Source: Anaerolineae bacterium (lineage in GTDB: Bacteria > Chloroflexota > Anaerolineae > Aggregatilineales > UBA3940). From it: 64,000 bases of DNA. This document shows positions 1-64,000 of the stretch, one piece after another. The first letter of the stretch is position 1, and the number at the start of each line of letters is the position of its first letter. Location: positions 741 to 64,740 of the forward strand of contig DAOTYH010000103.1 in the NCBI GenBank assembly GCA_034435015.1, written 5' to 3'. The position numbers were made by a program, and so were the translations under genes. Below the pieces are notes generated by a model. It ran no database searches. It saw only the letters and a list, made by a program, of their open reading frames with translations, and was not told the origin of the DNA.

Positions 1-574
1 GGAAAACGCCTGCTGTTCCGTACACCAACCATAGATAAGATGTCAAGCGTAATTTGGCCCGAACACTCCGGCCAATCATTAGGTAACCGGAAGCCATGAA
101 GGCTCCAATGAGTGCCAATACGTCCCCCCAAAGGGTTGAGCCTGTTGTACCGGTCCAGTCTGCCAGCCCGACGATGCTTCCGCCTATCATGGCGGCCACG
201 ATCCCAACCCACGTGAGGCGAGGCGTGCGCTCGCCCAGCACCAGCGGTGATGCCAGACCGATCCAGAGGGGGGTCGTAGTTACCAGTACAACAGAGCTAA
301 CCACTGACGTGTGGGCCAGAGAAGTGATCCAAGTTGCGAAGTGGAGGCCCAGTAACAAGCCGCTTAACAGCAACATTCCCAGCTCACGCTTCTCTAGTTT
401 AGCATAATCCTGCCATGCACGCTGGCTGAGGGCTGGAATACTCATGACCACTGTGGCGGTGAGTAGCCGATAAGCGGCAATCACTAGTGAAGGGGCTCCT
501 CCTGCCTGTGCTTGTCGAATGAAGATGGAGGCGGAAGCCATTGCCAGCACACCCACACATAGGATCAGCCCCAT
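1..574 (-). CDS. EamA/DMT-family transporter, partial (3' end beyond window start)
   Basis: Hand translation of the minus strand from ATG at 574-572 gives MGLILCVGVLAMASASIFIRQAQAGGAPSLVIAAYRLLTATVV...LLLGLHFATWITSLAHTSVVSSVVLVTTTPLW. It is an uninterrupted, multi-TM, EamA-like repeat with no stop down to position 1. It is absent from the ORF track because it has no stop in the window. Confidence 0.7.
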   Translation of the reverse strand, partial: MGLILCVGVLAMASASIFIRQAQAGGAPSLVIAAYRLLTATVVMSIPALSQRAWQDYAKLEKRELGMLLLSGLLLGLHFATWITSLAHTSVVSSVVLVTTTPLWIGLASPLVLGERTPRLTWVGIVAAMIGGSIVGLADWTGTTGSTLWGDVLALIGAFMASGYLMIGRSVRAKLRLTSYLWLVYGTAGVF

Positions 575-722
575 CTTGAGAGGGTATTTCACTAAACTTG
601 ATTTCTCCTATCAACAAAGCTAGAATCACGATGCGGTTTGCAGGGCGAATACTGCGATCTTAGCATCGCATGGGTCAGTGGTCAATGTATTCGACGAAAA
701 GCTCCTGAAGTGTGAGGCCGCT

Positions 723-750
723 TTGTAATTCCTCTGTTGTTTTGTATAGT
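723..750 (+). promoter_or_regulatory. Candidate sigma70-type promoter for sodA (TTGTAA, 16 nt spacer, TATAGT)
   Basis: -35 TTGTAA at 723-728 and -10 TATAGT at 745-750. An AGGAGGG RBS at 764-770 sits 7 nt before the ATG at 778. Confidence 0.4.
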
Positions 751-777
751 CTGCTGACAAGCTAGGAGGGTACTCAG

Positions 778-1395
778 ATGGGACGTCATGAACTTCCACC
801 GTTGCCATATGCCTATGATGCGCTAGAGCCTCATATTGATGAGCTTACCATGCGCATCCATCATGATAAGCATCATCAGGCATATGTTGACAATCTTAAT
901 GCCGCATTGGAGAAGTATCCTGATCTGCAGGACAAGAGCGTTGAGGAGCTGGTAAAGAATCTTGATGCTGTGCCGGAGGACATCCGTACAGCCGTCCGCA
1001 ATCATGGCGGGGGACATTTTAACCACACCATGTTCTGGCTGATCATGGGGCCAAATGGAGGCGGTGAACCGGGCGGCAAGCTGGGAGAGGCTATTCAAGC
1101 GGCCTTCGGCTCTTTTGAGAGCTTCAAGGAACAGTTCAACAAGGCAGCGATGGGACGCTTTGGAAGCGGCTGGGCTTGGCTGTGTGTGGACGCAAATAAG
1201 AATCTGGTCATCACCAGTACTGCCAATCAGGATACTCCACTTGCAGATGGGTTGACTCCTATTTTGGGCCTGGATGTGTGGGAGCACGCCTACTATCTCA
1301 AGTATCAGAATCGACGGGGTGAATACGTTCAGGCATGGTGGAATGTCGTTAACTGGGGCGAGGTAACTGCCCGCTTTGAGGCGGCTCTAAAGTAG
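778..1395 (+). CDS. sodA: Superoxide dismutase, Mn type
   Basis: [14 protein letters not shown] and DVWEHAYYL Fe/Mn-SOD signatures. [11 protein letters not shown] and STANQD match the Mn-type discriminating residues seen in E. coli SodA. Confidence 0.9.
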
Positions 1396-1442
1396 TTTAT
1401 AATAGTGGGTGTATGGTAACCGAGTGAGAGGAGAGAATCCAC

Positions 1443-1796
1443 ATGACCCACGTTATCACCAGCCTGTGTCTGCGCGACGGCGCCTGCGTGGAGGTTTGCC
1501 CGGTGGAATGTATAGTTCCCGGCAAGCCTGAAAACGAGTGGCCTTGGTATTTTATCGACCCGGATACCTGTATAGATTGCGGTGCTTGCATTCCCGAATG
1601 TCCTTACGAAGCTATCTTTATCGAGGATGATGTGCCTTCAGCCTATACAATGAAGGCTGGGCAGAAGCGTGTCCCGTTCGACACAAAGACGGAAGTGGTT
1701 TATCAGGGCGGCGAGGTAGTTGATCTGAGGCCGGATATTCAGCCCAACGCGGATTTCTTCAAAAAAGGGCCGGGTTACGACGCACGTAACATGTGA
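1443..1796 (+). CDS. Ferredoxin, 7Fe (3Fe-4S plus 4Fe-4S) FdxA-like
   Basis: [12 protein letters not shown] and [12 protein letters not shown] cluster motifs. The layout resembles Azotobacter-type ferredoxin I. Confidence 0.8.
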
Positions 1797-1837
1797 CCCT
1801 CTGCTGTTTGTGTTTTTGTTAAACTGATGTATCTTAA

Positions 1838-1871
1838 GGGAGAGCAACCCGCTAGCCGGTGTTGCTCTCCC
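1838..1871 (+). terminator. Intrinsic-terminator-like hairpin after the ferredoxin gene
   Basis: Perfect 11-bp stem GGGAGAGCAAC / GTTGCTCTCCC with a 12-nt loop, followed by a T/C-rich tract. It lies inside the annotated 5' extension of the next ORF. Confidence 0.55.
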
Positions 1872-1915
1872 TCATGTTCTGCTTCTTCTCCTTTGTCAGG
1901 AAGGTGAGAATAGCA

Positions 1916-3349
1916 ATGGCCGAGTTCCGGATTGAGAAAGACTCACTTGGCGAGTTAAGAGTTCCAGCCAATGCTCTCTATGCGGCTCAGACTCAGCGGG
2001 CAGTAGAGAATTTCCCCATATCTGGCCTCAAACAGTATCGTGCCTTCATCTGGGGCATGGCGGTGATCAAGCGCGCCGCGGCAGAAGTTAATTTTGAGCT
2101 GGGACTTTTTGCTGACCGTAAAGCTGGGGACAAGGTAGTAACAGGCGAACAGATTGCCCGTTCCATCATGCAGGCCGCTGAAGAGGTCATGGAGGGCAAG
2201 TGGGATGATCAGTTTGTCGTTGATCCTTTTCAGGCAGGGGCAGGCACTTCCCATAACATGAATACAAACGAGGTGATCGCCAATCGGGCTAACCTCTTGC
2301 TGGGCTTTGCGTTGGATGACCCGCAAAAGCCAGTCCATCCGAATGATCATGTGAACATGGCGCAGTCTACTAATGACACGATCCCGACGGCTATCCGTCT
2401 GGGGTGTTTATGGCGTCTGGATGAACTGACATCCGTTTTGGATGATCTGGCAGAGGCTTTTGCAAACAAAGCCCGTGAATTTGACGACATTGTTAAGTCG
2501 GGGCGTACTCACCTACAGGATGCTGTGCCGATCCGAATGGGGCAAGAATTCGGCGCTTATGCCCGTGCCATTGAACGTAACACGGACAAAATTGTCGAGG
2601 CCGCGAAGGGTCTCAGGCGGCTGGGTATTGGCGGTACAGCGAATGGGAGCGGCCTCAATGCGCATCCTGAGTACCACCGGCGTATGATCGCCAAGCTGGA
2701 GGAATTGACAGGCCTGGAGCTTGAGACTTGCGATAACCTGTTTGAAGCGATGCAATCCATGCAGGATGCAGTCCACTTCAGCGGTGCCATGCGAACGTTG
2801 GCTCAAGATATCACACGCATTGCTAACGATCTCCGGTTGCTGTGTTCGGGACCTGCTACAGGGTTGGCCGAGATTACCATGCCGGCTGTACAGCCTGGTT
2901 CCAGCATCATGCCGGGAAAAATTAATCCTAGCATTGCGGAAATGGTCAATCAGACCATGTATCATGTGATGGGTAATGACCTCACCGTGATGTTGTGCGG
3001 TCAGGCTGGTCAGTTGGAGTTGAATGTGATGATGCCCATTATGGGCTATAATCTCTTCCAGATGATGGACATCACCATCAACTCGTTGCGTGTCTTGAAG
3101 GAACGTGCCATAGATGGGCTGGTTGCAAACAGGGAAAAGGCCGAGGGATGGCTAGCTAAGAACGCCATTCTTGTAACAGCCCTTAATCCTGTGATCGGCT
3201 ACCTCAAGGGGGCCGAGGTGGCCAAAGAGGCTATGGCAACCGGGCGGACCATCCGTGAGGTGGTACTTGAGAAGGGATACCTCTCACCAGAGGAAGCAGA
3301 CAGGCTTCTTGACGTGCGGAGGATGACGGAAGGTGGAATCCTCGAGTAG
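1916..3349 (+). CDS. aspA: Aspartate ammonia-lyase (class II fumarase/aspartase family)
   Basis: GSSIMPGKINP signature, GAGTSHNMNTNEVIANRA, GRTHLQDAVPI. The N-terminus RIEKDSLGELRVPANALYAAQTQRAVENFPISG is aspartase-like. Start moved to the ATG at 1916 (RBS GGAAGGTGAG) because the track start at 1859 lies in the terminator hairpin. Confidence 0.8.
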   Translation: MAEFRIEKDSLGELRVPANALYAAQTQRAVENFPISGLKQYRAFIWGMAVIKRAAAEVNFELGLFADRKAGDKVVTGEQIARSIMQAAEEVMEGKWDDQFVVDPFQAGAGTSHNMNTNEVIANRANLLLGFALDDPQKPVHPNDHVNMAQSTNDTIPTAIRLGCLWRLDELTSVLDDLAEAFANKAREFDDIVKSGRTHLQDAVPIRMGQEFGAYARAIERNTDKIVEAAKGLRRLGIGGTANGSGLNAHPEYHRRMIAKLEELTGLELETCDNLFEAMQSMQDAVHFSGAMRTLAQDITRIANDLRLLCSGPATGLAEITMPAVQPGSSIMPGKINPSIAEMVNQTMYHVMGNDLTVMLCGQAGQLELNVMMPIMGYNLFQMMDITINSLRVLKERAIDGLVANREKAEGWLAKNAILVTALNPVIGYLKGAEVAKEAMATGRTIREVVLEKGYLSPEEADRLLDVRRMTEGGILE

Positions 3350-3420
3350 CAGGCGGGTTGTGAGGGAGACAGCCAGACACAGTGCCCCTTTTTGCTGTTT
3401 GCGTTGAGGGGGGACAAGAC

Positions 3421-3963
3421 ATGACAGTTTGCCCACATTGCCAGCAGGATAATGTTGAGGGCGCGCTGATCTGTGAGAATTGCGGCATGTTGCTTGTTGC
3501 ACCGCGTGACGGATCACTGACAACGCGCCGTATGGAAGCAGAAGAGACGGCGACAGGGGCAGAGCTAGCGGCTACACTGCGTGGAACACAGACATTTCAT
3601 CCCGGTGCCCAGTTATATGTTCGCCTCTTGTCATGGTCGCCCCCTCAGCTCTTTGCACTTGAGGTAGAAGATGAGATCGTGCTCGGGCGGGTTGATAACT
3701 ATACAGATTTCCCGCCTGACATAGACCTTTCTCATTTTGGCGGCTGGGAGCAAGGTGTCTCTCGACTGCATGCCTCTATTCGACGCGAGGGAAGCCGGCT
3801 GATGGTCTCTGATCTGGGCAGTACCAATGGTACGTTCCTCAATGAGGAGCGTCTGCCTGCCCGCCAGCCTCATCTCCTGTGCGATGGGGACCGGATCAGA
3901 CTTGGACTGTTAGAATTGCAAATATTCTTCCATGAGCCGGGTCCTGAGGAGGAGGTTAACTGA
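3421..3963 (+). CDS. FHA-domain protein with N-terminal zinc ribbon
   Basis: CPHCQ...CENCG zinc ribbon, then the FHA core LGR...GVSRLHASIRREGSRLMVSDLGSTNGTFLNEERL. Start at M14 of the track ORF follows a GAGGGGGG RBS. Confidence 0.75.
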   Translation: MTVCPHCQQDNVEGALICENCGMLLVAPRDGSLTTRRMEAEETATGAELAATLRGTQTFHPGAQLYVRLLSWSPPQLFALEVEDEIVLGRVDNYTDFPPDIDLSHFGGWEQGVSRLHASIRREGSRLMVSDLGSTNGTFLNEERLPARQPHLLCDGDRIRLGLLELQIFFHEPGPEEEVN

Positions 3964-4013
3964 AGGTAGTTGTGTCGGTGGAAGTATGTCTGCAGGGATA
4001 CGCTGAGTAAAAC

Positions 4014-4451
4014 ATGGCAGTTAGAAAATTGGGGCTTCCTGCTGAATGTCTGGACCTGATCATCGGGCATGTACAGCGGGAAGCCCCTTACGAAGCCTGC
4101 GGCTTGCTTGGAGGGAAGGGTGGACAGGTCACGTCGGTCTTTTGTATCCCTAATGTTGCGCCTAACCCGTTAACAAGCTTTCTCATGGAACCCCAAGCCC
4201 AATTGTCGGCTCTCCTCACTATGGAGGAACGCGGCATGGAGCTTGTAGCAATCTACCACTCTCACCCTTCGGGCGCACGCAGTGATCCCTCTCCCAGTGA
4301 TATAGCGCAAGCCTACTACCCTGGAGTTGCCCATCTGATTATAGTACCTGGCTTGGATGGCGGGATAGCCAGCCTGCGGGCTTTCATGATCGAGGGGGGG
4401 CAAGTCTCAGAGATGCCGGTCATAACCAAAAGAGTGATACGCAACGGCTGA
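4014..4451 (+). CDS. JAMM/MPN+ family metalloprotease (Mov34/Mec+-like)
   Basis: EACG...HSHPSGARSDPSPSD matches the JAMM motif (E, HxH, S, D). Its size of 145 aa is typical of stand-alone prokaryotic JAMM proteins. Confidence 0.8.
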   Translation: MAVRKLGLPAECLDLIIGHVQREAPYEACGLLGGKGGQVTSVFCIPNVAPNPLTSFLMEPQAQLSALLTMEERGMELVAIYHSHPSGARSDPSPSDIAQAYYPGVAHLIIVPGLDGGIASLRAFMIEGGQVSEMPVITKRVIRNG

Positions 4452-4531
4452 CGGGGCGGAGGGTTTTGGTAAATAAACAGCGGAACCAGCATAGGACCTG
4501 GTTCAAGTGTTTTTCTAGTGAGGGGAATGAA

Positions 4532-5182
4532 ATGTCAGGGGTGATGGCGGGAGTGCTGATCCGCGCTGTAGGCGTAATAGCCGCTTATCTGCTGGGTTCT
4601 ATTCCGGTTGGCTTATTAGTGGTGCGTGCTCTCAAGGGGCAGGATATTCGTTCTATTGGGAGTGGACGCACAGGGGGCACGAATGCGTTTCGTGCAGGTG
4701 GTCTGGTGGCAGGGGCGATGACCGCCATCGGCGATGCCGCAAAGGGAATTGGGGCAGTTAATATAGCCCGTTTGCTTCTGCCCGGCGACCCGATCTTAGA
4801 GGCGTTATGTGCGGTAGCGGCGGTAGCCGGTCATAACTGGCCGATCTATATTGGCTTTCGGGGCGGGGCCGGGACGGGACCAAATATCGGGGCGGCAATA
4901 GCTCTGTGGCCGCTCTCGGCGGCTATTCTGATCCCGCTGACGCCTATTTTGCTGTTTGCGACGGGCTATGCATCTGTCACTTCCACATTGATATCACTAG
5001 TGATAGTAGCTCTGTTTGTTGTGCGTGTACTAGCGGCCGGACAACCAGCCGCCTATGCCGGCTATGCGCTTGCTACCACCGTGCTGGTGGCAGTGGCGCT
5101 TATCCCCAATTATCGGCGTCTGATCGCAGGAACGGAACGCATGGTCGGCCCGCGTGCGCGGGCTACGCAGAGCAGTGAGTAG
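4532..5182 (+). CDS. plsY: Glycerol-3-phosphate acyltransferase PlsY
   Basis: YLLGSIPVGLLV, GSGRTGGTNAFR, AGHNWPIYIGFRGGAG. Start set at the ATG at 4532 after a GAGGGG RBS; the upstream part of the track ORF is hydrophilic and atypical. Confidence 0.85.
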   Translation: MSGVMAGVLIRAVGVIAAYLLGSIPVGLLVVRALKGQDIRSIGSGRTGGTNAFRAGGLVAGAMTAIGDAAKGIGAVNIARLLLPGDPILEALCAVAAVAGHNWPIYIGFRGGAGTGPNIGAAIALWPLSAAILIPLTPILLFATGYASVTSTLISLVIVALFVVRVLAAGQPAAYAGYALATTVLVAVALIPNYRRLIAGTERMVGPRARATQSSE

Positions 5183-5186
5183 ATTA

Positions 5187-6398
5187 TCAGGGGATGTAGA
5201 TGGTCCTCCACTCACTGAACTGAATCTGACCGACAGCCAGCGTAGTTGCACTACAGTCTCCCCAATTGGTGCAGGTGAGAGTACCTGTCAGGCCGGGGAA
5301 GGTTGAGGTGCTGTAGAGTGCCTCTCGGAGTGCGCGGCGTCCGATCTGCAGGTAGCCGCTTGGGGTCACAGTAGCCACTTTTTCTATGGCCTGCAAGAGC
5401 ATAACTGTCGCATCGTAGCTGTAGGCGAAGAGCAGGTTTGAAGGCTCTTCGCCATACTCTGAGATATAGGCGGCGGTAAGGGAGTTATAGGCCTCATTGT
5501 CGAGTATGGGGCCGACAGCATATATACCTTCTCCGTACCCCTTGACCTGTTCGGCGAACCATGTGCTCCAGTAGTGGCGTCCGCCTATGAGGGGAATCCT
5601 CGACAAGCCGAGGCCAACCCGTTGCTTGACGAAAGTGATAGCATCTGAAGGAAGCAGGGGAGCGTAGATCACATTCGGGTTTGCGTCACCAAGTGCCTCT
5701 AGTTGGGCCTGAAAGTTGTCTCCGCCCGGTGTGATGGTCTCGATAGCAACGATCGTGCCTCCTAGATGCTCAAAGGTGGTCTGGAAGGCGGCGATCAGCT
5801 CTGAAGTGTCAATTGTGCCGTCATGAACCAAGGCGGCACGGCGTGCGCCCATTTCGATATAGGCGTATCGCGCGGCTGTTTCTGCCTCTGCACTGTCCCT
5901 GTAGATGGTGCGCATGAATGAGTCGTTGTGCGTCACCTGATCAGTCAGGCTGGTGGCACTGCATGAAGGGGAAATGGTCGTGTAGAATGCCTCATCATAG
6001 AGAGAGGCACCTGTCAGGCACGAAAGTGAACAAACGTGCCCTATGGCAGACACAACATAGGGATGATTGGTGAAAATCTGAGCGGCCAGCAGGCCGCCGG
6101 TCTCGGAGCAGTACGTGTTGACGACTTCCGTCTGGATGATGAAACCCCTGATATGGATTCGTCTCTGGATGGCAAGTTCTACACCACGGGTGATCTCAAG
6201 GCTTTCTTGGGCAAGTCCGGGATCGTAGGTGCTTGTGACCACACCGATATAGAGTGGCCTTGCCGGCCTGACCTCAACAATCCCCCATGGGTCTTCATAG
6301 GGGGCCTCTGGGGGCGGTGGCTGGCTACAGGCTGTGATGGACAGCCCCCCTATAACTAAGAACAAGATAGAAGCGAGTCTGCGCATTGAGTGGCTCAT
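5187..6398 (-). CDS. Periplasmic-binding-protein type I (branched-chain amino acid/LivJ-like) ABC substrate-binding lipoprotein
   Basis: Signal peptide with lipobox LSITAC and a Peripla_BP_6-like pattern through the body. Start is uncertain (6398, 6386 or 6482). There are no cognate permease or ATPase genes nearby. Confidence 0.55.
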   Translation of the reverse strand: MSHSMRRLASILFLVIGGLSITACSQPPPPEAPYEDPWGIVEVRPARPLYIGVVTSTYDPGLAQESLEITRGVELAIQRRIHIRGFIIQTEVVNTYCSETGGLLAAQIFTNHPYVVSAIGHVCSLSCLTGASLYDEAFYTTISPSCSATSLTDQVTHNDSFMRTIYRDSAEAETAARYAYIEMGARRAALVHDGTIDTSELIAAFQTTFEHLGGTIVAIETITPGGDNFQAQLEALGDANPNVIYAPLLPSDAITFVKQRVGLGLSRIPLIGGRHYWSTWFAEQVKGYGEGIYAVGPILDNEAYNSLTAAYISEYGEEPSNLLFAYSYDATVMLLQAIEKVATVTPSGYLQIGRRALREALYSTSTFPGLTGTLTCTNWGDCSATTLAVGQIQFSEWRTIYIP

Positions 6399-6570
6399 AA
6401 GCAGTTCTCTGGACCTGACGGGCAAAATGTATACCTTGCCATTATTGGATGACAGTGTAGCATGCCGTTTCTCATGTAGCAATAGGATTACGGCATGCAG
6501 ATGCGTGGTATTATAATTCAGGTGACCCTCATCATCCTTACGATTCTGCTCACAATTAGGACGGCAAAAG

Positions 6571-7341
6571 ATGGTCAGTTACATACTTGCAGCGTTGGTA
6601 GGATTGATTCTAGGAGGGTGGATCGGTCTGCTGGCTGACTGGTTGCCCAAATTGAACCGTGACCTCAGAGGGGATTCGCAGGCGCAAGAGGCAGAATTAC
6701 CTGACAGCTCCGAGAGCACCAAAGGTCGGTGGTATCAACGTTTTGTTCAACCTCGCTACATAGCTGTTGAGCTTGTTATGGCAATTGCCTGCCTCTACCT
6801 ATGGCGTCGGGAGGGCTTGACTCCCATGCTGGGTATCCTTGTCTTCTATGTGGCCTTGTTTGTCTTGATCACTGTAATAGATATCGAACATCGGCTGGTG
6901 CTTGACGTGGTGATGCTGCCTGCTTTTGTGATTGCGCTACTTGAAGTAGCTTTAAGTAACCGGCTTAGTCTGCAAAATGCACTGGTAGGATTTGCGGTAG
7001 GCCAGATCGTTGTGATGGGCTTCTACATATTGGGGATAATTTATCTGTGGATCATCAATGCAGGACGCAAGGAACAAGTGAGGGAGGTAGCATTCGGGTT
7101 TGGTGATGTCACGCTGGCAACCTTCTGTGGTTTGGTAGTCGGTTATCCGCGTGTGGTAGTGATGCTGGTGCTTATGGTGGCTCTAGGCGGCCTGATAGCA
7201 TTGCTCTATCTGCTCTATCGGGCCATCATAGCGCGCGATTACAAGGCGCATACGCCGTTGCCCTATGGGCCTTCTATCGTCTTGGCGGCTTTAGTGATGC
7301 TGTTATGGGGGAGAGAAATTGGGCGTCTGTTGGGCGCATGA
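6571..7341 (+). CDS. A24-family prepilin-peptidase-like membrane protein
   Basis: Polytopic membrane protein with FGFGDVTLA (GxGD-type aspartyl motif) and a C-terminal PYGPSIVLAAL, resembling PilD/A24 peptidases. The second catalytic Asp motif was not clearly identified. Confidence 0.5.
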   Translation: MVSYILAALVGLILGGWIGLLADWLPKLNRDLRGDSQAQEAELPDSSESTKGRWYQRFVQPRYIAVELVMAIACLYLWRREGLTPMLGILVFYVALFVLITVIDIEHRLVLDVVMLPAFVIALLEVALSNRLSLQNALVGFAVGQIVVMGFYILGIIYLWIINAGRKEQVREVAFGFGDVTLATFCGLVVGYPRVVVMLVLMVALGGLIALLYLLYRAIIARDYKAHTPLPYGPSIVLAALVMLLWGREIGRLLGA

Positions 7342-7352
7342 TAGGAACTTAG

Positions 7353-8459
7353 TTAGACTGAGAGGGCGATCAGGCCGCATCCTAGCACCTTATCCCCCTG
7401 ATATTCGTAGAAGACAGCCCCTTGTCCGGGGGTGATGTCTGGCAGGGGTTCATCAAGCCATACCTCGGTGATATTCTGATTGAGGGGAAGCACACGAGCC
7501 GGTACAGGGCGGGCTTTGTAACGAATCTTGACTTCTACCCTGATCTCATGAGCAGGCCCTTTACCATCAATCCAGTTCATATCTCTGGCATATAGATGGT
7601 CTCTGCCCATTTCATTGCGTGTGCCGACCCAGAGCGTGTTGCTTGCGGCATCCTTGCCGATGACATATAGAGGCTCAGGCCAGGCAATGCCTAGTCCCTT
7701 GCGCTGGCCGATGGTGTAATTGGGCAGGCCGGTGTGTTCTCCGATCTGCGTCCCCGACCTTAACCTGATCGGCCCAGGTTTGAAGGCTTGGGCCGCCGTC
7801 TCGCGCATAAAACGACGATAGTCTCCATCGGCAATGAAGCACAAGTCCTGACTATCATGCTTGTCAGCTACTGGCAGGCCAAACCTGCGTGCTAGTTCAC
7901 GTACTTCTGATTTGGTCAGGTTGCCTACTGGAAACATGGCATGGCTGAGCTGGCTCTGGGTCAGGACGCTCAGGACATAACTCTGGTCTTTGTCCGGATC
8001 AATCCCCTTGCGTAATTCAAGTATCCCCTCGTCCGAGCGGGTGATCCGTGCGTAATGGCCAGTGGCCAGATAAGCCGCACGGCGAGACAAAGCTTCTTCT
8101 AGTAGATAGCCAAAGCGGATATGCCGGTTGCAGGCTAAGCAGGGGTTGGGGGTGATCCCCTGCACATATCCTTCGATGAAGGTGTCCACCACATGCCGCT
8201 TGAAGATGTCCCGTGCGTCAATCACAAGGAAGGGAATACCCAATTTTCGGGCAACAAAGTGCGCGGAGAGCATTTGGTCGCGGGTACAACAACGGTTATC
8301 GCGCTGGATTGCCGGCCCCTGCTCTGTCCATAGGCGCAGCATGAGGCCGATCACCTCGTACCCTTGCTCGACCAACAAAGCGGCACTGACCGAGCTGTCT
8401 ACCCCGCCGCTCATAGCAACTACAACGCGCTTGCGATCCTCCGGTATGCTGGTTCCCAT
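7353..8459 (-). CDS. mnmA: tRNA 2-thiouridine(34) synthase MnmA
   Basis: PP-loop VVVAMSGGVDSSV, NPCLACNRHIRF, and a conserved C-terminal beta-barrel region. Confidence 0.92.
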   Translation of the reverse strand: MGTSIPEDRKRVVVAMSGGVDSSVSAALLVEQGYEVIGLMLRLWTEQGPAIQRDNRCCTRDQMLSAHFVARKLGIPFLVIDARDIFKRHVVDTFIEGYVQGITPNPCLACNRHIRFGYLLEEALSRRAAYLATGHYARITRSDEGILELRKGIDPDKDQSYVLSVLTQSQLSHAMFPVGNLTKSEVRELARRFGLPVADKHDSQDLCFIADGDYRRFMRETAAQAFKPGPIRLRSGTQIGEHTGLPNYTIGQRKGLGIAWPEPLYVIGKDAASNTLWVGTRNEMGRDHLYARDMNWIDGKGPAHEIRVEVKIRYKARPVPARVLPLNQNITEVWLDEPLPDITPGQGAVFYEYQGDKVLGCGLIALSV

Positions 8460-8592
8460 TCGATGCCTTGTTGCCCTAACCCAAAGAGATGTGCGGATTG
8501 TAGCGTGTGGAAATCTACTGAGTCAACAGGCTCTGTCTTCCTTGAGCCGTTCAGTAAGGGCCGTCTGCAATTGATAAGGAGTTCTCTCGGTT

Positions 8593-9141
8593 TTACAGGG
8601 GCATCTCGTTGTCAGGAAGACCGCTGGGTTCGGATGGATCACCATAGCGGGCATAACTTTGGGCCGTGGCTGTTCGTCTGATCTGTGCTGTTTCTTCTAT
8701 CTGCGGATGTTCGCAATAGGGGCAGATTGTCCAGGGTAACTCAAGAAGCTGTCCGCAATTTTGACAGCTCTTCTTAAGTTTGGTATGACAGTAAGGGCAT
8801 AGCCGCCAAGTCTCTTTGATGGCATGACCACAGCCGGGGCATACCTGCCGATTCTCAATTTCTTGGAGGAGAGCTTCCTCTTCCAGCGCACGTTCATACT
8901 GCTGGGCCAGTGTTTCCTGTGGACGCAGAATAAGGTAGACCAGCAATCCCGGAATGTTGAGGAGGCCGACAACTAGGGCCGCCAATACCTGAGCAAAGAC
9001 ATCGCGTGAGCGGGAACGCATGTCACGGAATGTCCAGATGATCATTGAGATCCATAGCGCTGTGCCAATGGCGGTCAGGATGGAGACTACTGCAATCAAC
9101 ACGCCGCTGAATTGCTGAGTATCGAGGCTGAAGATGGACAC
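8593..9141 (-). CDS. Small membrane protein with PLDc_N-like N-terminus and double zinc ribbon
   Basis: Two TM helices (IWTFRDMRSR...LLNIPGLLVYLILRP), then CPGCG...CPYCH and CQNCG...CPYCE. Confidence 0.6.
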   Translation of the reverse strand: MSIFSLDTQQFSGVLIAVVSILTAIGTALWISMIIWTFRDMRSRSRDVFAQVLAALVVGLLNIPGLLVYLILRPQETLAQQYERALEEEALLQEIENRQVCPGCGHAIKETWRLCPYCHTKLKKSCQNCGQLLELPWTICPYCEHPQIEETAQIRRTATAQSYARYGDPSEPSGLPDNEMPL

Positions 9142-9308
9142 TCTAAACCTCCTGACCGTTCTGGGATGCCAACAAGGTCAGCGGAGGGGATTATACAGTG
9201 GGGTTTAGGGCGGGGCAAATGAGAGGAATCCTGCGTGCCGCCCCAACTTGGCTCTTGTTGACAGTATATGCTATAACGAGGACGACGGCTTAGTGAGGAG
9301 AGAAGTGC

Positions 9309-11267
9309 ATGTCAGAAACCGATTCGCTCATTGGTGCTTCGCTAGGGCAATACAAAATCGTCGAGCTGTTAGGCAAGGGCGGCATGGCAACCGTTTATAA
9401 GGCTGTTCAGGCCAGTATTAATCGTATAGTTGCCATCAAAATATTGCCCCCCAGCTTCTTGCATGACGATACCTTCATGCAACGATTCCGGCGTGAGGCA
9501 GAAGTTATCGCCAAACTGGAGCATTTTCATATCCTGCCCATCTACGATTATGGTGAATATAAGGGGATGCCCTTCATCGTCATGCGCTATCTTGAAGGGG
9601 GTACGCTTCAAGACCGTATCCGTCAGGGGCCTCTGCCCTGGAATGACATTGTGCGGATCATCTCCCAAGTGGCTGAGGCCCTAGACTATGCCCACTCGCG
9701 CAACGTGATCCATCGTGACATCAAGCCTAGCAACATCATGCTGGATGCTCAGGGAAACGCTTATCTGGCTGACTTTGGGATTGCCAAGATACAGGAAGGT
9801 ACATCCCAGTTAACGGGTAGCGGCATTGTGGGGACGCCAGCCTACATGGCGCCAGAGCAATCTGAGCCCGGCCCGCCTGCGCCGTCTATGGACATTTATG
9901 CACTGGGCGTGACACTGTTTGAGATGATCACAGGGCATGTGCCTTACGAGGCTGATACGCCGATTGTCCAAATCCTGATGCATATCCAACAACCGGTGCC
10001 TTCACTCCTCAGCTATAACCCGGATATTCCGCTTGAGGTTGATCATGTTGTCCAATGCGCAATGGCCAAATCGCCGGCTGAGCGTTATCAGTCGGCAGGT
10101 GAGCTGGCCCAAGCCTTGGTGACAGCTACGTCTGCGAGCGGCGGCTGGAGCTGGGCCCCTGAGACACTGGCACGCCTCCCCCAAAAGTCTCCCACGATGC
10201 CCGCAGTCTCTCGAAAGCCTTCCGAAACGAAGCCTCAGCCGGCTCGGCCTAAGGGTACAGTGTCGCTGACTTGGCTGGGTATTGGGGCGATGGGATTGGT
10301 TGCTGTAGGGGTTGCGGTGGGTCTGTTCTTGCTTCTTGGAAGGACACAAGACTTTGAAGCTGCAACCGAAGCGCCTACCGCTCAGGAGGTAGCGGCCCTG
10401 CCTACCGATACGCCTTCTCCGACGGCCACCGCTGCCGAGGCGCTATTCTCTCCGACGCCTGATCTCTCAACCCCTACTTCCAGTCCGGAGCCAAGTGCTA
10501 CGCTGGAACCCACTGCACTGCCGCCTAGTATCACTCTGCGCGGTATCAACATGTTGCTTGTGCCGGCTGGGCCATTTGTCATGGGAAATAATCGTGGTTA
10601 TCCGAACGAGCGCCCGGAGCACGAGGTCTATCTGGATGCCTTCTATATTGACGAAACGGAAGTGACTAATCTGTATTACAGGACTTGTGTACGAGAAGGG
10701 GCCTGCAACCCGCCTAAATTTGTGGACTCGCCCAGCCGGATTGGCTACTACACCAACGAGTTCTATAACAACTATCCTGTCATTTATATCAACTGGAATG
10801 ACGCTCAAGCTTATTGTCAGTGGCGTGGCGGGCACCTGCCGACAGAGGCTCAATGGGAGAAGGCCGCCCGTTGGGACCCGGCCACCAATGAGAGCCGGCT
10901 GTTCCCGTGGGGGGCAACGGCGGCTGATCTGTATTACACCAACTTCGGGTACCTGCTAGGGGATACGGCGCCGGTTGCCAACTATCCTGCCGGGCGTAGT
11001 CCAATCGGCGTCTATGATATGGCTGGTAACGTTGCTGAGTGGGTATACGACTGGTATCAAGATGACTTCTATGAGCAATCCCCTTACGAGAATCCAATAG
11101 GTCCTCCCAGCGGCAGATTTAAGGTCTATCGGGGCGGTGGATATGGCGCTACCGGCAGTGCTCTAACAGGTTCTTTCCGCCAGTATACTGGTCCTGCTAC
11201 AGAGGATGCACAGATAGGATTCCGGTGTGCCTACACCCCTTCGGGTGATCCGACCGGCGGGCAGTGA
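9309..11267 (+). CDS. Ser/Thr protein kinase with one TM helix and a C-terminal FGE/SUMF1-type (formylglycine-generating-enzyme-like) domain
   Basis: Hanks motifs GKGGMATVYKA, HRDIKPSNIML, DFGIAK, GTPAYMAPE. TM helix LTWLGIGAMGLVAVGVAVGLFLLLG, then a Pro/Thr/Ser linker. FGE-like region FYIDETEVTN...YRGGGY...GFRCA lies at roughly 10551-11267. Confidence 0.85.
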   Translation: MSETDSLIGASLGQYKIVELLGKGGMATVYKAVQASINRIVAIKILPPSFLHDDTFMQRFRREAEVIAKLEHFHILPIYDYGEYKGMPFIVMRYLEGGTLQDRIRQGPLPWNDIVRIISQVAEALDYAHSRNVIHRDIKPSNIMLDAQGNAYLADFGIAKIQEGTSQLTGSGIVGTPAYMAPEQSEPGPPAPSMDIYALGVTLFEMITGHVPYEADTPIVQILMHIQQPVPSLLSYNPDIPLEVDHVVQCAMAKSPAERYQSAGELAQALVTATSASGGWSWAPETLARLPQKSPTMPAVSRKPSETKPQPARPKGTVSLTWLGIGAMGLVAVGVAVGLFLLLGRTQDFEAATEAPTAQEVAALPTDTPSPTATAAEALFSPTPDLSTPTSSPEPSATLEPTALPPSITLRGINMLLVPAGPFVMGNNRGYPNERPEHEVYLDAFYIDETEVTNLYYRTCVREGACNPPKFVDSPSRIGYYTNEFYNNYPVIYINWNDAQAYCQWRGGHLPTEAQWEKAARWDPATNESRLFPWGATAADLYYTNFGYLLGDTAPVANYPAGRSPIGVYDMAGNVAEWVYDWYQDDFYEQSPYENPIGPPSGRFKVYRGGGYGATGSALTGSFRQYTGPATEDAQIGFRCAYTPSGDPTGGQ

Positions 11268-11306
11268 GGGTGCACGGCTTTTCCGGCATATGGTGGAGGA
11301 GTGATC

Positions 11307-12977
11307 ATGGCTGATGTACTGAAGTACCATATTATCCTTTTACCCCGTGACAATTACTGGGGCTGGGTTAACGCAGTTCGTGAATACGGTGTACGCTTTA
11401 GCGTGTCAGTGACATCCCAGCCGGAGAATGCGATACAGTTTCATCGCCCTCAGCAGGTTGTCAGCGTGGTCAATCTTCCAGGTGCCTACCCATCCTATGG
11501 GGATGTGGTGCAATGGCTCAAATCTAGAGCGCCAGAGGTAGCGCTTGATGTGTTGAATGTCTCCTCCCCTGATGAATTACGGCAGGTCTTGTTGGAGCGT
11601 ATCAACAGCGGCCTTCGCTTTGGACCTAAGGAAGAGGAGACAAGGGCAGTTGGCACAGGGGGGAGTGAGACTGGTTTCCGGCTCTTGTGGCCGGTCGACT
11701 CCCCCGTTAAGACGCAAGAATTTGGAGCGAATCCTCATGTGTATCGGCGCTGGGGCTTGCCGGGCCATGAGGGGATTGACTTCAGAGCGCCGCTTAATGC
11801 CAATGTGTATGCCTGTGCAGATGGCGAAGTCTATCAGGTTCATGACGGTAGCGGCGCTCATCCGTATGGTATCCATGTGCGAATCCGCCATGCAGATGGC
11901 TACAAGACAATCTATGCTCATCTTAATCAGCCGCTGGTGCATAGCGGGCAGTATGTCAGAGCGGGCGACCTGATTGGGCTGGCGGACAGCACTGGTAATT
12001 CGGCTGGTTCTCATCTGCACTTGACACTTAAGAAAGACGGCGCAACTGCCTCCGGGTTAACCTCCTTTCCGCATGACATACTTGACCCGACGCCTTTTCT
12101 GTTCTATCCGGCAGACCGTCAAACTGCCAGCCTGCCGGAAGGCACTTGGCCCCCAAATCGTTGTCTGGTCGGATTGCATGGCCGGGTGGATGGCCCCATG
12201 CAGGAAGACGACTGGAATATTGTTCGTACTGCGCGGATCGAAGCGATCAAGCTGAACAGTCAGGCGGCCTCAGAGGATGTTGAGAATGCATGGCAGATCA
12301 ATCCTGACATGTTCATCATGGTACAGTTGTCGGCTGATTTCCGGAGTCGTGTCATCAGGCCGCCTGAATTCGTCCGCTGGGTCGAGTACGATGTACAGCG
12401 TTTCTACGAGCGGGGGGTGCGGTACTTTGAGATTCACAATGAGCCGAATCTGGCTCCAGAGGGATATGGGGTGAGCTGGCGAAATGGGCGTGAGTTTGGT
12501 GAATGGCTGTTGGAGACAATCGGCTTGTTGAACCCCCGCTTCCCTGAAGCTAGGTTTGGCTGGCCTGGCCTTGCCCCGGGGCCAACTACGGGGATGCGGT
12601 TCGATCATCAGGCTTTTCTAGAAAGTGCAGGCAACCTAATCGAGCAGATGGACTGGCTCGGTTGCCATTGTTTTTGGCAGGATGAGACAGGAATGTTCTC
12701 AGAACAGGGAGGGGCAAACTATAAGTTCTATAGGGATAACTGGCCAGGCAAGTTGTTGTTTATCACCGAGTTCAGCAACACGGCGACGGGAGTAGCTTCA
12801 TCCATCAAGGGAGACCAGTATGTGAAGTATTACCAGCATTTGAGGGAGGTGCCCGGCATAGGGGCGGCGTTCGCGTTTGCTGTTTCTGCGGCGGTTAATT
12901 TCCCTTACGAAGTCTGGCGTACTGAGGATGGCCAGCCGACAGCTATAGCGGCAAAGGTTGGCTCACGCTTGTTCTAA
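11307..12977 (+). CDS. M23 metallopeptidase fused to a clan GH-A (GH5-like TIM barrel) glycoside-hydrolase-like domain; no recognisable signal peptide
   Basis: M23 motifs HEGIDFRAP and GSHLHLTL (about 11748-12036). The C-terminal half has FEIHNEPN (acid/base NEP) and FITEFSN (nucleophile Glu). Start at the ATG at 11307 follows GGAGGAG. Confidence 0.7.
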   Translation: MADVLKYHIILLPRDNYWGWVNAVREYGVRFSVSVTSQPENAIQFHRPQQVVSVVNLPGAYPSYGDVVQWLKSRAPEVALDVLNVSSPDELRQVLLERINSGLRFGPKEEETRAVGTGGSETGFRLLWPVDSPVKTQEFGANPHVYRRWGLPGHEGIDFRAPLNANVYACADGEVYQVHDGSGAHPYGIHVRIRHADGYKTIYAHLNQPLVHSGQYVRAGDLIGLADSTGNSAGSHLHLTLKKDGATASGLTSFPHDILDPTPFLFYPADRQTASLPEGTWPPNRCLVGLHGRVDGPMQEDDWNIVRTARIEAIKLNSQAASEDVENAWQINPDMFIMVQLSADFRSRVIRPPEFVRWVEYDVQRFYERGVRYFEIHNEPNLAPEGYGVSWRNGREFGEWLLETIGLLNPRFPEARFGWPGLAPGPTTGMRFDHQAFLESAGNLIEQMDWLGCHCFWQDETGMFSEQGGANYKFYRDNWPGKLLFITEFSNTATGVASSIKGDQYVKYYQHLREVPGIGAAFAFAVSAAVNFPYEVWRTEDGQPTAIAAKVGSRLF

Positions 12978-13186
12978 CAGTGAGATTCAGTGCCGATGAC
13001 GCAGGCATAGGTGATCTCGATAGCAATGGGTGGTTGTATCAACCCATCGGCATGGCTGATCCTAATGGGGCTTAGTTTGAGTCATGGTGCCCCGGTATCC
13101 AGATTTGCTCGATTGATGCAAAAGCCCTGCTGAGCTACTGGCGGCCCTTCGTTCTCTGATAGAGTGACGCTGAGCGAAAGCGGGGA

Positions 13187-14437
13187 TTATTCAGAGGCTA
13201 TGAGGTCTATATCTGACACAAAGACCTTATAAGCGTGGCCTGAGGCATAGAAGCTTATCTCGCGGATGCGGGTTGGCCTCTGCTCCGGCGGGAGCAGTGT
13301 CATCAAGTTTCCTGACTCGTAAGTGTACCAGCTACGCAGATTGATCCGCTCATGATCCGTCCGGCAGGTGGCGCAGGCCATAGGATAATTAGTGGACGGA
13401 TCGTGGGTAGCGTAGAAGCCATGAATGAAAACCTGCTCCTGTCCTTGCGCGTCAAGGTAGACAAGGCGGAGCATCATAGGGCACTCGCTACCTGCTATCC
13501 CGCAGGTGGATAATGACTGTTCGTCCACAAAAAAAGTAGCTCGCAGCTCAAGATAACTGTAGGTACTTACTTCCACATCAAGCGTCTGGGTGAGACGCGT
13601 TTCCCCATGCCCCAAGGTTATACCTGCCCAGTGGCCCTGCGATCGGTCAATGACCAGCACAGGGCGGCCATCGAAGATGGTGTTCTCGACCAGACCGTAA
13701 GGCTCCTGATCGTTGGAGAGTATCCACGCGTTTGTATAGTCATGGGTGACGTCAGTACCACTGAGCAAAGAGGTACCTGCGCTACAGGGAGCCAATGATC
13801 CGGTAGTGCCTTCCGCAGAGATGCATTGGTTATCAGAGAGAGTGGTAGATTGATTGGTTAGCCGATCGGTGACAAGCGCCTGCCCCGACTGGACGATGAT
13901 CCGCATAGCCTGTCCGGCGGAGTCAAGTAAGTACTGGCCGCTCTCAGAGATGGTAACATGAGTCTGAGGGGTAAGGATGCGGCACTCTACTGGTCTGTCT
14001 GGGGAGAAGATCAGCCATTCACTACGCCCAGATAAGTTCTCAATCACGATCCGATAAGGCCTCTGGTTAAGGCCGAAACGCGGTGCCCTGGCTTGTGAGA
14101 TCGTCAGTCTGCTGTCACGAAACAGAGCGAGGGAGGCTACTGGCTCACCTGTGCGCGGATCGGAAAAGGTAAGAGTAGCCTGTGAGGTGGGATCAGTCTG
14201 AATCACGGTATTTGCCGTGATGTTGTCTCGCCGATCAGTGACAGCGATAGGCTCTCCTGTATTAGGCAGGACAATACTGACAGTTCCCCGTGCCACTGTC
14301 AGGTTGATGTCCAACCCGATGGTCGAACGGAAGATGAACCAGTCGATCACGTAAAGAGTACTGCCGCACAGTAGCAGGAAGACAAGGAAGGAGGCCAGCA
14401 GAATATGCCAAGCAAGGCGTTCAGGATTTGTTCTCAT
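13187..14437 (-). CDS. Membrane-anchored hypothetical protein with beta-rich ectodomain (possibly FecR-like)
   Basis: N-terminal TM helix WHILLASFLVFLLLCGSTLYVI, followed by a long beta-strand-rich region. I recognise no catalytic motif. Confidence 0.4.
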   Translation of the reverse strand: MRTNPERLAWHILLASFLVFLLLCGSTLYVIDWFIFRSTIGLDINLTVARGTVSIVLPNTGEPIAVTDRRDNITANTVIQTDPTSQATLTFSDPRTGEPVASLALFRDSRLTISQARAPRFGLNQRPYRIVIENLSGRSEWLIFSPDRPVECRILTPQTHVTISESGQYLLDSAGQAMRIIVQSGQALVTDRLTNQSTTLSDNQCISAEGTTGSLAPCSAGTSLLSGTDVTHDYTNAWILSNDQEPYGLVENTIFDGRPVLVIDRSQGHWAGITLGHGETRLTQTLDVEVSTYSYLELRATFFVDEQSLSTCGIAGSECPMMLRLVYLDAQGQEQVFIHGFYATHDPSTNYPMACATCRTDHERINLRSWYTYESGNLMTLLPPEQRPTRIREISFYASGHAYKVFVSDIDLIASE

Positions 14438-14480
14438 TAGATTGTTCAGAAGGTTGATTCTCTTAAGTCTTTAAGGCTGA

Positions 14481-14789
14481 TTACCAGAAATAACGCACCC
14501 GGAAGTCATCAAACTCCCCTGTGGCTTGTTCCCACGTTGAGGTGACTTTGGTAACAGAAGCAGAAGGCGAGCCGATGGACAGAAACTGCAAAAAAGATTC
14601 CAATGCCTCTCTAGGGCCTTCTGCTACAGTTTCGACAGTTCCATCTGGAACATTTCGTACCCATCCTGTTAGGCCGAGTCGGTGAGCCTCACGCATCGTG
14701 TAGGCTCTGAAGTTTACCCCCTGTACCATGCCATGCACAATAGCATGAAGCCGTTGCGGAGATGATGGAAGGTCTTTCGGCGTCATCAT
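14481..14789 (-). CDS. acyP: Acylphosphatase
   Basis: VHGMVQGVNFRAYTMREAHRLGLTGWVRNVPDGTVE is the canonical acylphosphatase signature. Confidence 0.85.
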   Translation of the reverse strand: MMTPKDLPSSPQRLHAIVHGMVQGVNFRAYTMREAHRLGLTGWVRNVPDGTVETVAEGPREALESFLQFLSIGSPSASVTKVTSTWEQATGEFDDFRVRYFW

Positions 14790-14816
14790 TTCCTCCGTTG
14801 TTTTTCAGCCCAGTGG

Positions 14817-16100
14817 CTAGTTTGGCCTCGACGGTGACTGAAGCGGTGTGCCCCGCGTGGGCGGCGTTTCGTCAGGTTGTCTCGGCTGTGGCGCGATGAA
14901 CAGCAGGGCAACGCCCCAACTAATCATCCAGACGATCAGCCATGGCAAGAGAGAACTAGTTGTCCGTGGTGAGCGAGCCGCTGTTCTCACAAGGTCATTA
15001 TGCCATTGTTCCTCTAGGCCTGTCAGGCTAAGGCCCAGCGCGCGCTCGGCGGCCGCCTCACACGAGAGTCCCTCGGCGAAAGCGGCCATCAGAGCGCGTA
15101 GCTGAGATGTGCCATAGCGGTTGGAGATATAGCGCATCAGGCTTTCGCTTTGAGCATAAGCCAGTGCCGCATCGTGTGGGTCGAAGCTGTTGAAGTTACT
15201 GGTACATAATGGCTCGAGAGACAATAGCACCCCTTCATTTACGGCACTATCTAGTATGTTACGCAAGGTCGGGTCGGGTTCTGCTGAACTCATGAGAGCC
15301 AGCCCTTCGTTGAACCACGCGGGAACTGCATCAGGGTGTGGCCCTGCCGCTGTGTAGACGGCCAGATGCATCATCTCATGGGGTAAGTCGCGCTGGAGAT
15401 TAGCCATCATCTCTGGGCCTGTAGAAGCTGATATGAATACAGCGTATTGGTCGGGGATAGTGTAAGCCGCTATCCAATCTTGTACCCGCCTGCCGTGCAG
15501 ACGCAGGCTGTAGGCCAGTTGTGCAAGCTCCGGGTAGATGTAAATGTGAACCTCTTCGGAGACTGGCGTTGCCAATAGATCGCTTGCCTGCGCCAGTGCC
15601 GTTGAGGCGATGTCAAGTGCGGCACGGGTAAGGGTTTCATCCTCGCCGTTGGTGTGGACAGATATTACACCTCGGCTTTCAACACTCCATTGCCAGGGTA
15701 CGCTGGTGTCTTCGTAGAGCAGAGATTGTGTGGAGGTGCGATATTCACGTCCCGTATTATCCTGAAAGTCCCAGTAATAGGTGAGACGGGCAAAAGGAGG
15801 TAACTCAAGGGTACTCACCGGTACAGAGTGAGTAAGCGTGATGGTTAGATCAGGCGAGACGGCAACAGACTCCGTGTAGAGAGTGGAGCGGTTGGCTACC
15901 TGAACGGTTAATCGTGCGCCAGTGAGTGGTTGTGTGCTGCTTGCGGCTACATCGAAGATAACGGCCTCACCATAGATGAAGGACGCAGAAAGCTCGGCTT
16001 GAAATCCCTCTGCCGCCTGAGCCTGAACGTACATAGGCCTGGAGGTCAACAATGCCAAGCCCACAATCATGACGGGCAGTACACGTTTGAGTATAGCCAA
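14817..16100 (-). CDS. Secreted/membrane-tethered peptidase-MA-like zinc metalloprotease
   Basis: Signal peptide, an HEMMH (HExxH) motif followed by WFNEGLA (peptidase_MA_2-like), and a C-terminal TM helix LLPWLIVWMISWGVALLFIA. Confidence 0.6.
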   Translation of the reverse strand: MAILKRVLPVMIVGLALLTSRPMYVQAQAAEGFQAELSASFIYGEAVIFDVAASSTQPLTGARLTVQVANRSTLYTESVAVSPDLTITLTHSVPVSTLELPPFARLTYYWDFQDNTGREYRTSTQSLLYEDTSVPWQWSVESRGVISVHTNGEDETLTRAALDIASTALAQASDLLATPVSEEVHIYIYPELAQLAYSLRLHGRRVQDWIAAYTIPDQYAVFISASTGPEMMANLQRDLPHEMMHLAVYTAAGPHPDAVPAWFNEGLALMSSAEPDPTLRNILDSAVNEGVLLSLEPLCTSNFNSFDPHDAALAYAQSESLMRYISNRYGTSQLRALMAAFAEGLSCEAAAERALGLSLTGLEEQWHNDLVRTAARSPRTTSSLLPWLIVWMISWGVALLFIAPQPRQPDETPPTRGTPLQSPSRPN

Positions 16101-16139
16101 CTCGCCCTCGCCGGATGGAAATGTTCTGACTCTGCTCTG

Positions 16140-17195
16140 CTAGTCCTCTAGGAAGTCTTCGTCATCCCAGTCTTCTAACAAGTCCTCAAGGTCTTCCATG
16201 TCCTCATCTTCGAGGTATTCTAGGCCCTCAAATTCATCCTGATCCTCTTCAGGTTGGGCGAAAACATAACTAACAAACTCACCGGTAGAGAGCACTGCTG
16301 TGTTAAGAGCATCCTCAATGGCCTCAAGCAAATCGGCATCCTTTTCGCGGTTGGCCAGTTCCATGAGGGCACTTTGGGCCTCTATCCCCCCGATCTCGCC
16401 GAGAGACCAGATTGCCGCTTCTTTGATCTCCCGATCTTCATCCTGCGTGAGTTCGATCAGCCGGGATACAGATTCTACCAAACCGATCTCTCCTGCGGCA
16501 CGTGCGGCTTCGAAGCGCAGCTCTGGCACCGGGTTGTCAAGCGCACGCATGATATGATCCGCCCACTGCTCATCCGCACTTCGGCCCATTGCAAAGATTG
16601 CGCTGGCCTGCATGGAAACGTCAGCATCCCGCGCGGCCTGCTCGATGAGAGGAGGTACTTCCTTGCGGCTGGAGAAGGCAATACTTTCTAGCGCCCGGCG
16701 GCGTACTTCTGACAGTTCCTTTTGTTCCGTAAAGACTGCCAGTAACGCTTCCTCCGCCTCAAGCGCTACATCGTGGGGCAACATCCCATACTCACCAGAT
16801 AATACAAACGTGCCAAGGCCTTGGGCGGCGGCGGCGCGTACTTCTTCGGAGGGATCATCACGGAGTAGGGCGATCAGACGGCGCATAACGGGAGGGTCAT
16901 CTCTTTCCCATAGGGCGGCAACTGCCTGTTGACGTACCTCAGCAACTTCATCTTCCAGTGCAAACAGGGCTACAGCCGAGAAGTCAAGATCAAAGCTTAC
17001 TTCGCTTGCCTCTACCAGTCGGGAAAGCAGAAGTTGCCGCCGTTCTGTAGGGATGGATGGCCAGATCGCCTGTAAAGCCGCTAAGTCCGCGGGTGATGGT
17101 TCAGAGAGGCGGTAAATCAACGCGGCTCTCAAAGGGGCCTCACTATCTGCCAGCTCGGCTAATAGATTCTCGAAAGAACGACCTTGGTCTCTCAT
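16140..17195 (-). CDS. HEAT-repeat protein with strongly acidic C-terminal tail
   Basis: Repeated PBS-lyase/HEAT-like units (PELRFEAARAAGEIG, REIKEAAIWSLGEIGG). The C-terminus is EDQDEFEGLEYLEDEDMEDLEDLLEDWDDEDFLED. The start overlaps the rseP stop by 4 bp (ATGA). Confidence 0.65.
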   Translation of the reverse strand: MRDQGRSFENLLAELADSEAPLRAALIYRLSEPSPADLAALQAIWPSIPTERRQLLLSRLVEASEVSFDLDFSAVALFALEDEVAEVRQQAVAALWERDDPPVMRRLIALLRDDPSEEVRAAAAQGLGTFVLSGEYGMLPHDVALEAEEALLAVFTEQKELSEVRRRALESIAFSSRKEVPPLIEQAARDADVSMQASAIFAMGRSADEQWADHIMRALDNPVPELRFEAARAAGEIGLVESVSRLIELTQDEDREIKEAAIWSLGEIGGIEAQSALMELANREKDADLLEAIEDALNTAVLSTGEFVSYVFAQPEEDQDEFEGLEYLEDEDMEDLEDLLEDWDDEDFLED

Positions 17196-18268
17196 GGCTT
17201 TATCAGCGGGTCAACAATATCTAGATAAATCAGCAAAAACATGGTTGCGATCAGGATAACAAAACCAACAAAATGGACCACCATCTCGCGTTGAGGATCA
17301 AGCCTCTTGCGCCGGATGGCTTCGATCAGGACAAACAGGATGCGTCCGCCATCTAGTGCAGGAATGGGAAGGAGATTGGTGATAGCAAGAGCCAGACTAA
17401 TTGAGGCCGTCAGGCGGACGATCGGCCACGCCGCATTTTGTTCGATTGAAGCGGCTAGTTCCTGCCCCCCAAGCTGGCTGATCCCAACAATGCTGACTGG
17501 ACGCAGGTAGCGGGCTGGTATTTGTTGCTCAATCACCATAGCAGGGAGCTGAACGATTGTCTTTAGTATATAACCAATTTCTCTCAGTGCGCGTCCTATG
17601 GCAGGGAAGAACCCATAACGCCGTACTTCATAGACAGCCTGAATCTGGATGCCCGTAGGCCCCTGGCCTTCTGGCCAGCTTGTGCGCGGTGTAATGATCA
17701 GCTCTAAGGTCGTTGTACCACGCTGTACTGTCATGGTGAATGTCTCGCCAATGTGGCTGTAGATGTAGTTAGTCAGATCGTCGGAGCGCTCGACAGGGGT
17801 GTCGCCTACATGCAAGATCACGTCGTTGGGCATCAGACCGGAGCTGGCGGCAGGCGAGTCGGGTTCAACGACGGCGATACGTGCGCCCGGCAATCTCTCT
17901 GGTGCGCCAAGCATGAACATAACGATTAACAGGACAAAGGCGGCAAGGACATTGGCGCCCGGTCCAGCGGCTAGCACAGCCAGTCGCGCCATTTTGGGTG
18001 CCGCCGCCAGCCCGTCTGGAATTGAGGGATCGTCTTCTCCTGCCGGACGCATGAATCCGCCCAGCGGCAACCAGTTCAGTGTATACTTGGTGCCATTATG
18101 CTCAAATAGAGTCAGCATACGGGGCGGATAACCTATCCCGAATTCTTCGACTTTGATCTTGTTCCAACGGGCGACCAAAAAGTGGCCCAGCTCATGAACA
18201 AAGATCAGGGGGCCAATCACGACAAAAAAAGCCGCAATCGCCAGCCATGTATCCATACCAGTGCCCAT
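17192..18268 (-). CDS. rseP: RIP (site-2) zinc metalloprotease RseP, M50 family with PDZ domain
   Basis: HELGHFLVAR, a central PDZ-like segment, and NLLPIPALDGG. Confidence 0.9.
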   Translation of the reverse strand: MGTGMDTWLAIAAFFVVIGPLIFVHELGHFLVARWNKIKVEEFGIGYPPRMLTLFEHNGTKYTLNWLPLGGFMRPAGEDDPSIPDGLAAAPKMARLAVLAAGPGANVLAAFVLLIVMFMLGAPERLPGARIAVVEPDSPAASSGLMPNDVILHVGDTPVERSDDLTNYIYSHIGETFTMTVQRGTTTLELIITPRTSWPEGQGPTGIQIQAVYEVRRYGFFPAIGRALREIGYILKTIVQLPAMVIEQQIPARYLRPVSIVGISQLGGQELAASIEQNAAWPIVRLTASISLALAITNLLPIPALDGGRILFVLIEAIRRKRLDPQREMVVHFVGFVILIATMFLLIYLDIVDPLIKP

Positions 18269-18378
18269 TCAACCAGTACCTTTCTGCCACTTGTTGTCTG
18301 TGTGGCAGTTCCATTTTGACTTGACTAATGTGGATTATACCTGTGCTGTCGCGGCCTCACCAATGAGCTATATGCTCA

Positions 18379-19362
18379 TCACTCAGCAGGGTTGCTGACC
18401 AAGCAGGCAGGGCCTCCAGGTGAAGCTGTCAGTACAGTCTGCACGCCATCTACCTGCCGGAGCAACTGTTCAAGTTGTTCATGATGAGGCGGCAAAGTAA
18501 TGACGTGGACGTTGGGGCCTGCGTCAATAGTAAAGCAAGCAGGGATACCGTCTGCACGCCATCTGCGGATAAGCTGTATCAACTGGAGGGTGGCGGGAAG
18601 CCAGTAAAGCAGGGGCGGGTGAGAGGTCATCATAACGGCATGCATCATGAGCGCGTCTTGCTCAATGACTTCAGCCAGCAGTTCAAAGTCGCGCCTCAGG
18701 ATGGCATCCCGGCATTGCTTGAGGCGGCGAGGGGTGTCTTCAACGCGGGCGGTCTGCAGCGGCGAGGTAGAAGCTAGGCTGTGACCGCTTGTCGAGCCAA
18801 TGGCCTTGTGCTCTCCACTGACAATAGTAACCAGATCAAGCAGTTCCCAATGATCGGGCGGCGCAATAGTTTCGGCGTAGGAAGAAGCATGATCCTCGCC
18901 GCTGTACCATTCGACATACCCGCCCGGCACCGAGCGGCAGGCTGATCCTGAACCAAGCCGAGCCAGAGCTGACAGCTCGCGTTCTGCCAGATCAAGTCCT
19001 AATGCCGCACAGGAAGCCACTGTGAGTGCCGCAAAAGCCGAAGCTGATGAGGCTATGCCTGCGCCGGTAGGGAAATTGTTGTGCGATACGACCTCCGCGT
19101 GAAGGTTTACCCCAGCCAGGTGCCGGATGTGATCTAAGTGACGGCTGGCTCGCCTCAGCGCCTCTCCCGTTTGAGATTGCCCGTTGAGGCTCAAGGTATC
19201 GGAGGTAAGCTCCTCTGAAAAACGGACGGTGGTAACTGTCTCCAGCCCAGACAAGTTCATTGAGATCGAGCCGTTGGCAGGCAGACGCAGTGTATCGTTA
19301 CGATTGCCCCAGTACTTGATGAAGGCGATGTTGCTACAGCTACGGGCGGTTGCGGTATACAT
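18379..19362 (-). CDS. GHMP-family mevalonate (di)phosphate decarboxylase; context suggests phosphomevalonate decarboxylase
   Basis: NIAFIKYWGNRNDTLRLPANGSISMNL, GAGIASSASAFAAL, LARLGSGSACRS. It is adjacent to isopentenyl phosphate kinase and mevalonate kinase, with no phosphomevalonate kinase in the cluster. Confidence 0.8.
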   Translation of the reverse strand: MYTATARSCSNIAFIKYWGNRNDTLRLPANGSISMNLSGLETVTTVRFSEELTSDTLSLNGQSQTGEALRRASRHLDHIRHLAGVNLHAEVVSHNNFPTGAGIASSASAFAALTVASCAALGLDLAERELSALARLGSGSACRSVPGGYVEWYSGEDHASSYAETIAPPDHWELLDLVTIVSGEHKAIGSTSGHSLASTSPLQTARVEDTPRRLKQCRDAILRRDFELLAEVIEQDALMMHAVMMTSHPPLLYWLPATLQLIQLIRRWRADGIPACFTIDAGPNVHVITLPPHHEQLEQLLRQVDGVQTVLTASPGGPACLVSNPAE

Positions 19363-19373
19363 TACGCTGTCCT

Positions 19374-20195
19374 CTACTTGCTGGCACGCAGGAGTGTGCC
19401 GGAATCAAAGTTCTCTTGGCTAAGTGCATGCAGAATGTCGCCCGGAGCGGCGCCGGAGAAGATGCGAACGCTCAGCCCTGGCACGGCCTCGCATAGCGTC
19501 AACATGGAGGTCACCTTAGCAAACATTCCGCCTGTAACGTCCGTCTTGCTGGAACTGCCCAGTACGCCCCTCAGCTCATCTAAAGTAGCCGGTGTGATGG
19601 AAGGGATCACGCGGTTATCGGCATCCAGCACACCATTGTAGTCACCTGCCAGCAATATCTGTGCCGGTCTGAGTGACCGGGCTAGATAGTCAAAGACGTC
19701 CTCCGTGCTGATGATTGTTCCACCTTGTATGTCATCTATGGCTACATCGCCGTGCACCAGGGGGACTAATCCCACTTTGAGGGCTTGCTCAATCGGTTGT
19801 GTGGCCATGTGGATCAGCCTCTTCCCTGAGCAAAGAGCTGAAGCGGAGGGTTGAATGCGAAAGACAGGTACGTCCGCCGCATCAAGAGCTTCAAGCACGA
19901 TCTGGTTGAGCTTCGCCGCGGCGGTGGCAACCTTTGCGAACCCCACCCATCCCTGGCGATCAGTGACGCCCTGATGAGTGTTGTAGCGGCTTGCAACCAT
20001 ATGCCCGAAACTACCGCTCCCGTGCCCAATCAGCAGTGACAAGTCGGGGCGTGCCTCAAGAGCGTCTTTGATTTCACCGGCTATACGGGCGATCACGTCA
20101 TAACGGGCTGTTTCGGGCTGGGACTTATCTGTAATAAGCGACCCGCCTAGTTTCAGGAAAACAAGCATGGGTTTTATCAGCCCTCTATCGCACAA
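19374..20195 (-). CDS. Isopentenyl phosphate kinase (amino-acid-kinase fold)
   Basis: LKLGGSLITDK and GHGSGSFGH motifs. The start may be the internal M at 20168. Confidence 0.8.
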   Translation of the reverse strand: MCDRGLIKPMLVFLKLGGSLITDKSQPETARYDVIARIAGEIKDALEARPDLSLLIGHGSGSFGHMVASRYNTHQGVTDRQGWVGFAKVATAAAKLNQIVLEALDAADVPVFRIQPSASALCSGKRLIHMATQPIEQALKVGLVPLVHGDVAIDDIQGGTIISTEDVFDYLARSLRPAQILLAGDYNGVLDADNRVIPSITPATLDELRGVLGSSSKTDVTGGMFAKVTSMLTLCEAVPGLSVRIFSGAAPGDILHALSQENFDSGTLLRASK

Positions 20196-21114
20196 CCGTA
20201 TGAATCACACGAGTGGCGCCAGCCTTTTCGAGCGCGCTGTAGATGGATTGTACCCGATCAGGCATAGCTAGGGCGATCATATTGCCCCCTCCTCCTCCCC
20301 CTGAAAGTTTTGCGCCCTCTGCGCCGGCATTCAGGGCGGCCTCGATCAACCGTTCAAGTTCAGGAGAGGACACCCCTAGCTCACATAGCAGGGCATGATT
20401 ACGTGTCATCAGGCGGCCAAGCTGTCCTATTTCTCCTGTCTCAATGACCTGACGGGCTTCCCTGGCTATCCGGCCTATATTGGCAAAGATAAGGTCGTAT
20501 ATTTCAGGGGCGCTGTCGCGCCGCTCGCGTACAGCACTGACGGTCTGCTTAGTGGGGCTGGCAATGCCAGTGTCTGCAATCAGCAGGTGGAAGGGGGAAT
20601 GCACCCGGAAAGTTACGGGCGGCTGGCCCCGAACAAAATAGACGGGTTGACCATAACAGATCACAGTGTTATCAATGCCGCTGGGGGTGCCGTGATAGAA
20701 CTTCTCTACCTCATAAACCAGCGCAGAGAGTTCGCTCTCATTGAAGGGCTTTTCCAAGTACATGCCCAGCGCACGAGCCAGCGCCGCCGAGATAGCCGCT
20801 CCGCTCCCCATTCCGCCTGCTATTGGGATGGTAGAGGAGGCAGTGATCAACACATCTGGTTCTGGTACTTTTAACTGTTCGAGAACCAGCCTCACGGTCA
20901 GCGCCAATCCATGGGCTGATTCTTCGGCTAGAGAGAGTTGCAGATGCAGGTCAGCGGCCTCGATGAGCACCCCTCTCCCCGGCGGGCCGGGCTGTACAGT
21001 AGCCTGAGCATAGACGTTCCACACTGGCACTGCCAGAGCAGGTTGGCCGTAAACGACGGCATGTTCGCCGAAGAGGATGATCTTGCCGGGAGCTGTGGCG
21101 GTAGCGGCTTTCAT
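20185..21114 (-). CDS. mvk: Mevalonate kinase
   Basis: GKIILFGEHAVVYG, IPIAGGMGSGAA, YHGTPSGIDN, KLSGGGGGGN. The ATG at 21114-21112 overlaps the upstream gene's TGA (ATGA). Confidence 0.9.
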   Translation of the reverse strand: MKAATATAPGKIILFGEHAVVYGQPALAVPVWNVYAQATVQPGPPGRGVLIEAADLHLQLSLAEESAHGLALTVRLVLEQLKVPEPDVLITASSTIPIAGGMGSGAAISAALARALGMYLEKPFNESELSALVYEVEKFYHGTPSGIDNTVICYGQPVYFVRGQPPVTFRVHSPFHLLIADTGIASPTKQTVSAVRERRDSAPEIYDLIFANIGRIAREARQVIETGEIGQLGRLMTRNHALLCELGVSSPELERLIEAALNAGAEGAKLSGGGGGGNMIALAMPDRVQSIYSALEKAGATRVIHTVVR

Positions 21115-22073
21115 TTGAACAGATAAAGGATCAACAAAACGGCAAAGCCCCATAGCAGGACTGTGGCCTGTAGGGGCCGATCCCGCAGGATGACCTCATC
21201 AGGTGCTCCCCCTTCGCCTCGCACATGGATCAAGTACAGGTATCGGAAGATGCCGTACAGGACGAAGGGGATGGTAAGCATCATGGAATGGTTGGCTGGA
21301 AGGCCTTCGGCACTGAAAGTGTAGAGCGCATAAGTTAAGACTGTTGCGCCGGTCACTATCTGGATCATCTCGTCCAGCAAGCCAATTGTATATTGATCAA
21401 GGATAGCACGATGATTGTTGGCATTTTCCTGTAACAGCACAAGCTCTTGACGGCGCTTCCCAAAGCCGAGGAACAACGCCAGCATGGTGGTAAAGAGATA
21501 TAGCCAAGGGGAGAAGCGCACAACCTCTACCAGCAGGACACCTCCGATCACACGTAGCAGATAGGCAGAGGCCAGAGTCATGACATCAATCAGGACAATG
21601 TGTTTCAAGCGGAAAGAATAAGCTATCTGGAGTACTAGGTAGATGAGCAAGGTAAGTGCGAACGCAGGCTTAAGCAAATAGGCCAGCGGGAAACTGATCA
21701 GCGGCAGAATGATGGCAATGCCAATTGCGACGCCCTTCGAAAGCTGGCCGGATGGGAGCGGTCTGGTGCGTTTGGTCGGATGGGCACGGTCGGCTTCAAT
21801 GTCTGTTAGGTCATTGATCAGGTAGACCGTGCTGCTGATCAGACACCAGAGGGCAAAACCAGCCAATGTCTCAAGCAAATGAGGTGCGTCAAAGAGCTTA
21901 CGATCAAAGACGAGGGGTACAAAGAGAAACCCATTCTTGATCCACTGCTTGGGGCGCATTGTGCGCAGTAGGCCGAAGAGTTGGGAAAAGAGGGTTCTTT
22001 CTGTTCCGATGATGGCAGGGGTAAAGTTGCGCTCTGAGTTCTCGCTCTGGGCCATAGTTCCACCAACACACAT
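21111..22073 (-). CDS. UbiA-family polyprenyl-phosphate 5-phosphoribosyltransferase (decaprenyl-phosphate phosphoribosyltransferase/Rv3806c-like)
   Basis: MRPKQWIKN...YLINDLTDIEADRAHPTKRTRPLPSG...RLKH...LRDRPLQ is collinear, from memory, with the mycobacterial DPPR synthase. An alternative start lies at 22055. Confidence 0.7.
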   Translation of the reverse strand: MCVGGTMAQSENSERNFTPAIIGTERTLFSQLFGLLRTMRPKQWIKNGFLFVPLVFDRKLFDAPHLLETLAGFALWCLISSTVYLINDLTDIEADRAHPTKRTRPLPSGQLSKGVAIGIAIILPLISFPLAYLLKPAFALTLLIYLVLQIAYSFRLKHIVLIDVMTLASAYLLRVIGGVLLVEVVRFSPWLYLFTTMLALFLGFGKRRQELVLLQENANNHRAILDQYTIGLLDEMIQIVTGATVLTYALYTFSAEGLPANHSMMLTIPFVLYGIFRYLYLIHVRGEGGAPDEVILRDRPLQATVLLWGFAVLLILYLFK

Positions 22074-22164
22074 GGACGGGTATTCTAGACGCGGTTATTA
22101 TAAGGTAGGTGTCACTGAATAGCCATACGGTTCTCTACGTATTTGCCGAAGCGGATTATTCCTC

Positions 22165-22968
22165 ATGGCTGGCCAATCACAGAAGATGCGCCTTGATATG
22201 TTGCTTGTCACGCGGGGGCTGGTTAGCTCCCGCGAGATAGGCCGCCGTCTGATCATGGCTGGTGAAGTGGTTGTCAATGAACAGCCAGTTACCAAGCCGG
22301 GGGCGCAGGTCTCGATAGATGCGGAGATACATCTGAAAAGCAGGCCGCGCTTTGTCAGCCGTGGGGGAGAAAAACTGGCCGCCGCTCTGGAACAATTCAA
22401 GATCGATCCTAAAGGCTGGGTGTGTGCCGATGTGGGTGCTTCGACTGGGGGCTTTACCGATTGTCTGCTTCAGGCTGGAGCGGCAAAGGTCTATGCTATT
22501 GATGTTGGGTATGGGCAACTGGCGTGGTCACTCAGGCAGGATGCGCGGGTCGTAGTCATGGAGCGGGTTAACGCCCGCTACCTCGAACGTCTGCCGGAGT
22601 GTGTCCACTTTGTCTGTATGGATGTTTCGTTCATCTCCGTCCGTTTGCTGTTGCCGGTTGTGCGGAACTGGCTTCGACCGGCAGGCCAACTTGTTGTGTT
22701 GATCAAGCCCCAGTTTGAGGCAGGGCAACAGGAGGTTGGCAGAGGGGGTGTTGTACGGGAGGCGGCCACCCATCGGCGTGTACTCAGCGAGGTCGCGGCC
22801 TTTGCTACACAACAGCATCTGGCCGTGCGGGGTGTGATTGTCTCACCCGTCCGAGGGCCGGCAGGCAATATAGAGTTCTTGATGTGGCTTGCTAATGGAG
22901 TCACTGCCCCGCCGCCTGCACAGCTAGACAATTGGATCAGTCAGGCTGTTGAGAAAGCCCATTCCTAA
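22165..22968 (+). CDS. tlyA: TlyA-family rRNA 2'-O-methyltransferase (S4 plus FtsJ-like domains)
   Basis: RLDMLLVTRGLVSSREIGRRLIMAGEVVVN (S4 domain) and ADVGASTGGFTDCLLQAGAAKVYAIDVGYGQLAW (SAM-binding). Confidence 0.88.
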   Translation: MAGQSQKMRLDMLLVTRGLVSSREIGRRLIMAGEVVVNEQPVTKPGAQVSIDAEIHLKSRPRFVSRGGEKLAAALEQFKIDPKGWVCADVGASTGGFTDCLLQAGAAKVYAIDVGYGQLAWSLRQDARVVVMERVNARYLERLPECVHFVCMDVSFISVRLLLPVVRNWLRPAGQLVVLIKPQFEAGQQEVGRGGVVREAATHRRVLSEVAAFATQQHLAVRGVIVSPVRGPAGNIEFLMWLANGVTAPPPAQLDNWISQAVEKAHS

Positions 22969-23005
22969 ATCTTTCGGGGGCCGGCTATTTTGGGGGCTGG
23001 AGACT

Positions 23006-23806
23006 CTACTCCCCCGCAAAAACAGACAGGCGTGAAAAAATTACTGAAATCGGGCTGTCTATCGTCTGGACATAAAGCCCGATGTCGCCAGTTGGCATCT
23101 CAGCAATGTCTTCGATTGTGTCGAGGGGCAGGTAGTCCATATACAGGTTCAGTGCATTGCCGAAAGCTCGAACACTGATGACATGTTCGCCGATACTAGG
23201 GTTGATGTCTGGCGGAAGTGTCCCCTCAGATAGGGTAGTGGTGCTGTTGGGGCCGGTCCGATCTAACAAGGAATAACGTCCGCTACATGTGACGACAAGA
23301 GAACGAAAGTGGTTGTCATCTTGGAAGTGAAATAACAGCCCGTAAGCTCCCTGCCCTGTGGGGCATAGAGTAGGGGTTGCAACTGCTTCGGCGTAGAATG
23401 AGTCTGTCCTAACACGGGTCGTATATACCCATAGGGCATACTGGTTGGCGTTGATCTGGTAGCCTTCTGGCACAAGGGAGGAGTTTCCATTGTCCATATC
23501 AAGAACAGGCCAGCCCGTCTGGAAGGTAGTTTCATAGAGCAGAACGCCTGCTGGAGGGCGGGCTGGTATGGAGGGGGCAGTAGACGTTGCTTGAGGGAGC
23601 GGCTGCTCTGCTGTCTCAGGAGATGTAGGGAGGCTGGGAGTTACCTGTTGGAGTGTTGGAGTAGGGGGTGGGGGAGACAAAAGTGAGGGCGTGGCAGAAA
23701 CATTACCACCTCTGAAAGAGGGGATATTGCAGGCCAGCGCGGTTAGCAGAATACTCACGGCGGCGTGTAATGGGATAGTTCGTCTCATGGATGTTGTACT
23801 CCGCAA
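23006..23806 (-). CDS. Hypothetical secreted protein with Pro-rich linker and beta-sandwich-like C-terminal domain
   Basis: N-terminal signal or anchor (IPLHAAVSILLTALAC), a Pro/Thr/Ser-rich stretch, then a ~180-aa beta-rich domain. No motif recognised. Confidence 0.4.
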   Translation of the reverse strand: MRSTTSMRRTIPLHAAVSILLTALACNIPSFRGGNVSATPSLLSPPPPTPTLQQVTPSLPTSPETAEQPLPQATSTAPSIPARPPAGVLLYETTFQTGWPVLDMDNGNSSLVPEGYQINANQYALWVYTTRVRTDSFYAEAVATPTLCPTGQGAYGLLFHFQDDNHFRSLVVTCSGRYSLLDRTGPNSTTTLSEGTLPPDINPSIGEHVISVRAFGNALNLYMDYLPLDTIEDIAEMPTGDIGLYVQTIDSPISVIFSRLSVFAGE

Positions 23807-23959
23807 ACAAAGGCGTCAACAAGTAGCCAGCCTACAGTACAGCTAGCCGGCATGGTTGTCAAGCCGCCATGATACTTGAGCGACAGGGGATTGTGTCAGG
23901 GCGGGGCTTCATCGGGTACAATGACAGTGCGTCAGGCCTGATGATAGGTGAGATGTTGT

Positions 23960-25765
23960 ATGGACGAGGCACACATTCGTAACTTCTGTATCATAGCGCA
24001 TATTGATCACGGCAAGAGTACACTTGCTGACCGCCTGCTTGAGATCACAGGCACGCTCTCAGCACGAGAGATGACCTCGCAGGTGCTTGACTCTATGGAA
24101 CTAGAGCGCGAGCGTGGAGTCACGATCAAGGCCAGCGCGGTCAGAATGAGTTATACAGCTCAAGATGGTGAGACCTATGAGATCAACCTCATTGACACAC
24201 CAGGGCATGTGGATTTCTCGTATGAGGTCTCACGGGCGCTCCAAGCATGTGAGGGAGCTGTTCTGGTAGTAGATGCCACGCAAGGCATCGAGGCACAGAC
24301 ACTGGCAAACTTGTTTATGGCGCTGGATGCCAACCTGGAGATTGTGCCGGTCGTTAACAAGATAGACCTGCCTGCGGCACGCCCCGATGAAGTGGCTGAG
24401 GAGATCGAGGACCTATTGGGTGTCAATGCCGCCGATGTGATCCAAGTCTCTGCAAAGGAAGGCACAAATGTGCCGGCAGTGCTGGAAGCTGTGATAGGGC
24501 GCGTTCCTCCGCCGCGCGGGGATGTTAATGCTCCCCTCAGGGCACTCATCTTTGACAGCCACTATGACTCATACAAAGGGGTGATCGCATATGTCCGCGT
24601 TGTGGATGGGGTGCTGAATAAGAATACCAAGTTGCTCATGATGGCAACAGGGGCAGAGTTGGAGCCGGTAGAAGTAGGTATCTTTGCCCCTGATATGCGT
24701 CCTGTGGATAGCCTTCAGGCTGGCGAGGTGGGTTATGTTGCAACTGGCCTGAAGACAATCCGGGAAGTGCGGGTGGGCGATACGATCACCTATGCACAGA
24801 ACCCGGCAGCCGAGGAACTTCCCGGATACAAGGCGGTCAAACCAATGGTCTTTGCCGGTATCTACCCGGTGGAGAGTGAAGATTACGGTTTGTTGCGCGA
24901 TGCTTTGGAGAAGTTACAGCTTAATGACGCCTCGCTCACCTTTGAGCCAGAGACATCTCAGGCCCTTAACTTTGGCTTTCGCTGTGGTTTTCTGGGCCTT
25001 TTCCACATGGAGATTGTACAGGAGCGCCTTGAACGGGAATACGATCTTGACATTATCGCTACTGCGCCCAGTGTGGAATATCAGGTTGTGAAGCGCAACA
25101 CGGGCGAGGTGATCACGGTAGACAGCCCCGCCCGGTTACCTGATGAGGGAGAGATCGAGGAAATACGTGAGCCTTGGATGCGTATTCAGATTTTCACTCC
25201 GACTGACTACATTGGCCCGATCATGGAGCTGGTTACCAAAAGGCGGGGTGAGTATATCGCCACTGAGTATCTCGATCAACGGCGTGTGATGTTGACATAT
25301 GACCTGCCGCTGGCTGAGCTGATCGTGGATTTTTATGATCGGCTCAAGTCTATCTCACGGGGATACGCTTCACTAGACTATCATTTTGTTGGTTACCGTC
25401 CAGGCGATCTGGTTAAACTGGATGTACTGGTGAATCAACAGCCGGTGGATGCGTTGGCTTTGATTGTGCACCGCGATGCGGCTTATCATAAGGGGCAGTT
25501 GCTCGTCTCTAAGTTGAAGGCGGCTATTCCCCGCCAGTTATTTGAGGTCCCGATTCAGGCGGCCATGGGCAAGCGGGTGATCAGCCGGGCCAATGTCAAA
25601 GCGTTGCGCAAGGATGTTCTGGCTAAATGTTATGGCGGTGATGTTACCCGCAAACGCAAACTGTTGGAGAAGCAGAAGAAGGGTAAGAAGCGCATGAAAA
25701 TGGTCGGGCAGGTTGAGATTCCACAGGAGGCGTTTATGACACTCCTCAAGCTAGAAGAGGATTGA
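23960..25765 (+). CDS. lepA: Elongation factor 4 (LepA)
   Basis: [29 protein letters not shown], and a conserved LepA C-terminal domain. Start at the ATG at 23960 follows AGGTGAG. Confidence 0.93.
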
Positions 25766-25782
25766 GGAGCGATACATACATT

Positions 25783-26982
25783 ATGAGTGCTATATCCCCT
25801 GAGAGGTACCCGCCCAGCTTTTTTGTTGTCATGCTATCTTCGATATTGTTTTTCTTCTCGCTTCAAGGACCATTTCCGGTCTTACCGCTTTATGCTGTTG
25901 AGATCGGGGCTGGCGAGGCAGTGTGGGGCTTGACGTTTACCCTCGTTTCAGCATTGGCGGTGACTCTCAGGTTGCCCGGTGGGGTGTTGTCGGATCGGCT
26001 GGGCCGCAAGGGTGTCATGCTTTTTGGCGGGCTGATGCTCATGGCAGGCTGGTTGATCCTATGGGGCATTCCAAACACGGCGGGGCTGTTGATTGGGCGT
26101 GCGGTTCAGGGAATTAGCATTGGCACGTTCACTACCGTGTATCGTGCCCTTATTATGGACCTGGCCCCTAAGGCCCGGCGTGGCCAGGCAGTGGGGCTAA
26201 GCAACTTGTCCTTCCCCTTGGGGGTGATCTTGGGTGCTCCGCTTGGTGAATGGATCAAGTCCCAGTACGGTTACGGCCCTACCTTTTTGTATGGAGCAGG
26301 AATGGCAGGGGCCTGCGTGCTACTGGTGTTGTTTGTCCGGAGTAATGGGCATTCGCTCTCTTCTCAATCTTTAATGAAAGGTGTTCGGGTCGTCTTTCCG
26401 CGCCGCGGCATTCAAGCCGGTATATGGGGTATGGTGAGTGTAGCGGTGGTGTTTGTCTCGGTGTTCACCTTTCTCCCTCTGCTGATGGCTGAAAGAGTGA
26501 TAGCCGGCACAGGCTTTGCCTTCAGCATTTATGCCTTCGTACAGCTTGTCGGGCAACCACTTGGTGGAAGCTTGGGAGATCGCTTTGGAAGGCGGTGGGT
26601 GGTCGTAGCTGGAGTGCTGATCAAGGCGGCGGGTATTCTTGCCTTTCTCAGCGCAAGAGGGCAGGATATTTTGTATCTAGGCAGTGCATTGGCCGGATTT
26701 GGGATCGCTCTGGTGCTGGTTAATCTTGACACCATTGTCTTGAGCAGTGCCCCATCTGACCTGAGAGGGACCGCCGCCGGCTTGGAATATGCCAGCTTTG
26801 ATTGTTGGGTAGGCATTTTAGGGTGGCTGTTGGGAGCGATCGCCGCTCGGACGGATTACGAGAGTATTTACATTCTCATGGCTGTGATGGTTGCGCTATG
26901 GGGGGTTCTGATGTGGCTCTTGATTCCCCCTCACATGGGACAGCCGATCAAACAGCCTGCCGCTGAGCCGGTGGTGCGTTAG
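25783..26982 (+). CDS. MFS transporter
   Basis: About 12 predicted TM segments with an MFS loop motif, GVLSDRLGRKGVM. Start is ambiguous (TTG at 25762 overlapping the lepA stop, or ATG at 25783). Confidence 0.75.
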   Translation: MSAISPERYPPSFFVVMLSSILFFFSLQGPFPVLPLYAVEIGAGEAVWGLTFTLVSALAVTLRLPGGVLSDRLGRKGVMLFGGLMLMAGWLILWGIPNTAGLLIGRAVQGISIGTFTTVYRALIMDLAPKARRGQAVGLSNLSFPLGVILGAPLGEWIKSQYGYGPTFLYGAGMAGACVLLVLFVRSNGHSLSSQSLMKGVRVVFPRRGIQAGIWGMVSVAVVFVSVFTFLPLLMAERVIAGTGFAFSIYAFVQLVGQPLGGSLGDRFGRRWVVVAGVLIKAAGILAFLSARGQDILYLGSALAGFGIALVLVNLDTIVLSSAPSDLRGTAAGLEYASFDCWVGILGWLLGAIAARTDYESIYILMAVMVALWGVLMWLLIPPHMGQPIKQPAAEPVVR

Positions 26983-28214
26983 CCTGACCTATCTTCTGCT
27001 TTCAGGATGACCCGCCGTAACAGAGCAAGAGCGTGCGTAGTGGCCCAGATCGGGGCATCTGTCCTTTCGTTGACCCAAGAAAAGTAGCGGGACCAGCAAC
27101 CCTCTTCATTAGCGGCGGCTAGTGCAGTACCGGTTGCTTTCTGGCCAATGTTAGATGGTTCTGGCCGTACAACAACTGCCAAGCCGTAAGCGGCTGGATA
27201 CTGACGACGGATGGCCCGCGCCGCTGTCTCAGCTAGTGCACGGGTTTCGGTTGGCGACTCTGGGCCAAGTAACTTCTTAATGAGGTCTTCGGCTGTGTCC
27301 AAGGCGAGATGGTGTACTACAACGCCCGGTGTAGAGCGAGCGGCTGTCTCCAGACGCTCCCTCAGCTTGCCATGAGTTCCAACTTCTATGCCTGCTACGC
27401 TGATATTCTCTTGAGATAGTAACTTCGCTACTACCTCGTCTATGGTCTCGTTCCCTGTGCCGTAAATCCACTCTCCTAGCCTGCGTTGTAGTTCCTCTGC
27501 AATAGGGGCAATCATCTTGTCTGCTTCGTCGCTGGTGCTGGCTTTGGCTGTAATACGGATGTCCGTCTGGCCTGTGTGGGCGGCTAGCCCTACAGTGGGA
27601 TTTGAGAGTGTCATCAGGTCGCCAATCCGGGCATCTATCTGGCTCTCGCCGATCCCTGCTGTGCGCAGGGTATAGCTCTTGATCACGGCAGGTGCGCCCA
27701 TACGTTCCTTAAGCCATGGTATGAGGATGTTATCGAGCAGGTATTTCATCTCGCGCGGAACGCCCGGTAATGTCATAATGACACCGCGCTCGGTTTCAAG
27801 GATAAAAATGGGGGCTGTACCAACTGGGTTTTCGAAAGGCGTTGCCCCCTGGGGGACGTAGGCCTGCCGTTTGTTGTTCTCGCCTAAGGTGATCCCGAAC
27901 CGATTCAGCCGTGCGGCTATCTGTTCTTCTAGGGCTGGATGGTGTTCAAGTGGACGCCCGGTTGCCCTGGCGATGGCTTCGCGTGTCACGTCATCTACAG
28001 TTGGGCCAAGTCCTCCTGAGGTGATCACGACATCTACTCGGTTGAGGGCAATGTCAATTGCATGGGCAATACGCTGTTCGTTGTCACCAACTGTTGTCCG
28101 GTATATCAGGTCAAGGCCGATCTCGCGCAGAGCGCGGGCGATGGTCGTAGCATTTGTGTCTGTGATTTCCCCCAGAAGAAGCTCAGTACCGATTGAGATG
28201 AGTTCAGCTTGCAT
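26979..28214 (-). CDS. cinA: CinA family protein (MoCF-binding domain plus nicotinamide-nucleotide amidohydrolase domain)
   Basis: MQAELISIGTELLLGEITDTNA...VVITSGGLGPTVDDVTREA. A full-length two-domain architecture. Confidence 0.85.
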   Translation of the reverse strand: MQAELISIGTELLLGEITDTNATTIARALREIGLDLIYRTTVGDNEQRIAHAIDIALNRVDVVITSGGLGPTVDDVTREAIARATGRPLEHHPALEEQIAARLNRFGITLGENNKRQAYVPQGATPFENPVGTAPIFILETERGVIMTLPGVPREMKYLLDNILIPWLKERMGAPAVIKSYTLRTAGIGESQIDARIGDLMTLSNPTVGLAAHTGQTDIRITAKASTSDEADKMIAPIAEELQRRLGEWIYGTGNETIDEVVAKLLSQENISVAGIEVGTHGKLRERLETAARSTPGVVVHHLALDTAEDLIKKLLGPESPTETRALAETAARAIRRQYPAAYGLAVVVRPEPSNIGQKATGTALAAANEEGCWSRYFSWVNERTDAPIWATTHALALLRRVILKAEDRSG

Positions 28215-28287
28215 GCTGCCTCGCAATGTCCTCTGCCTCAGAGAGGAGACACTGGATTTTACGGGTTATATCCTTTGGGGTAGGGGG

Positions 28288-28842
28288 TTAAATTGAGCGC
28301 CCATGTGACCAAGTCAGCCACTCCCGCATTTGTGTATCGGCGGTGCGAATCTTGGCGGCCAGGTCGGCGGCCAGATTATGCATAAGGCGGTATCCTAGAT
28401 CGGGGTGTGCCTGACACAGTTCCATCAACTTGAGGCGTGGAATGACGACCAGCCTGGTATCCTGCTGACCGCAACGGGCTGAAGCAGAGCGGATTTCCTG
28501 ATCTACCAATGCCATTTCACCAAACGATTGTCCTCGACGCAGGGTGGTGATGATAATCTGCTCAGAAACTGAGCTTTCACCTGTCAGGGATGGGTCCATC
28601 AGGATGTCAACCTCCCCGTCAGCAATGATATACAGCTCATCGCTGGCCGATCCCTGTTCGATGATTATGTCGCCTGTATTGCACGTGATGAGCGTGCTGA
28701 TCGAGGCGACCAGCTCCAGTTGTTCTGTCATAAGGTTCTCAAATATTTCGGCTTGTTTGAGAATTGCCGGTATGGAGGTAAAGTCTTTCATCGCTCGGCC
28801 ATTATCTGAAATCCACTTCTTGTCACGTAAGCATTCTATCAT
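28288..28842 (-). CDS. Cyclic-nucleotide-binding domain protein (stand-alone CAP-effector-like)
   Basis: GDIIIEQGSASDELYIIADGEV...RGQSFGEMALV...RSASARC matches the cNMP-binding beta-barrel and phosphate-binding cassette. No obvious output domain. Confidence 0.7.
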   Translation of the reverse strand: MIECLRDKKWISDNGRAMKDFTSIPAILKQAEIFENLMTEQLELVASISTLITCNTGDIIIEQGSASDELYIIADGEVDILMDPSLTGESSVSEQIIITTLRRGQSFGEMALVDQEIRSASARCGQQDTRLVVIPRLKLMELCQAHPDLGYRLMHNLAADLAAKIRTADTQMREWLTWSHGRSI

Positions 28843-28878
28843 GTCCGCTTAGGTGAGGCAATCAAAGAGAGGATCGTT

Positions 28879-29247
28879 GTGTCTGCTGTTGAACGAGGAT
28901 CCTGGGGCGAGGACCTTGCCATCTGTGCACTAGAGGCACACCACTATGTGGTTGTGGGGCGCAACTGGCGTTGCCGCGCAGGTGAAATTGATATAGTAGC
29001 GCGCGATGGTGAGACGTGGGTTTTTGTAGAAGTTAAGTTGAGACAAGGTGAGTCACACGGATTGCCGGAAGAAGCGGTGACGCCCTCCAAGCAGAACCGG
29101 CTTTTGCAGGCTGTAGAGATGTACTTTGATGCACACAACCTTCATGATGTGCCGTCGCGGATAGATGTGGTAGCGATCAGCTTGGGGCCAAGCGGCAAGG
29201 TACGCCGGCTGACTATCTACCAGGACGCGGTAAGGGCAGATGGATAA
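28879..29247 (+). CDS. yraN: YraN-family (UPF0102) endonuclease-like protein
   Basis: GEIDIVARDGETWVFVEVKLR is the typical YraN core. Confidence 0.8.
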   Translation: MSAVERGSWGEDLAICALEAHHYVVVGRNWRCRAGEIDIVARDGETWVFVEVKLRQGESHGLPEEAVTPSKQNRLLQAVEMYFDAHNLHDVPSRIDVVAISLGPSGKVRRLTIYQDAVRADG

Positions 29248-30166
29248 GGCGCCCCTTGTTGTGATCGTAGGGCCTACCGGTGTCGGCAAGACGGCGGTTG
29301 CAGTCCAACTGGCGCAGGCCCTGAACGGCGAGATCGTTTCTGCCGACTCGCGGCAGGTCTATCGCCGGATGGATATTGGCACAGCCAAGCCCACCCCTGA
29401 GGAGTGCCGTTTAGCTCCTCATCATCTGATCAATATTCTTGACCCGGATGAGGAGCTGACTGTAGAGGATTTCCAAATCAGGGCCTACAGTGCCATCGAG
29501 CATATACAGGCTAAGGGGAAACTCCCATTGCTGGTTGGGGGTAGTGGTCAGTATATACGTGCTGTTGTGGAGGGATGGGTCATCCCGCGCGTTCCGCCTC
29601 AACCTGCGTTGCGGGCCGATCTGGAAACGTTTGCTGATGTCTATGGCGCGACTGCTCTTCATGCCCGTCTGGCAAAATATGACCCGGTTGCGGCGGAATC
29701 AATTGATTGGCGCAATGTGAGGCGGGTAGTACGAGCACTAGAGGTGTACATGACAACCGGCCAGCCGATCACGGTTCTTCAGGCGCGGCGCACGCCGCTC
29801 TACCGTACCTTGCAGATTGGCTTGACGCGTCCCCGCCAGCTACTCTATAGCCGAGTTGATGCACGGATTGACCAGATGATGGCTGATGGACTGTTGGATG
29901 AAGTGCGCTCTTTAATGGAGGCAGGCTATGACAGGAGGCTGCCTTCCATGAGTAGTCTTGGCTATGCCCAACTGGGGTCTTATCTGCGAGGGGAAATCAC
30001 GCTTGAGCAGGCTATAGCGCTAATCCGGCGCGAGACGCGGCGCTTCATCCGGCAACAATACACATGGTTTCGGCTGGATGATCCCTCCATAACATGGTTC
30101 GATCTAGAGGTAACGCCGATCTCGTTGATCATAGACGCAGTAGAGCATTGGCTGGCGGAAAGTTAG
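29240..30166 (+). CDS. miaA: tRNA dimethylallyltransferase MiaA
   Basis: P-loop GPTGVGKT, SADSRQVYRRMDIGTAKP, LVGGSGQY. Confidence 0.92.
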   Translation: MDKAPLVVIVGPTGVGKTAVAVQLAQALNGEIVSADSRQVYRRMDIGTAKPTPEECRLAPHHLINILDPDEELTVEDFQIRAYSAIEHIQAKGKLPLLVGGSGQYIRAVVEGWVIPRVPPQPALRADLETFADVYGATALHARLAKYDPVAAESIDWRNVRRVVRALEVYMTTGQPITVLQARRTPLYRTLQIGLTRPRQLLYSRVDARIDQMMADGLLDEVRSLMEAGYDRRLPSMSSLGYAQLGSYLRGEITLEQAIALIRRETRRFIRQQYTWFRLDDPSITWFDLEVTPISLIIDAVEHWLAES

Positions 30167-32436
30167 GGATGTCCCATTTCAATCACAATTTCTGCTGGTG
30201 AAGGCTGGTTTCTAAAGACGGTGAAATTGTCTTCGACGATGGTAGTGTACCCCTCAGCAAAGACATACACCGTGTAGTAGTTGCCGCGTGTCAGCCCTCT
30301 GGGGAGCACGAAACGTCCTTCGCGGTCAGTAATGGCCTGTGTCATGATTTCCGATTCGTTCCATGTAAATTGAGGGGACTCTAGTGCTACATCCAACACA
30401 GCTACCAACGCACCGGGGATACCTTCGCCGGTCAAGGCATCAACAACTGTGCCTGAAATCCTGACCTCGTTTGCCTCCTCAGGGATACCACTGATGGGTT
30501 GTGTGCCGCTACCAATAGTGGCGTTGAGTGAGAACATGGGGCGGTTGCCAACTACAACTTCGACGGCATAGCTTCCCTCTGGGAGCGGCTTGTTAGCACT
30601 CAAGCTGACCCAGAAGCGCTGGCCGACCCCGCCGGCATCCCATAGCTGTGTGCTGGAGGCAACCAGCCGTCCGTCTAAAAACCAACGGTAGGTCCAGGGA
30701 ATACCGTTGGGCATGAGGTCCCAATCTACAAAGGCATATAAGCTGGAGATGCCCAAAGGCATTACCGAGCTGCACTGAGTGGCCGGCAGTCCATCACGTG
30801 TGATGTCGCTTACCATACAGGGATTCGAGAAAATAAGGGACTCTTCTTGGGAGGATCGGTTACCAGCCAGAGTCACATCACCAGTGGCCGCCAAGCGCTG
30901 TCCGATGTACAGCTCAAGGCGATACGTTCCAAGAGGGAGGCCTTGGTAGTTGATGGCACTAACAGTGGCTTGTCCGCTCTCTCCTTGATCCCACAGCCGT
31001 GTCGTGCGGAAGACTTCAGTCCCATCCAAGTACCACACCTCTGTCCAGTCTTGTCCATCCTGCATCCCTTCAAAGCTGAAGCGGGCATCAAGCTGGGTGA
31101 CCAGAGCGGGCAGGAGAGTGCCTGTTGAGAGAAAGTCACCTGAACTGCTTGGGATGCCAAAGGTGAGGTCGCTGAAAGCCGGCTCGCTGGATGTGCCGCC
31201 TATTGAGATGGAGCTTGCCGCGACAGGTTGGCCGTTTAGCAGGAGGGTAAATTCATAATTGCCGTCAGGCCAGATTACGTTTTCTGTGCCTACATACCAT
31301 GTTCCTTTACGTCCACCGCCCCAAGCCAGTGGCCCTAGGCTAAACTGGGGCATGTCTAGGCCGTCCTTTGTGACACGTACCTCATAGGGAATGCCTGTTT
31401 GCATATTATCGTAATCAAAGAAGAAAAACAGGCTGGATACACCGCTTGGCAGGGTGGATACAATGCGGGTTGGCACACCGAAATCACTCACACCAGTCGA
31501 GAAGAAGGGACGTGTGAAAGTCGGGGGGGCGGATGGTGTGATACTGGGAATACCGCTGGCATGGCGCAAGATGAAGCCATTCTTTGCCGACTCGATCAGA
31601 GGTAGAGCAAAAAAAATGGGACGTACGGCAGTAACAGGCCCTCCAATAGGCACACAGGCGTCTCGATCGTTGATCACCCCGTCGCGGGTATTATCTTGGA
31701 TGCTCAGACACATAGGTCCTGCTTCTGTTCCGGCAGTAGCTGGTGCGCTGGTGGGTATGCCAACCAACAGCCCGTTCGTGTCATAAGCGCCCCCTCCGCT
31801 CATTCCCCCGCCGAGAGCGGCGTCAGTACGGAACCATGCTAACCTGCTACCGCTTTTTTCAGTCGTTATCGAGGTGATTAATCCTTCTATGGAAGTAACG
31901 CTTGTTGAGCCAATGTCAGGGTAACCGACAAATGTCAATGAGTTACCGGGCAACAGCCTAGAAGAGTCTCCTATGGAGACAAAGGGAAGGTTAAGGGTTT
32001 GCGGATCGATCAGACTGCCGTCAAGTGCGCCCGTGATCTGTAAGATGGCCAGATCAAGCTGAGGATCACTCTGCACTACCTCAGCAACATAAGTAGGGAC
32101 AGGAGGTTCGTCCAGCCTGACGGGCAGGGCGACTACAATGCGCTCACCCCTGCATGGCCCTGAGGTGCCCGCTAGGTGGGCGTTGGTCAGGATCAGGCCT
32201 GTGGCGCTGATCAAGGTTCCTGACCCCACGCAGGAGAGTGTCTGTGAGCCGGCTACATCATACGTTTGTGTCAAAAACACAGAGGCCCGCTGAGCAGTGA
32301 GTATTGCGCCCGTGTTGTTCTGTGCGATGGCTGAGCTGACCAGCGTCAGAGTGGCCAGCAGGAAGATCACAGTCGCTAACAGCCGGTAGCGCCTTTGAAA
32401 TGTTGCGCTGGTTGTATCGTAGAGATTCGTGGTCAT
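30163..32436 (-). CDS. Membrane-anchored trypsin-like (S1) serine protease with three tandem ~100-aa beta-sandwich repeats and a C-terminal CarboxypepD_reg-like domain
   Basis: Triad context LTNAHL, DLAILQI, GGMSGGGAYD. Three similar repeats (YEVRVTKDG..., WTEVWYLDGTEV..., WTYRWFLDGRLV...). C-terminal RISGTVVDALTGEGIPGALVAV...REGRFVL. Start is either 32436 or 32493. Confidence 0.75.
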   Translation of the reverse strand: MTTNLYDTTSATFQRRYRLLATVIFLLATLTLVSSAIAQNNTGAILTAQRASVFLTQTYDVAGSQTLSCVGSGTLISATGLILTNAHLAGTSGPCRGERIVVALPVRLDEPPVPTYVAEVVQSDPQLDLAILQITGALDGSLIDPQTLNLPFVSIGDSSRLLPGNSLTFVGYPDIGSTSVTSIEGLITSITTEKSGSRLAWFRTDAALGGGMSGGGAYDTNGLLVGIPTSAPATAGTEAGPMCLSIQDNTRDGVINDRDACVPIGGPVTAVRPIFFALPLIESAKNGFILRHASGIPSITPSAPPTFTRPFFSTGVSDFGVPTRIVSTLPSGVSSLFFFFDYDNMQTGIPYEVRVTKDGLDMPQFSLGPLAWGGGRKGTWYVGTENVIWPDGNYEFTLLLNGQPVAASSISIGGTSSEPAFSDLTFGIPSSSGDFLSTGTLLPALVTQLDARFSFEGMQDGQDWTEVWYLDGTEVFRTTRLWDQGESGQATVSAINYQGLPLGTYRLELYIGQRLAATGDVTLAGNRSSQEESLIFSNPCMVSDITRDGLPATQCSSVMPLGISSLYAFVDWDLMPNGIPWTYRWFLDGRLVASSTQLWDAGGVGQRFWVSLSANKPLPEGSYAVEVVVGNRPMFSLNATIGSGTQPISGIPEEANEVRISGTVVDALTGEGIPGALVAVLDVALESPQFTWNESEIMTQAITDREGRFVLPRGLTRGNYYTVYVFAEGYTTIVEDNFTVFRNQPSPAEIVIEMGHP

Positions 32437-32440
32437 CGGC

Positions 32441-33052
32441 TTAGTATTGTAAACTGGCAAGAAAACGGTCAAAGGCGGCTTGATTGGCCTCAAAAGAGCT
32501 TTGCTCAGCCATGTAGGTCACTACAATGGCTCGATTGCCGTCTAGGATCACTGTATCCGTACCCAGAACGACTACCGGCAGACGTTGGATGAATGGGTTG
32601 GGGTCTGCGTCAACAAAAGCAAAGCTCATGCGGGTTAGGTTAGTGCCCCCTCTGGCAACCTCGTCCACACTCAGTACCCGGTAAGCTGACAGGTCAATAG
32701 AACGCTGAAGTGTCAGGTTGTCTAAAATATTACGGATGGTGCTCTGACTTCCAACCGGGATGATGGTGATCAGGTACTGGGTCTTAAAGGGCCTGGCTCT
32801 AGGATCACGGATGCGCACAAGGTAACTGCCGCGCTCGTCAACCAGCCACCCTGCCGGGTAAGAAGCCTGTATTCCCGCTTGCTGGTTCACATAAAGCCAT
32901 GTTCGCCCTTGATCACGCTGACGGATAAGAAGCCCCAGCAAGACACTGCCAACCGCCAGCGCAATGACCAAAACAGCGGCGAATTGGTCATTCTTAGTCA
33001 GAGATGGTGCTGGCTCTTGAAAGAGTTCTTCTTCCTGCATGTGATCACTCAT
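32441..33052 (-). CDS. Hypothetical single-pass membrane protein
   Basis: TM helix FAAVLVIALAVGSVLLGLLI followed by a ~150-aa ectodomain. It overlaps both neighbours and is presumably co-translated with them. Confidence 0.4.
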   Translation of the reverse strand: MSDHMQEEELFQEPAPSLTKNDQFAAVLVIALAVGSVLLGLLIRQRDQGRTWLYVNQQAGIQASYPAGWLVDERGSYLVRIRDPRARPFKTQYLITIIPVGSQSTIRNILDNLTLQRSIDLSAYRVLSVDEVARGGTNLTRMSFAFVDADPNPFIQRLPVVVLGTDTVILDGNRAIVVTYMAEQSSFEANQAAFDRFLASLQY

Positions 33053-34052
33053 TCAACATCTGCTCTATACGTGCCTTAGTCAGAGCATTGTGGCGTCTGA
33101 AAAGTCCATAGACAGCGCCAAAAGAAAGGGCTAGAACCAGTGTGACGACTACCAATCCAGGCCATGGGCTGAATCCGCTTTGATCGAAACTAAGCTGGAT
33201 GTTGTTCAGCTCACTGCCTGCATAGAGCAGTAGGCCGTTGACTGTGGCGGCAAGCACAAAGCCAAGGCCGAGATAGAAAAAGGGTAGGTTCTCGAAACGG
33301 TTCCGGCCTAGAAAATATCCGATTATCAGGCTGGCTGATAGATAGGCTCCCGTCTGGGTGATCAGCCTCAAACTGCCATTGAGCAGGGTTACTCCTCCCT
33401 GATCGAGAACGAACAGGAAATTGAGGGCCGAAGTATATCCCCACGCGGCGGCCAGCCCATACAGCACGCCGTCCACACGGCGTGTGAAGGCCGGTGTCTG
33501 CCAGACGGTGTAACGTACAAGGGTGTAGAGCACAAAGGCGTGGATGGCTCCACCGATCAAGATGCTACCAAGAAAGCGATTGGAAGGCGTGGTGCTAGTC
33601 AGCCAGTCATCTAGGTTGATCAGAGAATAGAGGAAAGGCCGCACAATAGCCGCCGCAACCAAGGCGGCGAGTGTGAAAACGACTAATACGAGGTTAGGTA
33701 TCTCAGTGCGAGTCCGGGCGGCACTTCGGTAAACGAAGAACAGCCATCCTAGCGCTGGTAAGACTGACAGGCTTGCACTGATAATGAAGCGGATAGTTCC
33801 TTGTGGCTCGCGGGGTAGAAATTGTCCTGCTATACCAATTCCTAAAATGGTAAGAAGCAGAAAGCCAAACATCCATGCACTAGCTTGCCATACTGGCGGT
33901 ATATCTTGAGCGAAAGCGGCCAGATGGTCTTGGCAGTAATAGCGTTGCCCGTACTCTTTGGGTTGTCTCAAGGGGCGGCCGCATATGGCGCAATGTACTA
34001 GGGGCTTTATGTTCATGCCCGCCATTTTACCTGTGTCTAGAGTGTGTTTCAA
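33045..34052 (-). CDS. Polytopic membrane protein with N-terminal zinc-ribbon-like motif
   Basis: CAICGRPL...YYCQDH followed by about 8 hydrophobic segments. I could not see clear PrsW/CPBP catalytic motifs. Confidence 0.4.
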   Translation of the reverse strand: MKHTLDTGKMAGMNIKPLVHCAICGRPLRQPKEYGQRYYCQDHLAAFAQDIPPVWQASAWMFGFLLLTILGIGIAGQFLPREPQGTIRFIISASLSVLPALGWLFFVYRSAARTRTEIPNLVLVVFTLAALVAAAIVRPFLYSLINLDDWLTSTTPSNRFLGSILIGGAIHAFVLYTLVRYTVWQTPAFTRRVDGVLYGLAAAWGYTSALNFLFVLDQGGVTLLNGSLRLITQTGAYLSASLIIGYFLGRNRFENLPFFYLGLGFVLAATVNGLLLYAGSELNNIQLSFDQSGFSPWPGLVVVTLVLALSFGAVYGLFRRHNALTKARIEQMLNE

Positions 34053-34152
34053 TTAGATGTAGATGCAGGTTTTGGTTGCCTCTGCCTCAGTACCGTATAC
34101 TCTTAAGCGGAGTCTGACTCTCTGACAGAATTAGGAGAGGGGAGTTCCTAAC

Positions 34153-35754
34153 GTGGAAAAGCAGAAAGGTCTGTTACAGGCGCTTGTTTCCGTTGTTGTT
34201 CTGACCATGTTGGCTGGATGCGGTGCAGTGTCTGAGGAGGCTGAGACAACAGAGTTTGTTTATGGGCTGACACTTGTCCCATCAGGCATTGACCCCCATA
34301 TCCACGCTTCGGCTGAACTGGGGATACCACTACGAAGTGTCTATGACACACTCATCTATCGTGATGCGGAAACCTTGGAGTTTGTACCCGGACTTGCTGA
34401 GTCATGGCAAATCAGCCCCGACGGCTTGACCTACACTTTCACTTTGCGTCAGGACGTCGTGTTTCATGATGGTACCCCCTTCAATGCAGAGGCTGTGAGG
34501 GTCAATATTGAGCGCATCCTCAATCCGGCCACTAACTCCCTCAAAGCCGCTCAACTGCTTGGCCCTGTTGAGCGGGTTGAAGTGCTTGATGATTATCATG
34601 TCTCAATCATTCTGTCTCAGCCGTTCGTGCCACTTCTGGATGGGTTAAGCCAACCCTATTTGGGGATGGCGTCCCCCAAAGCTCTGGCGGAGTGGGATAC
34701 AGCGACTTATCAGTTTCATCAGGTTGGGACTGGCCCCTATCGCTTTGTTGAATACGTGGTCAACGACCGGCTGGTTCTGGAGCGCAACCCAGACTACGCG
34801 TGGGGGCCTTCTGTGGTGACCAATCCGGGGGTTCCAGCAGTTGATCGGATCGTGTTTCGATTTTATCCTGATCCCGCCTCACGGGCGTTAGCCCTCCAAA
34901 GTGGTGATGTTCAGATCGTAGGCGAGGTTTTGCCTACCGATGCCCGTCAGTTTGCTGAGGAGCACACCGTACAGGTTGAACAGGTTCCTATCCCTGGCCA
35001 ACCGTTGGAGTTTTTCTTCAATACAACGCGGACCCCAACCAACAGTCTGGCTGTTCGTCAGGCGTTGATCTTAGCGACGGATCGTCAGGCTATTGTGCGA
35101 TCAGTGTTTCAAGGGTATTCACCTATCGCCTATGGGCCGCTAAGCTCCTCTACGCTTTACTATGATCCAGCGGTAGAGGGACGATATGCCTATGATCCGG
35201 TGCAGGCAGTGGCGCTCTTTAACTCGACAGGTTGGGTTGACAGCAATGGGGATGGCTGGCGAGACGAGAGTGGCGTCCCCCTCCAAATTAAGGTGGTAAT
35301 CCCCCCGTGGGGGTTAATCCCAGAGGTGGCACAATTGATCGAGAACCAATGGGAGACTACTTTACAGGTGCAGGTTCAGATTGAACAAGTTGCCTCCTTC
35401 CCTATGTTGAGTGATGCCGCCGCTTCAGGAGATTATCAAGTCATCTCGCTTAATTTCTTCGGCTTGGACCCGGTGGTATTAAACGGGAGTTATCTATCTA
35501 CGGGTAGCCGGAATTGGTCCCATGTATCAGACCCTCAGCTCGATGGGTGGCTTTTAGCGGCTCAAGCTGAGATGGATACTGGGCGGAGGGCCACGCTATA
35601 TGCTCAGATTCAGCAACGAATCATGGATCAGGCTCTTGTGTTGCCCATACGCGAATACGTGAACCTGATTGGGGTACAATCTGGCATTCAGGGCCTGCAT
35701 TTTGATGCCCAGGGCTGGTTTCCTTACTTGACTGATCTAGAGCTTGGTTCATGA
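34153..35754 (+). CDS. ABC transporter substrate-binding lipoprotein, family 5 (peptide/nickel/oligosaccharide; DppA/OppA-like)
   Basis: LAGC lipobox and an SBP_bac_5-like pattern ([44 protein letters not shown]). GTG start follows AGGAGAGGGGAG. Confidence 0.8.
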
Positions 35755-35769
35755 ACAGACTGTAGGGCT

Positions 35770-36696
35770 GTGGCGCAATATATCCTTCGTCGGCTTTTGG
35801 GTGTGCTCCTTTCATTGTGGGCGGCTGTTACGTTGGCCTTTCTGGCCCTGCGTGTTGTGCCCGGCGACCCGGTTGAGGCGGCGCTGTCTCAGAGCATTGC
35901 CTCGCAGGATGTGCTGGAACGACGTCGGGCGGCGCTTGGTCTCGATTTACCCTTGCCGGTACAGTACGGTCGGTATCTCTTGGGGCTGGTACGCGGTGAT
36001 CTTGGTGTTTCGTGGTTGGGTGGTCAACCAGTCGGCCTGCTGATTGGACAGCAGATTGGGGCTACTTTCAGTTTAGCCTGTACCGGCATGGCGGTAGCAC
36101 TTGTGCTGGGGGTTGCTCTTGGTGTAGCTGGAGCCGCAGGGCGAGGGGGATGGATATCTGAGTTCAGCCGCATGGCAGTCAGTTTTCTACTGGCTTTACC
36201 CCCAATGTTCTCAGGTATTCTGCTGATCTGGGTCTTTGCTGTGCTTCTGGGTTGGTTTCCTGCTACAGGGCAGGGGGATATGCGCCATCTTATATTACCC
36301 GCCATGGTGATAGGCCTCAGTGTGGCAGGTGGAATAGCGCGCGCTGTTGATGCTGGTGTGGGGGATGCGCTGGCACAACCCTTTGTACGTACTGCGAGGG
36401 CAAAAGGGTTGATGCCTTTCACTGCGCTTTGGAGGCACGCATTGCGGGTAGGGTTCTTGCCGGCTCTCGATGTTATTGCACTTCAGTTTGGGTTCCTGCT
36501 GGGGGGAACAGTGATCACAGAGAGTTTGTTTGCCCGGCAGGGGCTTGGCCGTGTGATGCTCTCGGCTGTGCTCAACAAAGACTTGCCTGTTGTTCTGGGG
36601 GTTGTTGTTCTGGCGGCGGCGGTCTATGGACTGCTAAATCTGGCGGCAGATGTTGTTCATGCATGGCTTGACCCCCGTATCCGTTTCGGGATATGA
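35770..36696 (+). CDS. ABC transporter permease (DppB/OppB-like)
   Basis: N-terminal YILRRLL and a BPD_transp_1 EAA-like loop (FVRTARAKGL). Confidence 0.85.
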   Translation: MAQYILRRLLGVLLSLWAAVTLAFLALRVVPGDPVEAALSQSIASQDVLERRRAALGLDLPLPVQYGRYLLGLVRGDLGVSWLGGQPVGLLIGQQIGATFSLACTGMAVALVLGVALGVAGAAGRGGWISEFSRMAVSFLLALPPMFSGILLIWVFAVLLGWFPATGQGDMRHLILPAMVIGLSVAGGIARAVDAGVGDALAQPFVRTARAKGLMPFTALWRHALRVGFLPALDVIALQFGFLLGGTVITESLFARQGLGRVMLSAVLNKDLPVVLGVVVLAAAVYGLLNLAADVVHAWLDPRIRFGI

Positions 36697-37574
36697 AGAA
36701 AACAAGATATAAGCGGTTCCTCTGGGCGAGTGTGTTGTTTGCTATTGCGAGTCTGGCCGTACTTGCTCCCTTGGTGGCTGTCCACGATCCAATGGAGACC
36801 GAACCTGCCAACCAATTCTCTTCACCCGGTAGTGAACATCTTTTGGGGACTGACCAGTTCGGCCGGGATGTATTCAGCCGTACTGTGTGGGGGGCGCGCC
36901 ACAGCCTGACCAGTGCGTTCCTATCAGCGGGAATTGCGATTGGGATCGGGCTTGTCATTGGCGGTGTGGCAGGTTCTGTTGGGGGTCGTACAGACTGGGT
37001 GTTGATGCGCGGTGTAGATGTATTGTTTGCGTTTCCTAGTTTGCTACTGGCGATGGCACTGGTTGCCATGTTGGGGGTGGGAACTTGGCAGGTAGCAATG
37101 GCGGTAGGTGTCTCACTTGCCCCTACCTATAGCCGCGTTGTGCGTACTGCCGTGCTGTCCGTGAAGAGCCAGCTCTTTATTGAAGCGGCACGAGCGCTTG
37201 GGGCTGCGCCTTGGTGGATAATATGGAGGCATTTACTGCCTAATGCGGCTGGTCAGATCAGCTCGTTTGCAACGGTGATCTATGCTTGGTCTCTACTTAA
37301 TATTGCCGCGCTAGATTTTCTTGGGTTGACGGGATCACCCTCTCTGCCTACGTGGGGGCGGATGTTAAACGAAGGGCGATCTTTTCTGCGCATTGCGCCG
37401 TGGATTTCGCTAGGGCCGGGTATCATGCTGACTTTGAGCGTGCTTGCAGTGGCAGGCCTCAGTGATGGCTGGCTTAGAGGCACGATAATAGGAGTAAAAA
37501 CGAAAAATGCCGCCGAAAGGGTGGCAGCACTTTTCGTTGAGGAGGAGAAGAAGGCGTCCGCATCCTCAAGGTAG
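36693..37574 (+). CDS. ABC transporter permease (DppC/OppC-like)
   Basis: HLLGTDQFGRDVFSR and FIEAARALGA motifs. ATGA overlap with the upstream permease. Confidence 0.85.
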   Translation: MKKTRYKRFLWASVLFAIASLAVLAPLVAVHDPMETEPANQFSSPGSEHLLGTDQFGRDVFSRTVWGARHSLTSAFLSAGIAIGIGLVIGGVAGSVGGRTDWVLMRGVDVLFAFPSLLLAMALVAMLGVGTWQVAMAVGVSLAPTYSRVVRTAVLSVKSQLFIEAARALGAAPWWIIWRHLLPNAAGQISSFATVIYAWSLLNIAALDFLGLTGSPSLPTWGRMLNEGRSFLRIAPWISLGPGIMLTLSVLAVAGLSDGWLRGTIIGVKTKNAAERVAALFVEEEKKASASSR

Positions 37575-37723
37575 CATAGTTTCTGATCAATATGTTGACG
37601 CGAATGCGTCGTTTGCTCTACGCTAGAGCTACGCTCAGACTTGGTGTACATTGCGGGCGTCTCACACGGCGGGGTATACTCGGCTGGAGGTTTGCTCTGA
37701 GATAAAAGGTTGTGTGTTTGAAT

Positions 37724-40558
37724 ATGCGCCGCTTTTTTGGTGTCTTAGCGCTGTTTTCTGTGCTGGCGCTCCAAGGGTCGGCCCTGTCATGGCCTGAGCG
37801 GCAGGCCATTATAGATACAGAGGTCGAGGCTATCTTGGCTCGGATGGGGCCGGAGGAGCGGGTGGGACAGCTCTTTCTCGTAACCTTTTATGGCTCAGAT
37901 TATGGCCCCAATTCGGAGATCGCTAGGCTTATCTCTGAATACCGGGTCGGTGGTGTCGTGTTGTCAGTTGAGAATGGCAATTTCAGTAGTAATGGTGATG
38001 ACCTTCCAGAGCAAATCTACCGCTTGACCAGTGAGCTGCAACGATTAGCAGATGGGCTTCCAGGCGAAGGGGGAGCTGGAGAACTCGATCTGCCTGACAG
38101 TAGCAGAGTTTATATTCCACTATTTGTTGGAGTCGAGCAGGGGGAGAGCTATCCCTACGATTATCTCCCCTACATAATATCCCCTCTGCCAACTAGTATG
38201 GCTATTGGTGCGACGTGGGACCCTGTGTTAGCAAAGGAGGCAGGCAGGATAGCTGGTCAGGAATTGGCGGCACTAGGGTTTAACTTGTTGCTTGGTCCTT
38301 CTGCTGATGTCGTGCAAATTCCGCAACCCTACACTGCTGGTGATATGGGCACGCGCGTATTCGGCGGCGAACCTTTCTGGGTTTCACAGATGACAGCGGC
38401 TTATGTGCGTGGTGTGCATGAGGGCAGTGAGGGGCGTGTAGCTGTTGTGCCGCGTTATTTCCCTGGTTATGGAGGGGCCGACCGCCTTGCGAGTGTCGAG
38501 ATACCTACTGTGCGCCGTTCTCTGGACCAACTGATCCAGTTTGATCTGAAACCGTTCTTCGCTGTAACGGGTAGTGCTACCGATCCATTAGAACGTGCAG
38601 AGGGGCTGATGACAGGACACATCCGTTACCTTGGTTTTCAAGGTGATAACCCGCGCCTGTCAACACGTCCTATCAGCCTCGATCAGCAGGCTTTGCAGGT
38701 ATTACTGCGGCTTGACTCTATCAATTCTTGGAGGCAGAGCGGTGGATTGCTGGTCAGTGATGCGCTTGGTTTGAGGGGAGTACGGCGTTTCTATGATCCA
38801 CGAGAGGCGTCTTTCTCCAATCGGCGTGTTGCCCAGGATGCTTTTCTAGCTGGTAATGATGTTTTGTATCTAGGGAGCTTTGGGGGCAGTTCCTCTGCTG
38901 ATCAGACTGCAAAGATAATAGACACGATAGAGTTTTTTGTTCAGTTGTACAATGCCGACCCCGCCTTTCAGGCGCGGGTGGATGAGTCTGTCCGCCGCAT
39001 TATCCGCACTAAGCTCAATCTGTACCAGCGTTTTGAACTGGATAGGGTATTGTCACAACCAGCGGCTTTGGATGTGGTAGGGCAGAACAGTCAAGTAGCT
39101 CTCAACGTTGCACAGCGTGCACTTACCCTGCTCTCGCCAGAACAGCCTGAGCTATTGTCTGCTCCCCGATCGGGGGAACAAATTGTTATCTTCATGGACA
39201 GTCGTGTTGTCCAACCCTGTCAAACCTGTGTAGCACGTCCGCTTCTTGCCGTAGATGCACTCCAGTCTGCCATCTTGCGTCTGTATGGTCCACAAGCCAG
39301 CGATTTAGTTAGTCTCGCCAATATTCGGAGCTTTTCGTTTGATCAACTATCCAGTTACCTTCAATATGGCCCGCAGGAGGTCATCAGCGGAGAAGGTACA
39401 CCCCAGCCAGATGCTCTGGCCATTGCGTTGAACTCCGCAGACTGGATCGTTTTTGTGATGCTCAATGTTGATACGAGCATCGCGCCTTCATCGGATGTGG
39501 TGAAACGTTTCTTGGCTTCTCCGCCAGTTGGAGCAGATACGCAGATTGTCGTGATGGCGATGGGGGCACCGTACTATCTGGATTCGACTGAGATTGGCAA
39601 GTTGACAGCCTATTACGCTCTCTATGATTACTCGGAGCCTTTTATTGATGTAGCGGCTCGTGCTCTGTTTCTGGGGATTCCGGAGGGCGGTGCTTCTCCC
39701 GTTTCGGTAAGTGGAATTGGTTATGATGTTTTTGAGGCCACCTCGCCTGATCCTGACCAGATCATCAATCTCTCGATCATCAGTGAAGGAGAGAGAGAAG
39801 AAGGAACATTCACACCGACCCCGCCTCTGGCACTGGGACAGGGTGATACCCTCTTTCTGGTAACCAGTGTCATCTTGGATCAGAATGCTCATCCTGTGCC
39901 AGACGGAACACCTGTAGAGTTCATCGTTGAGTATCTGAACACTGGCCTGCGCGATACACTGTCTGCAACGACAACAGGGGGGATAGCAAGGGCTGACCTG
40001 CCCCTAACACGGGCAGGGGACCTGCGTATCACTGCTCAGAGCGGCTCGGCTCGTAATTCGAATGCCATCCGTCTGACTATTCCGGATACAGGGAGTGCGG
40101 TGATCTCGATCTTGCCCCCCGATATTCCGCCTACATCTACCCCAAGCCCGACCGATACCCCCACCCCTGAATCAATGCCGGCCTTGAATTCGACTGCGAC
40201 TCCTGTGATCGAGTCTAACCCTCAGCCGCGAAGTGTCTACTTCCGTGATCTTTTCTTATCTTTGCTAGGCTTGATCGGGATCGGGGGAGCTGTTTTTCTA
40301 TTTGGGCTTAGTAAGCATGACCTGAACTATGCCTTGCTTACCTCTTTGCCGGTGTTCATAGTTGGACTGGTAGGCTACAACTACTATGCTTTGCTGTTGC
40401 CCGGAGCTGGCTTCTGGCGTAGCTTGTTTGGTAGCAGTTGGGGAGCTGGTGTGGCTACTTGGGCAGGCGGATTACTGGGAGCTGGTATGGCCACGCTGGC
40501 TCTTTATGGCTGGGAGCGCTGGGTTGGCCCTTCGTCAGGGAGACAACAGCGTCGGTGA
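37724..40558 (+). CDS. Glycoside hydrolase family 3 (NagZ/BglX-like N-terminal domain) with long C-terminal extension and C-terminal TM helices
   Basis: Signal peptide. GH3 features [30 protein letters not shown] (nucleophile Asp context). A Pro/Thr/Ser linker ([15 protein letters not shown]) is followed by 3-4 hydrophobic helices. Confidence 0.7.
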
Positions 40559-41536
40559 AAGCGCTGTCGCCAGAATGGCGATGAAAAGGAGCACCAATGC
40601 TGTCAGAGCTAGGATCCGGTTGACCGGAGCGACTCGATTCAGGGGATGTCGGCTTTGCAGGTTAGGCCACAGTGTCAACGGACCGGTTGAGAGCAATACG
40701 TCTTTGAACGCCTGTACGCTAGGTGGCCGGTCGTCTGGATGCATTTCTAAGGCCCACAAGATGGCCTGTTCTGATCTGATACTGATATGGGGATTGAGGG
40801 TACGTGGCGGCCTCAATGCACCTGACTGAAGGAAGCGGGTCTTGGCTTCTGCAGGCGGCTCGTTGGTCAGAAGGTGGTAGAGGGTAGCTCCCAGTGAATA
40901 GATGTCAGAACGGGCGTCAGTATGACCAGAGTCTCCGCCGTACTGCTCTAGGGGAGTATAAAGAACTGTACCGCGTCCCTGAATCACCGTCACAGTGCGG
41001 GTATCATCAGGTATCATAACTTTGACAAGCCCGAAATCAACCAGTTTGATCAGTCCGTCAGGCGTCAATTTAATGTTGGCCGGTTTAATATCTCGATGCA
41101 GAACAGGCGGATTCTGGCTATGGAGATAAGTTAAGGCATCGCATAATTGCCCCGCCCAATCTAAAACCTGATGTTCTGGGAGAAAAGAACCTTTACTTCG
41201 GGCTTCTTCGATTTTCTGGCGGAGGTCATTACCAGGGACAAAGTCCATCACAAGGAAATCCCGGTTGTCCTCGCTGAAAAAATCAGATACTTTGGGAAGG
41301 CTGGGGTGATCGAGACGTGCTAAGACACTTGCCTCGCGGTAAAACTGTTCGCGGGCTTGTTCTTGCTCTGTTGGTGAGCTGGCGGGATCGATCTGTATCT
41401 CTTTGATTGCGCAGAAGCGTCCCTTCAACAGGGTATCTTCGGCGCGGTAGACAGAACCCATTCCGCCCTGTCCAACAGTTTCGATAATACGATACCGCGA
41501 TCGGATAATCGTACCCGACCTAAGGGGCGGCAACAT
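40535..41536 (-). CDS. Ser/Thr protein kinase, C-terminally tail-anchored
   Basis: [33 protein letters not shown], and a C-terminal TM helix [19 protein letters not shown]. Start set at the ATG at 41536 after GAGGAG; the track ORF start at 41689 would overlap the divergent gene. Confidence 0.85.
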
Positions 41537-41645
41537 TCTCTTCTCCTCGCGGCCCCAGGTACATGCCAGCACAAGCGGATAGCATGAAGATGGGCGGCCT
41601 GGAGAGACAATAACCTTGTATGGGGGGTTTGTCAAGAGGAGTGGA

Positions 41646-42335
41646 ATGGTGGTCAAGCAAACGGCAGACAAAGACAAACCGGTTCTCATTATTGTCGAGG
41701 GGCCTCTGCAGGGTCAACAGTGGGTTATGCATGGCGATCAGTTGACCATTGGACGTGGTGCGCAATGTGACATTGTCATTCCAGAGCGGAGTATATCACG
41801 AGAGCATGTCCGCATCTGGCGGGAAGGAAAACAGTATTTTATTGAGGATTTGGGTAGCAAGAACGGAACTCATGTCAACGCGGTCAGGCTGGAAAAGCCT
41901 ATTCCACTTAATGAGGGGGACGAGATACAGATCGCACTCTGTGCAAAGATCAAGTTCGTCGGCTCTGAGGCGACAGTGCCTCTCATATTGAAGGAGGGTG
42001 AAGGAGCTGAAATCGGCCTAAGGCTTGATGAACATACCCGTCAGGTTATCATCAATGGCAGACTTCTTGAACCGCAATTATCACTATACCAGTATCGTTT
42101 GCTAGAGATGCTCTACAAAAGCGGAGGCGGCATCTGCACCCGTGATGATGTGGTGCTTGCGGTCTGGCCTGAGGCGGCCAGAGAAGGGGTTAGCGAGCAG
42201 GCTATTGACGCGCTTGTGCGCCGCCTGCGCGACAGACTAGCCGAGCTGTCACCCGATCATGAATACGTTGTAACCGTGCGGGGGCACGGGTTTCGGCTGG
42301 TACAGCCGGGCAAAAACCCAGACTCTACCGGCTGA
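41646..42335 (+). CDS. FHA domain plus OmpR/PhoB-type winged-helix DNA-binding domain regulator
   Basis: N-terminal FHA domain ([46 protein letters not shown]). C-terminal trans_reg_C-like domain ([32 protein letters not shown]...VRRLRDRL...[11 protein letters not shown]). Confidence 0.8.
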
Positions 42336-42377
42336 AAACCGGTTGTTATCCGGCCTGCCTTATCCCGGCTGGCGAGT

Positions 42378-44348
42378 TTAAGTGAGCGCTATGTATTCGT
42401 CTTTGACCAGCATGGGCTTGTCAATATGGAGGTAAGCTAGCAGTTCGGAGATGGCGTCCGCCTTATTCTCAGCGTCTATTCTTGACCAAGTACGGCTCTT
42501 CAACTCTAGATAGTGCCCCTCCAACGCAGGCTCAATGAGCCTATCAAGATTGACATAGATGCGAAGCCCTTTGTAGTCAATGTGCCACCGGCGGCGCTCC
42601 TTGGTGATGGTACGTTCTGACCGAGCCTGAAAATATTCTCTATAGAAACGGAGGGGTCTTGTGGCAGGCGCAATATAGCGTGAGCGTGAGAGCAGGATGG
42701 CGTTGCTGAACTCACGCTCTTTGCCAGGGCTGGTCAATGTCAGGCGGGTCCGCACATTGCAGACATTGCCCTTCTCGTCAAGGTAATCGTCCTCCCGATA
42801 GCGTACACGTTCATAGTTAGGCGGCCCAAACTCAAAATAGGTGTCGTATTGCCGATAAGAAGAATACTTGACTGGTATAACGTCAGGGTGTTTGAACAGT
42901 AGTTCAATTTGCTCAGGACTTTGCAGGCGGGCTTTGACCTGTACCTCAAAGCTTTCTTCCTGTTGCAATTCTCCAATGGCCAGCAGTTTAGATAGGATGT
43001 CGCCCTCGCGCTCAATGAGAAAGATGTCAATACGTTTGGCAATGGCGGCGGCCTGATAGAGCAGTTCATTCATGTCCAGAGTCAGCAAAACACGGTCGCG
43101 CATCAGCCAGACCCCATTACACATAACGTGTTGTACGTCACTACTCTTGGTCGCGTAAATGAGGCGTGAATAGATCGCCTCAGGGTCGCGGTTGAAGAAG
43201 GGCCAGTTATGGACACGCTCCAAGCCAACTACCACTATATCTGCCCGTTTGCCCGGCTCCAGCGAGCCTGTCAGGTCTCCTAGGTGGAGTGCCCGTGCGC
43301 CCATGCTGGTGGCCATAGTCAAGGCCTGCTTTGCTGGTAGTGCGGTTGGGCTGTCTGTGGCCACTTTAGCAAGCAATGCGGCGAGGCGGGTCTCTTCGAA
43401 CATATCTAGATCGTTATTGCTGGCTGGGCCGTCGGTGCCGATCCCTACGTTCAGCCCCAGCTCAAGCATCTGATTGACAGGCGCCATGCCACTGGCAAGC
43501 TTCAGATTGCTGGTCGGATTGTGGGCTACGCCTGCCTTATGATGAAGAAGGGTTCGCATTTCTCCTTCATCAACATGGACGCAATGAGCCGCAATGACTT
43601 TCGCATCAAACAGGTTCTGCTTCTTGAGCCAGGGCACGACTGGCATGCCGTATTGTTTCCGATTATCGGCAACTTCAAGGGCTGTCTCGCTGACGTGAAT
43701 GTGCAGGGGGACATCATATTCGACTGCCAGCGCGGCACAGGCTTGCAGGATTTCGGGTGTACAGGTGTAGGCGGCATGGGGCGAGACGGCGGGCACGATC
43801 AGGGGGTGGTCTTTCCATTTGGTGATGAAGGCATGACACGCTTCCAAGCTTTCTTCATAGCTGGGGGCGTCAGGGGACGGAAATTTAAGTATCGTTTGCC
43901 CGCAGACTGCCCGCACCCCGACCTGGACACAGGTGCTGGCAACACTGTCCTCGAAATAGTACATGTCCGCAAAGGTAGTGACACCAGACTGGATCATCTC
44001 GGCACAAGCCAAGGCTGTGCCAATTCGTACAAAGTCTGGGTTTACAAATTCGCGTTCGGTGGGCATCATGTATCCCATCAGCCAGACGTCAAGCCTTAGA
44101 TCGTCGGCTAAACCGCGTAGCAGAGTCATTGGGGCATGAGTGTGGGCATTGATGAGTCCTGGAATGATTGCACTGCCGGAGCAGTCTATGACTTCGGAAG
44201 CTTGATAGTCACGGTTGATCTGGTCTGCTTGCCCTACAGCGATGATCTTATCGCCCTTAACAGCAATTGCGCCATTCTCGATAATCGAGTACGACTCATC
44301 CATCATTACAACAGTGCCATTGGTGAGGATGGTATCAGCAAGCTTCAT
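42378..44348 (-). CDS. MtaD-like amidohydrolase (5-methylthioadenosine/S-adenosylhomocysteine deaminase family) fused to a C-terminal CYTH (triphosphate tunnel/class IV cyclase-like) domain
   Basis: Residues 1-440 carry INAHTHAPMTLLRGLADD, HIHVSET, HCVH and GIGTDG metal ligands. Residues ~460-645 (nt ~42414-42971) carry FEVQVKARL, RQYDTYF, RVRYRE and KERRRWHIDYKGLRIYVNLDRL...GHYLELKS, which are CYTH-like strands. Confidence 0.7.
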   Translation of the reverse strand: MKLADTILTNGTVVMMDESYSIIENGAIAVKGDKIIAVGQADQINRDYQASEVIDCSGSAIIPGLINAHTHAPMTLLRGLADDLRLDVWLMGYMMPTEREFVNPDFVRIGTALACAEMIQSGVTTFADMYYFEDSVASTCVQVGVRAVCGQTILKFPSPDAPSYEESLEACHAFITKWKDHPLIVPAVSPHAAYTCTPEILQACAALAVEYDVPLHIHVSETALEVADNRKQYGMPVVPWLKKQNLFDAKVIAAHCVHVDEGEMRTLLHHKAGVAHNPTSNLKLASGMAPVNQMLELGLNVGIGTDGPASNNDLDMFEETRLAALLAKVATDSPTALPAKQALTMATSMGARALHLGDLTGSLEPGKRADIVVVGLERVHNWPFFNRDPEAIYSRLIYATKSSDVQHVMCNGVWLMRDRVLLTLDMNELLYQAAAIAKRIDIFLIEREGDILSKLLAIGELQQEESFEVQVKARLQSPEQIELLFKHPDVIPVKYSSYRQYDTYFEFGPPNYERVRYREDDYLDEKGNVCNVRTRLTLTSPGKEREFSNAILLSRSRYIAPATRPLRFYREYFQARSERTITKERRRWHIDYKGLRIYVNLDRLIEPALEGHYLELKSRTWSRIDAENKADAISELLAYLHIDKPMLVKDEYIALT

Positions 44349-44424
44349 GATGCCTCCCGTAATCTAGTAGTGAGGCCAATTATAGTCGCCTGAGGGATCG
44401 TTACAAGGAGCAACGCCGTTAAAG

Positions 44425-46359
44425 ATGGGTTCGAAACGCATTTTCCGCTTGATAGAGGGCAGTTTGGTGGCCTTGTTTTTGATACAGGCTGTGCGCGTAG
44501 TCTTTGCGATGCTACTTAGCATGATCAATGTGGCTTTAGACACTCAGCGTGTTGATCTGCTCATTGTGAACGCGCACCTGTTTCTGGCCGCCGCCCTGAT
44601 TCTGTCCTGGTTCGCCCCTCGCGCTCGTTCGGCCTTGCCCGGAACGCTCAGCGTAAGTGCGATCATCGTTGCAGTGGGGCGGGTATTTATGTCATTTCAG
44701 GCTCCACCGGTGCGGTTGTATTCTGCGCTGGTCGTCATTGGCTTTGGCGGCGTTTATTTTGCCTCTCTGCTCAGGGCCAACTGGCGGGGCTGGGTTTCAA
44801 ACTTGATAGTGGCCATGACGTTCGATCAACTCTTGCGTGCTTGGGACACTTACGACTTCTCTCTGCGCATATGGTTCGATCTGTATGTAGGCGATTTGTT
44901 GCGTCGTGTCCCCTGGCTTGCTGTTCAAATCCTCTTGTCGGTACTTGTTGTTGTTGCCAGCCGAATGGCACGGCGCTCGGCTAGGTCAGAGCCATATGAA
45001 CCTGCTTTTCTGGGAATATGGGGAGGGCTGTCTGTTGGTAGTTTCTTGGCTCTGGAAACCCTTCTGCTGGCAATGCCTAATGTGATAGCCCGGTGGGCTG
45101 GTGTACCTTATGCCGCACTTGTCCCTTGGTTACTGCTTGCTACTGCACTGCCGCTGATGCCTGGCATCCGTGAACTGATGGCTCGAACGTTGGAGACATT
45201 TGATGATCGATTGCGCGGCTGGGTCTGGTTATTCATGTTTCTGGTCATGTTTGTAGTCGGGAATCGCTTGGGCGGGTGGGGAGCGGCCGGGGCGCTGATC
45301 GTGGCACAGTTCATGGCGGTCCTGACGCTCTGGTGTGTCCCAAGCCCGCCTGACCCGGTCGAGGTAGAGCAGGTGGGGCCGTCGCTCAGTGTGGGGTTGT
45401 TTGTTTTCGTCGCGTTGGTCTACGTATATAGTTTCACCTTTGAATATGCTCGGACATTTGCCTGGCTTGAAGATCAGGGGTTAGTTGTGATATTGGTTGC
45501 GGCAGGACTACTGGGGGTGTCACGCCTGTCATGGCGTGAAGAAGACCCTTGGCAGATTAAGCCGTCAATACCTAGGGCAGTTGCTACTGCCTTTGTCTTC
45601 CCAGTGACTGTTTTGGGCCTGATCTTGAGCGGCTTGGGCGCTCAGCCTGTGCCTCCCCTGCCCCATGGAACATTACGTCTGGCAACCTACAATATCAATG
45701 GGGGGTATGATGAAGCGGGCATGTTTCAGATGGAGCTGATCGCCCGTACCATTGAAGCCAGCTTGGCCGATGTAGTGGCTTTACAAGAAGTAGATGTGGG
45801 GCGACCGGTCAGCTACGGTGCAGACGAGGTACAGTTCCTTGCGCGTCGTCTTGGGATGTACCAAGCTTACCAGCCGACCATAGGCCAGATGCGCGGCGTG
45901 GCTATCCTTTCGAGGTGGCCGATCACCGGTAGTGTAGGAGTGCTGATACCCGGAGCGGATGAGCAACAAGGGGCCTTGCGAAGCCTGTTACAAGAGCCTG
46001 CAACAGGCCGCTCGATAGTTATGGTCAGTGCACAGCTTTTGCCCGGAGACAATCAACAGCGCCTAGAGCAACTGGCGGTGTTGTTGAGCCTGATTGACGA
46101 TCTGTCCCCCGTAGTGTTGGGAGCAGATTTAGGGTTCTCGACAGAAGAAGATGTGATCTACCAGCAACTTCTGTCTGCTGGCTTTGTTGATCCGGACAAG
46201 GTATTGGGCATCGAGAGAGGCTTCACTTTTCCGGCAAGCAATCCCATGTACCGGCAAGATTATATTCTTGTGTTAGGAGCAACGCCGAGCGATTCGCGCC
46301 AGGTAGACAGCCGCGCTTCCGACCATCGCCTGGTTGTTATTGAGATAGGCTGGCCTTAA
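44425..46359 (+). CDS. Polytopic membrane protein with C-terminal endonuclease/exonuclease/phosphatase (EEP) domain
   Basis: About 10 hydrophobic segments in the first ~400 aa, then LRLATYNINGG...ALQEVD...SDHRLVVIEI, which are EEP motifs. Confidence 0.7.
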   Translation: MGSKRIFRLIEGSLVALFLIQAVRVVFAMLLSMINVALDTQRVDLLIVNAHLFLAAALILSWFAPRARSALPGTLSVSAIIVAVGRVFMSFQAPPVRLYSALVVIGFGGVYFASLLRANWRGWVSNLIVAMTFDQLLRAWDTYDFSLRIWFDLYVGDLLRRVPWLAVQILLSVLVVVASRMARRSARSEPYEPAFLGIWGGLSVGSFLALETLLLAMPNVIARWAGVPYAALVPWLLLATALPLMPGIRELMARTLETFDDRLRGWVWLFMFLVMFVVGNRLGGWGAAGALIVAQFMAVLTLWCVPSPPDPVEVEQVGPSLSVGLFVFVALVYVYSFTFEYARTFAWLEDQGLVVILVAAGLLGVSRLSWREEDPWQIKPSIPRAVATAFVFPVTVLGLILSGLGAQPVPPLPHGTLRLATYNINGGYDEAGMFQMELIARTIEASLADVVALQEVDVGRPVSYGADEVQFLARRLGMYQAYQPTIGQMRGVAILSRWPITGSVGVLIPGADEQQGALRSLLQEPATGRSIVMVSAQLLPGDNQQRLEQLAVLLSLIDDLSPVVLGADLGFSTEEDVIYQQLLSAGFVDPDKVLGIERGFTFPASNPMYRQDYILVLGATPSDSRQVDSRASDHRLVVIEIGWP

Positions 46360-47204
46360 AGTTTCCCTGCCTTAGCCCGCTTTAGTGCTTCGTCAACAGG
46401 CAAAAGGGGAGTGCGCAGGCAGGCAAATGCCTTTTCCAGCGATAGTGTGCAGTCGCGTGGACGTTCTGGCATCATGTCGGCGGCACGAACCGGTCGGACA
46501 ACCTGTATGGGATCATAGCCGAGCGCATCGAGAAGGCGGCTCCCGTATTCGTAACGGCTGAGGGGCTGGGGGCCGGTCACATGGAGGATGCCGCTCAGCT
46601 CACTGCCAGCTAGTTCCAATAAGACCTCAGCCAGATTCCAAGCCCAGATGGGTTGTCTGATCTCGTCTATAAACAGGGGTACGATTTCTCCTGCTTCGAT
46701 CTTCTCCAACATCCAACTGATCTGCCGGTTGGTGCGTGTCAGATCGTAGATCAGGCTGGTGCGTACTATCAGGCAGTCTGGGGTATTGAGAAACGTTCTT
46801 TCGTTTTCCGCTTTCACCCGACCATAGGGGCTGACCGGGGTAGGGGGAGCCTGCTCGTCGTAAGGGGGGTGCTTGCCATCAAAGATCAGGTCAGTCGAGA
46901 GGGCAATAAGGCGGCACTTTGCGCGTTGAGCAGCCTCACTGATATTGTGCGCCGCCGCGCGGTTGGCGGCTGCCATGTCCTCACTGCGGTCAGAAGTGCC
47001 TGCATGAATGATTGCTGTTGGCTTGACTTGCTCGACCAGGTCTAGTACAGCCTGACGGTTGCGCAGATCAAGTTGTACGGCTGTGCCTCCCCCGATGTTT
47101 GCGTGCCTGAAGTAGGTCCCTACCGTTTCCCATGAGCGGGCGGCCAAAGCTGAAAGCGGGCGCCCTAGATCACCGCTCGCGCCGGTGATGAGTAGTCTTT
47201 TCAT
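46356..47204 (-). CDS. RmlD-like NAD(P)-dependent sugar-nucleotide reductase (dTDP-4-dehydrorhamnose reductase family)
   Basis: LLITGASGDLG Rossmann motif, STDLIFDG, PVSPYGRVKAENE (YxxxK). ATGA overlap with the rnc stop. Confidence 0.7.
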   Translation of the reverse strand: MKRLLITGASGDLGRPLSALAARSWETVGTYFRHANIGGGTAVQLDLRNRQAVLDLVEQVKPTAIIHAGTSDRSEDMAAANRAAAHNISEAAQRAKCRLIALSTDLIFDGKHPPYDEQAPPTPVSPYGRVKAENERTFLNTPDCLIVRTSLIYDLTRTNRQISWMLEKIEAGEIVPLFIDEIRQPIWAWNLAEVLLELAGSELSGILHVTGPQPLSRYEYGSRLLDALGYDPIQVVRPVRAADMMPERPRDCTLSLEKAFACLRTPLLPVDEALKRAKAGKL

Positions 47205-47911
47205 GGTTGTCCGTGCTCAGCTTGCAGAATGGCCAGTGCCTGTTTGGCCGCCATCTGGGCGGCGGCCTGCTTGCTGAAGCCCTTCCCTTCTGCATAGCGT
47301 CTCTCACCAATGATCACGACAACCGTGAACTCCTTGGCATGATCAGGACCTTGACTACTAACTGTCTGGTAAATAGGGGTGATGCCAAGCTTAGCCTGAC
47401 AGTATTCCTGTAACATGCTCTTGGGGTCTTTGTCCAGCTCTAGGCGGAGTATTTCCTCTAAAGCGGCTTCAAAAAGCGGGCAGACAAAATCGCGAACTGC
47501 TTGAAAGCCCTGATCGAGGTAAAGTGCTCCTATAACTGCTTCAAAGGCGGCGCACAGATTGCCAACGCGGCTACGTCCGCCGCTTTCCTCTTCGCCTCGC
47601 CCAAGCAACAAAGCCTCGTTGATGTGAGTTTGGATAGCAAGCTCTGCTAGCGTCTGCGTTCGTACCAAAGCGGCCCGCAAGCGGGTCAAACGGCCCTCTG
47701 AGGCCTCTGGAAAACGATGATAGAGCATCTCGCCGCTGATGAAATCAATCACTGCGTCGCCCAGAAATTCGAGCCGCTGATTGTCCTCCGTTGCTTGGTC
47801 TGGATGTTCGTTGAGGAAGGAAGGATGTGTCAGGCTGCGCAGGAGTAAAGATTGGTCGTTGAAGTGAAGATTACTTAGTTCTTGGAAGGCGGCTATGCTA
47901 AGAGCTTCCAT
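47201..47911 (-). CDS. rnc: Ribonuclease III
   Basis: NQRLEFLGDAV signature and a C-terminal dsRBD (GPDHAKEFTVVV...GKGFSKQAAAQMAA). Confidence 0.92.
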   Translation of the reverse strand: MEALSIAAFQELSNLHFNDQSLLLRSLTHPSFLNEHPDQATEDNQRLEFLGDAVIDFISGEMLYHRFPEASEGRLTRLRAALVRTQTLAELAIQTHINEALLLGRGEEESGGRSRVGNLCAAFEAVIGALYLDQGFQAVRDFVCPLFEAALEEILRLELDKDPKSMLQEYCQAKLGITPIYQTVSSQGPDHAKEFTVVVIIGERRYAEGKGFSKQAAAQMAAKQALAILQAEHGQP

Positions 47912-47924
47912 AGTCCTGTTAATG

Positions 47925-49154
47925 CTAGTCCTCGAATGCTTTAAAGATCAGAACCGAATTATGACCACCGAAGCCAAAGGCATTGCTCATGGCAACTCGG
48001 ATGGGCATCTCTCTAGCCTGATTGGGCACATAGTCGAGATCGCAGATGGCGTCTGGCTCCTCGTAATTGATTGTGGGCGGCACTACTGAGTTCAAGATAG
48101 CTTGAACACAGAAGACTGCCTCCAATGCACCTGTAGCTCCCATCATATGGCCGGTCATGCTCTTTGTCGAACTAACAGGCACCCGGTAAGCGCGTTTACC
48201 TAGAACGGTCTTGATTGCCTGAGTCTCTGCGGCATCATTGAGAATTGTGCCCGTCCCGTGTGCATTGATGTAGTCAATTTCATCGGCGGTAAGATGGGCA
48301 TCATCTAGAGCACGTTGCATTGCGGCGGCTCCGCCTGCCCCATTCTCAGGGGGTGCAGTGATATGGAAAGCATCCGAGGATGCCCCATAGCCTGCTAGTT
48401 CAGCCAGAATGTTGGCACGGCGGGCACGGGCATGCTCAAGTGTCTCCAGCACTAGAATAGCACTCCCTTCCCCCATAACCAACCCGTCACGGTTAGCGCT
48501 GAAAGGAGAGGGTGTTTGACTGGTGCGGCGGCTGACCGCACCGATGCGTTCAAAAGCTCCGATTCCTAAAGGTGTGATGGCGGCCTCTGAGCCGCCGGCC
48601 AGCATGACGTCCACTACCCCGGCCCGGACAAGTTGAGCCGCGAGACCGATGCCATCTGATGCTGAGGCGCAGGCTGAGGCAACGGAGAAGGCAGGTCCAC
48701 GTAGCTGATGGGCAATACTGACCGCACCTGCTGCACCGTTGCTCATAATCTGAGGGATGCCAAAGGGGCTTAGGCGCCGTGCTCCCTGCTGGTTGAGGAT
48801 GGTGACCTGCTCAATCATCGAGTTAAGGCCGCCTATGGCGCTACTGATCACTACACCAATGCGGTGGGAGTTCTCGTCGGTGACCTCAAGCCCACTGTGT
48901 TGAAGGGCCTCGATTGCCGCACTGTGGGCCAGCCACTCGAACCGATCCTGCCGTCTGACCTCACGGGGATCAAGGATAGTCGTGGGATCAAAGCCCTTAA
49001 CCTCAGCGGCAACCTGTATTGAGAAGTTGGCGGTGTCAAAGAGTGTGATCGGTCCTACCCCTGACTCGCCTTTGATGAGGGCATCCCATGTGGACTGCGC
49101 TGACAAGCCGAGGGGGCTGATAACCCCATACCCTGTTATAACAACGCGGTGCAT
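47925..49154 (-). CDS. fabF: Beta-ketoacyl-ACP synthase II
   Basis: Active-site Cys context SVASACASASDGI, NAHGTGT, GHMMGATG, FGFGGHN. Confidence 0.93.
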   Translation of the reverse strand: MHRVVITGYGVISPLGLSAQSTWDALIKGESGVGPITLFDTANFSIQVAAEVKGFDPTTILDPREVRRQDRFEWLAHSAAIEALQHSGLEVTDENSHRIGVVISSAIGGLNSMIEQVTILNQQGARRLSPFGIPQIMSNGAAGAVSIAHQLRGPAFSVASACASASDGIGLAAQLVRAGVVDVMLAGGSEAAITPLGIGAFERIGAVSRRTSQTPSPFSANRDGLVMGEGSAILVLETLEHARARRANILAELAGYGASSDAFHITAPPENGAGGAAAMQRALDDAHLTADEIDYINAHGTGTILNDAAETQAIKTVLGKRAYRVPVSSTKSMTGHMMGATGALEAVFCVQAILNSVVPPTINYEEPDAICDLDYVPNQAREMPIRVAMSNAFGFGGHNSVLIFKAFED

Positions 49155-49214
49155 GGATTTATGTCCTTCCTCGTGTGAATTGTGCTATGTAGGGAACATT
49201 TCCTCTTGATGTTG

Positions 49215-51083
49215 CTATTGAAGTCCGCTTAGCTTGTCAAGATCAGGTGTTTTACAGCCTGCTCCGGTGATGGACAGAACAATCAGTGCATCTTCTGGAA
49301 ACTGGGCCACTACCTGTTCCAGCGCGGGCCAGACCGTTGCGCTGGTCGGCTCGGCTAATATGCCGCGCCGGGCAAGCTGATGCAAACCTTGTATGATGTC
49401 CGCTTCTTCTACTACTGTGATAGTCCCCTGAGACTTCCGGATTGCGTCAAGGATGGTCTTTGCTCGCGGCGGGCTGGCAACCCGTATTCCCTCGGCCAGT
49501 GTATGCCCTTCGCTCTGGGAGGGGATTGGCCCATTGCTGTTGTGAAAACGAACCCACAGGGGAGCACAGGCCTTAGCTTGTACGCCGATCAACTTTGGAT
49601 GATGGCTGGCTAAACCGGCAGTCAGGAGGTCGGTAAAGCCGCGTGCAAGGCCCAATAACTGGGTGCCGTTGCCTACAGGCAGGATGACAACATCCGGGGC
49701 ACGACGGCCCAACTGCTCCCATATCTCGTAGGCGATGGTCTTGTTCGCCAGTATGACGTATGGATTGTAGACGTGGCTGGCGTAGTAAGAAGTCCCCATC
49801 TCCGAAGCTTGCCTTGCCGCTTGCGATGCCGCACTGCGCGGGCCAGGCACTTTCTCTAAATGAGCGCCGTATAACACGATCTGAGCAAGTTTGATCGGAG
49901 AGGCAGTCTCTGGTACAAAAATGCTGGTTTCGATGCCCGCTTGAGCCGCATAGGCGGCTAAGGCGGCACCGGCATTGCCAGATGAATCCTCATGAACCCT
50001 TTGGATTCCGCGTGCCTTGAGGACGGAGGCCAATAAAGAAGCCCCGCGATCCTTGAACGAGCCTGTCGGATTGAGACTCTCCAACTTGAGCCAGATGGTG
50101 CGTCCCATGAAGTGCGTTTGGATAAGAGGAGTCCAGCCTTCCCCTAGCGAGACAGGTACAATGCCGGGCGGAGTCAACATGGCCTGATAGCGCCAGAGGG
50201 AAGTTACATCGTGCTTGATGGCGTGCTGGTCGAAAGTGGGAGTACAGGTGAACTCAAGAGGTGATCCGCAGTTGCACTCTATTTGGTTAGTGTCAAGGGG
50301 ATAAGTTTGGCCGCAATTTGGACATCCTAGAGTGAAACCGCCCAGTCCAGCTAGTTCGTTGTTCCTACGGACATCCGTTGGGGTAGGGTGGTAGTACCCT
50401 TCAACCCAGAAGCTCCCTTCTGGACCAACTTCTTTTTTCCAGACAGGGACGATCTCTTTCAGTCGGTTGATGCCATAGCGGGTAGCCTCGAAGCACCCAT
50501 CGTCGCGATGCCTGCTGGAGCAAGCCACTATGACAGTTGTATCCCCTACCTGTAGCCTGCCGATGCGTTGCACAATGGCGATGCCCAACACCTTTGGGAA
50601 ACGTTCCCGTATCTCGCTGGCGATCTGATGCAGCATCTTCTCTGCCATGGGCTGGTAGGCTTCGTAGAGCAGATATTCAGTCTCAAACTGGTTAGCGGAG
50701 TTGAAAGTCACCCCTCTGACTGTGCCGTTAAAGAAGCAAACCGCCCCTGTCTCTGGGGTGGTAATCGCGTTAATCAGAGTGCCAAGATCAGGAAGGTTAG
50801 GGGTAATAGCAAAATATTCTGGAAAATCACTCTTGCCGAGGCCGCCGCTGACTGGTGGGAACAGCGCAATCTTATCTCCATCATGAATGGGGTCTTCAGG
50901 GAAAGCGTACTGATCGTTGAGGGCTACCAGTGCGCTGGGCAGAGAGGTCTGTAGGGAAGGAAAGTATTCTGATAGGTGAGCTAAAAGTATGGCAACTGTA
51001 GCCGGCTCAGGCAGTTCAACGCTGATCTGTTCTATGCCTGCCTGCTCACGCAAGGTAGCAAAAAGATGTACAACAACCTGCAT
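49215..51083 (-). CDS. Triple fusion: MoaD-like sulfur carrier, MoaE (molybdopterin synthase catalytic subunit), and threonine-synthase-like PLP enzyme
   Basis: Residues 1-81 are MoaD-like and end in FPPVSGG. Residues ~85-235 are MoaE (AVCFFNGTVRG...VACSSRHRDDGCFEATRYGINRLKEIVPVWKKE). Residues ~245-622 have a CPNCG...CNCG ribbon, LWRYQAML, SLGEGWTPL and NPTGSFKDRGA (PLP lysine). It is one uninterrupted ORF starting 3 nt after the moaC stop. Confidence 0.8.
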   Translation of the reverse strand: MQVVVHLFATLREQAGIEQISVELPEPATVAILLAHLSEYFPSLQTSLPSALVALNDQYAFPEDPIHDGDKIALFPPVSGGLGKSDFPEYFAITPNLPDLGTLINAITTPETGAVCFFNGTVRGVTFNSANQFETEYLLYEAYQPMAEKMLHQIASEIRERFPKVLGIAIVQRIGRLQVGDTTVIVACSSRHRDDGCFEATRYGINRLKEIVPVWKKEVGPEGSFWVEGYYHPTPTDVRRNNELAGLGGFTLGCPNCGQTYPLDTNQIECNCGSPLEFTCTPTFDQHAIKHDVTSLWRYQAMLTPPGIVPVSLGEGWTPLIQTHFMGRTIWLKLESLNPTGSFKDRGASLLASVLKARGIQRVHEDSSGNAGAALAAYAAQAGIETSIFVPETASPIKLAQIVLYGAHLEKVPGPRSAASQAARQASEMGTSYYASHVYNPYVILANKTIAYEIWEQLGRRAPDVVILPVGNGTQLLGLARGFTDLLTAGLASHHPKLIGVQAKACAPLWVRFHNSNGPIPSQSEGHTLAEGIRVASPPRAKTILDAIRKSQGTITVVEEADIIQGLHQLARRGILAEPTSATVWPALEQVVAQFPEDALIVLSITGAGCKTPDLDKLSGLQ

Positions 51084-51086
51084 AGC

Positions 51087-51563
51087 CTATTCTAACACCA
51101 CATCCCCTGACTGACCGCCGCGTTTTTCAACCAGCCGGACAGCCTCAATACGCATACCCCGATCAACCGCTTTAACCATGTCATAAACGGTTAATGCGGC
51201 GACAGATACTGCCGTCAGAGCTTCCATCTCAACACCAGTTTTTCCAACAGTTTGGACACGGGCCTCGATCAGGACACAGGAAGCTTGTTCGTCCAGCGAG
51301 AGGTTTACTTCAATGTGTGTTACCGGCAGAGGATGGCACAGGGGGATCAATTCGGCGGTACGCTTGGCCGCCATAATGCCCGCTATCTGGGCGACAGCAA
51401 GCACATCGCCCTTCTTGACGGCGCTGTTGCGGATCAGAGCCAGTGTTTCGGGCTTCATCGCGACACGACCGCGAGCAACCGCGACCCGTACGGTATCGGG
51501 CTTGCTCCCGACATCAACCATAGTGACGTGTCCTGTCTTGTCCACGTGCGTGAGTTCACCCAC
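51087..51563 (-). CDS. moaC: Cyclic pyranopterin monophosphate synthase accessory protein MoaC
   Basis: [18 protein letters not shown]...IPLCHPLP...[10 protein letters not shown] are canonical MoaC motifs. Confidence 0.9.
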
Positions 51564-51743
51564 AGTACGCTCCCTAGAATAACCAACAGCGTGAGGGATT
51601 GTTGAGAGTTTCGAGGATTATAGCCTGTAGGAGGCTTTCAAGACAATCGGGAGTGGCTAACAGGGTGGATATGGAGGGCTAAAATCGCCTGACCCGTTAA
51701 CACCATGTCCGCCTTTTGAGCACTCCCAGACAATCTGCATTCA

Positions 51744-51772
51744 TGCCACATACGACCGGCGCATGGTATAAT
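51744..51772 (+). promoter_or_regulatory. Candidate extended -10 promoter for ftsY (TGCCAC, 17 nt spacer, TGGTATAAT)
   Basis: TATAAT at 51767-51772 is preceded by TGG, with a weak -35 at 51744-51749. It lies inside the track ORF's N-terminal extension, which supports the ftsY start at 51806. Confidence 0.4.
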
Positions 51773-51805
51773 TTACCTTGCTCTGTGCTGGAAAGGCTGG
51801 CTTTG

Positions 51806-52699
51806 ATGCTTCGTGAATCCCTGCAACGTACACGCCAGGCATTCTTTGGGCGGATTGCTAACCTGATCGGGGCAACCGAGCTGAGTGATCAGGTCTGGGA
51901 GGAGGTTGAGGCTCTTCTCATTCAGGCCGATCTGGGGGTAGCGACAGCGCAGGTTGTTACATCTGCTCTGCGCAAGAGAGCGCAGAAAGAAGGAGTGACC
52001 AAGCGCGAGCAGTTGATGGCTGTGCTGAAAGCCGTGTTGCTTTCTATGCTTCCAGAGGGCGGGCCTTCCTCGCTGGAACAACCGCGTCCTCTCACTGTCA
52101 TCCTGATTGTAGGGGTGAACGGCACAGGCAAGACGACAACTATCGCCAAGCTCGCTCAGCAACTCTCCCGTGAGGGACGCAAGGTCATGTTGGCGGCGGC
52201 GGATACATTCCGTGCGGCGGCTGTTGAACAGTTGCAGGTATGGGGTGAGCGATTGGGTGTTCCAGTGGTGGCGGGGCAGGCGGGCGGCGACGCTGGCGCA
52301 GTAGTCTATGATGCCATTCAGGCGGCCTTGGCACGGGGGCGTGATGTATTGCTGGTAGATACCGCAGGGCGGTTGCACACCAAGTATAATCTGATGGAAG
52401 AGTTAAAGAAGGTTTCGCGCGTAGCAGGCAAGAATGTTCAGGGTGCGCCGCATGAAGTGTGGTTGGTGCTTGATGGCACTACGGGGCAGAATGCGCTCTC
52501 TCAGGCCAGCCATTTTAAGGAGGCAGTTGGTGTTACTGGCGTCATTGTGACCAAGCTGGACAGCACGGCACGGGGCGGCATGGTGTTTGCCATTGGCCAC
52601 GAGTTGAACTTGCCAGTGCGATATGTAGGGGTTGGGGAAGGAGTAAATGACTTACTCCCTTTTGATCCCCAGTCTTTTGTGGATAGTCTGTTCGATTGA
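51806..52699 (+). CDS. ftsY: Signal recognition particle receptor FtsY (short, NG-domain-only form)
   Basis: GVNGTGKTTTIAKLA, DTAGRL, TKLD. Start at the ATG at 51806 follows GGAAAGG. Confidence 0.9.
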   Translation: MLRESLQRTRQAFFGRIANLIGATELSDQVWEEVEALLIQADLGVATAQVVTSALRKRAQKEGVTKREQLMAVLKAVLLSMLPEGGPSSLEQPRPLTVILIVGVNGTGKTTTIAKLAQQLSREGRKVMLAAADTFRAAAVEQLQVWGERLGVPVVAGQAGGDAGAVVYDAIQAALARGRDVLLVDTAGRLHTKYNLMEELKKVSRVAGKNVQGAPHEVWLVLDGTTGQNALSQASHFKEAVGVTGVIVTKLDSTARGGMVFAIGHELNLPVRYVGVGEGVNDLLPFDPQSFVDSLFD

Positions 52700-52738
52700 G
52701 TGGATTTAAGAAAAACTTACAGGGGGATTTCTCTTACT

Positions 52739-53819
52739 ATGGATGATCTAATCAGCCGGCTCAGTGACCTGCAGACCCGAGTTGAAGCTCTTATGGAGCG
52801 TCTTTGACATAGCTGATAAGCGCCAGAAGCTGGCTCGTATTGAGGAACAATCTGCACAGCCCGGCTTCTGGGACGATGCTCGTACTGCCCAGCAACTGAT
52901 GCAACAGGCGGCGCGGCTGCGGAATGATATTGAACAGTGGAATAGCTTGTCACAACGGATCGAGGATGCACTTGATCTAGCTCAACTTGAGGACGAGAGC
53001 CTGCGCCCCGATCTGGAAAATGAGACTACTCAGTTGACTCATCTTGTCGAGCGGGCTGAGTTCACCCAGATGCTCTCCGGTGAATATGATCGCGAGGATG
53101 CCATCCTGGCGATCCACATGGGCAATGGGGGGGTAGATGCGATGGATTGGGCGGAGATGCTGGAGAGAATGTATCTCCGCTGGTGTGAGATGCATGGTTA
53201 TCGAACCGAGATCCTTGATCGGAGCGTAGGTGAGGAAGATGGTATCAAAAGCTCGACTATCGCCGTGAGCGGCGAGTGGGCTTATGGTTACCTTCGTGCT
53301 GAGCGGGGCGTCCACCGCTTGGTGCGGTTGTCTCCTTACGACTCTGCCCATCGGCGTCATACCTCTTTTGCTCTAGTTGAGGTGTGGCCAGATGTACAGG
53401 GAGATGTTCAGGTCGAGATTAACCCTGATGATCTAGAGATTGAGACCTACCGATCTAGTGGGGCGGGGGGACAGCATGTTCAAAAGAATGAGACGGCTGT
53501 CCGGATCACTCATAAGCCGACTGGGATCGTAGTGACCTGCCAGAATGAGCGGTCATTGACACAGAACCGCGAGAGCGCCCTGCGTGTTCTGCGGGCACGC
53601 CTGCTAGAACTTGAATACCAGCGTCGGGAAGCGGAGCGGGCGGCCTTGAAGGGTGAACATGTTGACGCCAACTTTGGCAATCAGATACGTTCCTATGTCC
53701 TCCATCCTTATCAGATGGTCAAAGATCATCGGACCGGCTACGAAACAGCTAATACGACAGCCGTGTTGGACGGTCAGATTGATGAGCTAATTGAGGCTTA
53801 CCTGCGCTTGGCCCAATAG
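52739..53819 (+). CDS. prfB: Peptide chain release factor 2, expressed via programmed +1 frameshift
   Basis: Frame 1 runs from the ATG at 52739 and reads [22 protein letters not shown], then TGA at 52805-52807. Frame 2 from 52806 continues [15 protein letters not shown]...[10 protein letters not shown] (GGQ). CTT TGA C is preceded by GGAG at a 3-nt spacing. Confidence 0.9.
52795..52808 (+). promoter_or_regulatory. RF2 autoregulatory +1 frameshift site (internal SD-like GGAG, 3 nt spacer, CTT TGA C)
   Basis: The sequence GGAGCGTCTTTGAC has the same slippery codon, in-frame UGA, following C and SD spacing as the classical E. coli prfB site. Confidence 0.85.
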
Positions 53820-53887
53820 GCAAAGGGTATTTCCTCAAGTGATCTGAGCCTTTCTTTTTTTGCGCAATCAGTCGAGGAGTTGAAGAG

Positions 53888-55147
53888 ATGTCGAAAGATC
53901 CGCATTCGTCTGGAAAGCCCAAGGTAAACGCGCCTCAGGAGCCGAGCAAGGGTTCGCCGCCAAGCGGTGGAGCAACCAAGTATACCCCGCCGGCGCCTCG
54001 CCAGCCCGTTTCTAGACCCCTTTCTCAACCCCCTGTCTCCCCTCCCGCTGGCGTTAACCCGCCGCCAGTAGGGGGGATGGCTTCTACAAATCCGGTTGCT
54101 GAGCGTTTGAGCACTTTGGAATCCGAAATTCAGTCCTTGCAAGGACAGGTCACATTTAGCAATGAAAAGCGGAGCATGACGGAACTTGATCAGGGGATTG
54201 GGAATCTCGCTCAAGCGCTGGCTGAAGTGCGCCAACGTGGTTATCGTTATAAAAGCTTCCTAGAGGGGAAGGTCAACGTGCTGGCCCAGAAATGGGAGGC
54301 GGCTAAGGCCTTAGCCCTAGACGAAATACAGAGGGCTGAACATGACCTCCAATTGCTCTATGGGCAAGTGTCTCAGCGATATAGTGCGGCTGTGCAGGCA
54401 GTGAACAGCCCTTCAGCCGGCACCCAGCTTTCTGCTTTGGAGCAACAGATTGGGCAGTTGCGTACACGCCTGGGGGCGGCCCAAAGTACCATTACGGCGG
54501 CCTATTCCGGAGTGCAACAGGTTTATAGTCAGACAAATGCCCAGGTGAAGGAGGTGCTCTGGTTGCTTGAGCAGGTTGATCAAGCCAGCTTCGATATCTT
54601 AGCGGGCGAGAATCCTGTGCAAGCTGTTAAAGCTAAGTGGTGGCGCGATGGAAAAAATCAGGGGCCAGTGGGTGTCCTCTATCTGACCGATCAGCGACTG
54701 ATCTTTGAACAAAAGGAAGAAAAAGTCACCAAGAAAGTGCTATTTATCGCCGCCGAGAAGGAGACCCTTCAGGAGATGCTATTCCAAGTTCCAATTGGTG
54801 CTGTTGAGGGAGTTAAGTCCAGCAGCAAAGGGTTGTTTGGGCATGAGGATCATCTCGATTTTACGTTTGGGCCGGCGGCTGATTATCCCATTGCTCACTT
54901 TCACATTGATGGGCAGGAAAGTGAGTTCTGGGTTGGGTTGATCAAGAAGGTACAAAATGGCGAGATCAGTAATGAGCGCTACTATGCAACAGGCGAGAGT
55001 GCTGAGGTCGAGGCTCAGGCACTCCAAGAAATATTTGCAAATGCGCCCCAGAAATGTACTGCCTGCGGAGCACCTTTTGATGCACCGATAGCTAAGGGTC
55101 AGCGACAGATTAAGTGCGAATATTGTGGTACATTAATGACTTGGTAG
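53888..55147 (+). CDS. Hypothetical protein: Pro-rich N-terminus, coiled-coil region, GRAM/bacterial-PH-like domain, C-terminal zinc ribbon
   Basis: PPAPRQPVSRPLSQPPVSPPAGVNPPP, then long heptad-like Q/A/L-rich segments. GVLYLTDQRLIFEQKEE is PH/GRAM-like, and CTACG...CEYCG is a zinc ribbon. Confidence 0.5.
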   Translation: MSKDPHSSGKPKVNAPQEPSKGSPPSGGATKYTPPAPRQPVSRPLSQPPVSPPAGVNPPPVGGMASTNPVAERLSTLESEIQSLQGQVTFSNEKRSMTELDQGIGNLAQALAEVRQRGYRYKSFLEGKVNVLAQKWEAAKALALDEIQRAEHDLQLLYGQVSQRYSAAVQAVNSPSAGTQLSALEQQIGQLRTRLGAAQSTITAAYSGVQQVYSQTNAQVKEVLWLLEQVDQASFDILAGENPVQAVKAKWWRDGKNQGPVGVLYLTDQRLIFEQKEEKVTKKVLFIAAEKETLQEMLFQVPIGAVEGVKSSSKGLFGHEDHLDFTFGPAADYPIAHFHIDGQESEFWVGLIKKVQNGEISNERYYATGESAEVEAQALQEIFANAPQKCTACGAPFDAPIAKGQRQIKCEYCGTLMTW

Positions 55148-55184
55148 TGAAGGTAGTGGGCTACAAAGTTCCCGAAAAAAATAA

Positions 55185-55214
55185 TTGACTGTATGGTGAT
55201 TTATGTGCTAAAAT
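55185..55214 (+). promoter_or_regulatory. Candidate strong promoter for rpoC (TTGACT, 18 nt spacer, TGCTAAAAT extended -10)
   Basis: TTGACT at 55185-55190 and TAAAAT at 55209-55214 preceded by TGC. An A-rich tract lies upstream (CGAAAAAAATAA). It would give a ~150-nt leader before rpoC. Confidence 0.5.
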
Positions 55215-55370
55215 TACAGTTTGCGAACAAATAGGAACCGTGGATACTCATAGCGAATGAGGAAGTCAATGAGCTGAGCCAGCGCGCTGGAGAACCGTTC
55301 TCCGAGCGCTGGTTTAGTTTGCCCATGAGGAGAAAGCGGGTAGCCGTTCATTCAGACCGCTGAGAAGGGA

Positions 55371-58300
55371 GTGTTTTCTGTGGTACATAGCCGTATGCAG
55401 GAAGACGGTCTGGAGGCAAAGGACTTTAGGGCCTTACGCGTCAGTCTGGCGTCGCCGGAGCAAATCAAGTCTTGGTCGTATGGCGAGGTGACCAAGCCTG
55501 AAACGATCAACTACCGTCGCCTACGACCTGAGAAGGATGGGCTGTTCTGTGAGGCGATTTTTGGTCCTACCAGAGACTGGCAGTGCTATTGTGGCAAATA
55601 CAAGAATGTCCGCTACAAGGGGCTGGTCTGTGACAAGTGCGGCGTCGAGATTACACGTGCCTCTGTGCGTCGTGAGCGAATGGGGCATATCGAGCTGGCG
55701 GCGCCGGTAGCACATGTATGGTACACGCGGCGTGTCCCTAGCTACTTGGGACTTCTGCTTGACATATCGCGTCGTAACCTGGACCGCGTCTTGTATTTCG
55801 CCCAGTATGTCGTGACTCATGTAGATGAAGATGCCCGCCAGAAGGCGCTTAAGCGTCTCTCGGATGAGATGAATGAGGAGCAGGCCGCCCTCCGCGCTGA
55901 GGTTGATGCTCAGATAGCGGCGATCGAGCAAGCCCGCGATACAGCGCTGGCAGAGTTACAAGCTCGCCGAGATGCGATCAACGCTTCTTATGAAGAGGAG
56001 TTGTCCGCCCGCACGGATGAGCTGATGCATGCGGCCCAAAATTTCCAGCAACAGCTTGAAGACAAGGCTGGCACGGTTGCTAAGAGCGCAATGGTTTTTG
56101 CCCCTACCCAAACGGTCATTGTGGAGAAGGGCGAAAGCATCAGCGCGGATCATATTCGTCTGGTGCAAGAGGCCGCCGGCGCATTGCTCAGCGAGATTCA
56201 GCGGGAGATTGAAGAGCGCAAGCAGGCTGAGCTGGCAAAAGAGGGTGGGCAGGCCGAACAGATCATCGCTCAGGCGGCTGAACAGATTGCTGAACTCGAG
56301 GAGTTGGCCGCCCAACGGGGGGCTGAGATTCAGCAACGTTATGCCGATCAACGCAACGAAATTGCTTCACTGCAACAGATGCAATTCTTGGGTGAGGCCC
56401 GCTACCGTGAGTTAAAACAGCGCTATGGTCAGGTCTTTAAAGCAGGCATGGGTGCAGGGGCATTCTATGAGATCTTGAAATCAATGGACCTTGACAAACT
56501 AAGCGCTGAACTCTGGACAGAGGTTCGAACGAGCCGTTCTAAGCAACGGAAGAAGAAGGCTACCAAGCGCCTGCGTGTTGTTGAGTCATTGCGTAAAAGC
56601 GGTAATCGCCCTGAGTGGATGATCCTGACGATCCTGCCGGTCATTCCACCTGATCTACGCCCGATGGTTCAGTTGGATGGGGGGCGCTTTGCAACCTCTG
56701 ATCTGAATGATCTCTACCGTCGCGTGATCAATCGTAATAACCGGCTCAAGCGTCTGCTCGAACTTGGTGCGCCGGACGTTATCGTGCGCAATGAGAAGCG
56801 TATGCTTCAGGAGGCAGTAGACAGCCTGATTGATAACAGCCAGCGGGGCAGGGCGCTCAGCCGTCGAGGCCGCCGTGAATTGAAATCGCTTAGCGACATG
56901 CTGAAAGGCAAGAAGGGGCGTTTCCGCCGCAATCTGCTGGGGAAGCGTGTAGATTATTCGGGGCGCTCGGTAATCGTGATTGGGCCTAAGCTCAAGCTTC
57001 ACCAGTGCGGATTACCCAAGACGATGGCTCTCGAACTGTATCGGCCTTTCGTGATTAGCAGGCTTGTTCAATACAACTATGCCAGCAATGTGAAGCAGGC
57101 CAAACGTTTCATTGAGCGTGAAAGGCCAGAGGTGTGGGAGGTGCTGGAAGAGGTTATTCAAGAACGCCCTGTTCTGTTAAACCGCGCGCCTACTCTGCAC
57201 CGCTTGGGCATTCAGGCGTTTGAGCCGATACTGGTTGAGGGCAAAGCTATCCAGATACACCCGCTTGTTTGTACGGCCTTCAATGCAGACTTTGACGGTG
57301 ACCAGATGGCAGTGCATGTGCCTCTGTCTCAGAAGGCAGTGGAAGAGGCACGTAACCTGATGCTGAGCGTCAAAAACTTGCTTAAGCCGGCTGATGGTTC
57401 ACCCGTAGTTGGCCCCAGTAAGGATATGGTGCTTGGTGTCTTCTATTTGACAATGGAGAGGCCAGGGCAGGAGATTGATAAGGTAGACCCCCAGACATTG
57501 CGGGTCTTCTACGATCTGGACGAAGTTGAGATGGCGCTTGCGCTGGGGCAGGTTCATGTGCACACCCCCATTCGTATCCTGTGCATCTACGACAATGGGC
57601 GGCCACTCGATAAGCCTCTGGTCACGACCGTGGGGCGCTGTGTGTTCAACCGAGTCTTGCCGGATGAGGTACGCTGGGTAAATACCACCCTTGACAAGAA
57701 GAAAGTGGGTGAACTGGTTGGGCGCATCTACACCCGATTCGGGCCGGAGGTCACAACTGAGGTGGTTGATCAGATCAAAGACCTTGGCTTCAAATATGCT
57801 ACCCTGTCTGGGGCTACCATTGCGATCAGTGATCTGGTCGTGCCCAAGGAGCGGGCGGAGATTATTGCTGAAGCAACCGCTACGGTGAATGATATTGAGC
57901 GCGAATATCGGCGTGGCCTTTTAACCGAGGAGGAACGGTATCAGCGTACCATTGACGAGTGGAACGCGGCAAAGTCGAAAGTCTCAAAGGCTGTTGAGAA
58001 GTCTCTCGACCGTTACAGCAGTTTGTATATTATGGCCAAGTCTGGCTCCACTAAAGGTGGTATGGGGCCTATCGCTCAGTTGGCGGGTATGCGGGGTCTG
58101 ATGGCCGATCCGTCTGGACGTATCATAGACCTGCCTATCCGCAGTAACTTCCGCGAGGGGCTGAGTGCGCTGGAGTATTTCATCAGCACGCATGGCGCTC
58201 GCAAAGGGTTGGCCGATACAGCCCTCCGTACTGCTGATGCGGGTTACCTGACCCGCCGTCTGGTGGATGTCGCTCAGGATATGATCATCAACGCAGAGGA

Positions 58301-59693
58301 CTGCGGCACCCAGAGCGGCATCTGGATCAGGAGATCACAACGGGTCTCTGATCAGAGCATGAGCGAACGCTTAATCGGACGCATAGCGGCTGGGCCAGTG
58401 GTTAACCCTCAAACGGGCGAGATCATTGTCGACCGCGGTGAGATGATCGATGAAGCCGCCGCCGAGCAGATCGAGGTATTGGGTATTGAGGATGTCTTCG
58501 TCCGTTCCCCGCTGACCTGTGAGATGGTTTATGGGTTGTGTGCGAAGTGTTATGGGCGTGACCTTGGACGTGGAGAGCTGGTTGAAGTAGGCGCCGCCGT
58601 TGGCATTGTAGCGGCCCAGTCTATTGGTGAACCCGGTACTCAGTTGACATTGCGCACGTTCCATACGGGTGGTACAGCGGAGGAACGTGATATTACGCAA
58701 GGTTTGCCGCGGGTAGAGGAGCTGTTTGAGGCGCGCAGGAAGCCAAGAGGAGAAGCAGTCGTCACCGACATTGATGGGGTAGTGCAAATCTATCAGCGCG
58801 AGGGTATCCGCTACATCAAGGTCGTTGATAGCCAGATCCTGCGTGAGGACTACGACGTCACAGGCTGGGAACTTGCGGTTGCAGATGGTGACGAGGTTGT
58901 TCAAGGGCAACAGTTAGCTTCTAGAGGTGAAGAAGTGTTTGTCGCTCCGCGTAACGGGCGTATCTCCCTTGTGGGTAACCTGCTCTCGCTACTTTATGAA
59001 CAACGTGATGAGCGTGAATATGAAATACCTAGCGCGGCGCGTCTGGTTGATGTTTTTGACCCTTCTACTGGTAAACAGCGCCGTCTTCAGGATGGTGATC
59101 GGGTAAAGGCAGGCGATCAGCTTACTGAAGGGGCAAGAAATCCGCATCGCATCCTGCGTATTCTGGGTATCGAGGCTACCCAACACTACCTGCTGAGCGA
59201 AGTCCAAGATGTTTATCGTAAGCAGGGTGTTAATATCAATGACAAGCACTTCGAGGTTATCATTCGTAAGATGCTCTCGAAGGTGCAGATCACACGCAGT
59301 GGGGATACTGAATTATTGCCCGGCGAGCTGGTTGACCGCCTTGTCTTGCGCGAGATAAACGAGAAGGTCATCGCCCAAGGCGGCACCCCCGCCAGCGGTC
59401 AGAATGTCCTGCTGGGGGTAACGAAGGCGGCCCTCAATACAGACAGCTTCCTGTCAGCATCATCCTTCCAGCACACAATCAAGGTACTGGCGGGGGCGGC
59501 TATTGCAGGCAAAGAGGACCCCTTAATCGGTCTGAAGGAGAATGTGATTATCGGTAAGCTGATACCGGCTGGTACAGGCTTTCATCACTATCAACAGCGC
59601 CATGCCCAGATAGCTTCAATCAGCCGTAGTGCTTCCTCTGGTATTGATATGGTTCAAGATACTTCTGATCTGGACTATGACTTAGACCTGTGA
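55371..59693 (+). CDS. rpoC: DNA-directed RNA polymerase subunit beta-prime
   Basis: Zn-binding CYCGKYK...[17 protein letters not shown] catalytic loop, and conserved trigger-loop and bridge-helix regions. A ~190-aa coiled-coil insertion spans residues ~152-340. The start could be 55371, 55380 (GTG) or 55395 (ATG). Confidence 0.95.
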
Positions 59694-59725
59694 CAAAGCC
59701 CTGTTAGAGACAAAGGTAGGTAGGT

Positions 59726-59755
59726 GGGAGACCCGGCTGGAATAGCGGGTCTCCC
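59726..59755. terminator. Hairpin between convergent rpoC and the LysM-glycosidase gene (possible bidirectional terminator)
   Basis: Perfect 10-bp stem GGGAGACCCG / CGGGTCTCCC with a 10-nt loop, followed by GTGTTGTTA on the plus strand. Confidence 0.6.
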
Positions 59756-59761
59756 GTGTTG

Positions 59762-61393
59762 TTAGGGCAGATTTTCGACTTTAGGGGTATCACGCAGGAC
59801 GTTATAGGCAAGGCGCGGAACTAAGTTACCAATCAGGAGGCTGTATGCACCCTGATCAGGGTCAAAGCCCCCCAGCGTTGCAACATTGAGATTCCATAAG
59901 ATCATGGGGCCCATAAAGTCCCACTCCTGAGCCATGAGGTAGGCATTCAGGATATAGCGGGCCTGAAGCTCTTGCCCCATGTAGGCAAAGAAGGAGGCGC
60001 TTTCGGGTATGGGCTGGTCAATACCTTCCATGGTTCCCCAGCCGAACTCGGTAGCCCATAGTGGCCGCGCCAAATCATTGAACTCTGCCTGAATGGCACG
60101 GTAGTCCTCAATGGTGTTGAGGAAGAAAAAGCTGGGGTGATTGTTGTAGGCAGGCGGTCCAGAGGGATCGCCACAGCATCGTAGCCAAGGTGGATTAGCC
60201 CAGCTATATGGGTGAATGCCAATTGCATCTGCGTAGTTGGCCACCCCTGCTTCATACATCTGGTGCAGGTAAAGGCGATCATCTATAGCTGTTGTGCCGT
60301 CGTTGATGCCGGTGGGCGACAGCCCTGCACTGATCACAGTGATGTTGCCCTCTGGGTATTCACGTTTGATGGTTTGGTACGCTCCGGCCAGCAGTCTGAC
60401 ATAATCCGCCGCAGACAAGGGCGCTCCATTCCATTCGCGGCGCAGGTTTGGCTCATTCCAGATTTCAATGGCGGCTATCTGGTATTTGTACCTGAGCACA
60501 AGGAACTTGATGAAGTCATAGTAGGCATTGTAGTCTACAGGAGGGCCATCCTCCTCAGTGGTAGCACGTGCCCAGTCGGGCGCTTTAGCGACGCTCAGTA
60601 GAATCCTTAGGTTCCGGGTGTAGGCCTGTTGCATGAATGCATCTAGTGCATCCAGCTCAGCAGAGTACTGATCAGGGGCGTATTCAATCAATGCCCAATT
60701 GACCTGATACTTAACCCACGTAAATCCTAAATCGTAGGCAACCATATCAAGTAACTGCCTGCGCTGATCGTCTGAGATGGAGAAGTGTCCTTGAATCCCC
60801 AGCCGCGATCTGAGTAAGGCTCCCTGCGGCGCCGCGACAGTGGACGGCTCGGACAATGGAGTAGGGGGAACGTCAGTTGCCGTTTCGTGGGGCGTAGCAG
60901 GATTCTGCGCGATTGTAATCTGGCGAACAGGAGCATACAGGCTTTGACCAAAAACCTCCGCTGGACTCTGGAAGCCGTTGAGCCACAGAATGCTGCTCAG
61001 TATGTTGCCGCTTTTTACTGCCAGCCGCCATGCCGAGATTCCCGGTTGAACTTGGAGGCCAAGTATACTGTTTGTGGGCCTGACACCGGCGTTGGGAATG
61101 AACAGCCGCTGTCCTTCCGCCAGCAGGGCCGGGTTAGTTATGCCATTAGCCCGCCAGAGCAAATCAACGGGAATGGCATAGCCGGCGGCGATACTGGCCC
61201 ATGTTTCACCAGCCTGCACCGTGTGAAACTCGGACTGTGAGGGAAGAGCGGCCCGAATTGGTGTATTGCTGAACAGGATGATCACGCCTAGGACTAGAAG
61301 GGTAGCTAGCCTGCGCAGGTGCGAGAAAGGGCGATAAGGGCCAGACAATTTTATTTGCCACGAGGGTTGGCTTGCTACCGGTCCATGTACCAT
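59762..61393 (-). CDS. LysM-domain protein with clan GH-A (GH5-like) glycoside hydrolase domain
   Basis: TM or signal segment LATLLVLGVIILF and LysM (HTVQAGETWASIAAGYAIPVDLLWRANGI). The TIM-barrel motifs are IEIWNEPN (acid/base) and LWATEFGWG (nucleophile). Confidence 0.75.
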   Translation of the reverse strand: MVHGPVASQPSWQIKLSGPYRPFSHLRRLATLLVLGVIILFSNTPIRAALPSQSEFHTVQAGETWASIAAGYAIPVDLLWRANGITNPALLAEGQRLFIPNAGVRPTNSILGLQVQPGISAWRLAVKSGNILSSILWLNGFQSPAEVFGQSLYAPVRQITIAQNPATPHETATDVPPTPLSEPSTVAAPQGALLRSRLGIQGHFSISDDQRRQLLDMVAYDLGFTWVKYQVNWALIEYAPDQYSAELDALDAFMQQAYTRNLRILLSVAKAPDWARATTEEDGPPVDYNAYYDFIKFLVLRYKYQIAAIEIWNEPNLRREWNGAPLSAADYVRLLAGAYQTIKREYPEGNITVISAGLSPTGINDGTTAIDDRLYLHQMYEAGVANYADAIGIHPYSWANPPWLRCCGDPSGPPAYNNHPSFFFLNTIEDYRAIQAEFNDLARPLWATEFGWGTMEGIDQPIPESASFFAYMGQELQARYILNAYLMAQEWDFMGPMILWNLNVATLGGFDPDQGAYSLLIGNLVPRLAYNVLRDTPKVENLP

Positions 61394-61544
61394 GATCGGC
61401 CTGTTCTCCTGTCTGATTTGACTGCAAGCCGTGATTGTATCAGCCGGATTTGCAGAACGCCACCCAGTTTAACTTGTTGCTCTTACGGCAGTCTTATTTT
61501 ACAATCGAAGTTATTAGAACAAATGAGCCGATAGGCTGTACTCG

Positions 61545-61573
61545 TTGACAGATAGTGGCTTTGCCCCTATCAT
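61545..61573 (+). promoter_or_regulatory. Candidate promoter for gyrA (TTGACA, 17 nt spacer, TATCAT)
   Basis: Consensus -35 at 61545-61550 and -10 TATCAT at 61568-61573, about 50 nt upstream of the gyrA ATG. Confidence 0.5.
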
Positions 61574-61622
61574 CCAGCTTGACTGCCCTAAACGTTCAGC
61601 TCACTGTTGGGGGATGGTATAG

Positions 61623-64000
61623 ATGGAAGTCGGCATAGTTCGCCAAATTGATATTGACTCGGAGATGCGGGCGGCGTATCTGGACTACGCGATGAGTGTG
61701 ATCGTCAGCCGTGCCCTGCCCGATGCCCGCGATGGATTGAAGCCGGTGCATCGCCGTATTCTGTATGCTATGTATGATATGGGTCTGCGGCCTGACAGTC
61801 CCTACAAGAAGAGCGCTCGTATCGTTGGCGAGGTGTTAGGCAAGTATCATCCTCATGGCGATGCGGCTGTCTATGAGGCTATGGTGCGCATGGCTCAGGA
61901 TTTCGCCATGCGCTACCCTTTGGTGGACGGGCAGGGTAACTTTGGATCAATAGATGGGGATGCCGCGGCGGCCATGCGCTATACCGAGGCCCGCATGCAG
62001 TCGCTTGGTGTGGATATGCTGGCCGATATTGATAAGAACACCGTGGAGTTCAATGAGAACTTTGACGGTAGCCTTTTCGAGCCTTCGGTATTGCCGTCCA
62101 GCTTTCCCAACCTGATTGTCAACGGTTCATCGGGTATTGCTGTAGGGATGAGTACTAGTATCCCTCCGCATAACATGGGAGAAGTATGTGATGCCTTGAT
62201 GTTTATGCTGGATCACTGGTCACGGCTGGACGATATTGGCCTGCCTGAGTTGATGCAGTTCATTAAGGGGCCGGATTTCCCGACGGGCGGTTTGGTTTTC
62301 CGTTACTCTGAGGATGGGGAAACAGATAATCTGGCCCAGTCCTATGCGACCGGACGGGGTAAGTTCGTGGTGCAGGCCAAAGCTCATGTGGAGGAGTTGG
62401 ACCGAAACCGCAATCGGATCATTGTGACTGAGCTACCGTATCAAGTTAATAAGACCAGTTTAATCGAACGGATAGCTGAACTTGCACGTGAGAAACGTAT
62501 AGAGGGCATCACCGATCTGCGTGACGAGAGCGACCGGCAGGGTCTGCGGATCGTCATTGATCTGACCCGTACTGTTGATCCTCACGAGACGTTGGGTCTG
62601 CTGTATAAGTTGACGTCCATGCGGACAACATTTAGTGTGATTATCTTGGCGCTGGTGGATAATGAGCCGCGCCTCCTGTCGCTGAAGCAAGCGCTCCGTG
62701 TCTATCTGGATCATCGGTTTGAGGTCGTTCGCCGCCGAAGCGAGTTTGACCTGGCCCGAGCGAGAGAGCGGGCACATATCTTAGAAGGTTATCTGATTGC
62801 GCTGGATAACTTAGATGAGGTCATTGATACAATTCGCCGATCGCGTACAGTTGAAACTGCAAAAGATAACTTGCGTAAGCGGTTTAAGCTGAGCGAGGAG
62901 CAGGCACAAGCTATTCTCGATATGCCGCTCAGAAGATTAGCCGCGCTGGAGCGTAAGAAGATTGAGGATGAGTATAAGGAGAAGCAAAACCTTATCCGCT
63001 TCTTAGAGAAGTTACTCAAGAGTCCCAAGATGATGCGGGATGTCATTAAGGAGGAATTGGCTGAGATCAAACGCCGTTATTCTGATCCGCGCCGTACCTT
63101 GATCATTGAGGGCGCGGCAGGGAGCGCTGTCAGCGTGACAGACCTTTTGCCAGAACAAGAAGTATGGGTAGTCATGACTGAGAGCGGACTGCTTTCCCGT
63201 TCTTTTGATGACAAGCCGCCCAAGGTAACGACCTCGATGAGGGATGCCCCCCGCCTTGTGTTATCGGCAGGCATGAGCGAGACACTTTACCTGTTCACGG
63301 CAGATGGTATAGCGGCCAGCGTTCCTGTCCATCAACTTGTGCAGGCTCATGATTTTCAGGAAGGTATCCACTATGCCGATTTGACCCCTCTCGACCGCGA
63401 GCAGGAGATCGTGGCGGCGCTAACGCTGTTGCCAGGGACTCAAGAGGGCTACCTGTTTTTGACTTCAGTTGATGGAATGGTTAAACGCGTTGCAGTTCAG
63501 GATTTGCCGGGTCTGTCTGCTCACTCATTTCAGGTGATGATCGTCAGCGGCGATGCCTTAGGCTGGGCGGCTTGGACGAGCGGGCAGGATGAGATCGTCT
63601 TAGTCAGCGCTGAGGGAATGGCTATTCGCTTTAAGGAAGAGGATGTCCGCCCTATGGGGTTGAAAGCCGCCGGGGTGAAGGGGATCAAGCTTGGCGGTCG
63701 GGCCGATCGGGTAGTGGGCATGGCGGTGGTACAGCCGCGAAAGAATCTGTGGGTTATTACGAACACAGGGTTGGCGAAATCCAGCCCTATTGCTGATTAT
63801 CCTACCATTGGGCGTTATGGCCAGGGTGTGATCACGATTAAATTCAAGGACAAGCAATCGATGTTGGCGGCGGCGGCATTGGGCAGTATGGACGACAATC
63901 TTATTGTGGTTACAAGCAAAGGTAAGCCCAAGTACATGCGGTTGGGGTTGGCCCCCCGCGGGGCAAGGAACATAACAGGGGAGTCAGTCATCGCGTTGGA
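61623..64000 (+). CDS. gyrA: DNA gyrase subunit A, partial (3' end beyond window)
   Basis: Hand translation from the ATG at 61623 gives [50 protein letters not shown]...[10 protein letters not shown] (active-site Tyr). It stays open to the window end. It is not in the ORF track because there is no stop. Confidence 0.93.

Follow-up and report, generated by a model that had tools for sequence, protein, structure and literature searches.

CYTH/TTM domains are ancient and widespread, and their physiological roles are mostly obscure. MTA/SAH/5′-deoxyadenosine deaminases convert the 5′-substituted adenosines left from SAM chemistry to the corresponding inosines; the MTA/SAH deaminases Cv1032 of Chromobacterium (4F0R/4F0S), PA3170 of Pseudomonas (4GBD/4DYK), a Xanthomonas protein (4DZH) and Tm0936 of Thermotoga (1P1M/2PLM) are single-module proteins of about 405–470 aa. 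The Anaerolineae, from which the DNA analysed here derives, are abundant in sludge, sediments and hot springs.

The known fusion partners of CYTH domains given in reviews are CHAD, HD, exopolyphosphatase and nucleotide kinases, and amidohydrolases are not among them (PMC8233210). In the triphosphatase SaTTM, the ligands of metal 1 are E7 and E135, and those of metal 2, which activates water, are E5, E7 and E137 (PMC8233210). Class IV adenylyl cyclases are recognized by the motif HFxxxxExExK, by ExA on β8 and by a small residue where RxRxR would have its central Arg (PMC8233210). In thiamine triphosphatases, the aromatic residue of W/YxRxR stacks the thiazolium ring. In Arabidopsis TTM1 and TTM2, the glutamates of ExExK are glutamines, no metal was seen and the basic tunnel binds citrate; the TTM domain packs on the kinase domain via a short, rigid helical linker and is thought to regulate the kinase-like domain, and without both glutamates a weak pyrophosphatase activity remains in vitro (PMC9582702). 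In the literature searched, we found no description of a deaminase–CYTH fusion or of a CYTH domain serving as a sensor in prokaryotes, and the portions of the SSN table of PMC8233210 that were examined contain no PF01979/PF07969 architecture.

In a window of 64,000 nucleotides (the whole stretch of DNA that was analysed), we identified a single gene in which a deaminase of this kind is followed by a divergent CYTH domain. The gene and its parts are:

42378–44348, minus strand: deaminase–CYTH fusion gene, an open reading frame of 656 codons plus a stop at 42378–42380.
44379–44406, minus strand: promoter-like site TTGTAA-16-TATAAT, 10 of 12 positions in a consensus scan and a consensus match only.
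About 8 nt upstream of the ATG and downstream of the promoter-like site, minus strand: putative ribosome-binding site GGGAGG, read from the sequence.
43074–44348, minus strand: residues 1–425, amidohydrolase (β/α)8 barrel with composite β-sandwich (Pfam, NCBIfam, PDB sequence, Foldseek).
42975–43073, minus strand: residues 426–458, two-helix linker MNELLYQAAAIAKRIDIFLIEREGDILSKLLAI, with helices at 426–448 and 451–458 in the full-length AF2 model.
42381–42974, minus strand: residues 459–656, predicted divergent CYTH/TTM β-tunnel (AF2, Foldseek, Pfam, hhalign).

Re-translation confirmed the 656-aa reading frame, with every motif quoted for it (HTH, HVSE, HCVH, GTDG, EVQVK, QYDTYF, RVRYRE, KERRRWH, VNLDRL and YLELKS) in place at its coordinates. 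An identical 656-aa protein (P0001) has been called on independent assemblies, and the start M1 is kept in at least 90% of 122 homologues. Because it is flanked by opposite-strand genes, the fusion gene is probably monocistronic. A terminator-like hairpin within the gene (42929–42954, plus strand) was dismissed, since chance alone would give 2.1 such hairpins and the scan found one. Across 80 related loci, the syntenic neighbours are a multi-TM/EEP gene (41/80), an FHA-wHTH gene (34/80), rnc (33/80) and fabF (29/80); as these are opposite-strand or housekeeping/signalling genes, no functional inference was drawn from the neighbourhood. There are no SAM or MTA genes around the fusion gene anywhere in the 64-kb window.

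The deaminase and the CYTH domain are joined in a single real gene. The original prediction would have been overturned by two separate genes, and this is contradicted by the frame, which is continuous over at least 634 codons in all 71 loci free of a contig-edge cut among the 80 inspected. The survey across Chloroflexota that had been proposed returned the fusion from at least 586 species genomes and from independent assemblies; the labels of the 80 inspected loci are nearly all Chloroflexota, mostly Anaerolineae. The few labels outside the Anaerolineae are of Chloroflexaceae, Thermotogota and Pleurocapsa bins, for which mis-binning is conceivable. An exhaustive profile search of 1.84 billion proteins gave only 324 matches, and those examined among the best 150 of the 324 belong to the fusion family or are fragments of it; no genuine stand-alone form of the C-terminal domain was found among the short matches examined. 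In several hundred Anaerolineae species, the fused architecture appears to be obligatory. Several candidates for a stand-alone domain were rejected. CYTH-like proteins of 200–260 aa are contig-edge fragments or come from frameshifted long-read assemblies, a candidate on a 4.2-Mb contig (P0137) is a fusion copy frameshifted into three pieces, and other short proteins are contig-edge fragments whose clusters include members of 657–673 aa. A protein combining a domain match with Glyco_hydro_77 (P0357) looks like a chimeric or frameshifted call.

Residues ~459–656 are predicted to fold as a CYTH/TTM β-tunnel, in line with the original assignment. The AF2 model of this domain (pLDDT 87.5, pTM 0.83) has the eight long strands that had been looked for, together with three helices (32–38, 120–127 and 177–193 in domain numbering). 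The top PDB matches found by Foldseek are all CYTH/TTM proteins (1yem, 2een, SaTTM 7nsf/7ns9, 2aca, ThTPase 5a64 and CyaB 3n0z; E 1e-7 to 1e-5, probability 1.0, TM 0.66–0.74 on target), and the AtTTM1 structure 7z67 is also among the fold matches (E = 2.3e-6). The proposed search against CYTH PF01928 gave a divided answer: the full-length protein scores 16.8 bits and its C-terminal 210 aa alone 20.6 bits (E = 4e-4), both below the gathering score of 23.2, whereas matches at E < 0.01 were obtained for 18 of 33 family members, down to 3.4e-8, and one of the family (P0243) passes the gathering score with 26.4 bits. Alignment of the family profile by hhalign with five PDB CYTH sequences, which are PDB segments aligned to a consensus-like CYTH query and were used only for this purpose, gave E = 3e-4 with the motifs in register at a probability of only 39.7%, so that residue equivalences rest on motif register and fold. 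Neither phmmer with the C-terminal domain nor hmmsearch with the 33-sequence profile found a CYTH entry in the PDB, as the family is too divergent for such sequence searches to reach one. The sub-threshold Pfam score and these empty searches are the points in favour of an artefact, in which the reading frame would be a mis-assembled or frameshift-joined gene pair or the CYTH similarity would be due to chance. Fold search, hhalign and family-wide Pfam matches are concordant, however, and with the recurrence of the fusion across species genomes and independent assemblies and its continuous frames such an artefact is hardly credible; we consider it effectively refuted.

The motifs assigned to the tunnel, with their counts in the family, are:

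42933–42947, minus strand: E468-V-Q470-V-K472 on β1, ExExK with the second Glu replaced by Gln (hhalign; E 386/387, Q 393/397, K 397/398).
42837–42845, minus strand: D502-T-Y504 on β2, DxY water-positioning motif, retained (hhalign; D 407/411, Y 403/411).
42795–42809, minus strand: R514-V-R516-Y-R518 on β3, RxR phosphate-binding arginines extended to three (hhalign; R516 408/410, R518 407/411).
42738–42752, minus strand: R533-T-R535-L-T537 on β4, extra conserved arginines (hhalign, conservation counts).
42588–42602, minus strand: K583-E-R585-R-R587 on β6, basic tunnel residues (hhalign; 406/408, 404/407 and 404/410).
42543–42551, minus strand: N600-L-D602 on β7, equivalent of the canonical LD (hhalign; D602 403/405).
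42498–42506, minus strand: E615-L-K617 on β8, canonical ExE with the second Glu, a metal-2 ligand, replaced by Lys (hhalign; E 392/392, K 389/391).

The reading of ExExK as E-V-Q-V-K in the original prediction was thus borne out. The change of ExE to ExK on β8, where hhalign pairs GHYLELKS of the fusion family with GKFIEIET of CYTH, is a second motif change that the original prediction had not included. Both Q470 and K617 are present in the most divergent full-length relative (P0320, 41% identity), and K472, R516, R518, K583, R585, R587, D602 and E615 are each at least 99% conserved across the family; ExQxK together with ExK is a family-defining variant and seems to be under purifying selection. 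By hhalign, Q470 corresponds to E7 of SaTTM and K617 to E137, so that both family-typical ligands of metal 2, as defined in SaTTM (PMC8233210), would be removed. The CYTH domain therefore seems to be without two of its four metal-binding glutamates.

The basic lining of the tunnel seems to be kept and enlarged. Arginines are added at R533, R535, R587 and R619, the canonical β4 Lys position aligns with T539, and the acidic face of β5 appears as Ser/Arg in a region where the profile alignment is poor. The charged residues expected to line the tunnel were located by strand parity: tunnel-facing positions are 85% polar and carry 15 K/R vs 8 D/E, and the opposite face is 44% polar. This distribution bears on the alternative that the C-terminal barrel is a purely structural or oligomerization module with no ligand, which has precedents in the purely structural fold relatives Med18 and Med20 and in the dimers formed by CYTH proteins such as SaTTM (PMC8233210, Fig. 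S1). Such a role is quite improbable, because the conserved positions are concentrated among charged residues that face the tunnel, not across a hydrophobic surface, and keeping 15 conserved K/R inside a barrel would come at a high cost if no ligand served as counter-ion.

Comparison with characterized CYTH groups sets the domain apart from class IV adenylyl cyclases and thiamine triphosphatases. The HF motif of class IV adenylyl cyclases is absent at −6/−5 in the family alignment, where E/Q/V occupy position 462 and Q/E/R position 463; RxRxR still has its central Arg (R516, 408/410), at which these cyclases have a small residue, and K617 stands at the position of their Ala, giving ExK and not ExA. 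Class IV cyclase identity was rejected on these grounds. CyaB (2FJT, 3N0Y) resembles the fusion domain in its CYTH fold and in having a residue other than Glu at the second position of the C-terminal ExE, and differs from it by the HFxxxxExExK extension, the missing central Arg and the Ala in place of Lys. With the cyclase hallmarks absent, the functional link once suggested to a cNMP-binding gene (28288–28842) found no support; that gene is real and lies 14 kb from the fusion gene. Membership of the thiamine triphosphatases was likewise rejected, as the aromatic residue of W/YxRxR is not kept: the residue at position 512 varies (Q 180, K 32, G 26 and others), and Tyr occurs there only in the protein of the window and a few more.

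The best structural matches, with TM 0.66–0.74, are archaeal/bacterial stand-alone CYTH triphosphatases of SSN cluster 3 (SaTTM 7NS8–7NSF, PH1819 2EEN and Pfu 1YEM). These have in common with the fusion domain the topology β1-α-β2-5-α-β6-8-plug helix and the elements DxY, RxR, KxR and LD, as well as the leading Glu of both ExExK and ExE. The fusion domain differs from them by Gln and Lys in place of the second Glu of ExExK and of ExE, respectively, and by Thr at the β4 Lys position; its acidic β5 face is apparently lost, arginines are added and it is always fused.

The arrangement is also comparable to that of Arabidopsis TTM1 and TTM2 (7Z67). In both cases an N-terminal nucleoside-metabolising domain is followed by a helical linker and a C-terminal TTM tunnel, Glu in ExExK has become Gln, and the basic tunnel lining is conserved, which has led to the proposal for both that the tunnel binds a (tri)phosphate metabolite and regulates its partner domain. 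The partner is a P-loop uridine/cytidine-kinase-like domain in the plant proteins and an amidohydrolase deaminase in the fusion family; both glutamates of ExExK are changed in TTM1/TTM2, whereas only the second is changed in the fusion family, which in addition has ExK for ExE; and the fusion family, unlike TTM1/TTM2, is bacterial (Chloroflexota) and without a transmembrane anchor. We found no evidence that the two fusions share common descent.

Given the loss of two of the four metal-binding glutamates, sensing of a phosphate-rich metabolite, with no hydrolysis of it, is the most likely role of the tunnel. By analogy with plant TTM1/2, we see an even chance that the tunnel is a non-hydrolytic binder of a tri-/polyphosphate or nucleotide that regulates the fused deaminase. 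More specifically, and tentatively, since we hold it to be possible but short of an even prospect, the C-terminal tunnel would be a bacterial “pseudo-TTM” receptor with Lys taking the place of metal 2, in which a specific phosphate-rich signal or by-product (for example PPPi, short polyP, an NTP or an alarmone) switches the deaminase allosterically; in a rarer variant of this case, the tunnel would hold a triphosphorylated adenine compound for the enzyme to deaminate. The original prediction had considered a degenerate ligand sensor as one option. Its description as a sensor is the reading favoured by the evidence, but degeneration is not, as the tunnel-facing residues are the most conserved of the domain (Q470 in 393/397).

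Catalysis by the tunnel itself also has to be weighed. The predicted tunnel contains three invariant acids (E468, E615 and D602), and Gln can ligate Mg or Mn, so that a metal might still be bound at one site and catalysis is conceivable. The protein could then be truly bifunctional, with a CYTH domain that still turns over PPPi or an NTP alongside the deaminase, be it as a triphosphatase, a pyrophosphatase or a nucleotide cyclase, and that uses one metal (E468, Q470 and E615) and K617 to stabilise the transition state in place of metal 2. The near-invariance of the altered residues would suit an active site no less than a binding site, class IV cyclases are active although they are without the second Glu of ExE (PMC8233210), and AtTTM1/2 show their low pyrophosphatase activity without the glutamates (PMC9582702). 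We nevertheless regard a catalytic tunnel as unlikely, because the water-activating metal 2 of SaTTM and other TTMs needs exactly the two positions that are changed (PMC8233210), the domain has neither the HF motif nor the small residue in RxRxR that are specific to cyclases, and none of the characterized CYTH enzymes in Table S1 of PMC8233210 is without the second Glu in both motifs.

Sensing by the tunnel would act on a partner domain that appears intact. By its residues and fold, the segment 1–425 is predicted to be a catalytically complete Zn-dependent deaminase of the MTA/SAH/5′-deoxyadenosine clade, and the MtaD-type assignment with all metal ligands held up. Pfam Amidohydro_1 covers residues 61–414 (E = 1e-74), and the best PDB sequence match is the MTA/SAH deaminase 4f0r (E = 3e-94), followed at the top of the ranking by 3lnp, 4dzh, 4dyk, 4gbd and Tm0936; 8-oxoG, isocytosine, guanine and triazine enzymes rank lower, with E of 1e-51 or weaker. 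Foldseek superposes the domain on 4gbd, 4dyk, 4f0r, 4dzh and 3lnp with TM 0.95–0.97 and rmsd 1.3–1.7 Å. The catalytic motifs are:

44136–44144, minus strand: H69-T-H71, HxH metal ligands (translation; both His invariant in 122 homologues).
43686–43697, minus strand: H218-V-S-E221, metal-ligand His and proton-shuttle Glu (translation; both invariant in 122 homologues).
43575–43586, minus strand: H255-C-V-H258, containing the catalytic His (translation; H255 invariant in 122 homologues).
43431–43433, minus strand: D306 of GTDG, metal ligand and catalytic Asp (translation; invariant in 122 homologues).

H191 and the other GTDG residues (G304, T305 and G307) are invariant in the same set. We take H218 to be a metal ligand and E221 a proton shuttle after the amidohydrolase-superfamily deaminases. 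Compared with Cv1032, PA3170, the Xanthomonas protein and Tm0936, the fusion deaminase has about 39% identity over ~430 residues, with E up to 3e-94, and identical metal and catalytic residues; it differs by a short insertion near residues 384–394 and by the extra ~230 aa of linker and tunnel. The top five NCBIfam matches are MTA/SAH/5′-dA deaminase-type models, in an order of enzyme types that agrees with the PDB order, and every one is under its curated cut-off (for example, PRK09045 with 461.6 bits vs an equivalog cut-off of 540, PRK07228 with 359.5 vs 522 and PRK15493 with 309.6 vs 779). As judged from sequence, the fusion deaminase is a distinct subfamily of the clade. Database labels for the protein are only “amidohydrolase” or “MTA/SAH deaminase”; the former, less specific label is explained by scores below the equivalog cut-offs and by the distinctness of the subfamily.

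In the linker, I440 and E448 are invariant and D441, F443, L444, R447, K454 and L455 are at least 90% conserved among the 122 homologues, and the pTM of 0.85 of the full-length AF2 model suggests a defined arrangement of the deaminase relative to the tunnel domain. A fixed two-domain arrangement of this kind could also serve substrate capture, in which the tunnel would hold the polyphosphate tail of ATP, dATP, ApnA or adenosine thiamine triphosphate while the deaminase converts its adenine, so that nucleotides, in place of MTA or SAH, would be the substrates of the protein. An NTP bound in a CYTH tunnel has its organic moiety at one end (PMC8233210), and the near-invariant plug-helix residues W621, D625 and K629 could contact such an organic group. 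Capture of this type is nonetheless improbable: the deaminase domain is close to MTA/SAH deaminases in identity and superposition, the substrate-loop sequence LLRGLADD...WL...P.E is common to it and these enzymes, there is no sign of a pocket enlarged for phosphates, and conversion of ATP to ITP by a conserved housekeeping gene would presumably be harmful.

If the tunnel is instead a regulatory binder, it would not perform the canonical two-metal hydrolysis of the γ-phosphate and would still bind a ligand bearing a tri- or polyphosphate, for instance PPPi, an NTP, short polyP or an alarmone, perhaps without a second metal and with K617 occupying the metal-2 position. Occupancy by the ligand would tune or gate the fused deaminase through allosteric coupling, and disposal and salvage of SAM by-products would be tied to the nucleotide or phosphate status of the cell.

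The fusion family can be seen as a bacterial counterpart of the plant TTM1/2 pseudo-enzyme, and its strongly conserved combination of ExQxK and ExK offers a natural test of the role of the metal-2 site. Should the tunnel prove to be a catalyst, a new TTM chemistry based on one metal would be defined. If it is a sensor, it would show how these bacteria couple the disposal of inhibitory SAM by-products (MTA, SAH and 5′-dA) to their energy or phosphate state; and if the receptor with Lys in place of metal 2 is real, it would be a CYTH sensor in prokaryotes and would place SAM by-product recycling under direct regulation by phosphate or nucleotide status throughout an entire bacterial class.

The deaminase gene encodes a protein of 656 residues, and re-translation recovered all of the motifs quoted for it in the original prediction, each in its expected place; an identical product is called on independent assemblies. 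The gene looks monocistronic because both of its neighbours lie on the opposite strand:

42378-44348, minus strand, deaminase-CYTH fusion (656 residues, from the ORF list)
44406-44379, minus strand, promoter-like TTGTAA-16-TATAAT, 5' of the deaminase-gene ATG
5' of the same ATG, minus strand, ribosome-binding site GGGAGG
41616-42335, plus strand, neighbouring FHA-wHTH regulator
44425-46359, plus strand, neighbouring multi-TM Exo_endo_phos protein (EEP-membrane gene)
About 43167-43199, minus strand, residues 384-394, region of a 5-residue insertion (alignment to 4F0R and 3LNP)

The EEP-membrane protein (644 aa) combines an N-terminal multi-TM part of about 400 aa with a C-terminal Exo_endo_phos/PGAP2IP-like nuclease-phosphatase domain; its gene and the deaminase gene are transcribed divergently, with 76 bp between them, and 41 of 80 related loci have a homologue at the equivalent position. 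The FHA protein, which carries an OmpR-type winged helix (Trans_reg_C) and whose gene converges on the deaminase gene in 34 of the 80 loci, lies head-to-head with a Ser/Thr protein kinase (40535-41689, minus strand). A 74-nt overlap of the longest ORFs of this pair is an ORF-extension artefact, since the lengths predicted by other gene callers are 333 and 229 aa. Across the 80 loci, the EEP-membrane gene, the FHA-wHTH gene, rnc and fabF are commonly syntenic with the fusion gene, and this shared synteny is conserved chromosome order rather than an operon. The window also encodes a 948-aa glycoside hydrolase family 3 protein (37712-40558, plus strand) with a Pro/Thr-rich linker and C-terminal transmembrane helices. 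A 622-aa ORF (49215-51083, minus strand) joins ThiS/MoaD-like (residues 5-81), MoaE (99-210) and PLP-dependent PALP (311-607) domains and is adjoined by MoaC, with the coordinates 51087-51563 (minus strand) noted alongside. Such a fusion of molybdopterin synthase with a cysteine/threonine-synthase-like domain is unusual, and the protein may act as a thiol amino-acid synthase that depends on a sulfur carrier.

Residues 61-414 of the fusion protein match Pfam Amidohydro_1 (E=1e-74). The top five NCBIfam models, PRK09045 (461.6 bits), PRK06038, PRK07228 (DadD), PRK08393 and PRK15493 (MtaD), all come from the MTA/SAH/5'-deoxyadenosine deaminase group, and the N-terminal module falls under the curated equivalog cut-off of each. 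Its closest solved relatives in the PDB are likewise MTA/SAH deaminases (4F0R at E=3e-94, 3LNP, 4DZH, 4DYK/4GBD and Tm0936), with 8-oxoguanine, isocytosine, guanine and triazine enzymes ranking behind them. These structures superpose on the full-length AF2 model (pLDDT 91.3, pTM 0.85) with TM 0.95-0.97 and rmsd 1.3-1.7 A, and H69, H71, H191, H218, E221, H255 and D306 are invariant across 122 homologues. The module is an intact MtaD/DadD-type deaminase in a separate subfamily, with a predicted substrate. At residues 384-394 the family carries a 5-residue insertion (FFNRDPEAIYS against F--DP---IS) that is absent from two stand-alone MTA deaminases, 4F0R and 3LNP, and around which P383, F385, Y393 and Y398 are conserved; this segment may be part of the inter-domain interface.

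The CYTH assignment of the C-terminal region was borne out by a tunnel fold and by profile matches across the family. The isolated domain of this protein scored only 20.6 bits (E=4e-4) against PF01928, for which the gathering score is 23.2; 18 of 33 relatives matched at E<0.01 (best 3.4e-8), one family member passed the gathering score, and sequence searches of the PDB with this domain gave no match. In the AF2 model of residues 447-656 (pLDDT 87.5, pTM 0.83), eight long strands are accompanied by three helices, one following beta1, one lying between beta5 and beta6 and a long one at the C terminus, an order that corresponds to CYTH topology. Its top Foldseek PDB matches were all CYTH/TTM proteins (1yem, 2een, SaTTM, 2aca, ThTPase, CyaB, AtTTM3 and AtTTM1; E 1e-7 to 1e-5, probability 1.0, target TM up to 0.74). 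The region is a divergent CYTH domain.

When the family profile was aligned with five CYTH sequences from the PDB (hhalign, E=3e-4, probability 39.7%, 137 columns), the signature was placed as follows:

E468-V-Q470-V-K472, canonical ExExK
D502-x-Y504, canonical DxY
R516/R518, canonical RxR
K583/R585, canonical KxR
L601-D602, canonical LD
E615-L-K617, canonical C-terminal ExE

The original prediction had recognized the Gln replacing the second ExExK glutamate and overlooked the second change, from ExE to E615-L-K617. In the triphosphatase SaTTM, the second ExExK glutamate and the first ExE glutamate coordinate metal 1, and the water-activating metal 2 is bound by the two glutamates of ExExK plus the second one of ExE (PMC8233210). 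In this register, therefore, the residues altered in the fusion family are exactly the bridging Glu (to Gln) and the metal-2 Glu (to Lys). One-metal catalysis involving Lys617, whether residual or new, is a less probable reading of this site than ligand binding without hydrolysis.

Counted over about 390 sequences of the family, Q470 occurs in 393 of 397 and K617 in 389 of 391, and E468, K472, R516, R518, K583, R585, R587, D602 and E615 are at least 99% conserved; the most divergent full-length relative (41% identity) keeps both changes. Strand positions of tunnel-facing parity are 85% polar, with 15 K/R versus 8 D/E. The canonical beta4 Lys is Thr, arginines are added at R533, R535, R587 and R619, and the acidic beta5 face is apparently Ser/Arg in a poorly aligned stretch. 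The site is remodelled and under strong selection, not decaying. A purely structural role for the domain is rated lower than ligand binding. None of the class IV cyclase hallmarks (HF four positions ahead of ExExK, replacement of the central Arg by a small residue, and ExA) occurs in the family, and the aromatic position of the ThTPase W/YxRxR motif lacks conservation. The stand-alone cNMP-binding protein once tentatively linked to the fusion is a real gene (28288-28842, minus strand, 184 aa, E=2e-15) between CinA and MiaA, with nothing tying it to the deaminase gene; the ORFs of the window that were scanned yielded no adenylyl cyclase.

Relatives of the fusion occur in at least 586 genomes (one genome scanned per GTDB species), and the best 80 are nearly all labelled Chloroflexota, mostly Anaerolineae, with order- and genus-level labels including Anaerolineales, Aggregatilineales, Ardenticatenia and Thermoflexales. 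All 71 of the 80 inspected loci that are uncut by a contig edge keep a frame of at least 634 codons. When 1.84 billion representative proteins were searched exhaustively with a profile, only 324 matched; those examined among the best 150 were the fusion or its fragments. One apparent stand-alone CYTH copy, on a 4.2-Mb long-read contig (ENA ERZ25039513 contig_6098, 4774-6765), was rejected as a frameshifted fusion: the orthologue is broken up there, its three ORFs measuring 264, 132 and 254 aa. The adjacent EEP-membrane gene is likewise split, a pattern typical of indel errors, and indel-prone long-read assemblies place false "stand-alone CYTH" proteins in protein databases. Source annotations name the fusion protein "amidohydrolase" or "MTA/SAH deaminase", and one fragment "CYTH domain-containing protein".

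These results demonstrate an intact deaminase permanently attached to a conserved CYTH tunnel that is highly basic and devoid of the residues for canonical metal 2. We infer that a tri- or polyphosphate, or a nucleotide, would be bound in the tunnel but not hydrolysed, and that its binding would modulate the fused deaminase; capture of a triphosphorylated adenine substrate by the tunnel is considered less probable. The closest precedent is plant TTM1/2, in which a rigid helical linker connects a nucleoside-kinase-like domain to a TTM tunnel with glutamines in place of the ExExK glutamates. Metal is not observed there; an anion is bound in that basic tunnel, for which a role in regulating the kinase has been proposed (PMC9582702). 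The CYTH partners named in reviews are CHAD, HD, exopolyphosphatase and nucleotide kinase, and no description of an amidohydrolase-CYTH fusion was found in the literature searched. Both domains are of known kinds, and what is new is their architecture, which is widespread and uncharacterised and bears a defined ExQxK/ExK signature. The fusion is clearly real, biologically coherent and testable, and would amount to a new principle only if the sensor or new-chemistry reading were proven.

Follow-up and report, generated by a model that had tools for sequence, protein, structure and literature searches.

A MoaD-MoaE-threonine synthase-like fusion protein in Anaerolineae, probably the product of stop-codon loss

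If a sulfur carrier, a molybdopterin synthase subunit and a PLP enzyme are encoded as a single polypeptide, should one conclude that they serve a single pathway? The question is raised by a 622-codon open reading frame (49215..51083, minus strand) of an Anaerolineae bacterium, in which MoaD, MoaE, a zinc ribbon and a ThrC-like PLP domain follow one another; it lies in a 64,000-nucleotide stretch of contig DAOTYH010000103.1, the whole of which is called here the window. A previous sequence-only reading suggested that the carrier, once released, feeds homocysteine or cysteine synthesis by the PLP enzyme as well as molybdopterin synthesis. We think that the enzymes were most likely merged through stop loss and not by a joint function: the gene is probably a positional fusion, produced in a compact housekeeping operon (moaC, moaD, moaE, thrC-like, fabF, rnc) by the loss of two stop codons.

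On the comparative sequence evidence, the fused gene is a real gene and not an artefact. The ORF call and the junction sequence agree with its initial description as an uninterrupted frame of 622 codons close behind moaC: only GCT, a gap of 3 nt, separates the moaC stop (TAG) from the ATG of the fusion. The three domains initially proposed were all recovered by Pfam above the gathering score, as ThiS (residues 5-81, 57.8 bits for a cutoff of 22.5, full model covered), MoaE (residues 99-210, 100.7 bits for a cutoff of 23.4) and PALP (residues 311-607, 246.9 bits), and the AlphaFold2 model (mean pLDDT 87.2) shows three folded, independent domains, with linkers of low confidence between them at residues 78-85 and 229-247. 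A search of relatives for the same architecture found the three Pfam domains together on a single polypeptide in 34 other 90%-identity clusters (46-79% identity, from many samples and sources), and the key residues (Cys ribbon, SFKDRG lysine, DSSGNAG) are unchanged in an alignment of 32 fused homologues. One could still object that three separate genes have lost their stop codons through assembly or sequencing errors: close relatives have in-frame stops at precisely these junctions, and the only further copy of the sequence itself (L001) was rejected as independent confirmation because its DNA is 100% identical to the window. This objection is hardly credible, because the sharing of the three-domain architecture by 34 other clusters excludes a stop loss by sequencing error; furthermore, both linkers are kept as coding sequence and the frame is unbroken across the 32 aligned fusions.

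The first domain is a MoaD/ThiS beta-grasp carrier (50841..51083, minus strand; residues 1-81) that ends in FPPVSGG. In the AlphaFold2 model, residues 1-77 display the beta-grasp pattern expected for this N-terminal part (E2-7, H10-15, E19-23, H30-40, E52-55, E58-60, E71-75; pLDDT 85-94), and the NCBIfam moaD model TIGR01682 gives 57.2 bits, under its equivalog cutoff of 66.15. The Gly80-Gly81 codons lie, as first placed, at 50841..50846 (minus strand), internal to the ORF, so the protein as encoded has no free C-terminal Gly-Gly, and such an end on the fused MoaD would require proteolysis. The earlier claim of an obligatory release of MoaD at Gly80-Gly81, where cleavage is predicted and the thiocarboxylate would later form at the new C-terminus, is now well supported by sequence comparison, structure prediction and analogy: the stand-alone moaD of five relatives (L009, L011, L014, L072 and L089) terminates with ...FPPVSGG followed directly by the stop, F75-G81 is invariant in the 32 fusions, and a variable linker of low confidence comes next. 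This linker 1 (50820..50840, minus strand; approximately residues 82-88, LGKSDFP) varies in length and composition among homologues (G/S/D/E/T, 4-12 amino acids, and up to about 50 in P0029/P0031), and the pLDDT falls below 50 at residues 78-85. No internal start codon is visible in the sequences of the MoaD-MoaE junction. The following domain, MoaE, the molybdopterin synthase catalytic subunit (50400..50819, minus strand; approximately residues 89-228), is folded in the model (pLDDT 77-94), and its H192, R193, K209 and K216 are invariant in the 32 fused homologues; the two lysines, taken as the catalytic pair and seven residues apart in RLKEIVPVWKK, are presumably the equivalents of E. coli K119 and K126.

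Which protease might release the carrier? The window contains a stand-alone JAMM/MPN+ metalloprotease gene (4014..4451, plus strand; Prok-JAB, 72.3 bits), related to PfJAMM1 (5LD9) and with an intact E...HSHPSGARSDPSPSD motif (E / HSH / S..D). The sequence-only reading had picked it out as a candidate processing enzyme, and it is a reasonable candidate for the predicted cleavage after Gly81, but it lies 45 kb from the fusion, between an FHA gene and plsY and without linkage to the moa locus; in 90 related loci, no JAMM gene occurs at less than 10 kb from the locus. There is a precedent for an unlinked protease in Deinococcus, where the unlinked JAMM protein DR0402 is needed to activate the MoaD-MoaE fusion DR2607, which it cleaves (PMC8832034). 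Like DR2607 and MoaX of M. tuberculosis, the present ORF runs, without internal start, from a MoaD ending in Gly-Gly over a short linker into a complete MoaE, its carrier C-terminus is blocked as encoded, and a stand-alone JAMM/MPN+ gene with an intact motif is present elsewhere in the genome, unlinked as in Deinococcus (PMC8832034, PMC11237513). It differs from both in having the zinc ribbon and ThrC-like PLP enzyme as an additional domain after MoaE, so that the predicted cleavage product is MoaE-PLP and not MoaE. The locus widens the known class of JAMM-requiring MoaD-MoaE polyproteins to a case in which MoaE is permanently tethered to an unrelated enzyme.

The origin of this tether can be read from the locus itself. 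Upstream is moaC, coding for cyclic pyranopterin monophosphate synthase (51087..51563, minus strand; Pfam MoaC 203.8 bits, TIGR00581 206.9 bits, above cutoff), preceded by a promoter-like site (51617..51646, minus strand; TTGTCT-18-TATAAT, a 10/12 match to the consensus and nothing else) at which a moaC-fusion-fabF-rnc transcription unit could possibly start. Downstream, 60 nt after the fusion, come a fabF-like beta-ketoacyl synthase gene (47925..49154, minus strand), a conserved neighbour of the PLP gene, and then rnc, coding for RNase III (47201..47911, minus strand), also conserved; from moaC to rnc we found no terminator-like site except one within fabF. In Anaerolineae, the locus moaC-moaD-moaE-PLP-(fabF)-rnc exists in each fusion state: with all genes separate (L009, L011, L014, L070, L072), with MoaD and MoaE fused and PLP separate (12 loci, including that of the cultured Bellilinea caldifistulae, L035), with MoaD separate and MoaE fused to PLP (L002, L089), and as the triple fusion (35 clusters). 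Bellilinea caldifistulae and other Anaerolineaceae, in which query residues 2-611 are matched, were rejected as further triple fusions, since a stop-to-stop ORF census places MoaD+MoaE and PLP in separate ORFs.

At the MoaE-PLP junction, the moaE stop is directly followed by an in-frame PLP ATG in three loci (L009, L011, L072) and is in frame with the PLP start at a distance of one or two codons in two others (L010, L014), other genomes having short spacers or overlaps. Linker 2 of the fusion (50343..50399, minus strand; residues 229-247, YHPTPTDVRRNNELAGLGG; pLDDT below 50 in the AlphaFold2 model) corresponds to the moaE stop codon and the 5' end of the PLP gene of these unfused relatives. 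We therefore favour a positional fusion, because the reading frames abut, and are in frame in several relatives, and because the locus is found in each fusion state. A striking domain fusion at this locus does not imply a common pathway, because the operon shows each intermediate state and, with the stops in frame, fusion is a one-mutation event.

The fate of the PLP gene outside the fusion points in the same direction. Its slot is constant (ftsY/prfB divergent upstream, fabF or mazG plus rnc downstream), whereas its partners are not: it occupies this slot without moa genes in L006-8, L013 and L019, stands beside a MOSC gene that replaces MoaD/MoaE in 12 loci, and is fused to its downstream neighbour MazG in L008, P0052 and others. 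Inside the fused clade itself there are derived forms that keep the PLP gene and have lost all moa genes (L013/P0044, P0046). We conclude from the carrier-less, MOSC-linked and MazG-fused occurrences in the same slot that the PLP domain is probably not tied to the carrier. In passing, a 68-aa ORF between moaC and MOSC was considered as a hidden MoaD and rejected, being an acidic helical protein without a Gly-Gly end.

If the enzymes were merged by stop loss, the expected course of events is simple. One mRNA would be translated into MoaC and the 622-aa precursor; a JAMM/MPN+ metalloprotease, perhaps that at 4014-4451, would cut after Gly81, as precedent and comparative evidence suggest, giving a MoaD of 81 residues whose Gly-Gly end is free. 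A MoeB-type enzyme, which would be encoded beyond the window, would then adenylate and thiocarboxylate MoaD, as in the established pathway. MoaD would dock on the MoaE domain of the remaining MoaE-PLP protein of about 541 amino acids, and the cPMP made by MoaC would be converted into molybdopterin, while the PLP domain, presumably the lineage's resident member of the zinc-ribbon ThrC-like family, would work independently of the carrier at the end of a disordered linker of about 20 residues.

What, then, is the PLP enzyme? It starts with a four-Cys zinc ribbon (50259..50342, minus strand; C254, C257, C270, C272), whose cysteines are all invariant in the 32 fused homologues, and continues as a ThrC-like fold-type II PLP domain (49215..50258, minus strand) with Lys344 in SFKDRG, DSSGNAG at 366-372, GPR at 414-416, YASH at 434-437 and AEG at 530-532. 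Among solved structures its best relatives are the threonine synthases of M. tuberculosis (2D1F), Aquifex (2ZSJ), B. subtilis (6CGQ) and T. thermophilus (1UIM), with E = 8.6e-42, TM 0.81-0.84 and 30-37% identity, and the Foldseek TM scores of 0.81-0.84 to 2D1F, 2ZSJ and 1UIM, together with K344 in SFKDRG, place it in the ThrC fold. It shares SFKDRG and a two-domain fold-type II architecture with these class-I enzymes, but differs from them by the extra N-terminal zinc ribbon and by replacements (GNFDD by GPRS, ATAI by AEGI, and several in the phosphate site). With the T. thermophilus numbering checked on the sequence, Thr88, Asn154, Ser155, Arg160 and Asn188, which we take to be the phosphate-site residues of ThrC, correspond to Ala371, Ser436, His437/Val438, Val443 and Asn472; only Asn188 is kept, Thr88 becoming Ala, Asn154-Ser155 becoming Ser-(His)-Val and Arg160 a variable hydrophobic residue. 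All NCBIfam ThrC models remain under their cutoffs, including the equivalogs PRK06450 (262.5 for 301) and PRK08197 (248.1 for 303) and TIGR00260 (146.2 for 167.1), and no cysteate synthase model is among the top NCBIfam matches. The remark that DSSGNAG departs from the canonical motif was thus correct, and the difference marks a whole separate family: by its sequence the PLP domain belongs to a zinc-ribbon ThrC-like family for which the homologue search gave over 6,000 matches, the ribbon being also present in stand-alone and gammaproteobacterial members. Our most likely guess for its role is a threonine synthase or a closely related phospho-amino-acid reaction, and the first label is a guess only, because four phosphate-site residues are absent and all curated cutoffs are missed.

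The sulfur-amino-acid proposal, according to which MoaD thiocarboxylate freed at Gly81 would serve both MoaE and a MetM- or CysM-like homocysteine or cysteine synthase, has a real precedent in the thiocarboxylate route to homocysteine by MetM, MetO, Mec and MoeZ in Streptomyces albulus (Hasebe et al. 2024, as cited in GapMind 2026). In both systems, a ThrC-fold PLP enzyme is genetically linked to a carrier of the ThiS/MoaD type, the C-terminus of which a JAMM-type hydrolase has to mature; here the carrier and the ThrC-fold enzyme are even in one polypeptide, and at its substrate and phosphate sites the family differs from canonical ThrC, which would leave room for a different chemistry. Nevertheless, placing the PLP domain against ThrC, MetM and CysM, as the earlier reading had proposed, shows that it is neither MetM-type nor CysM-type. 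Our MetM comparator is not MetM itself but a Microcystis MetM-type ThrC_1, which is reported to be 51.6% identical to MetM. This protein is 30.0% identical to the PLP domain, the lowest value of all comparators, and belongs to a different subfamily: it clusters with canonical ThrCs, as the PLP domain does not, retains CASTGN, GNYDQ and the Arg, has no zinc ribbon, and scores 350 bits with TIGR00260 where the PLP domain scores 146. Cysteine synthases are far more remote than ThrC (E about 1e-13 or weaker, over the N-terminal half only, versus about 1e-42), TIGR01136 (cysKM) giving 68 bits for a cutoff of 344; the CysO/CysM/Mec+ system of M. tuberculosis is comparable in that a fold-type II PLP enzyme works as a unit with a carrier thiocarboxylate and a JAMM protease, but CysO is a dedicated carrier, whereas the only carrier here is the MoaD of the moa operon.

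The surroundings do not resemble the MetM/MetO system either. There is no adjacent dedicated metO, neither a Moco nor a SAM riboswitch precedes moaC (no Rfam match anywhere in the window), and the window, with about 55 annotated ORFs, holds no MoeB/ThiF (E1), thrB, hom, met or rhodanese gene. In other phyla, no Gly-Gly-ended carrier ORF was found near family members outside a moa operon. Added to the presence of the same PLP clade without a nearby carrier, with MOSC or fused to MazG, and to the nesting of PLP-only derivatives in the fused clade, this makes the dual use of the carrier unlikely; the fusion itself is accounted for by stop-codon loss between abutting, often in-frame genes.

A different functional link should also be considered, in which the PLP enzyme is a cysteine-desulfhydrase-like eliminase that provides sulfide or persulfide to MoaD-AMP or MOSC for Moco synthesis or sulfuration. 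In most Anaerolineae loci, indeed, the PLP gene comes directly after moaD-moaE or MOSC behind moaC, with overlapping or abutting stops, and family paralogues paired with RidA in Gammaproteobacteria and Pelosinus point to an enamine- or imine-releasing chemistry. These paralogues, however, form a different clade (about 40% identity), the nearest solved relatives are threonine synthases and not desulfhydrases, and the gene stays in its slot without moa or MOSC (L006-8, L013, L019), so we judge this eliminase very improbable. Taken more broadly, to include MoaD thiocarboxylate as a donor or sulfur mobilised for MoaD or MOSC, a tie of the ThrC-like enzyme with carrier or Moco sulfur chemistry appears to us unlikely. 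If it were true, the ThrC superfamily would gain a new branch, linked to a carrier and separate from MetM and CysM, and two observations would be explained. The first is that about 80% of the sampled Anaerolineae loci, which are phylogenetically non-independent, have moaE or MOSC, both Moco-related, as the gene immediately upstream of the PLP gene; this may reflect inherited synteny or functional coupling. The second is the one loose end of the stop-loss explanation: in P0040/P0041 (loci L003 and L090) MoaE has been lost, and in L003 moaC too except for a 30-codon remnant, but MoaD is intact and in frame: it retains the Gly-Gly and, of 33 positions conserved in the family, 26-29. This MoaD could serve the PLP enzyme in some way, or moaE could be elsewhere in these genomes; the retained MoaD evolves faster than expected, its identity of 48% (the PLP domain has 63%) lying some 2.3 SD below the trend.

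A by-product for annotation may matter more than the fusion, since members of this PLP family are routinely named 'threonine synthase'. No second canonical thrC was found in the 1.6 Mb of DNA searched, which is very little of each genome. Should Anaerolineae have no other ThrC than the PLP enzyme, it would be a threonine synthase of a non-canonical kind that deserves characterisation; otherwise, many threonine synthase annotations in Chloroflexota are wrong. We did not accept similarity to NCBIfam 'threonine synthase' models as functional evidence, because a RidA-linked Aliivibrio paralogue scores alike (257 bits with the best such model, against 262.5 for the present domain). Vibrionaceae, Psychrobacter and Endozoicomonas have such paralogues in PLP-RidA-LysR operons, for example in Aliivibrio fischeri ES114 (L055). 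They share with the present domain the zinc ribbon, EDSSGN, G-x-R-E/S, Y-x-x-H, IAYEIWEQ, AEGI and EPTSA, but their context is catabolic (RidA, LysR, and an SDF symporter in Pelosinus) and not housekeeping or moa, and the organisms concerned have a standard thrC as well.

The 622-residue minus-strand ORF at 49215..51083 is real and matches the description in the sequence-only reading, as borne out by the ORF listing, the Pfam matches, the junction sequence and an AlphaFold2 model. Directly upstream lies moaC (158 residues, 51087..51563, minus strand; Pfam MoaC, 203.8 bits), whose TAG stop is followed by three bases, GCT, and then by the ATG of the fusion; a FabF-type ketoacyl synthase is encoded downstream according to Pfam. 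Three domains exceed their gathering scores within the ORF: ThiS at residues 5-81 (57.8 bits), MoaE at 99-210 (100.7 bits) and PALP at 311-607 (246.9 bits). The protein also contains Gly80-Gly81, a four-Cys ribbon, SFKDRG and DSSGNAG. The model, built with 32 fused homologues as input, has a mean pLDDT of 87.2 and three well-folded domains, low confidence being limited to residues 78-85 and 229-247, that is, to the two domain junctions. The suggestion that residues 1-81 form a beta-grasp carrier is confirmed both by the ThiS match and by the beta-grasp strand/helix pattern that the model gives to residues 1-77.

A sequencing artefact can be ruled out, because besides an identical protein we found 34 further 90%-identity clusters (46-79% identity; source assemblies from NCBI, JGI, ENA and Logan) that carry all three Pfam domains, and among the fused proteins FPPVSGG is invariant and followed by a variable linker rich in Gly/Ser/Asp/Glu/Thr, of 4-12 residues and longer in two proteins. 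L001, the sole other contig with the exact fusion sequence, matches at 100% identity across 9,980 nt and therefore brings no independent support. The architecture is named "threonine synthase" or "molybdopterin converting factor subunit 1", among others, in public databases, and we did not find it in the literature searched.

The origin of this architecture is ordinary, and the fusion is a new variant on the known MoaD-MoaE polyprotein. We compared the architectural variants and 80 loci of species-representative genomes, scoring fusion states by local phmmer over stop-to-stop ORFs. Throughout Anaerolineae the order moaC, moaD, moaE, PLP gene, (fabF), rnc is maintained, with ftsY and prfB running divergently from it, and every fusion state of the moaC-to-rnc locus occurs in this class. 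The four genes are all separate in L009, L011, L014, L070 and L072; MoaD and MoaE are fused beside a separate PLP gene at 12 loci, including that of the cultured Bellilinea caldifistulae GOMI-1 (L035) and those of MAGs of Anaerolinea, Thermanaerothrix and Leptolinea; MoaD is separate and MoaE fused to PLP in L002 and L089; and all three are joined in the window and its relatives. Elsewhere MoaE has been deleted from a MoaD+PLP protein (L003, L090), or the moa genes are wholly absent (L006-L008, L013, L019). Another branch has the PLP gene fused to MazG, its downstream neighbour (L008, protein P0052 and others), the two genes being separate and overlapping by 4 nt in L006 and L007. Separate moaD genes terminate exactly at ...FPPVSGG-stop. 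The ATG of the PLP gene comes straight after the moaE stop, in frame, in L009, L011 and L072 (e.g. ...PGE-stop-MGISRVICTNCG); in L010 and L014 the two are in frame and 1-2 codons apart, and in other genomes this junction has a 2-nt spacer or a short overlap. With such moaD ends and in-frame moaE/PLP junctions, one substitution per stop codon would yield the architecture of the window, so that the fusion most likely arose by the loss of stop codons between abutting moaD, moaE and PLP genes. In an approximate neighbour-joining tree of the PLP domain the fused forms make up one Anaerolineae clade, within which are nested derived forms with MoaD detached, with MoaE deleted or with moa wholly lost, PLP being kept. 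The PLP gene is thus the constant element, around which moa modules come and go.

A further 12 loci (L004 6873-9092, L005, L016-18, L020, L022, L023, L025, L028, L037, L039) have moaC, a conserved acidic ORF of 68 residues with no Pfam match, a MOSC-domain gene of 146 residues and a PLP gene overlapping by 4 nt; MoaC and MOSC are fused in L037.

It is established that MoaD-type carriers work only when their Gly-Gly carboxylate is free, and that fusions of MoaD with MoaE need cutting. The proposal of processing at Gly80-Gly81 has fared well: we think it very probable that the fusion is cleaved after Gly81, because unfused moaD genes stop right after the Gly-Gly, FPPVSGG is invariant, the linker is variable and disordered, and no start codon is seen near the MoaD/MoaE junction. 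Cleavage would leave a MoaE-PLP protein of about 541 residues, and this predicted product is directly encoded, beside a separate moaD, in L002 and L089. There is a precedent in Deinococcus, where the unlinked JAMM protease DR0402 cuts DR2607, generating a C-terminal Gly, and is required for cPMP conversion (PMC8832034; see also PMC11237513). The JAMM ORF at 4014-4451, put forward earlier as the processing enzyme, is a fair candidate: it has a Prok-JAB match of 72.3 bits, a complete E / HSH / S..D metal site and a relationship to PfJAMM1. Flanked by an FHA gene and plsY, it is 45 kb from the fusion and thus unlinked to its putative substrate, the same situation as for DR0402 and DR2607; none of the 90 loci in the phmmer census had a JAMM gene within 10 kb. 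No MoeB/ThiF gene was found within the 64-kb window.

By sequence and structure, the closest solved relatives of the PLP domain are class-I threonine synthases (TM 0.81-0.84, 30-37% identity), first that of M. tuberculosis (2D1F, E = 8.6e-42), then those of Aquifex, B. subtilis and T. thermophilus, cysteine synthases being much weaker matches (about 1e-13). The domain nevertheless falls below the cutoff of every NCBIfam threonine-synthase equivalog (PRK06450, the best, 262.5 against 301; TIGR00260, 146 against 167). The departure of DSSGNAG from the canonical motif, already remarked upon from the sequence, runs throughout the family, whether fused, stand-alone or MazG-fused, and is one of several alterations of motifs common to five solved ThrCs: ASTGNTS is replaced by (E/D)DSSGNAG, VNSVNPxRxEGQKT by YASHxYNPxxxxxxKT, GNFDD by GPRS/E, PVGNAGN by PxG(N/H/Q)G(T/S)x and ATAI by AEGI. 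In T. thermophilus numbering, checked on the sequence, Lys61 is kept, Thr88 is changed to Ala, Asn154-Ser155 to Ser-(His)-Val and Arg160 to a variable hydrophobic residue; we take these last four residues to bind the substrate phosphate in T. thermophilus. Since the housekeeping position persists, threonine synthase activity, or one very close to it, seems the likeliest single role for the Anaerolineae clade, with about an even chance of being right.

The sequence-only reading had further proposed that the carrier feeds the PLP enzyme for sulfur-amino-acid synthesis, as in the MetM/MetO or CysM/CysO systems. The MetM/MetO/Mec/MoeZ pathway does exist, and the GapMind 2026 preprint calls MetM "often misannotated" as threonine synthase. 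As a comparator standing in for S. albulus MetM we used Microcystis ThrC_1 (sequence from the supplement of PMC12172450), which that paper describes as 51.6% identical to MetM and adjoining a metO-like gene. When all are aligned together, this MetM-type protein falls among the canonical ThrCs (36-40% identity), apart from the window's domain, to which it is 30.0% identical, the lowest value of all comparators. CASTGN, GNYDQ and the Arg are retained in it, but the CxxC ribbon is missing; its scores, 350 bits for TIGR00260 and 138 for PRK06450, reverse the window's pattern. Because, in addition, no small ORF ending in Gly-Gly was found near PLP-family members outside the Anaerolineae moa operon, and the window has no riboswitch of any class, a MetM/CysM-type function is not supported. 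The earlier interpretation is therefore partly supported, for its processing step and not for its sulfur-amino-acid coupling.

What might speak for a carrier role is found in the two proteins with an in-frame MoaE deletion, P0040 and P0041 (L003 4995-6608; L090 3691-5133), which read ...FPPISGG, a short linker and then EGH-PPTP, the MoaE tail. Neither locus has moaC; L003 retains only its last 30 or so codons, immediately upstream of MoaD+PLP, and the moa locus is therefore decaying while MoaD is kept. These MoaD domains keep the Gly-Gly and 26-29 of the 33 family-conserved positions, but have diverged more than expected, being 48% identical to each other against 63% for the PLP domains, which puts them some 2.3 SD under the family trend. 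MoaD may be under relaxed constraint, trapped as the bearer of an essential ORF's start codon; Moco synthesis may continue via a moaE encoded elsewhere; or MoaD may truly act as a carrier for the PLP enzyme. Taken with the frequent moaE-PLP or MOSC-PLP adjacency, these proteins leave a small probability to a carrier- or sulfur-linked function of this enzyme.

The uncharacterised zinc-ribbon ThrC-like family is a more useful lead than the fusion itself. Members at 35-40% identity, sharing the family hallmarks, zinc ribbon included, occur in Aliivibrio fischeri ES114, Vibrio, Psychrobacter, Shewanella, Endozoicomonas and Moellerella, many of them with a RidA gene directly after and a divergent LysR regulator before. 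This operon, which is conserved among several Gammaproteobacteria, has the look of an uncharacterised catabolic eliminase system; the RidA linkage suggests a chemistry releasing an enamine or imine. The gammaproteobacteria and others with RidA-linked members presumably have a standard thrABC operon, and the family would therefore serve another function there. At 257 bits on PRK06450 the Aliivibrio paralogue is practically level with the window's domain, so that HMM similarity to "threonine synthase" cannot settle function. The operon is seen at L055 9989-12349 (A. fischeri ES114) and at L043-45, L050, L053, L054, L057, L059, L061, L069, L071, L073 and L074, its PLP enzyme being annotated threonine synthase by similarity. 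In Pelosinus (L049 9995-12806) the order is PLP, SDF symporter, RidA; in Amnibacterium flavum (L068 9015-11110) an ornithine-cyclodeaminase/mu-crystallin gene overlaps the PLP start, an SbnB/SbnA-like pairing; and in Tissierella (L041 9017-11101) a ThiF-family gene lies directly upstream.

Elsewhere in the window, no Rfam family reached its gathering score across the 64 kb (tRNAs, riboswitches and other known RNAs included), and three minus-strand ORFs, at 13187-14437, 23006-23806 and 32441-33052 (416, 266 and 203 residues), had no Pfam match at E <= 0.001. GC skew is positive throughout. A mevalonate-pathway cluster (18379-22073, minus strand) includes diphosphomevalonate-decarboxylase-like, amino-acid-kinase-family (isopentenyl-phosphate-kinase-like), GHMP kinase and UbiA prenyltransferase genes. 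A Ser/Thr protein kinase with a C-terminal FGE-sulfatase (formylglycine-generating-enzyme-like) domain is encoded at 9309-11267 (plus strand), and other kinase/FHA genes lie at 3382-3963 (zinc ribbon and FHA), 40535-41689 (kinase) and 41616-42335 (FHA and Trans_reg_C). Finally, prfB (RF2; 52740-53819, plus strand) has a classic +1 programmed frameshift: the ATG at 52740 opens a frame of 21 codons ending in CTT TGA C (52802-52808), with GGAG 3 nt upstream, and the mechanically listed ORF start at 52764 belongs to the post-shift frame.
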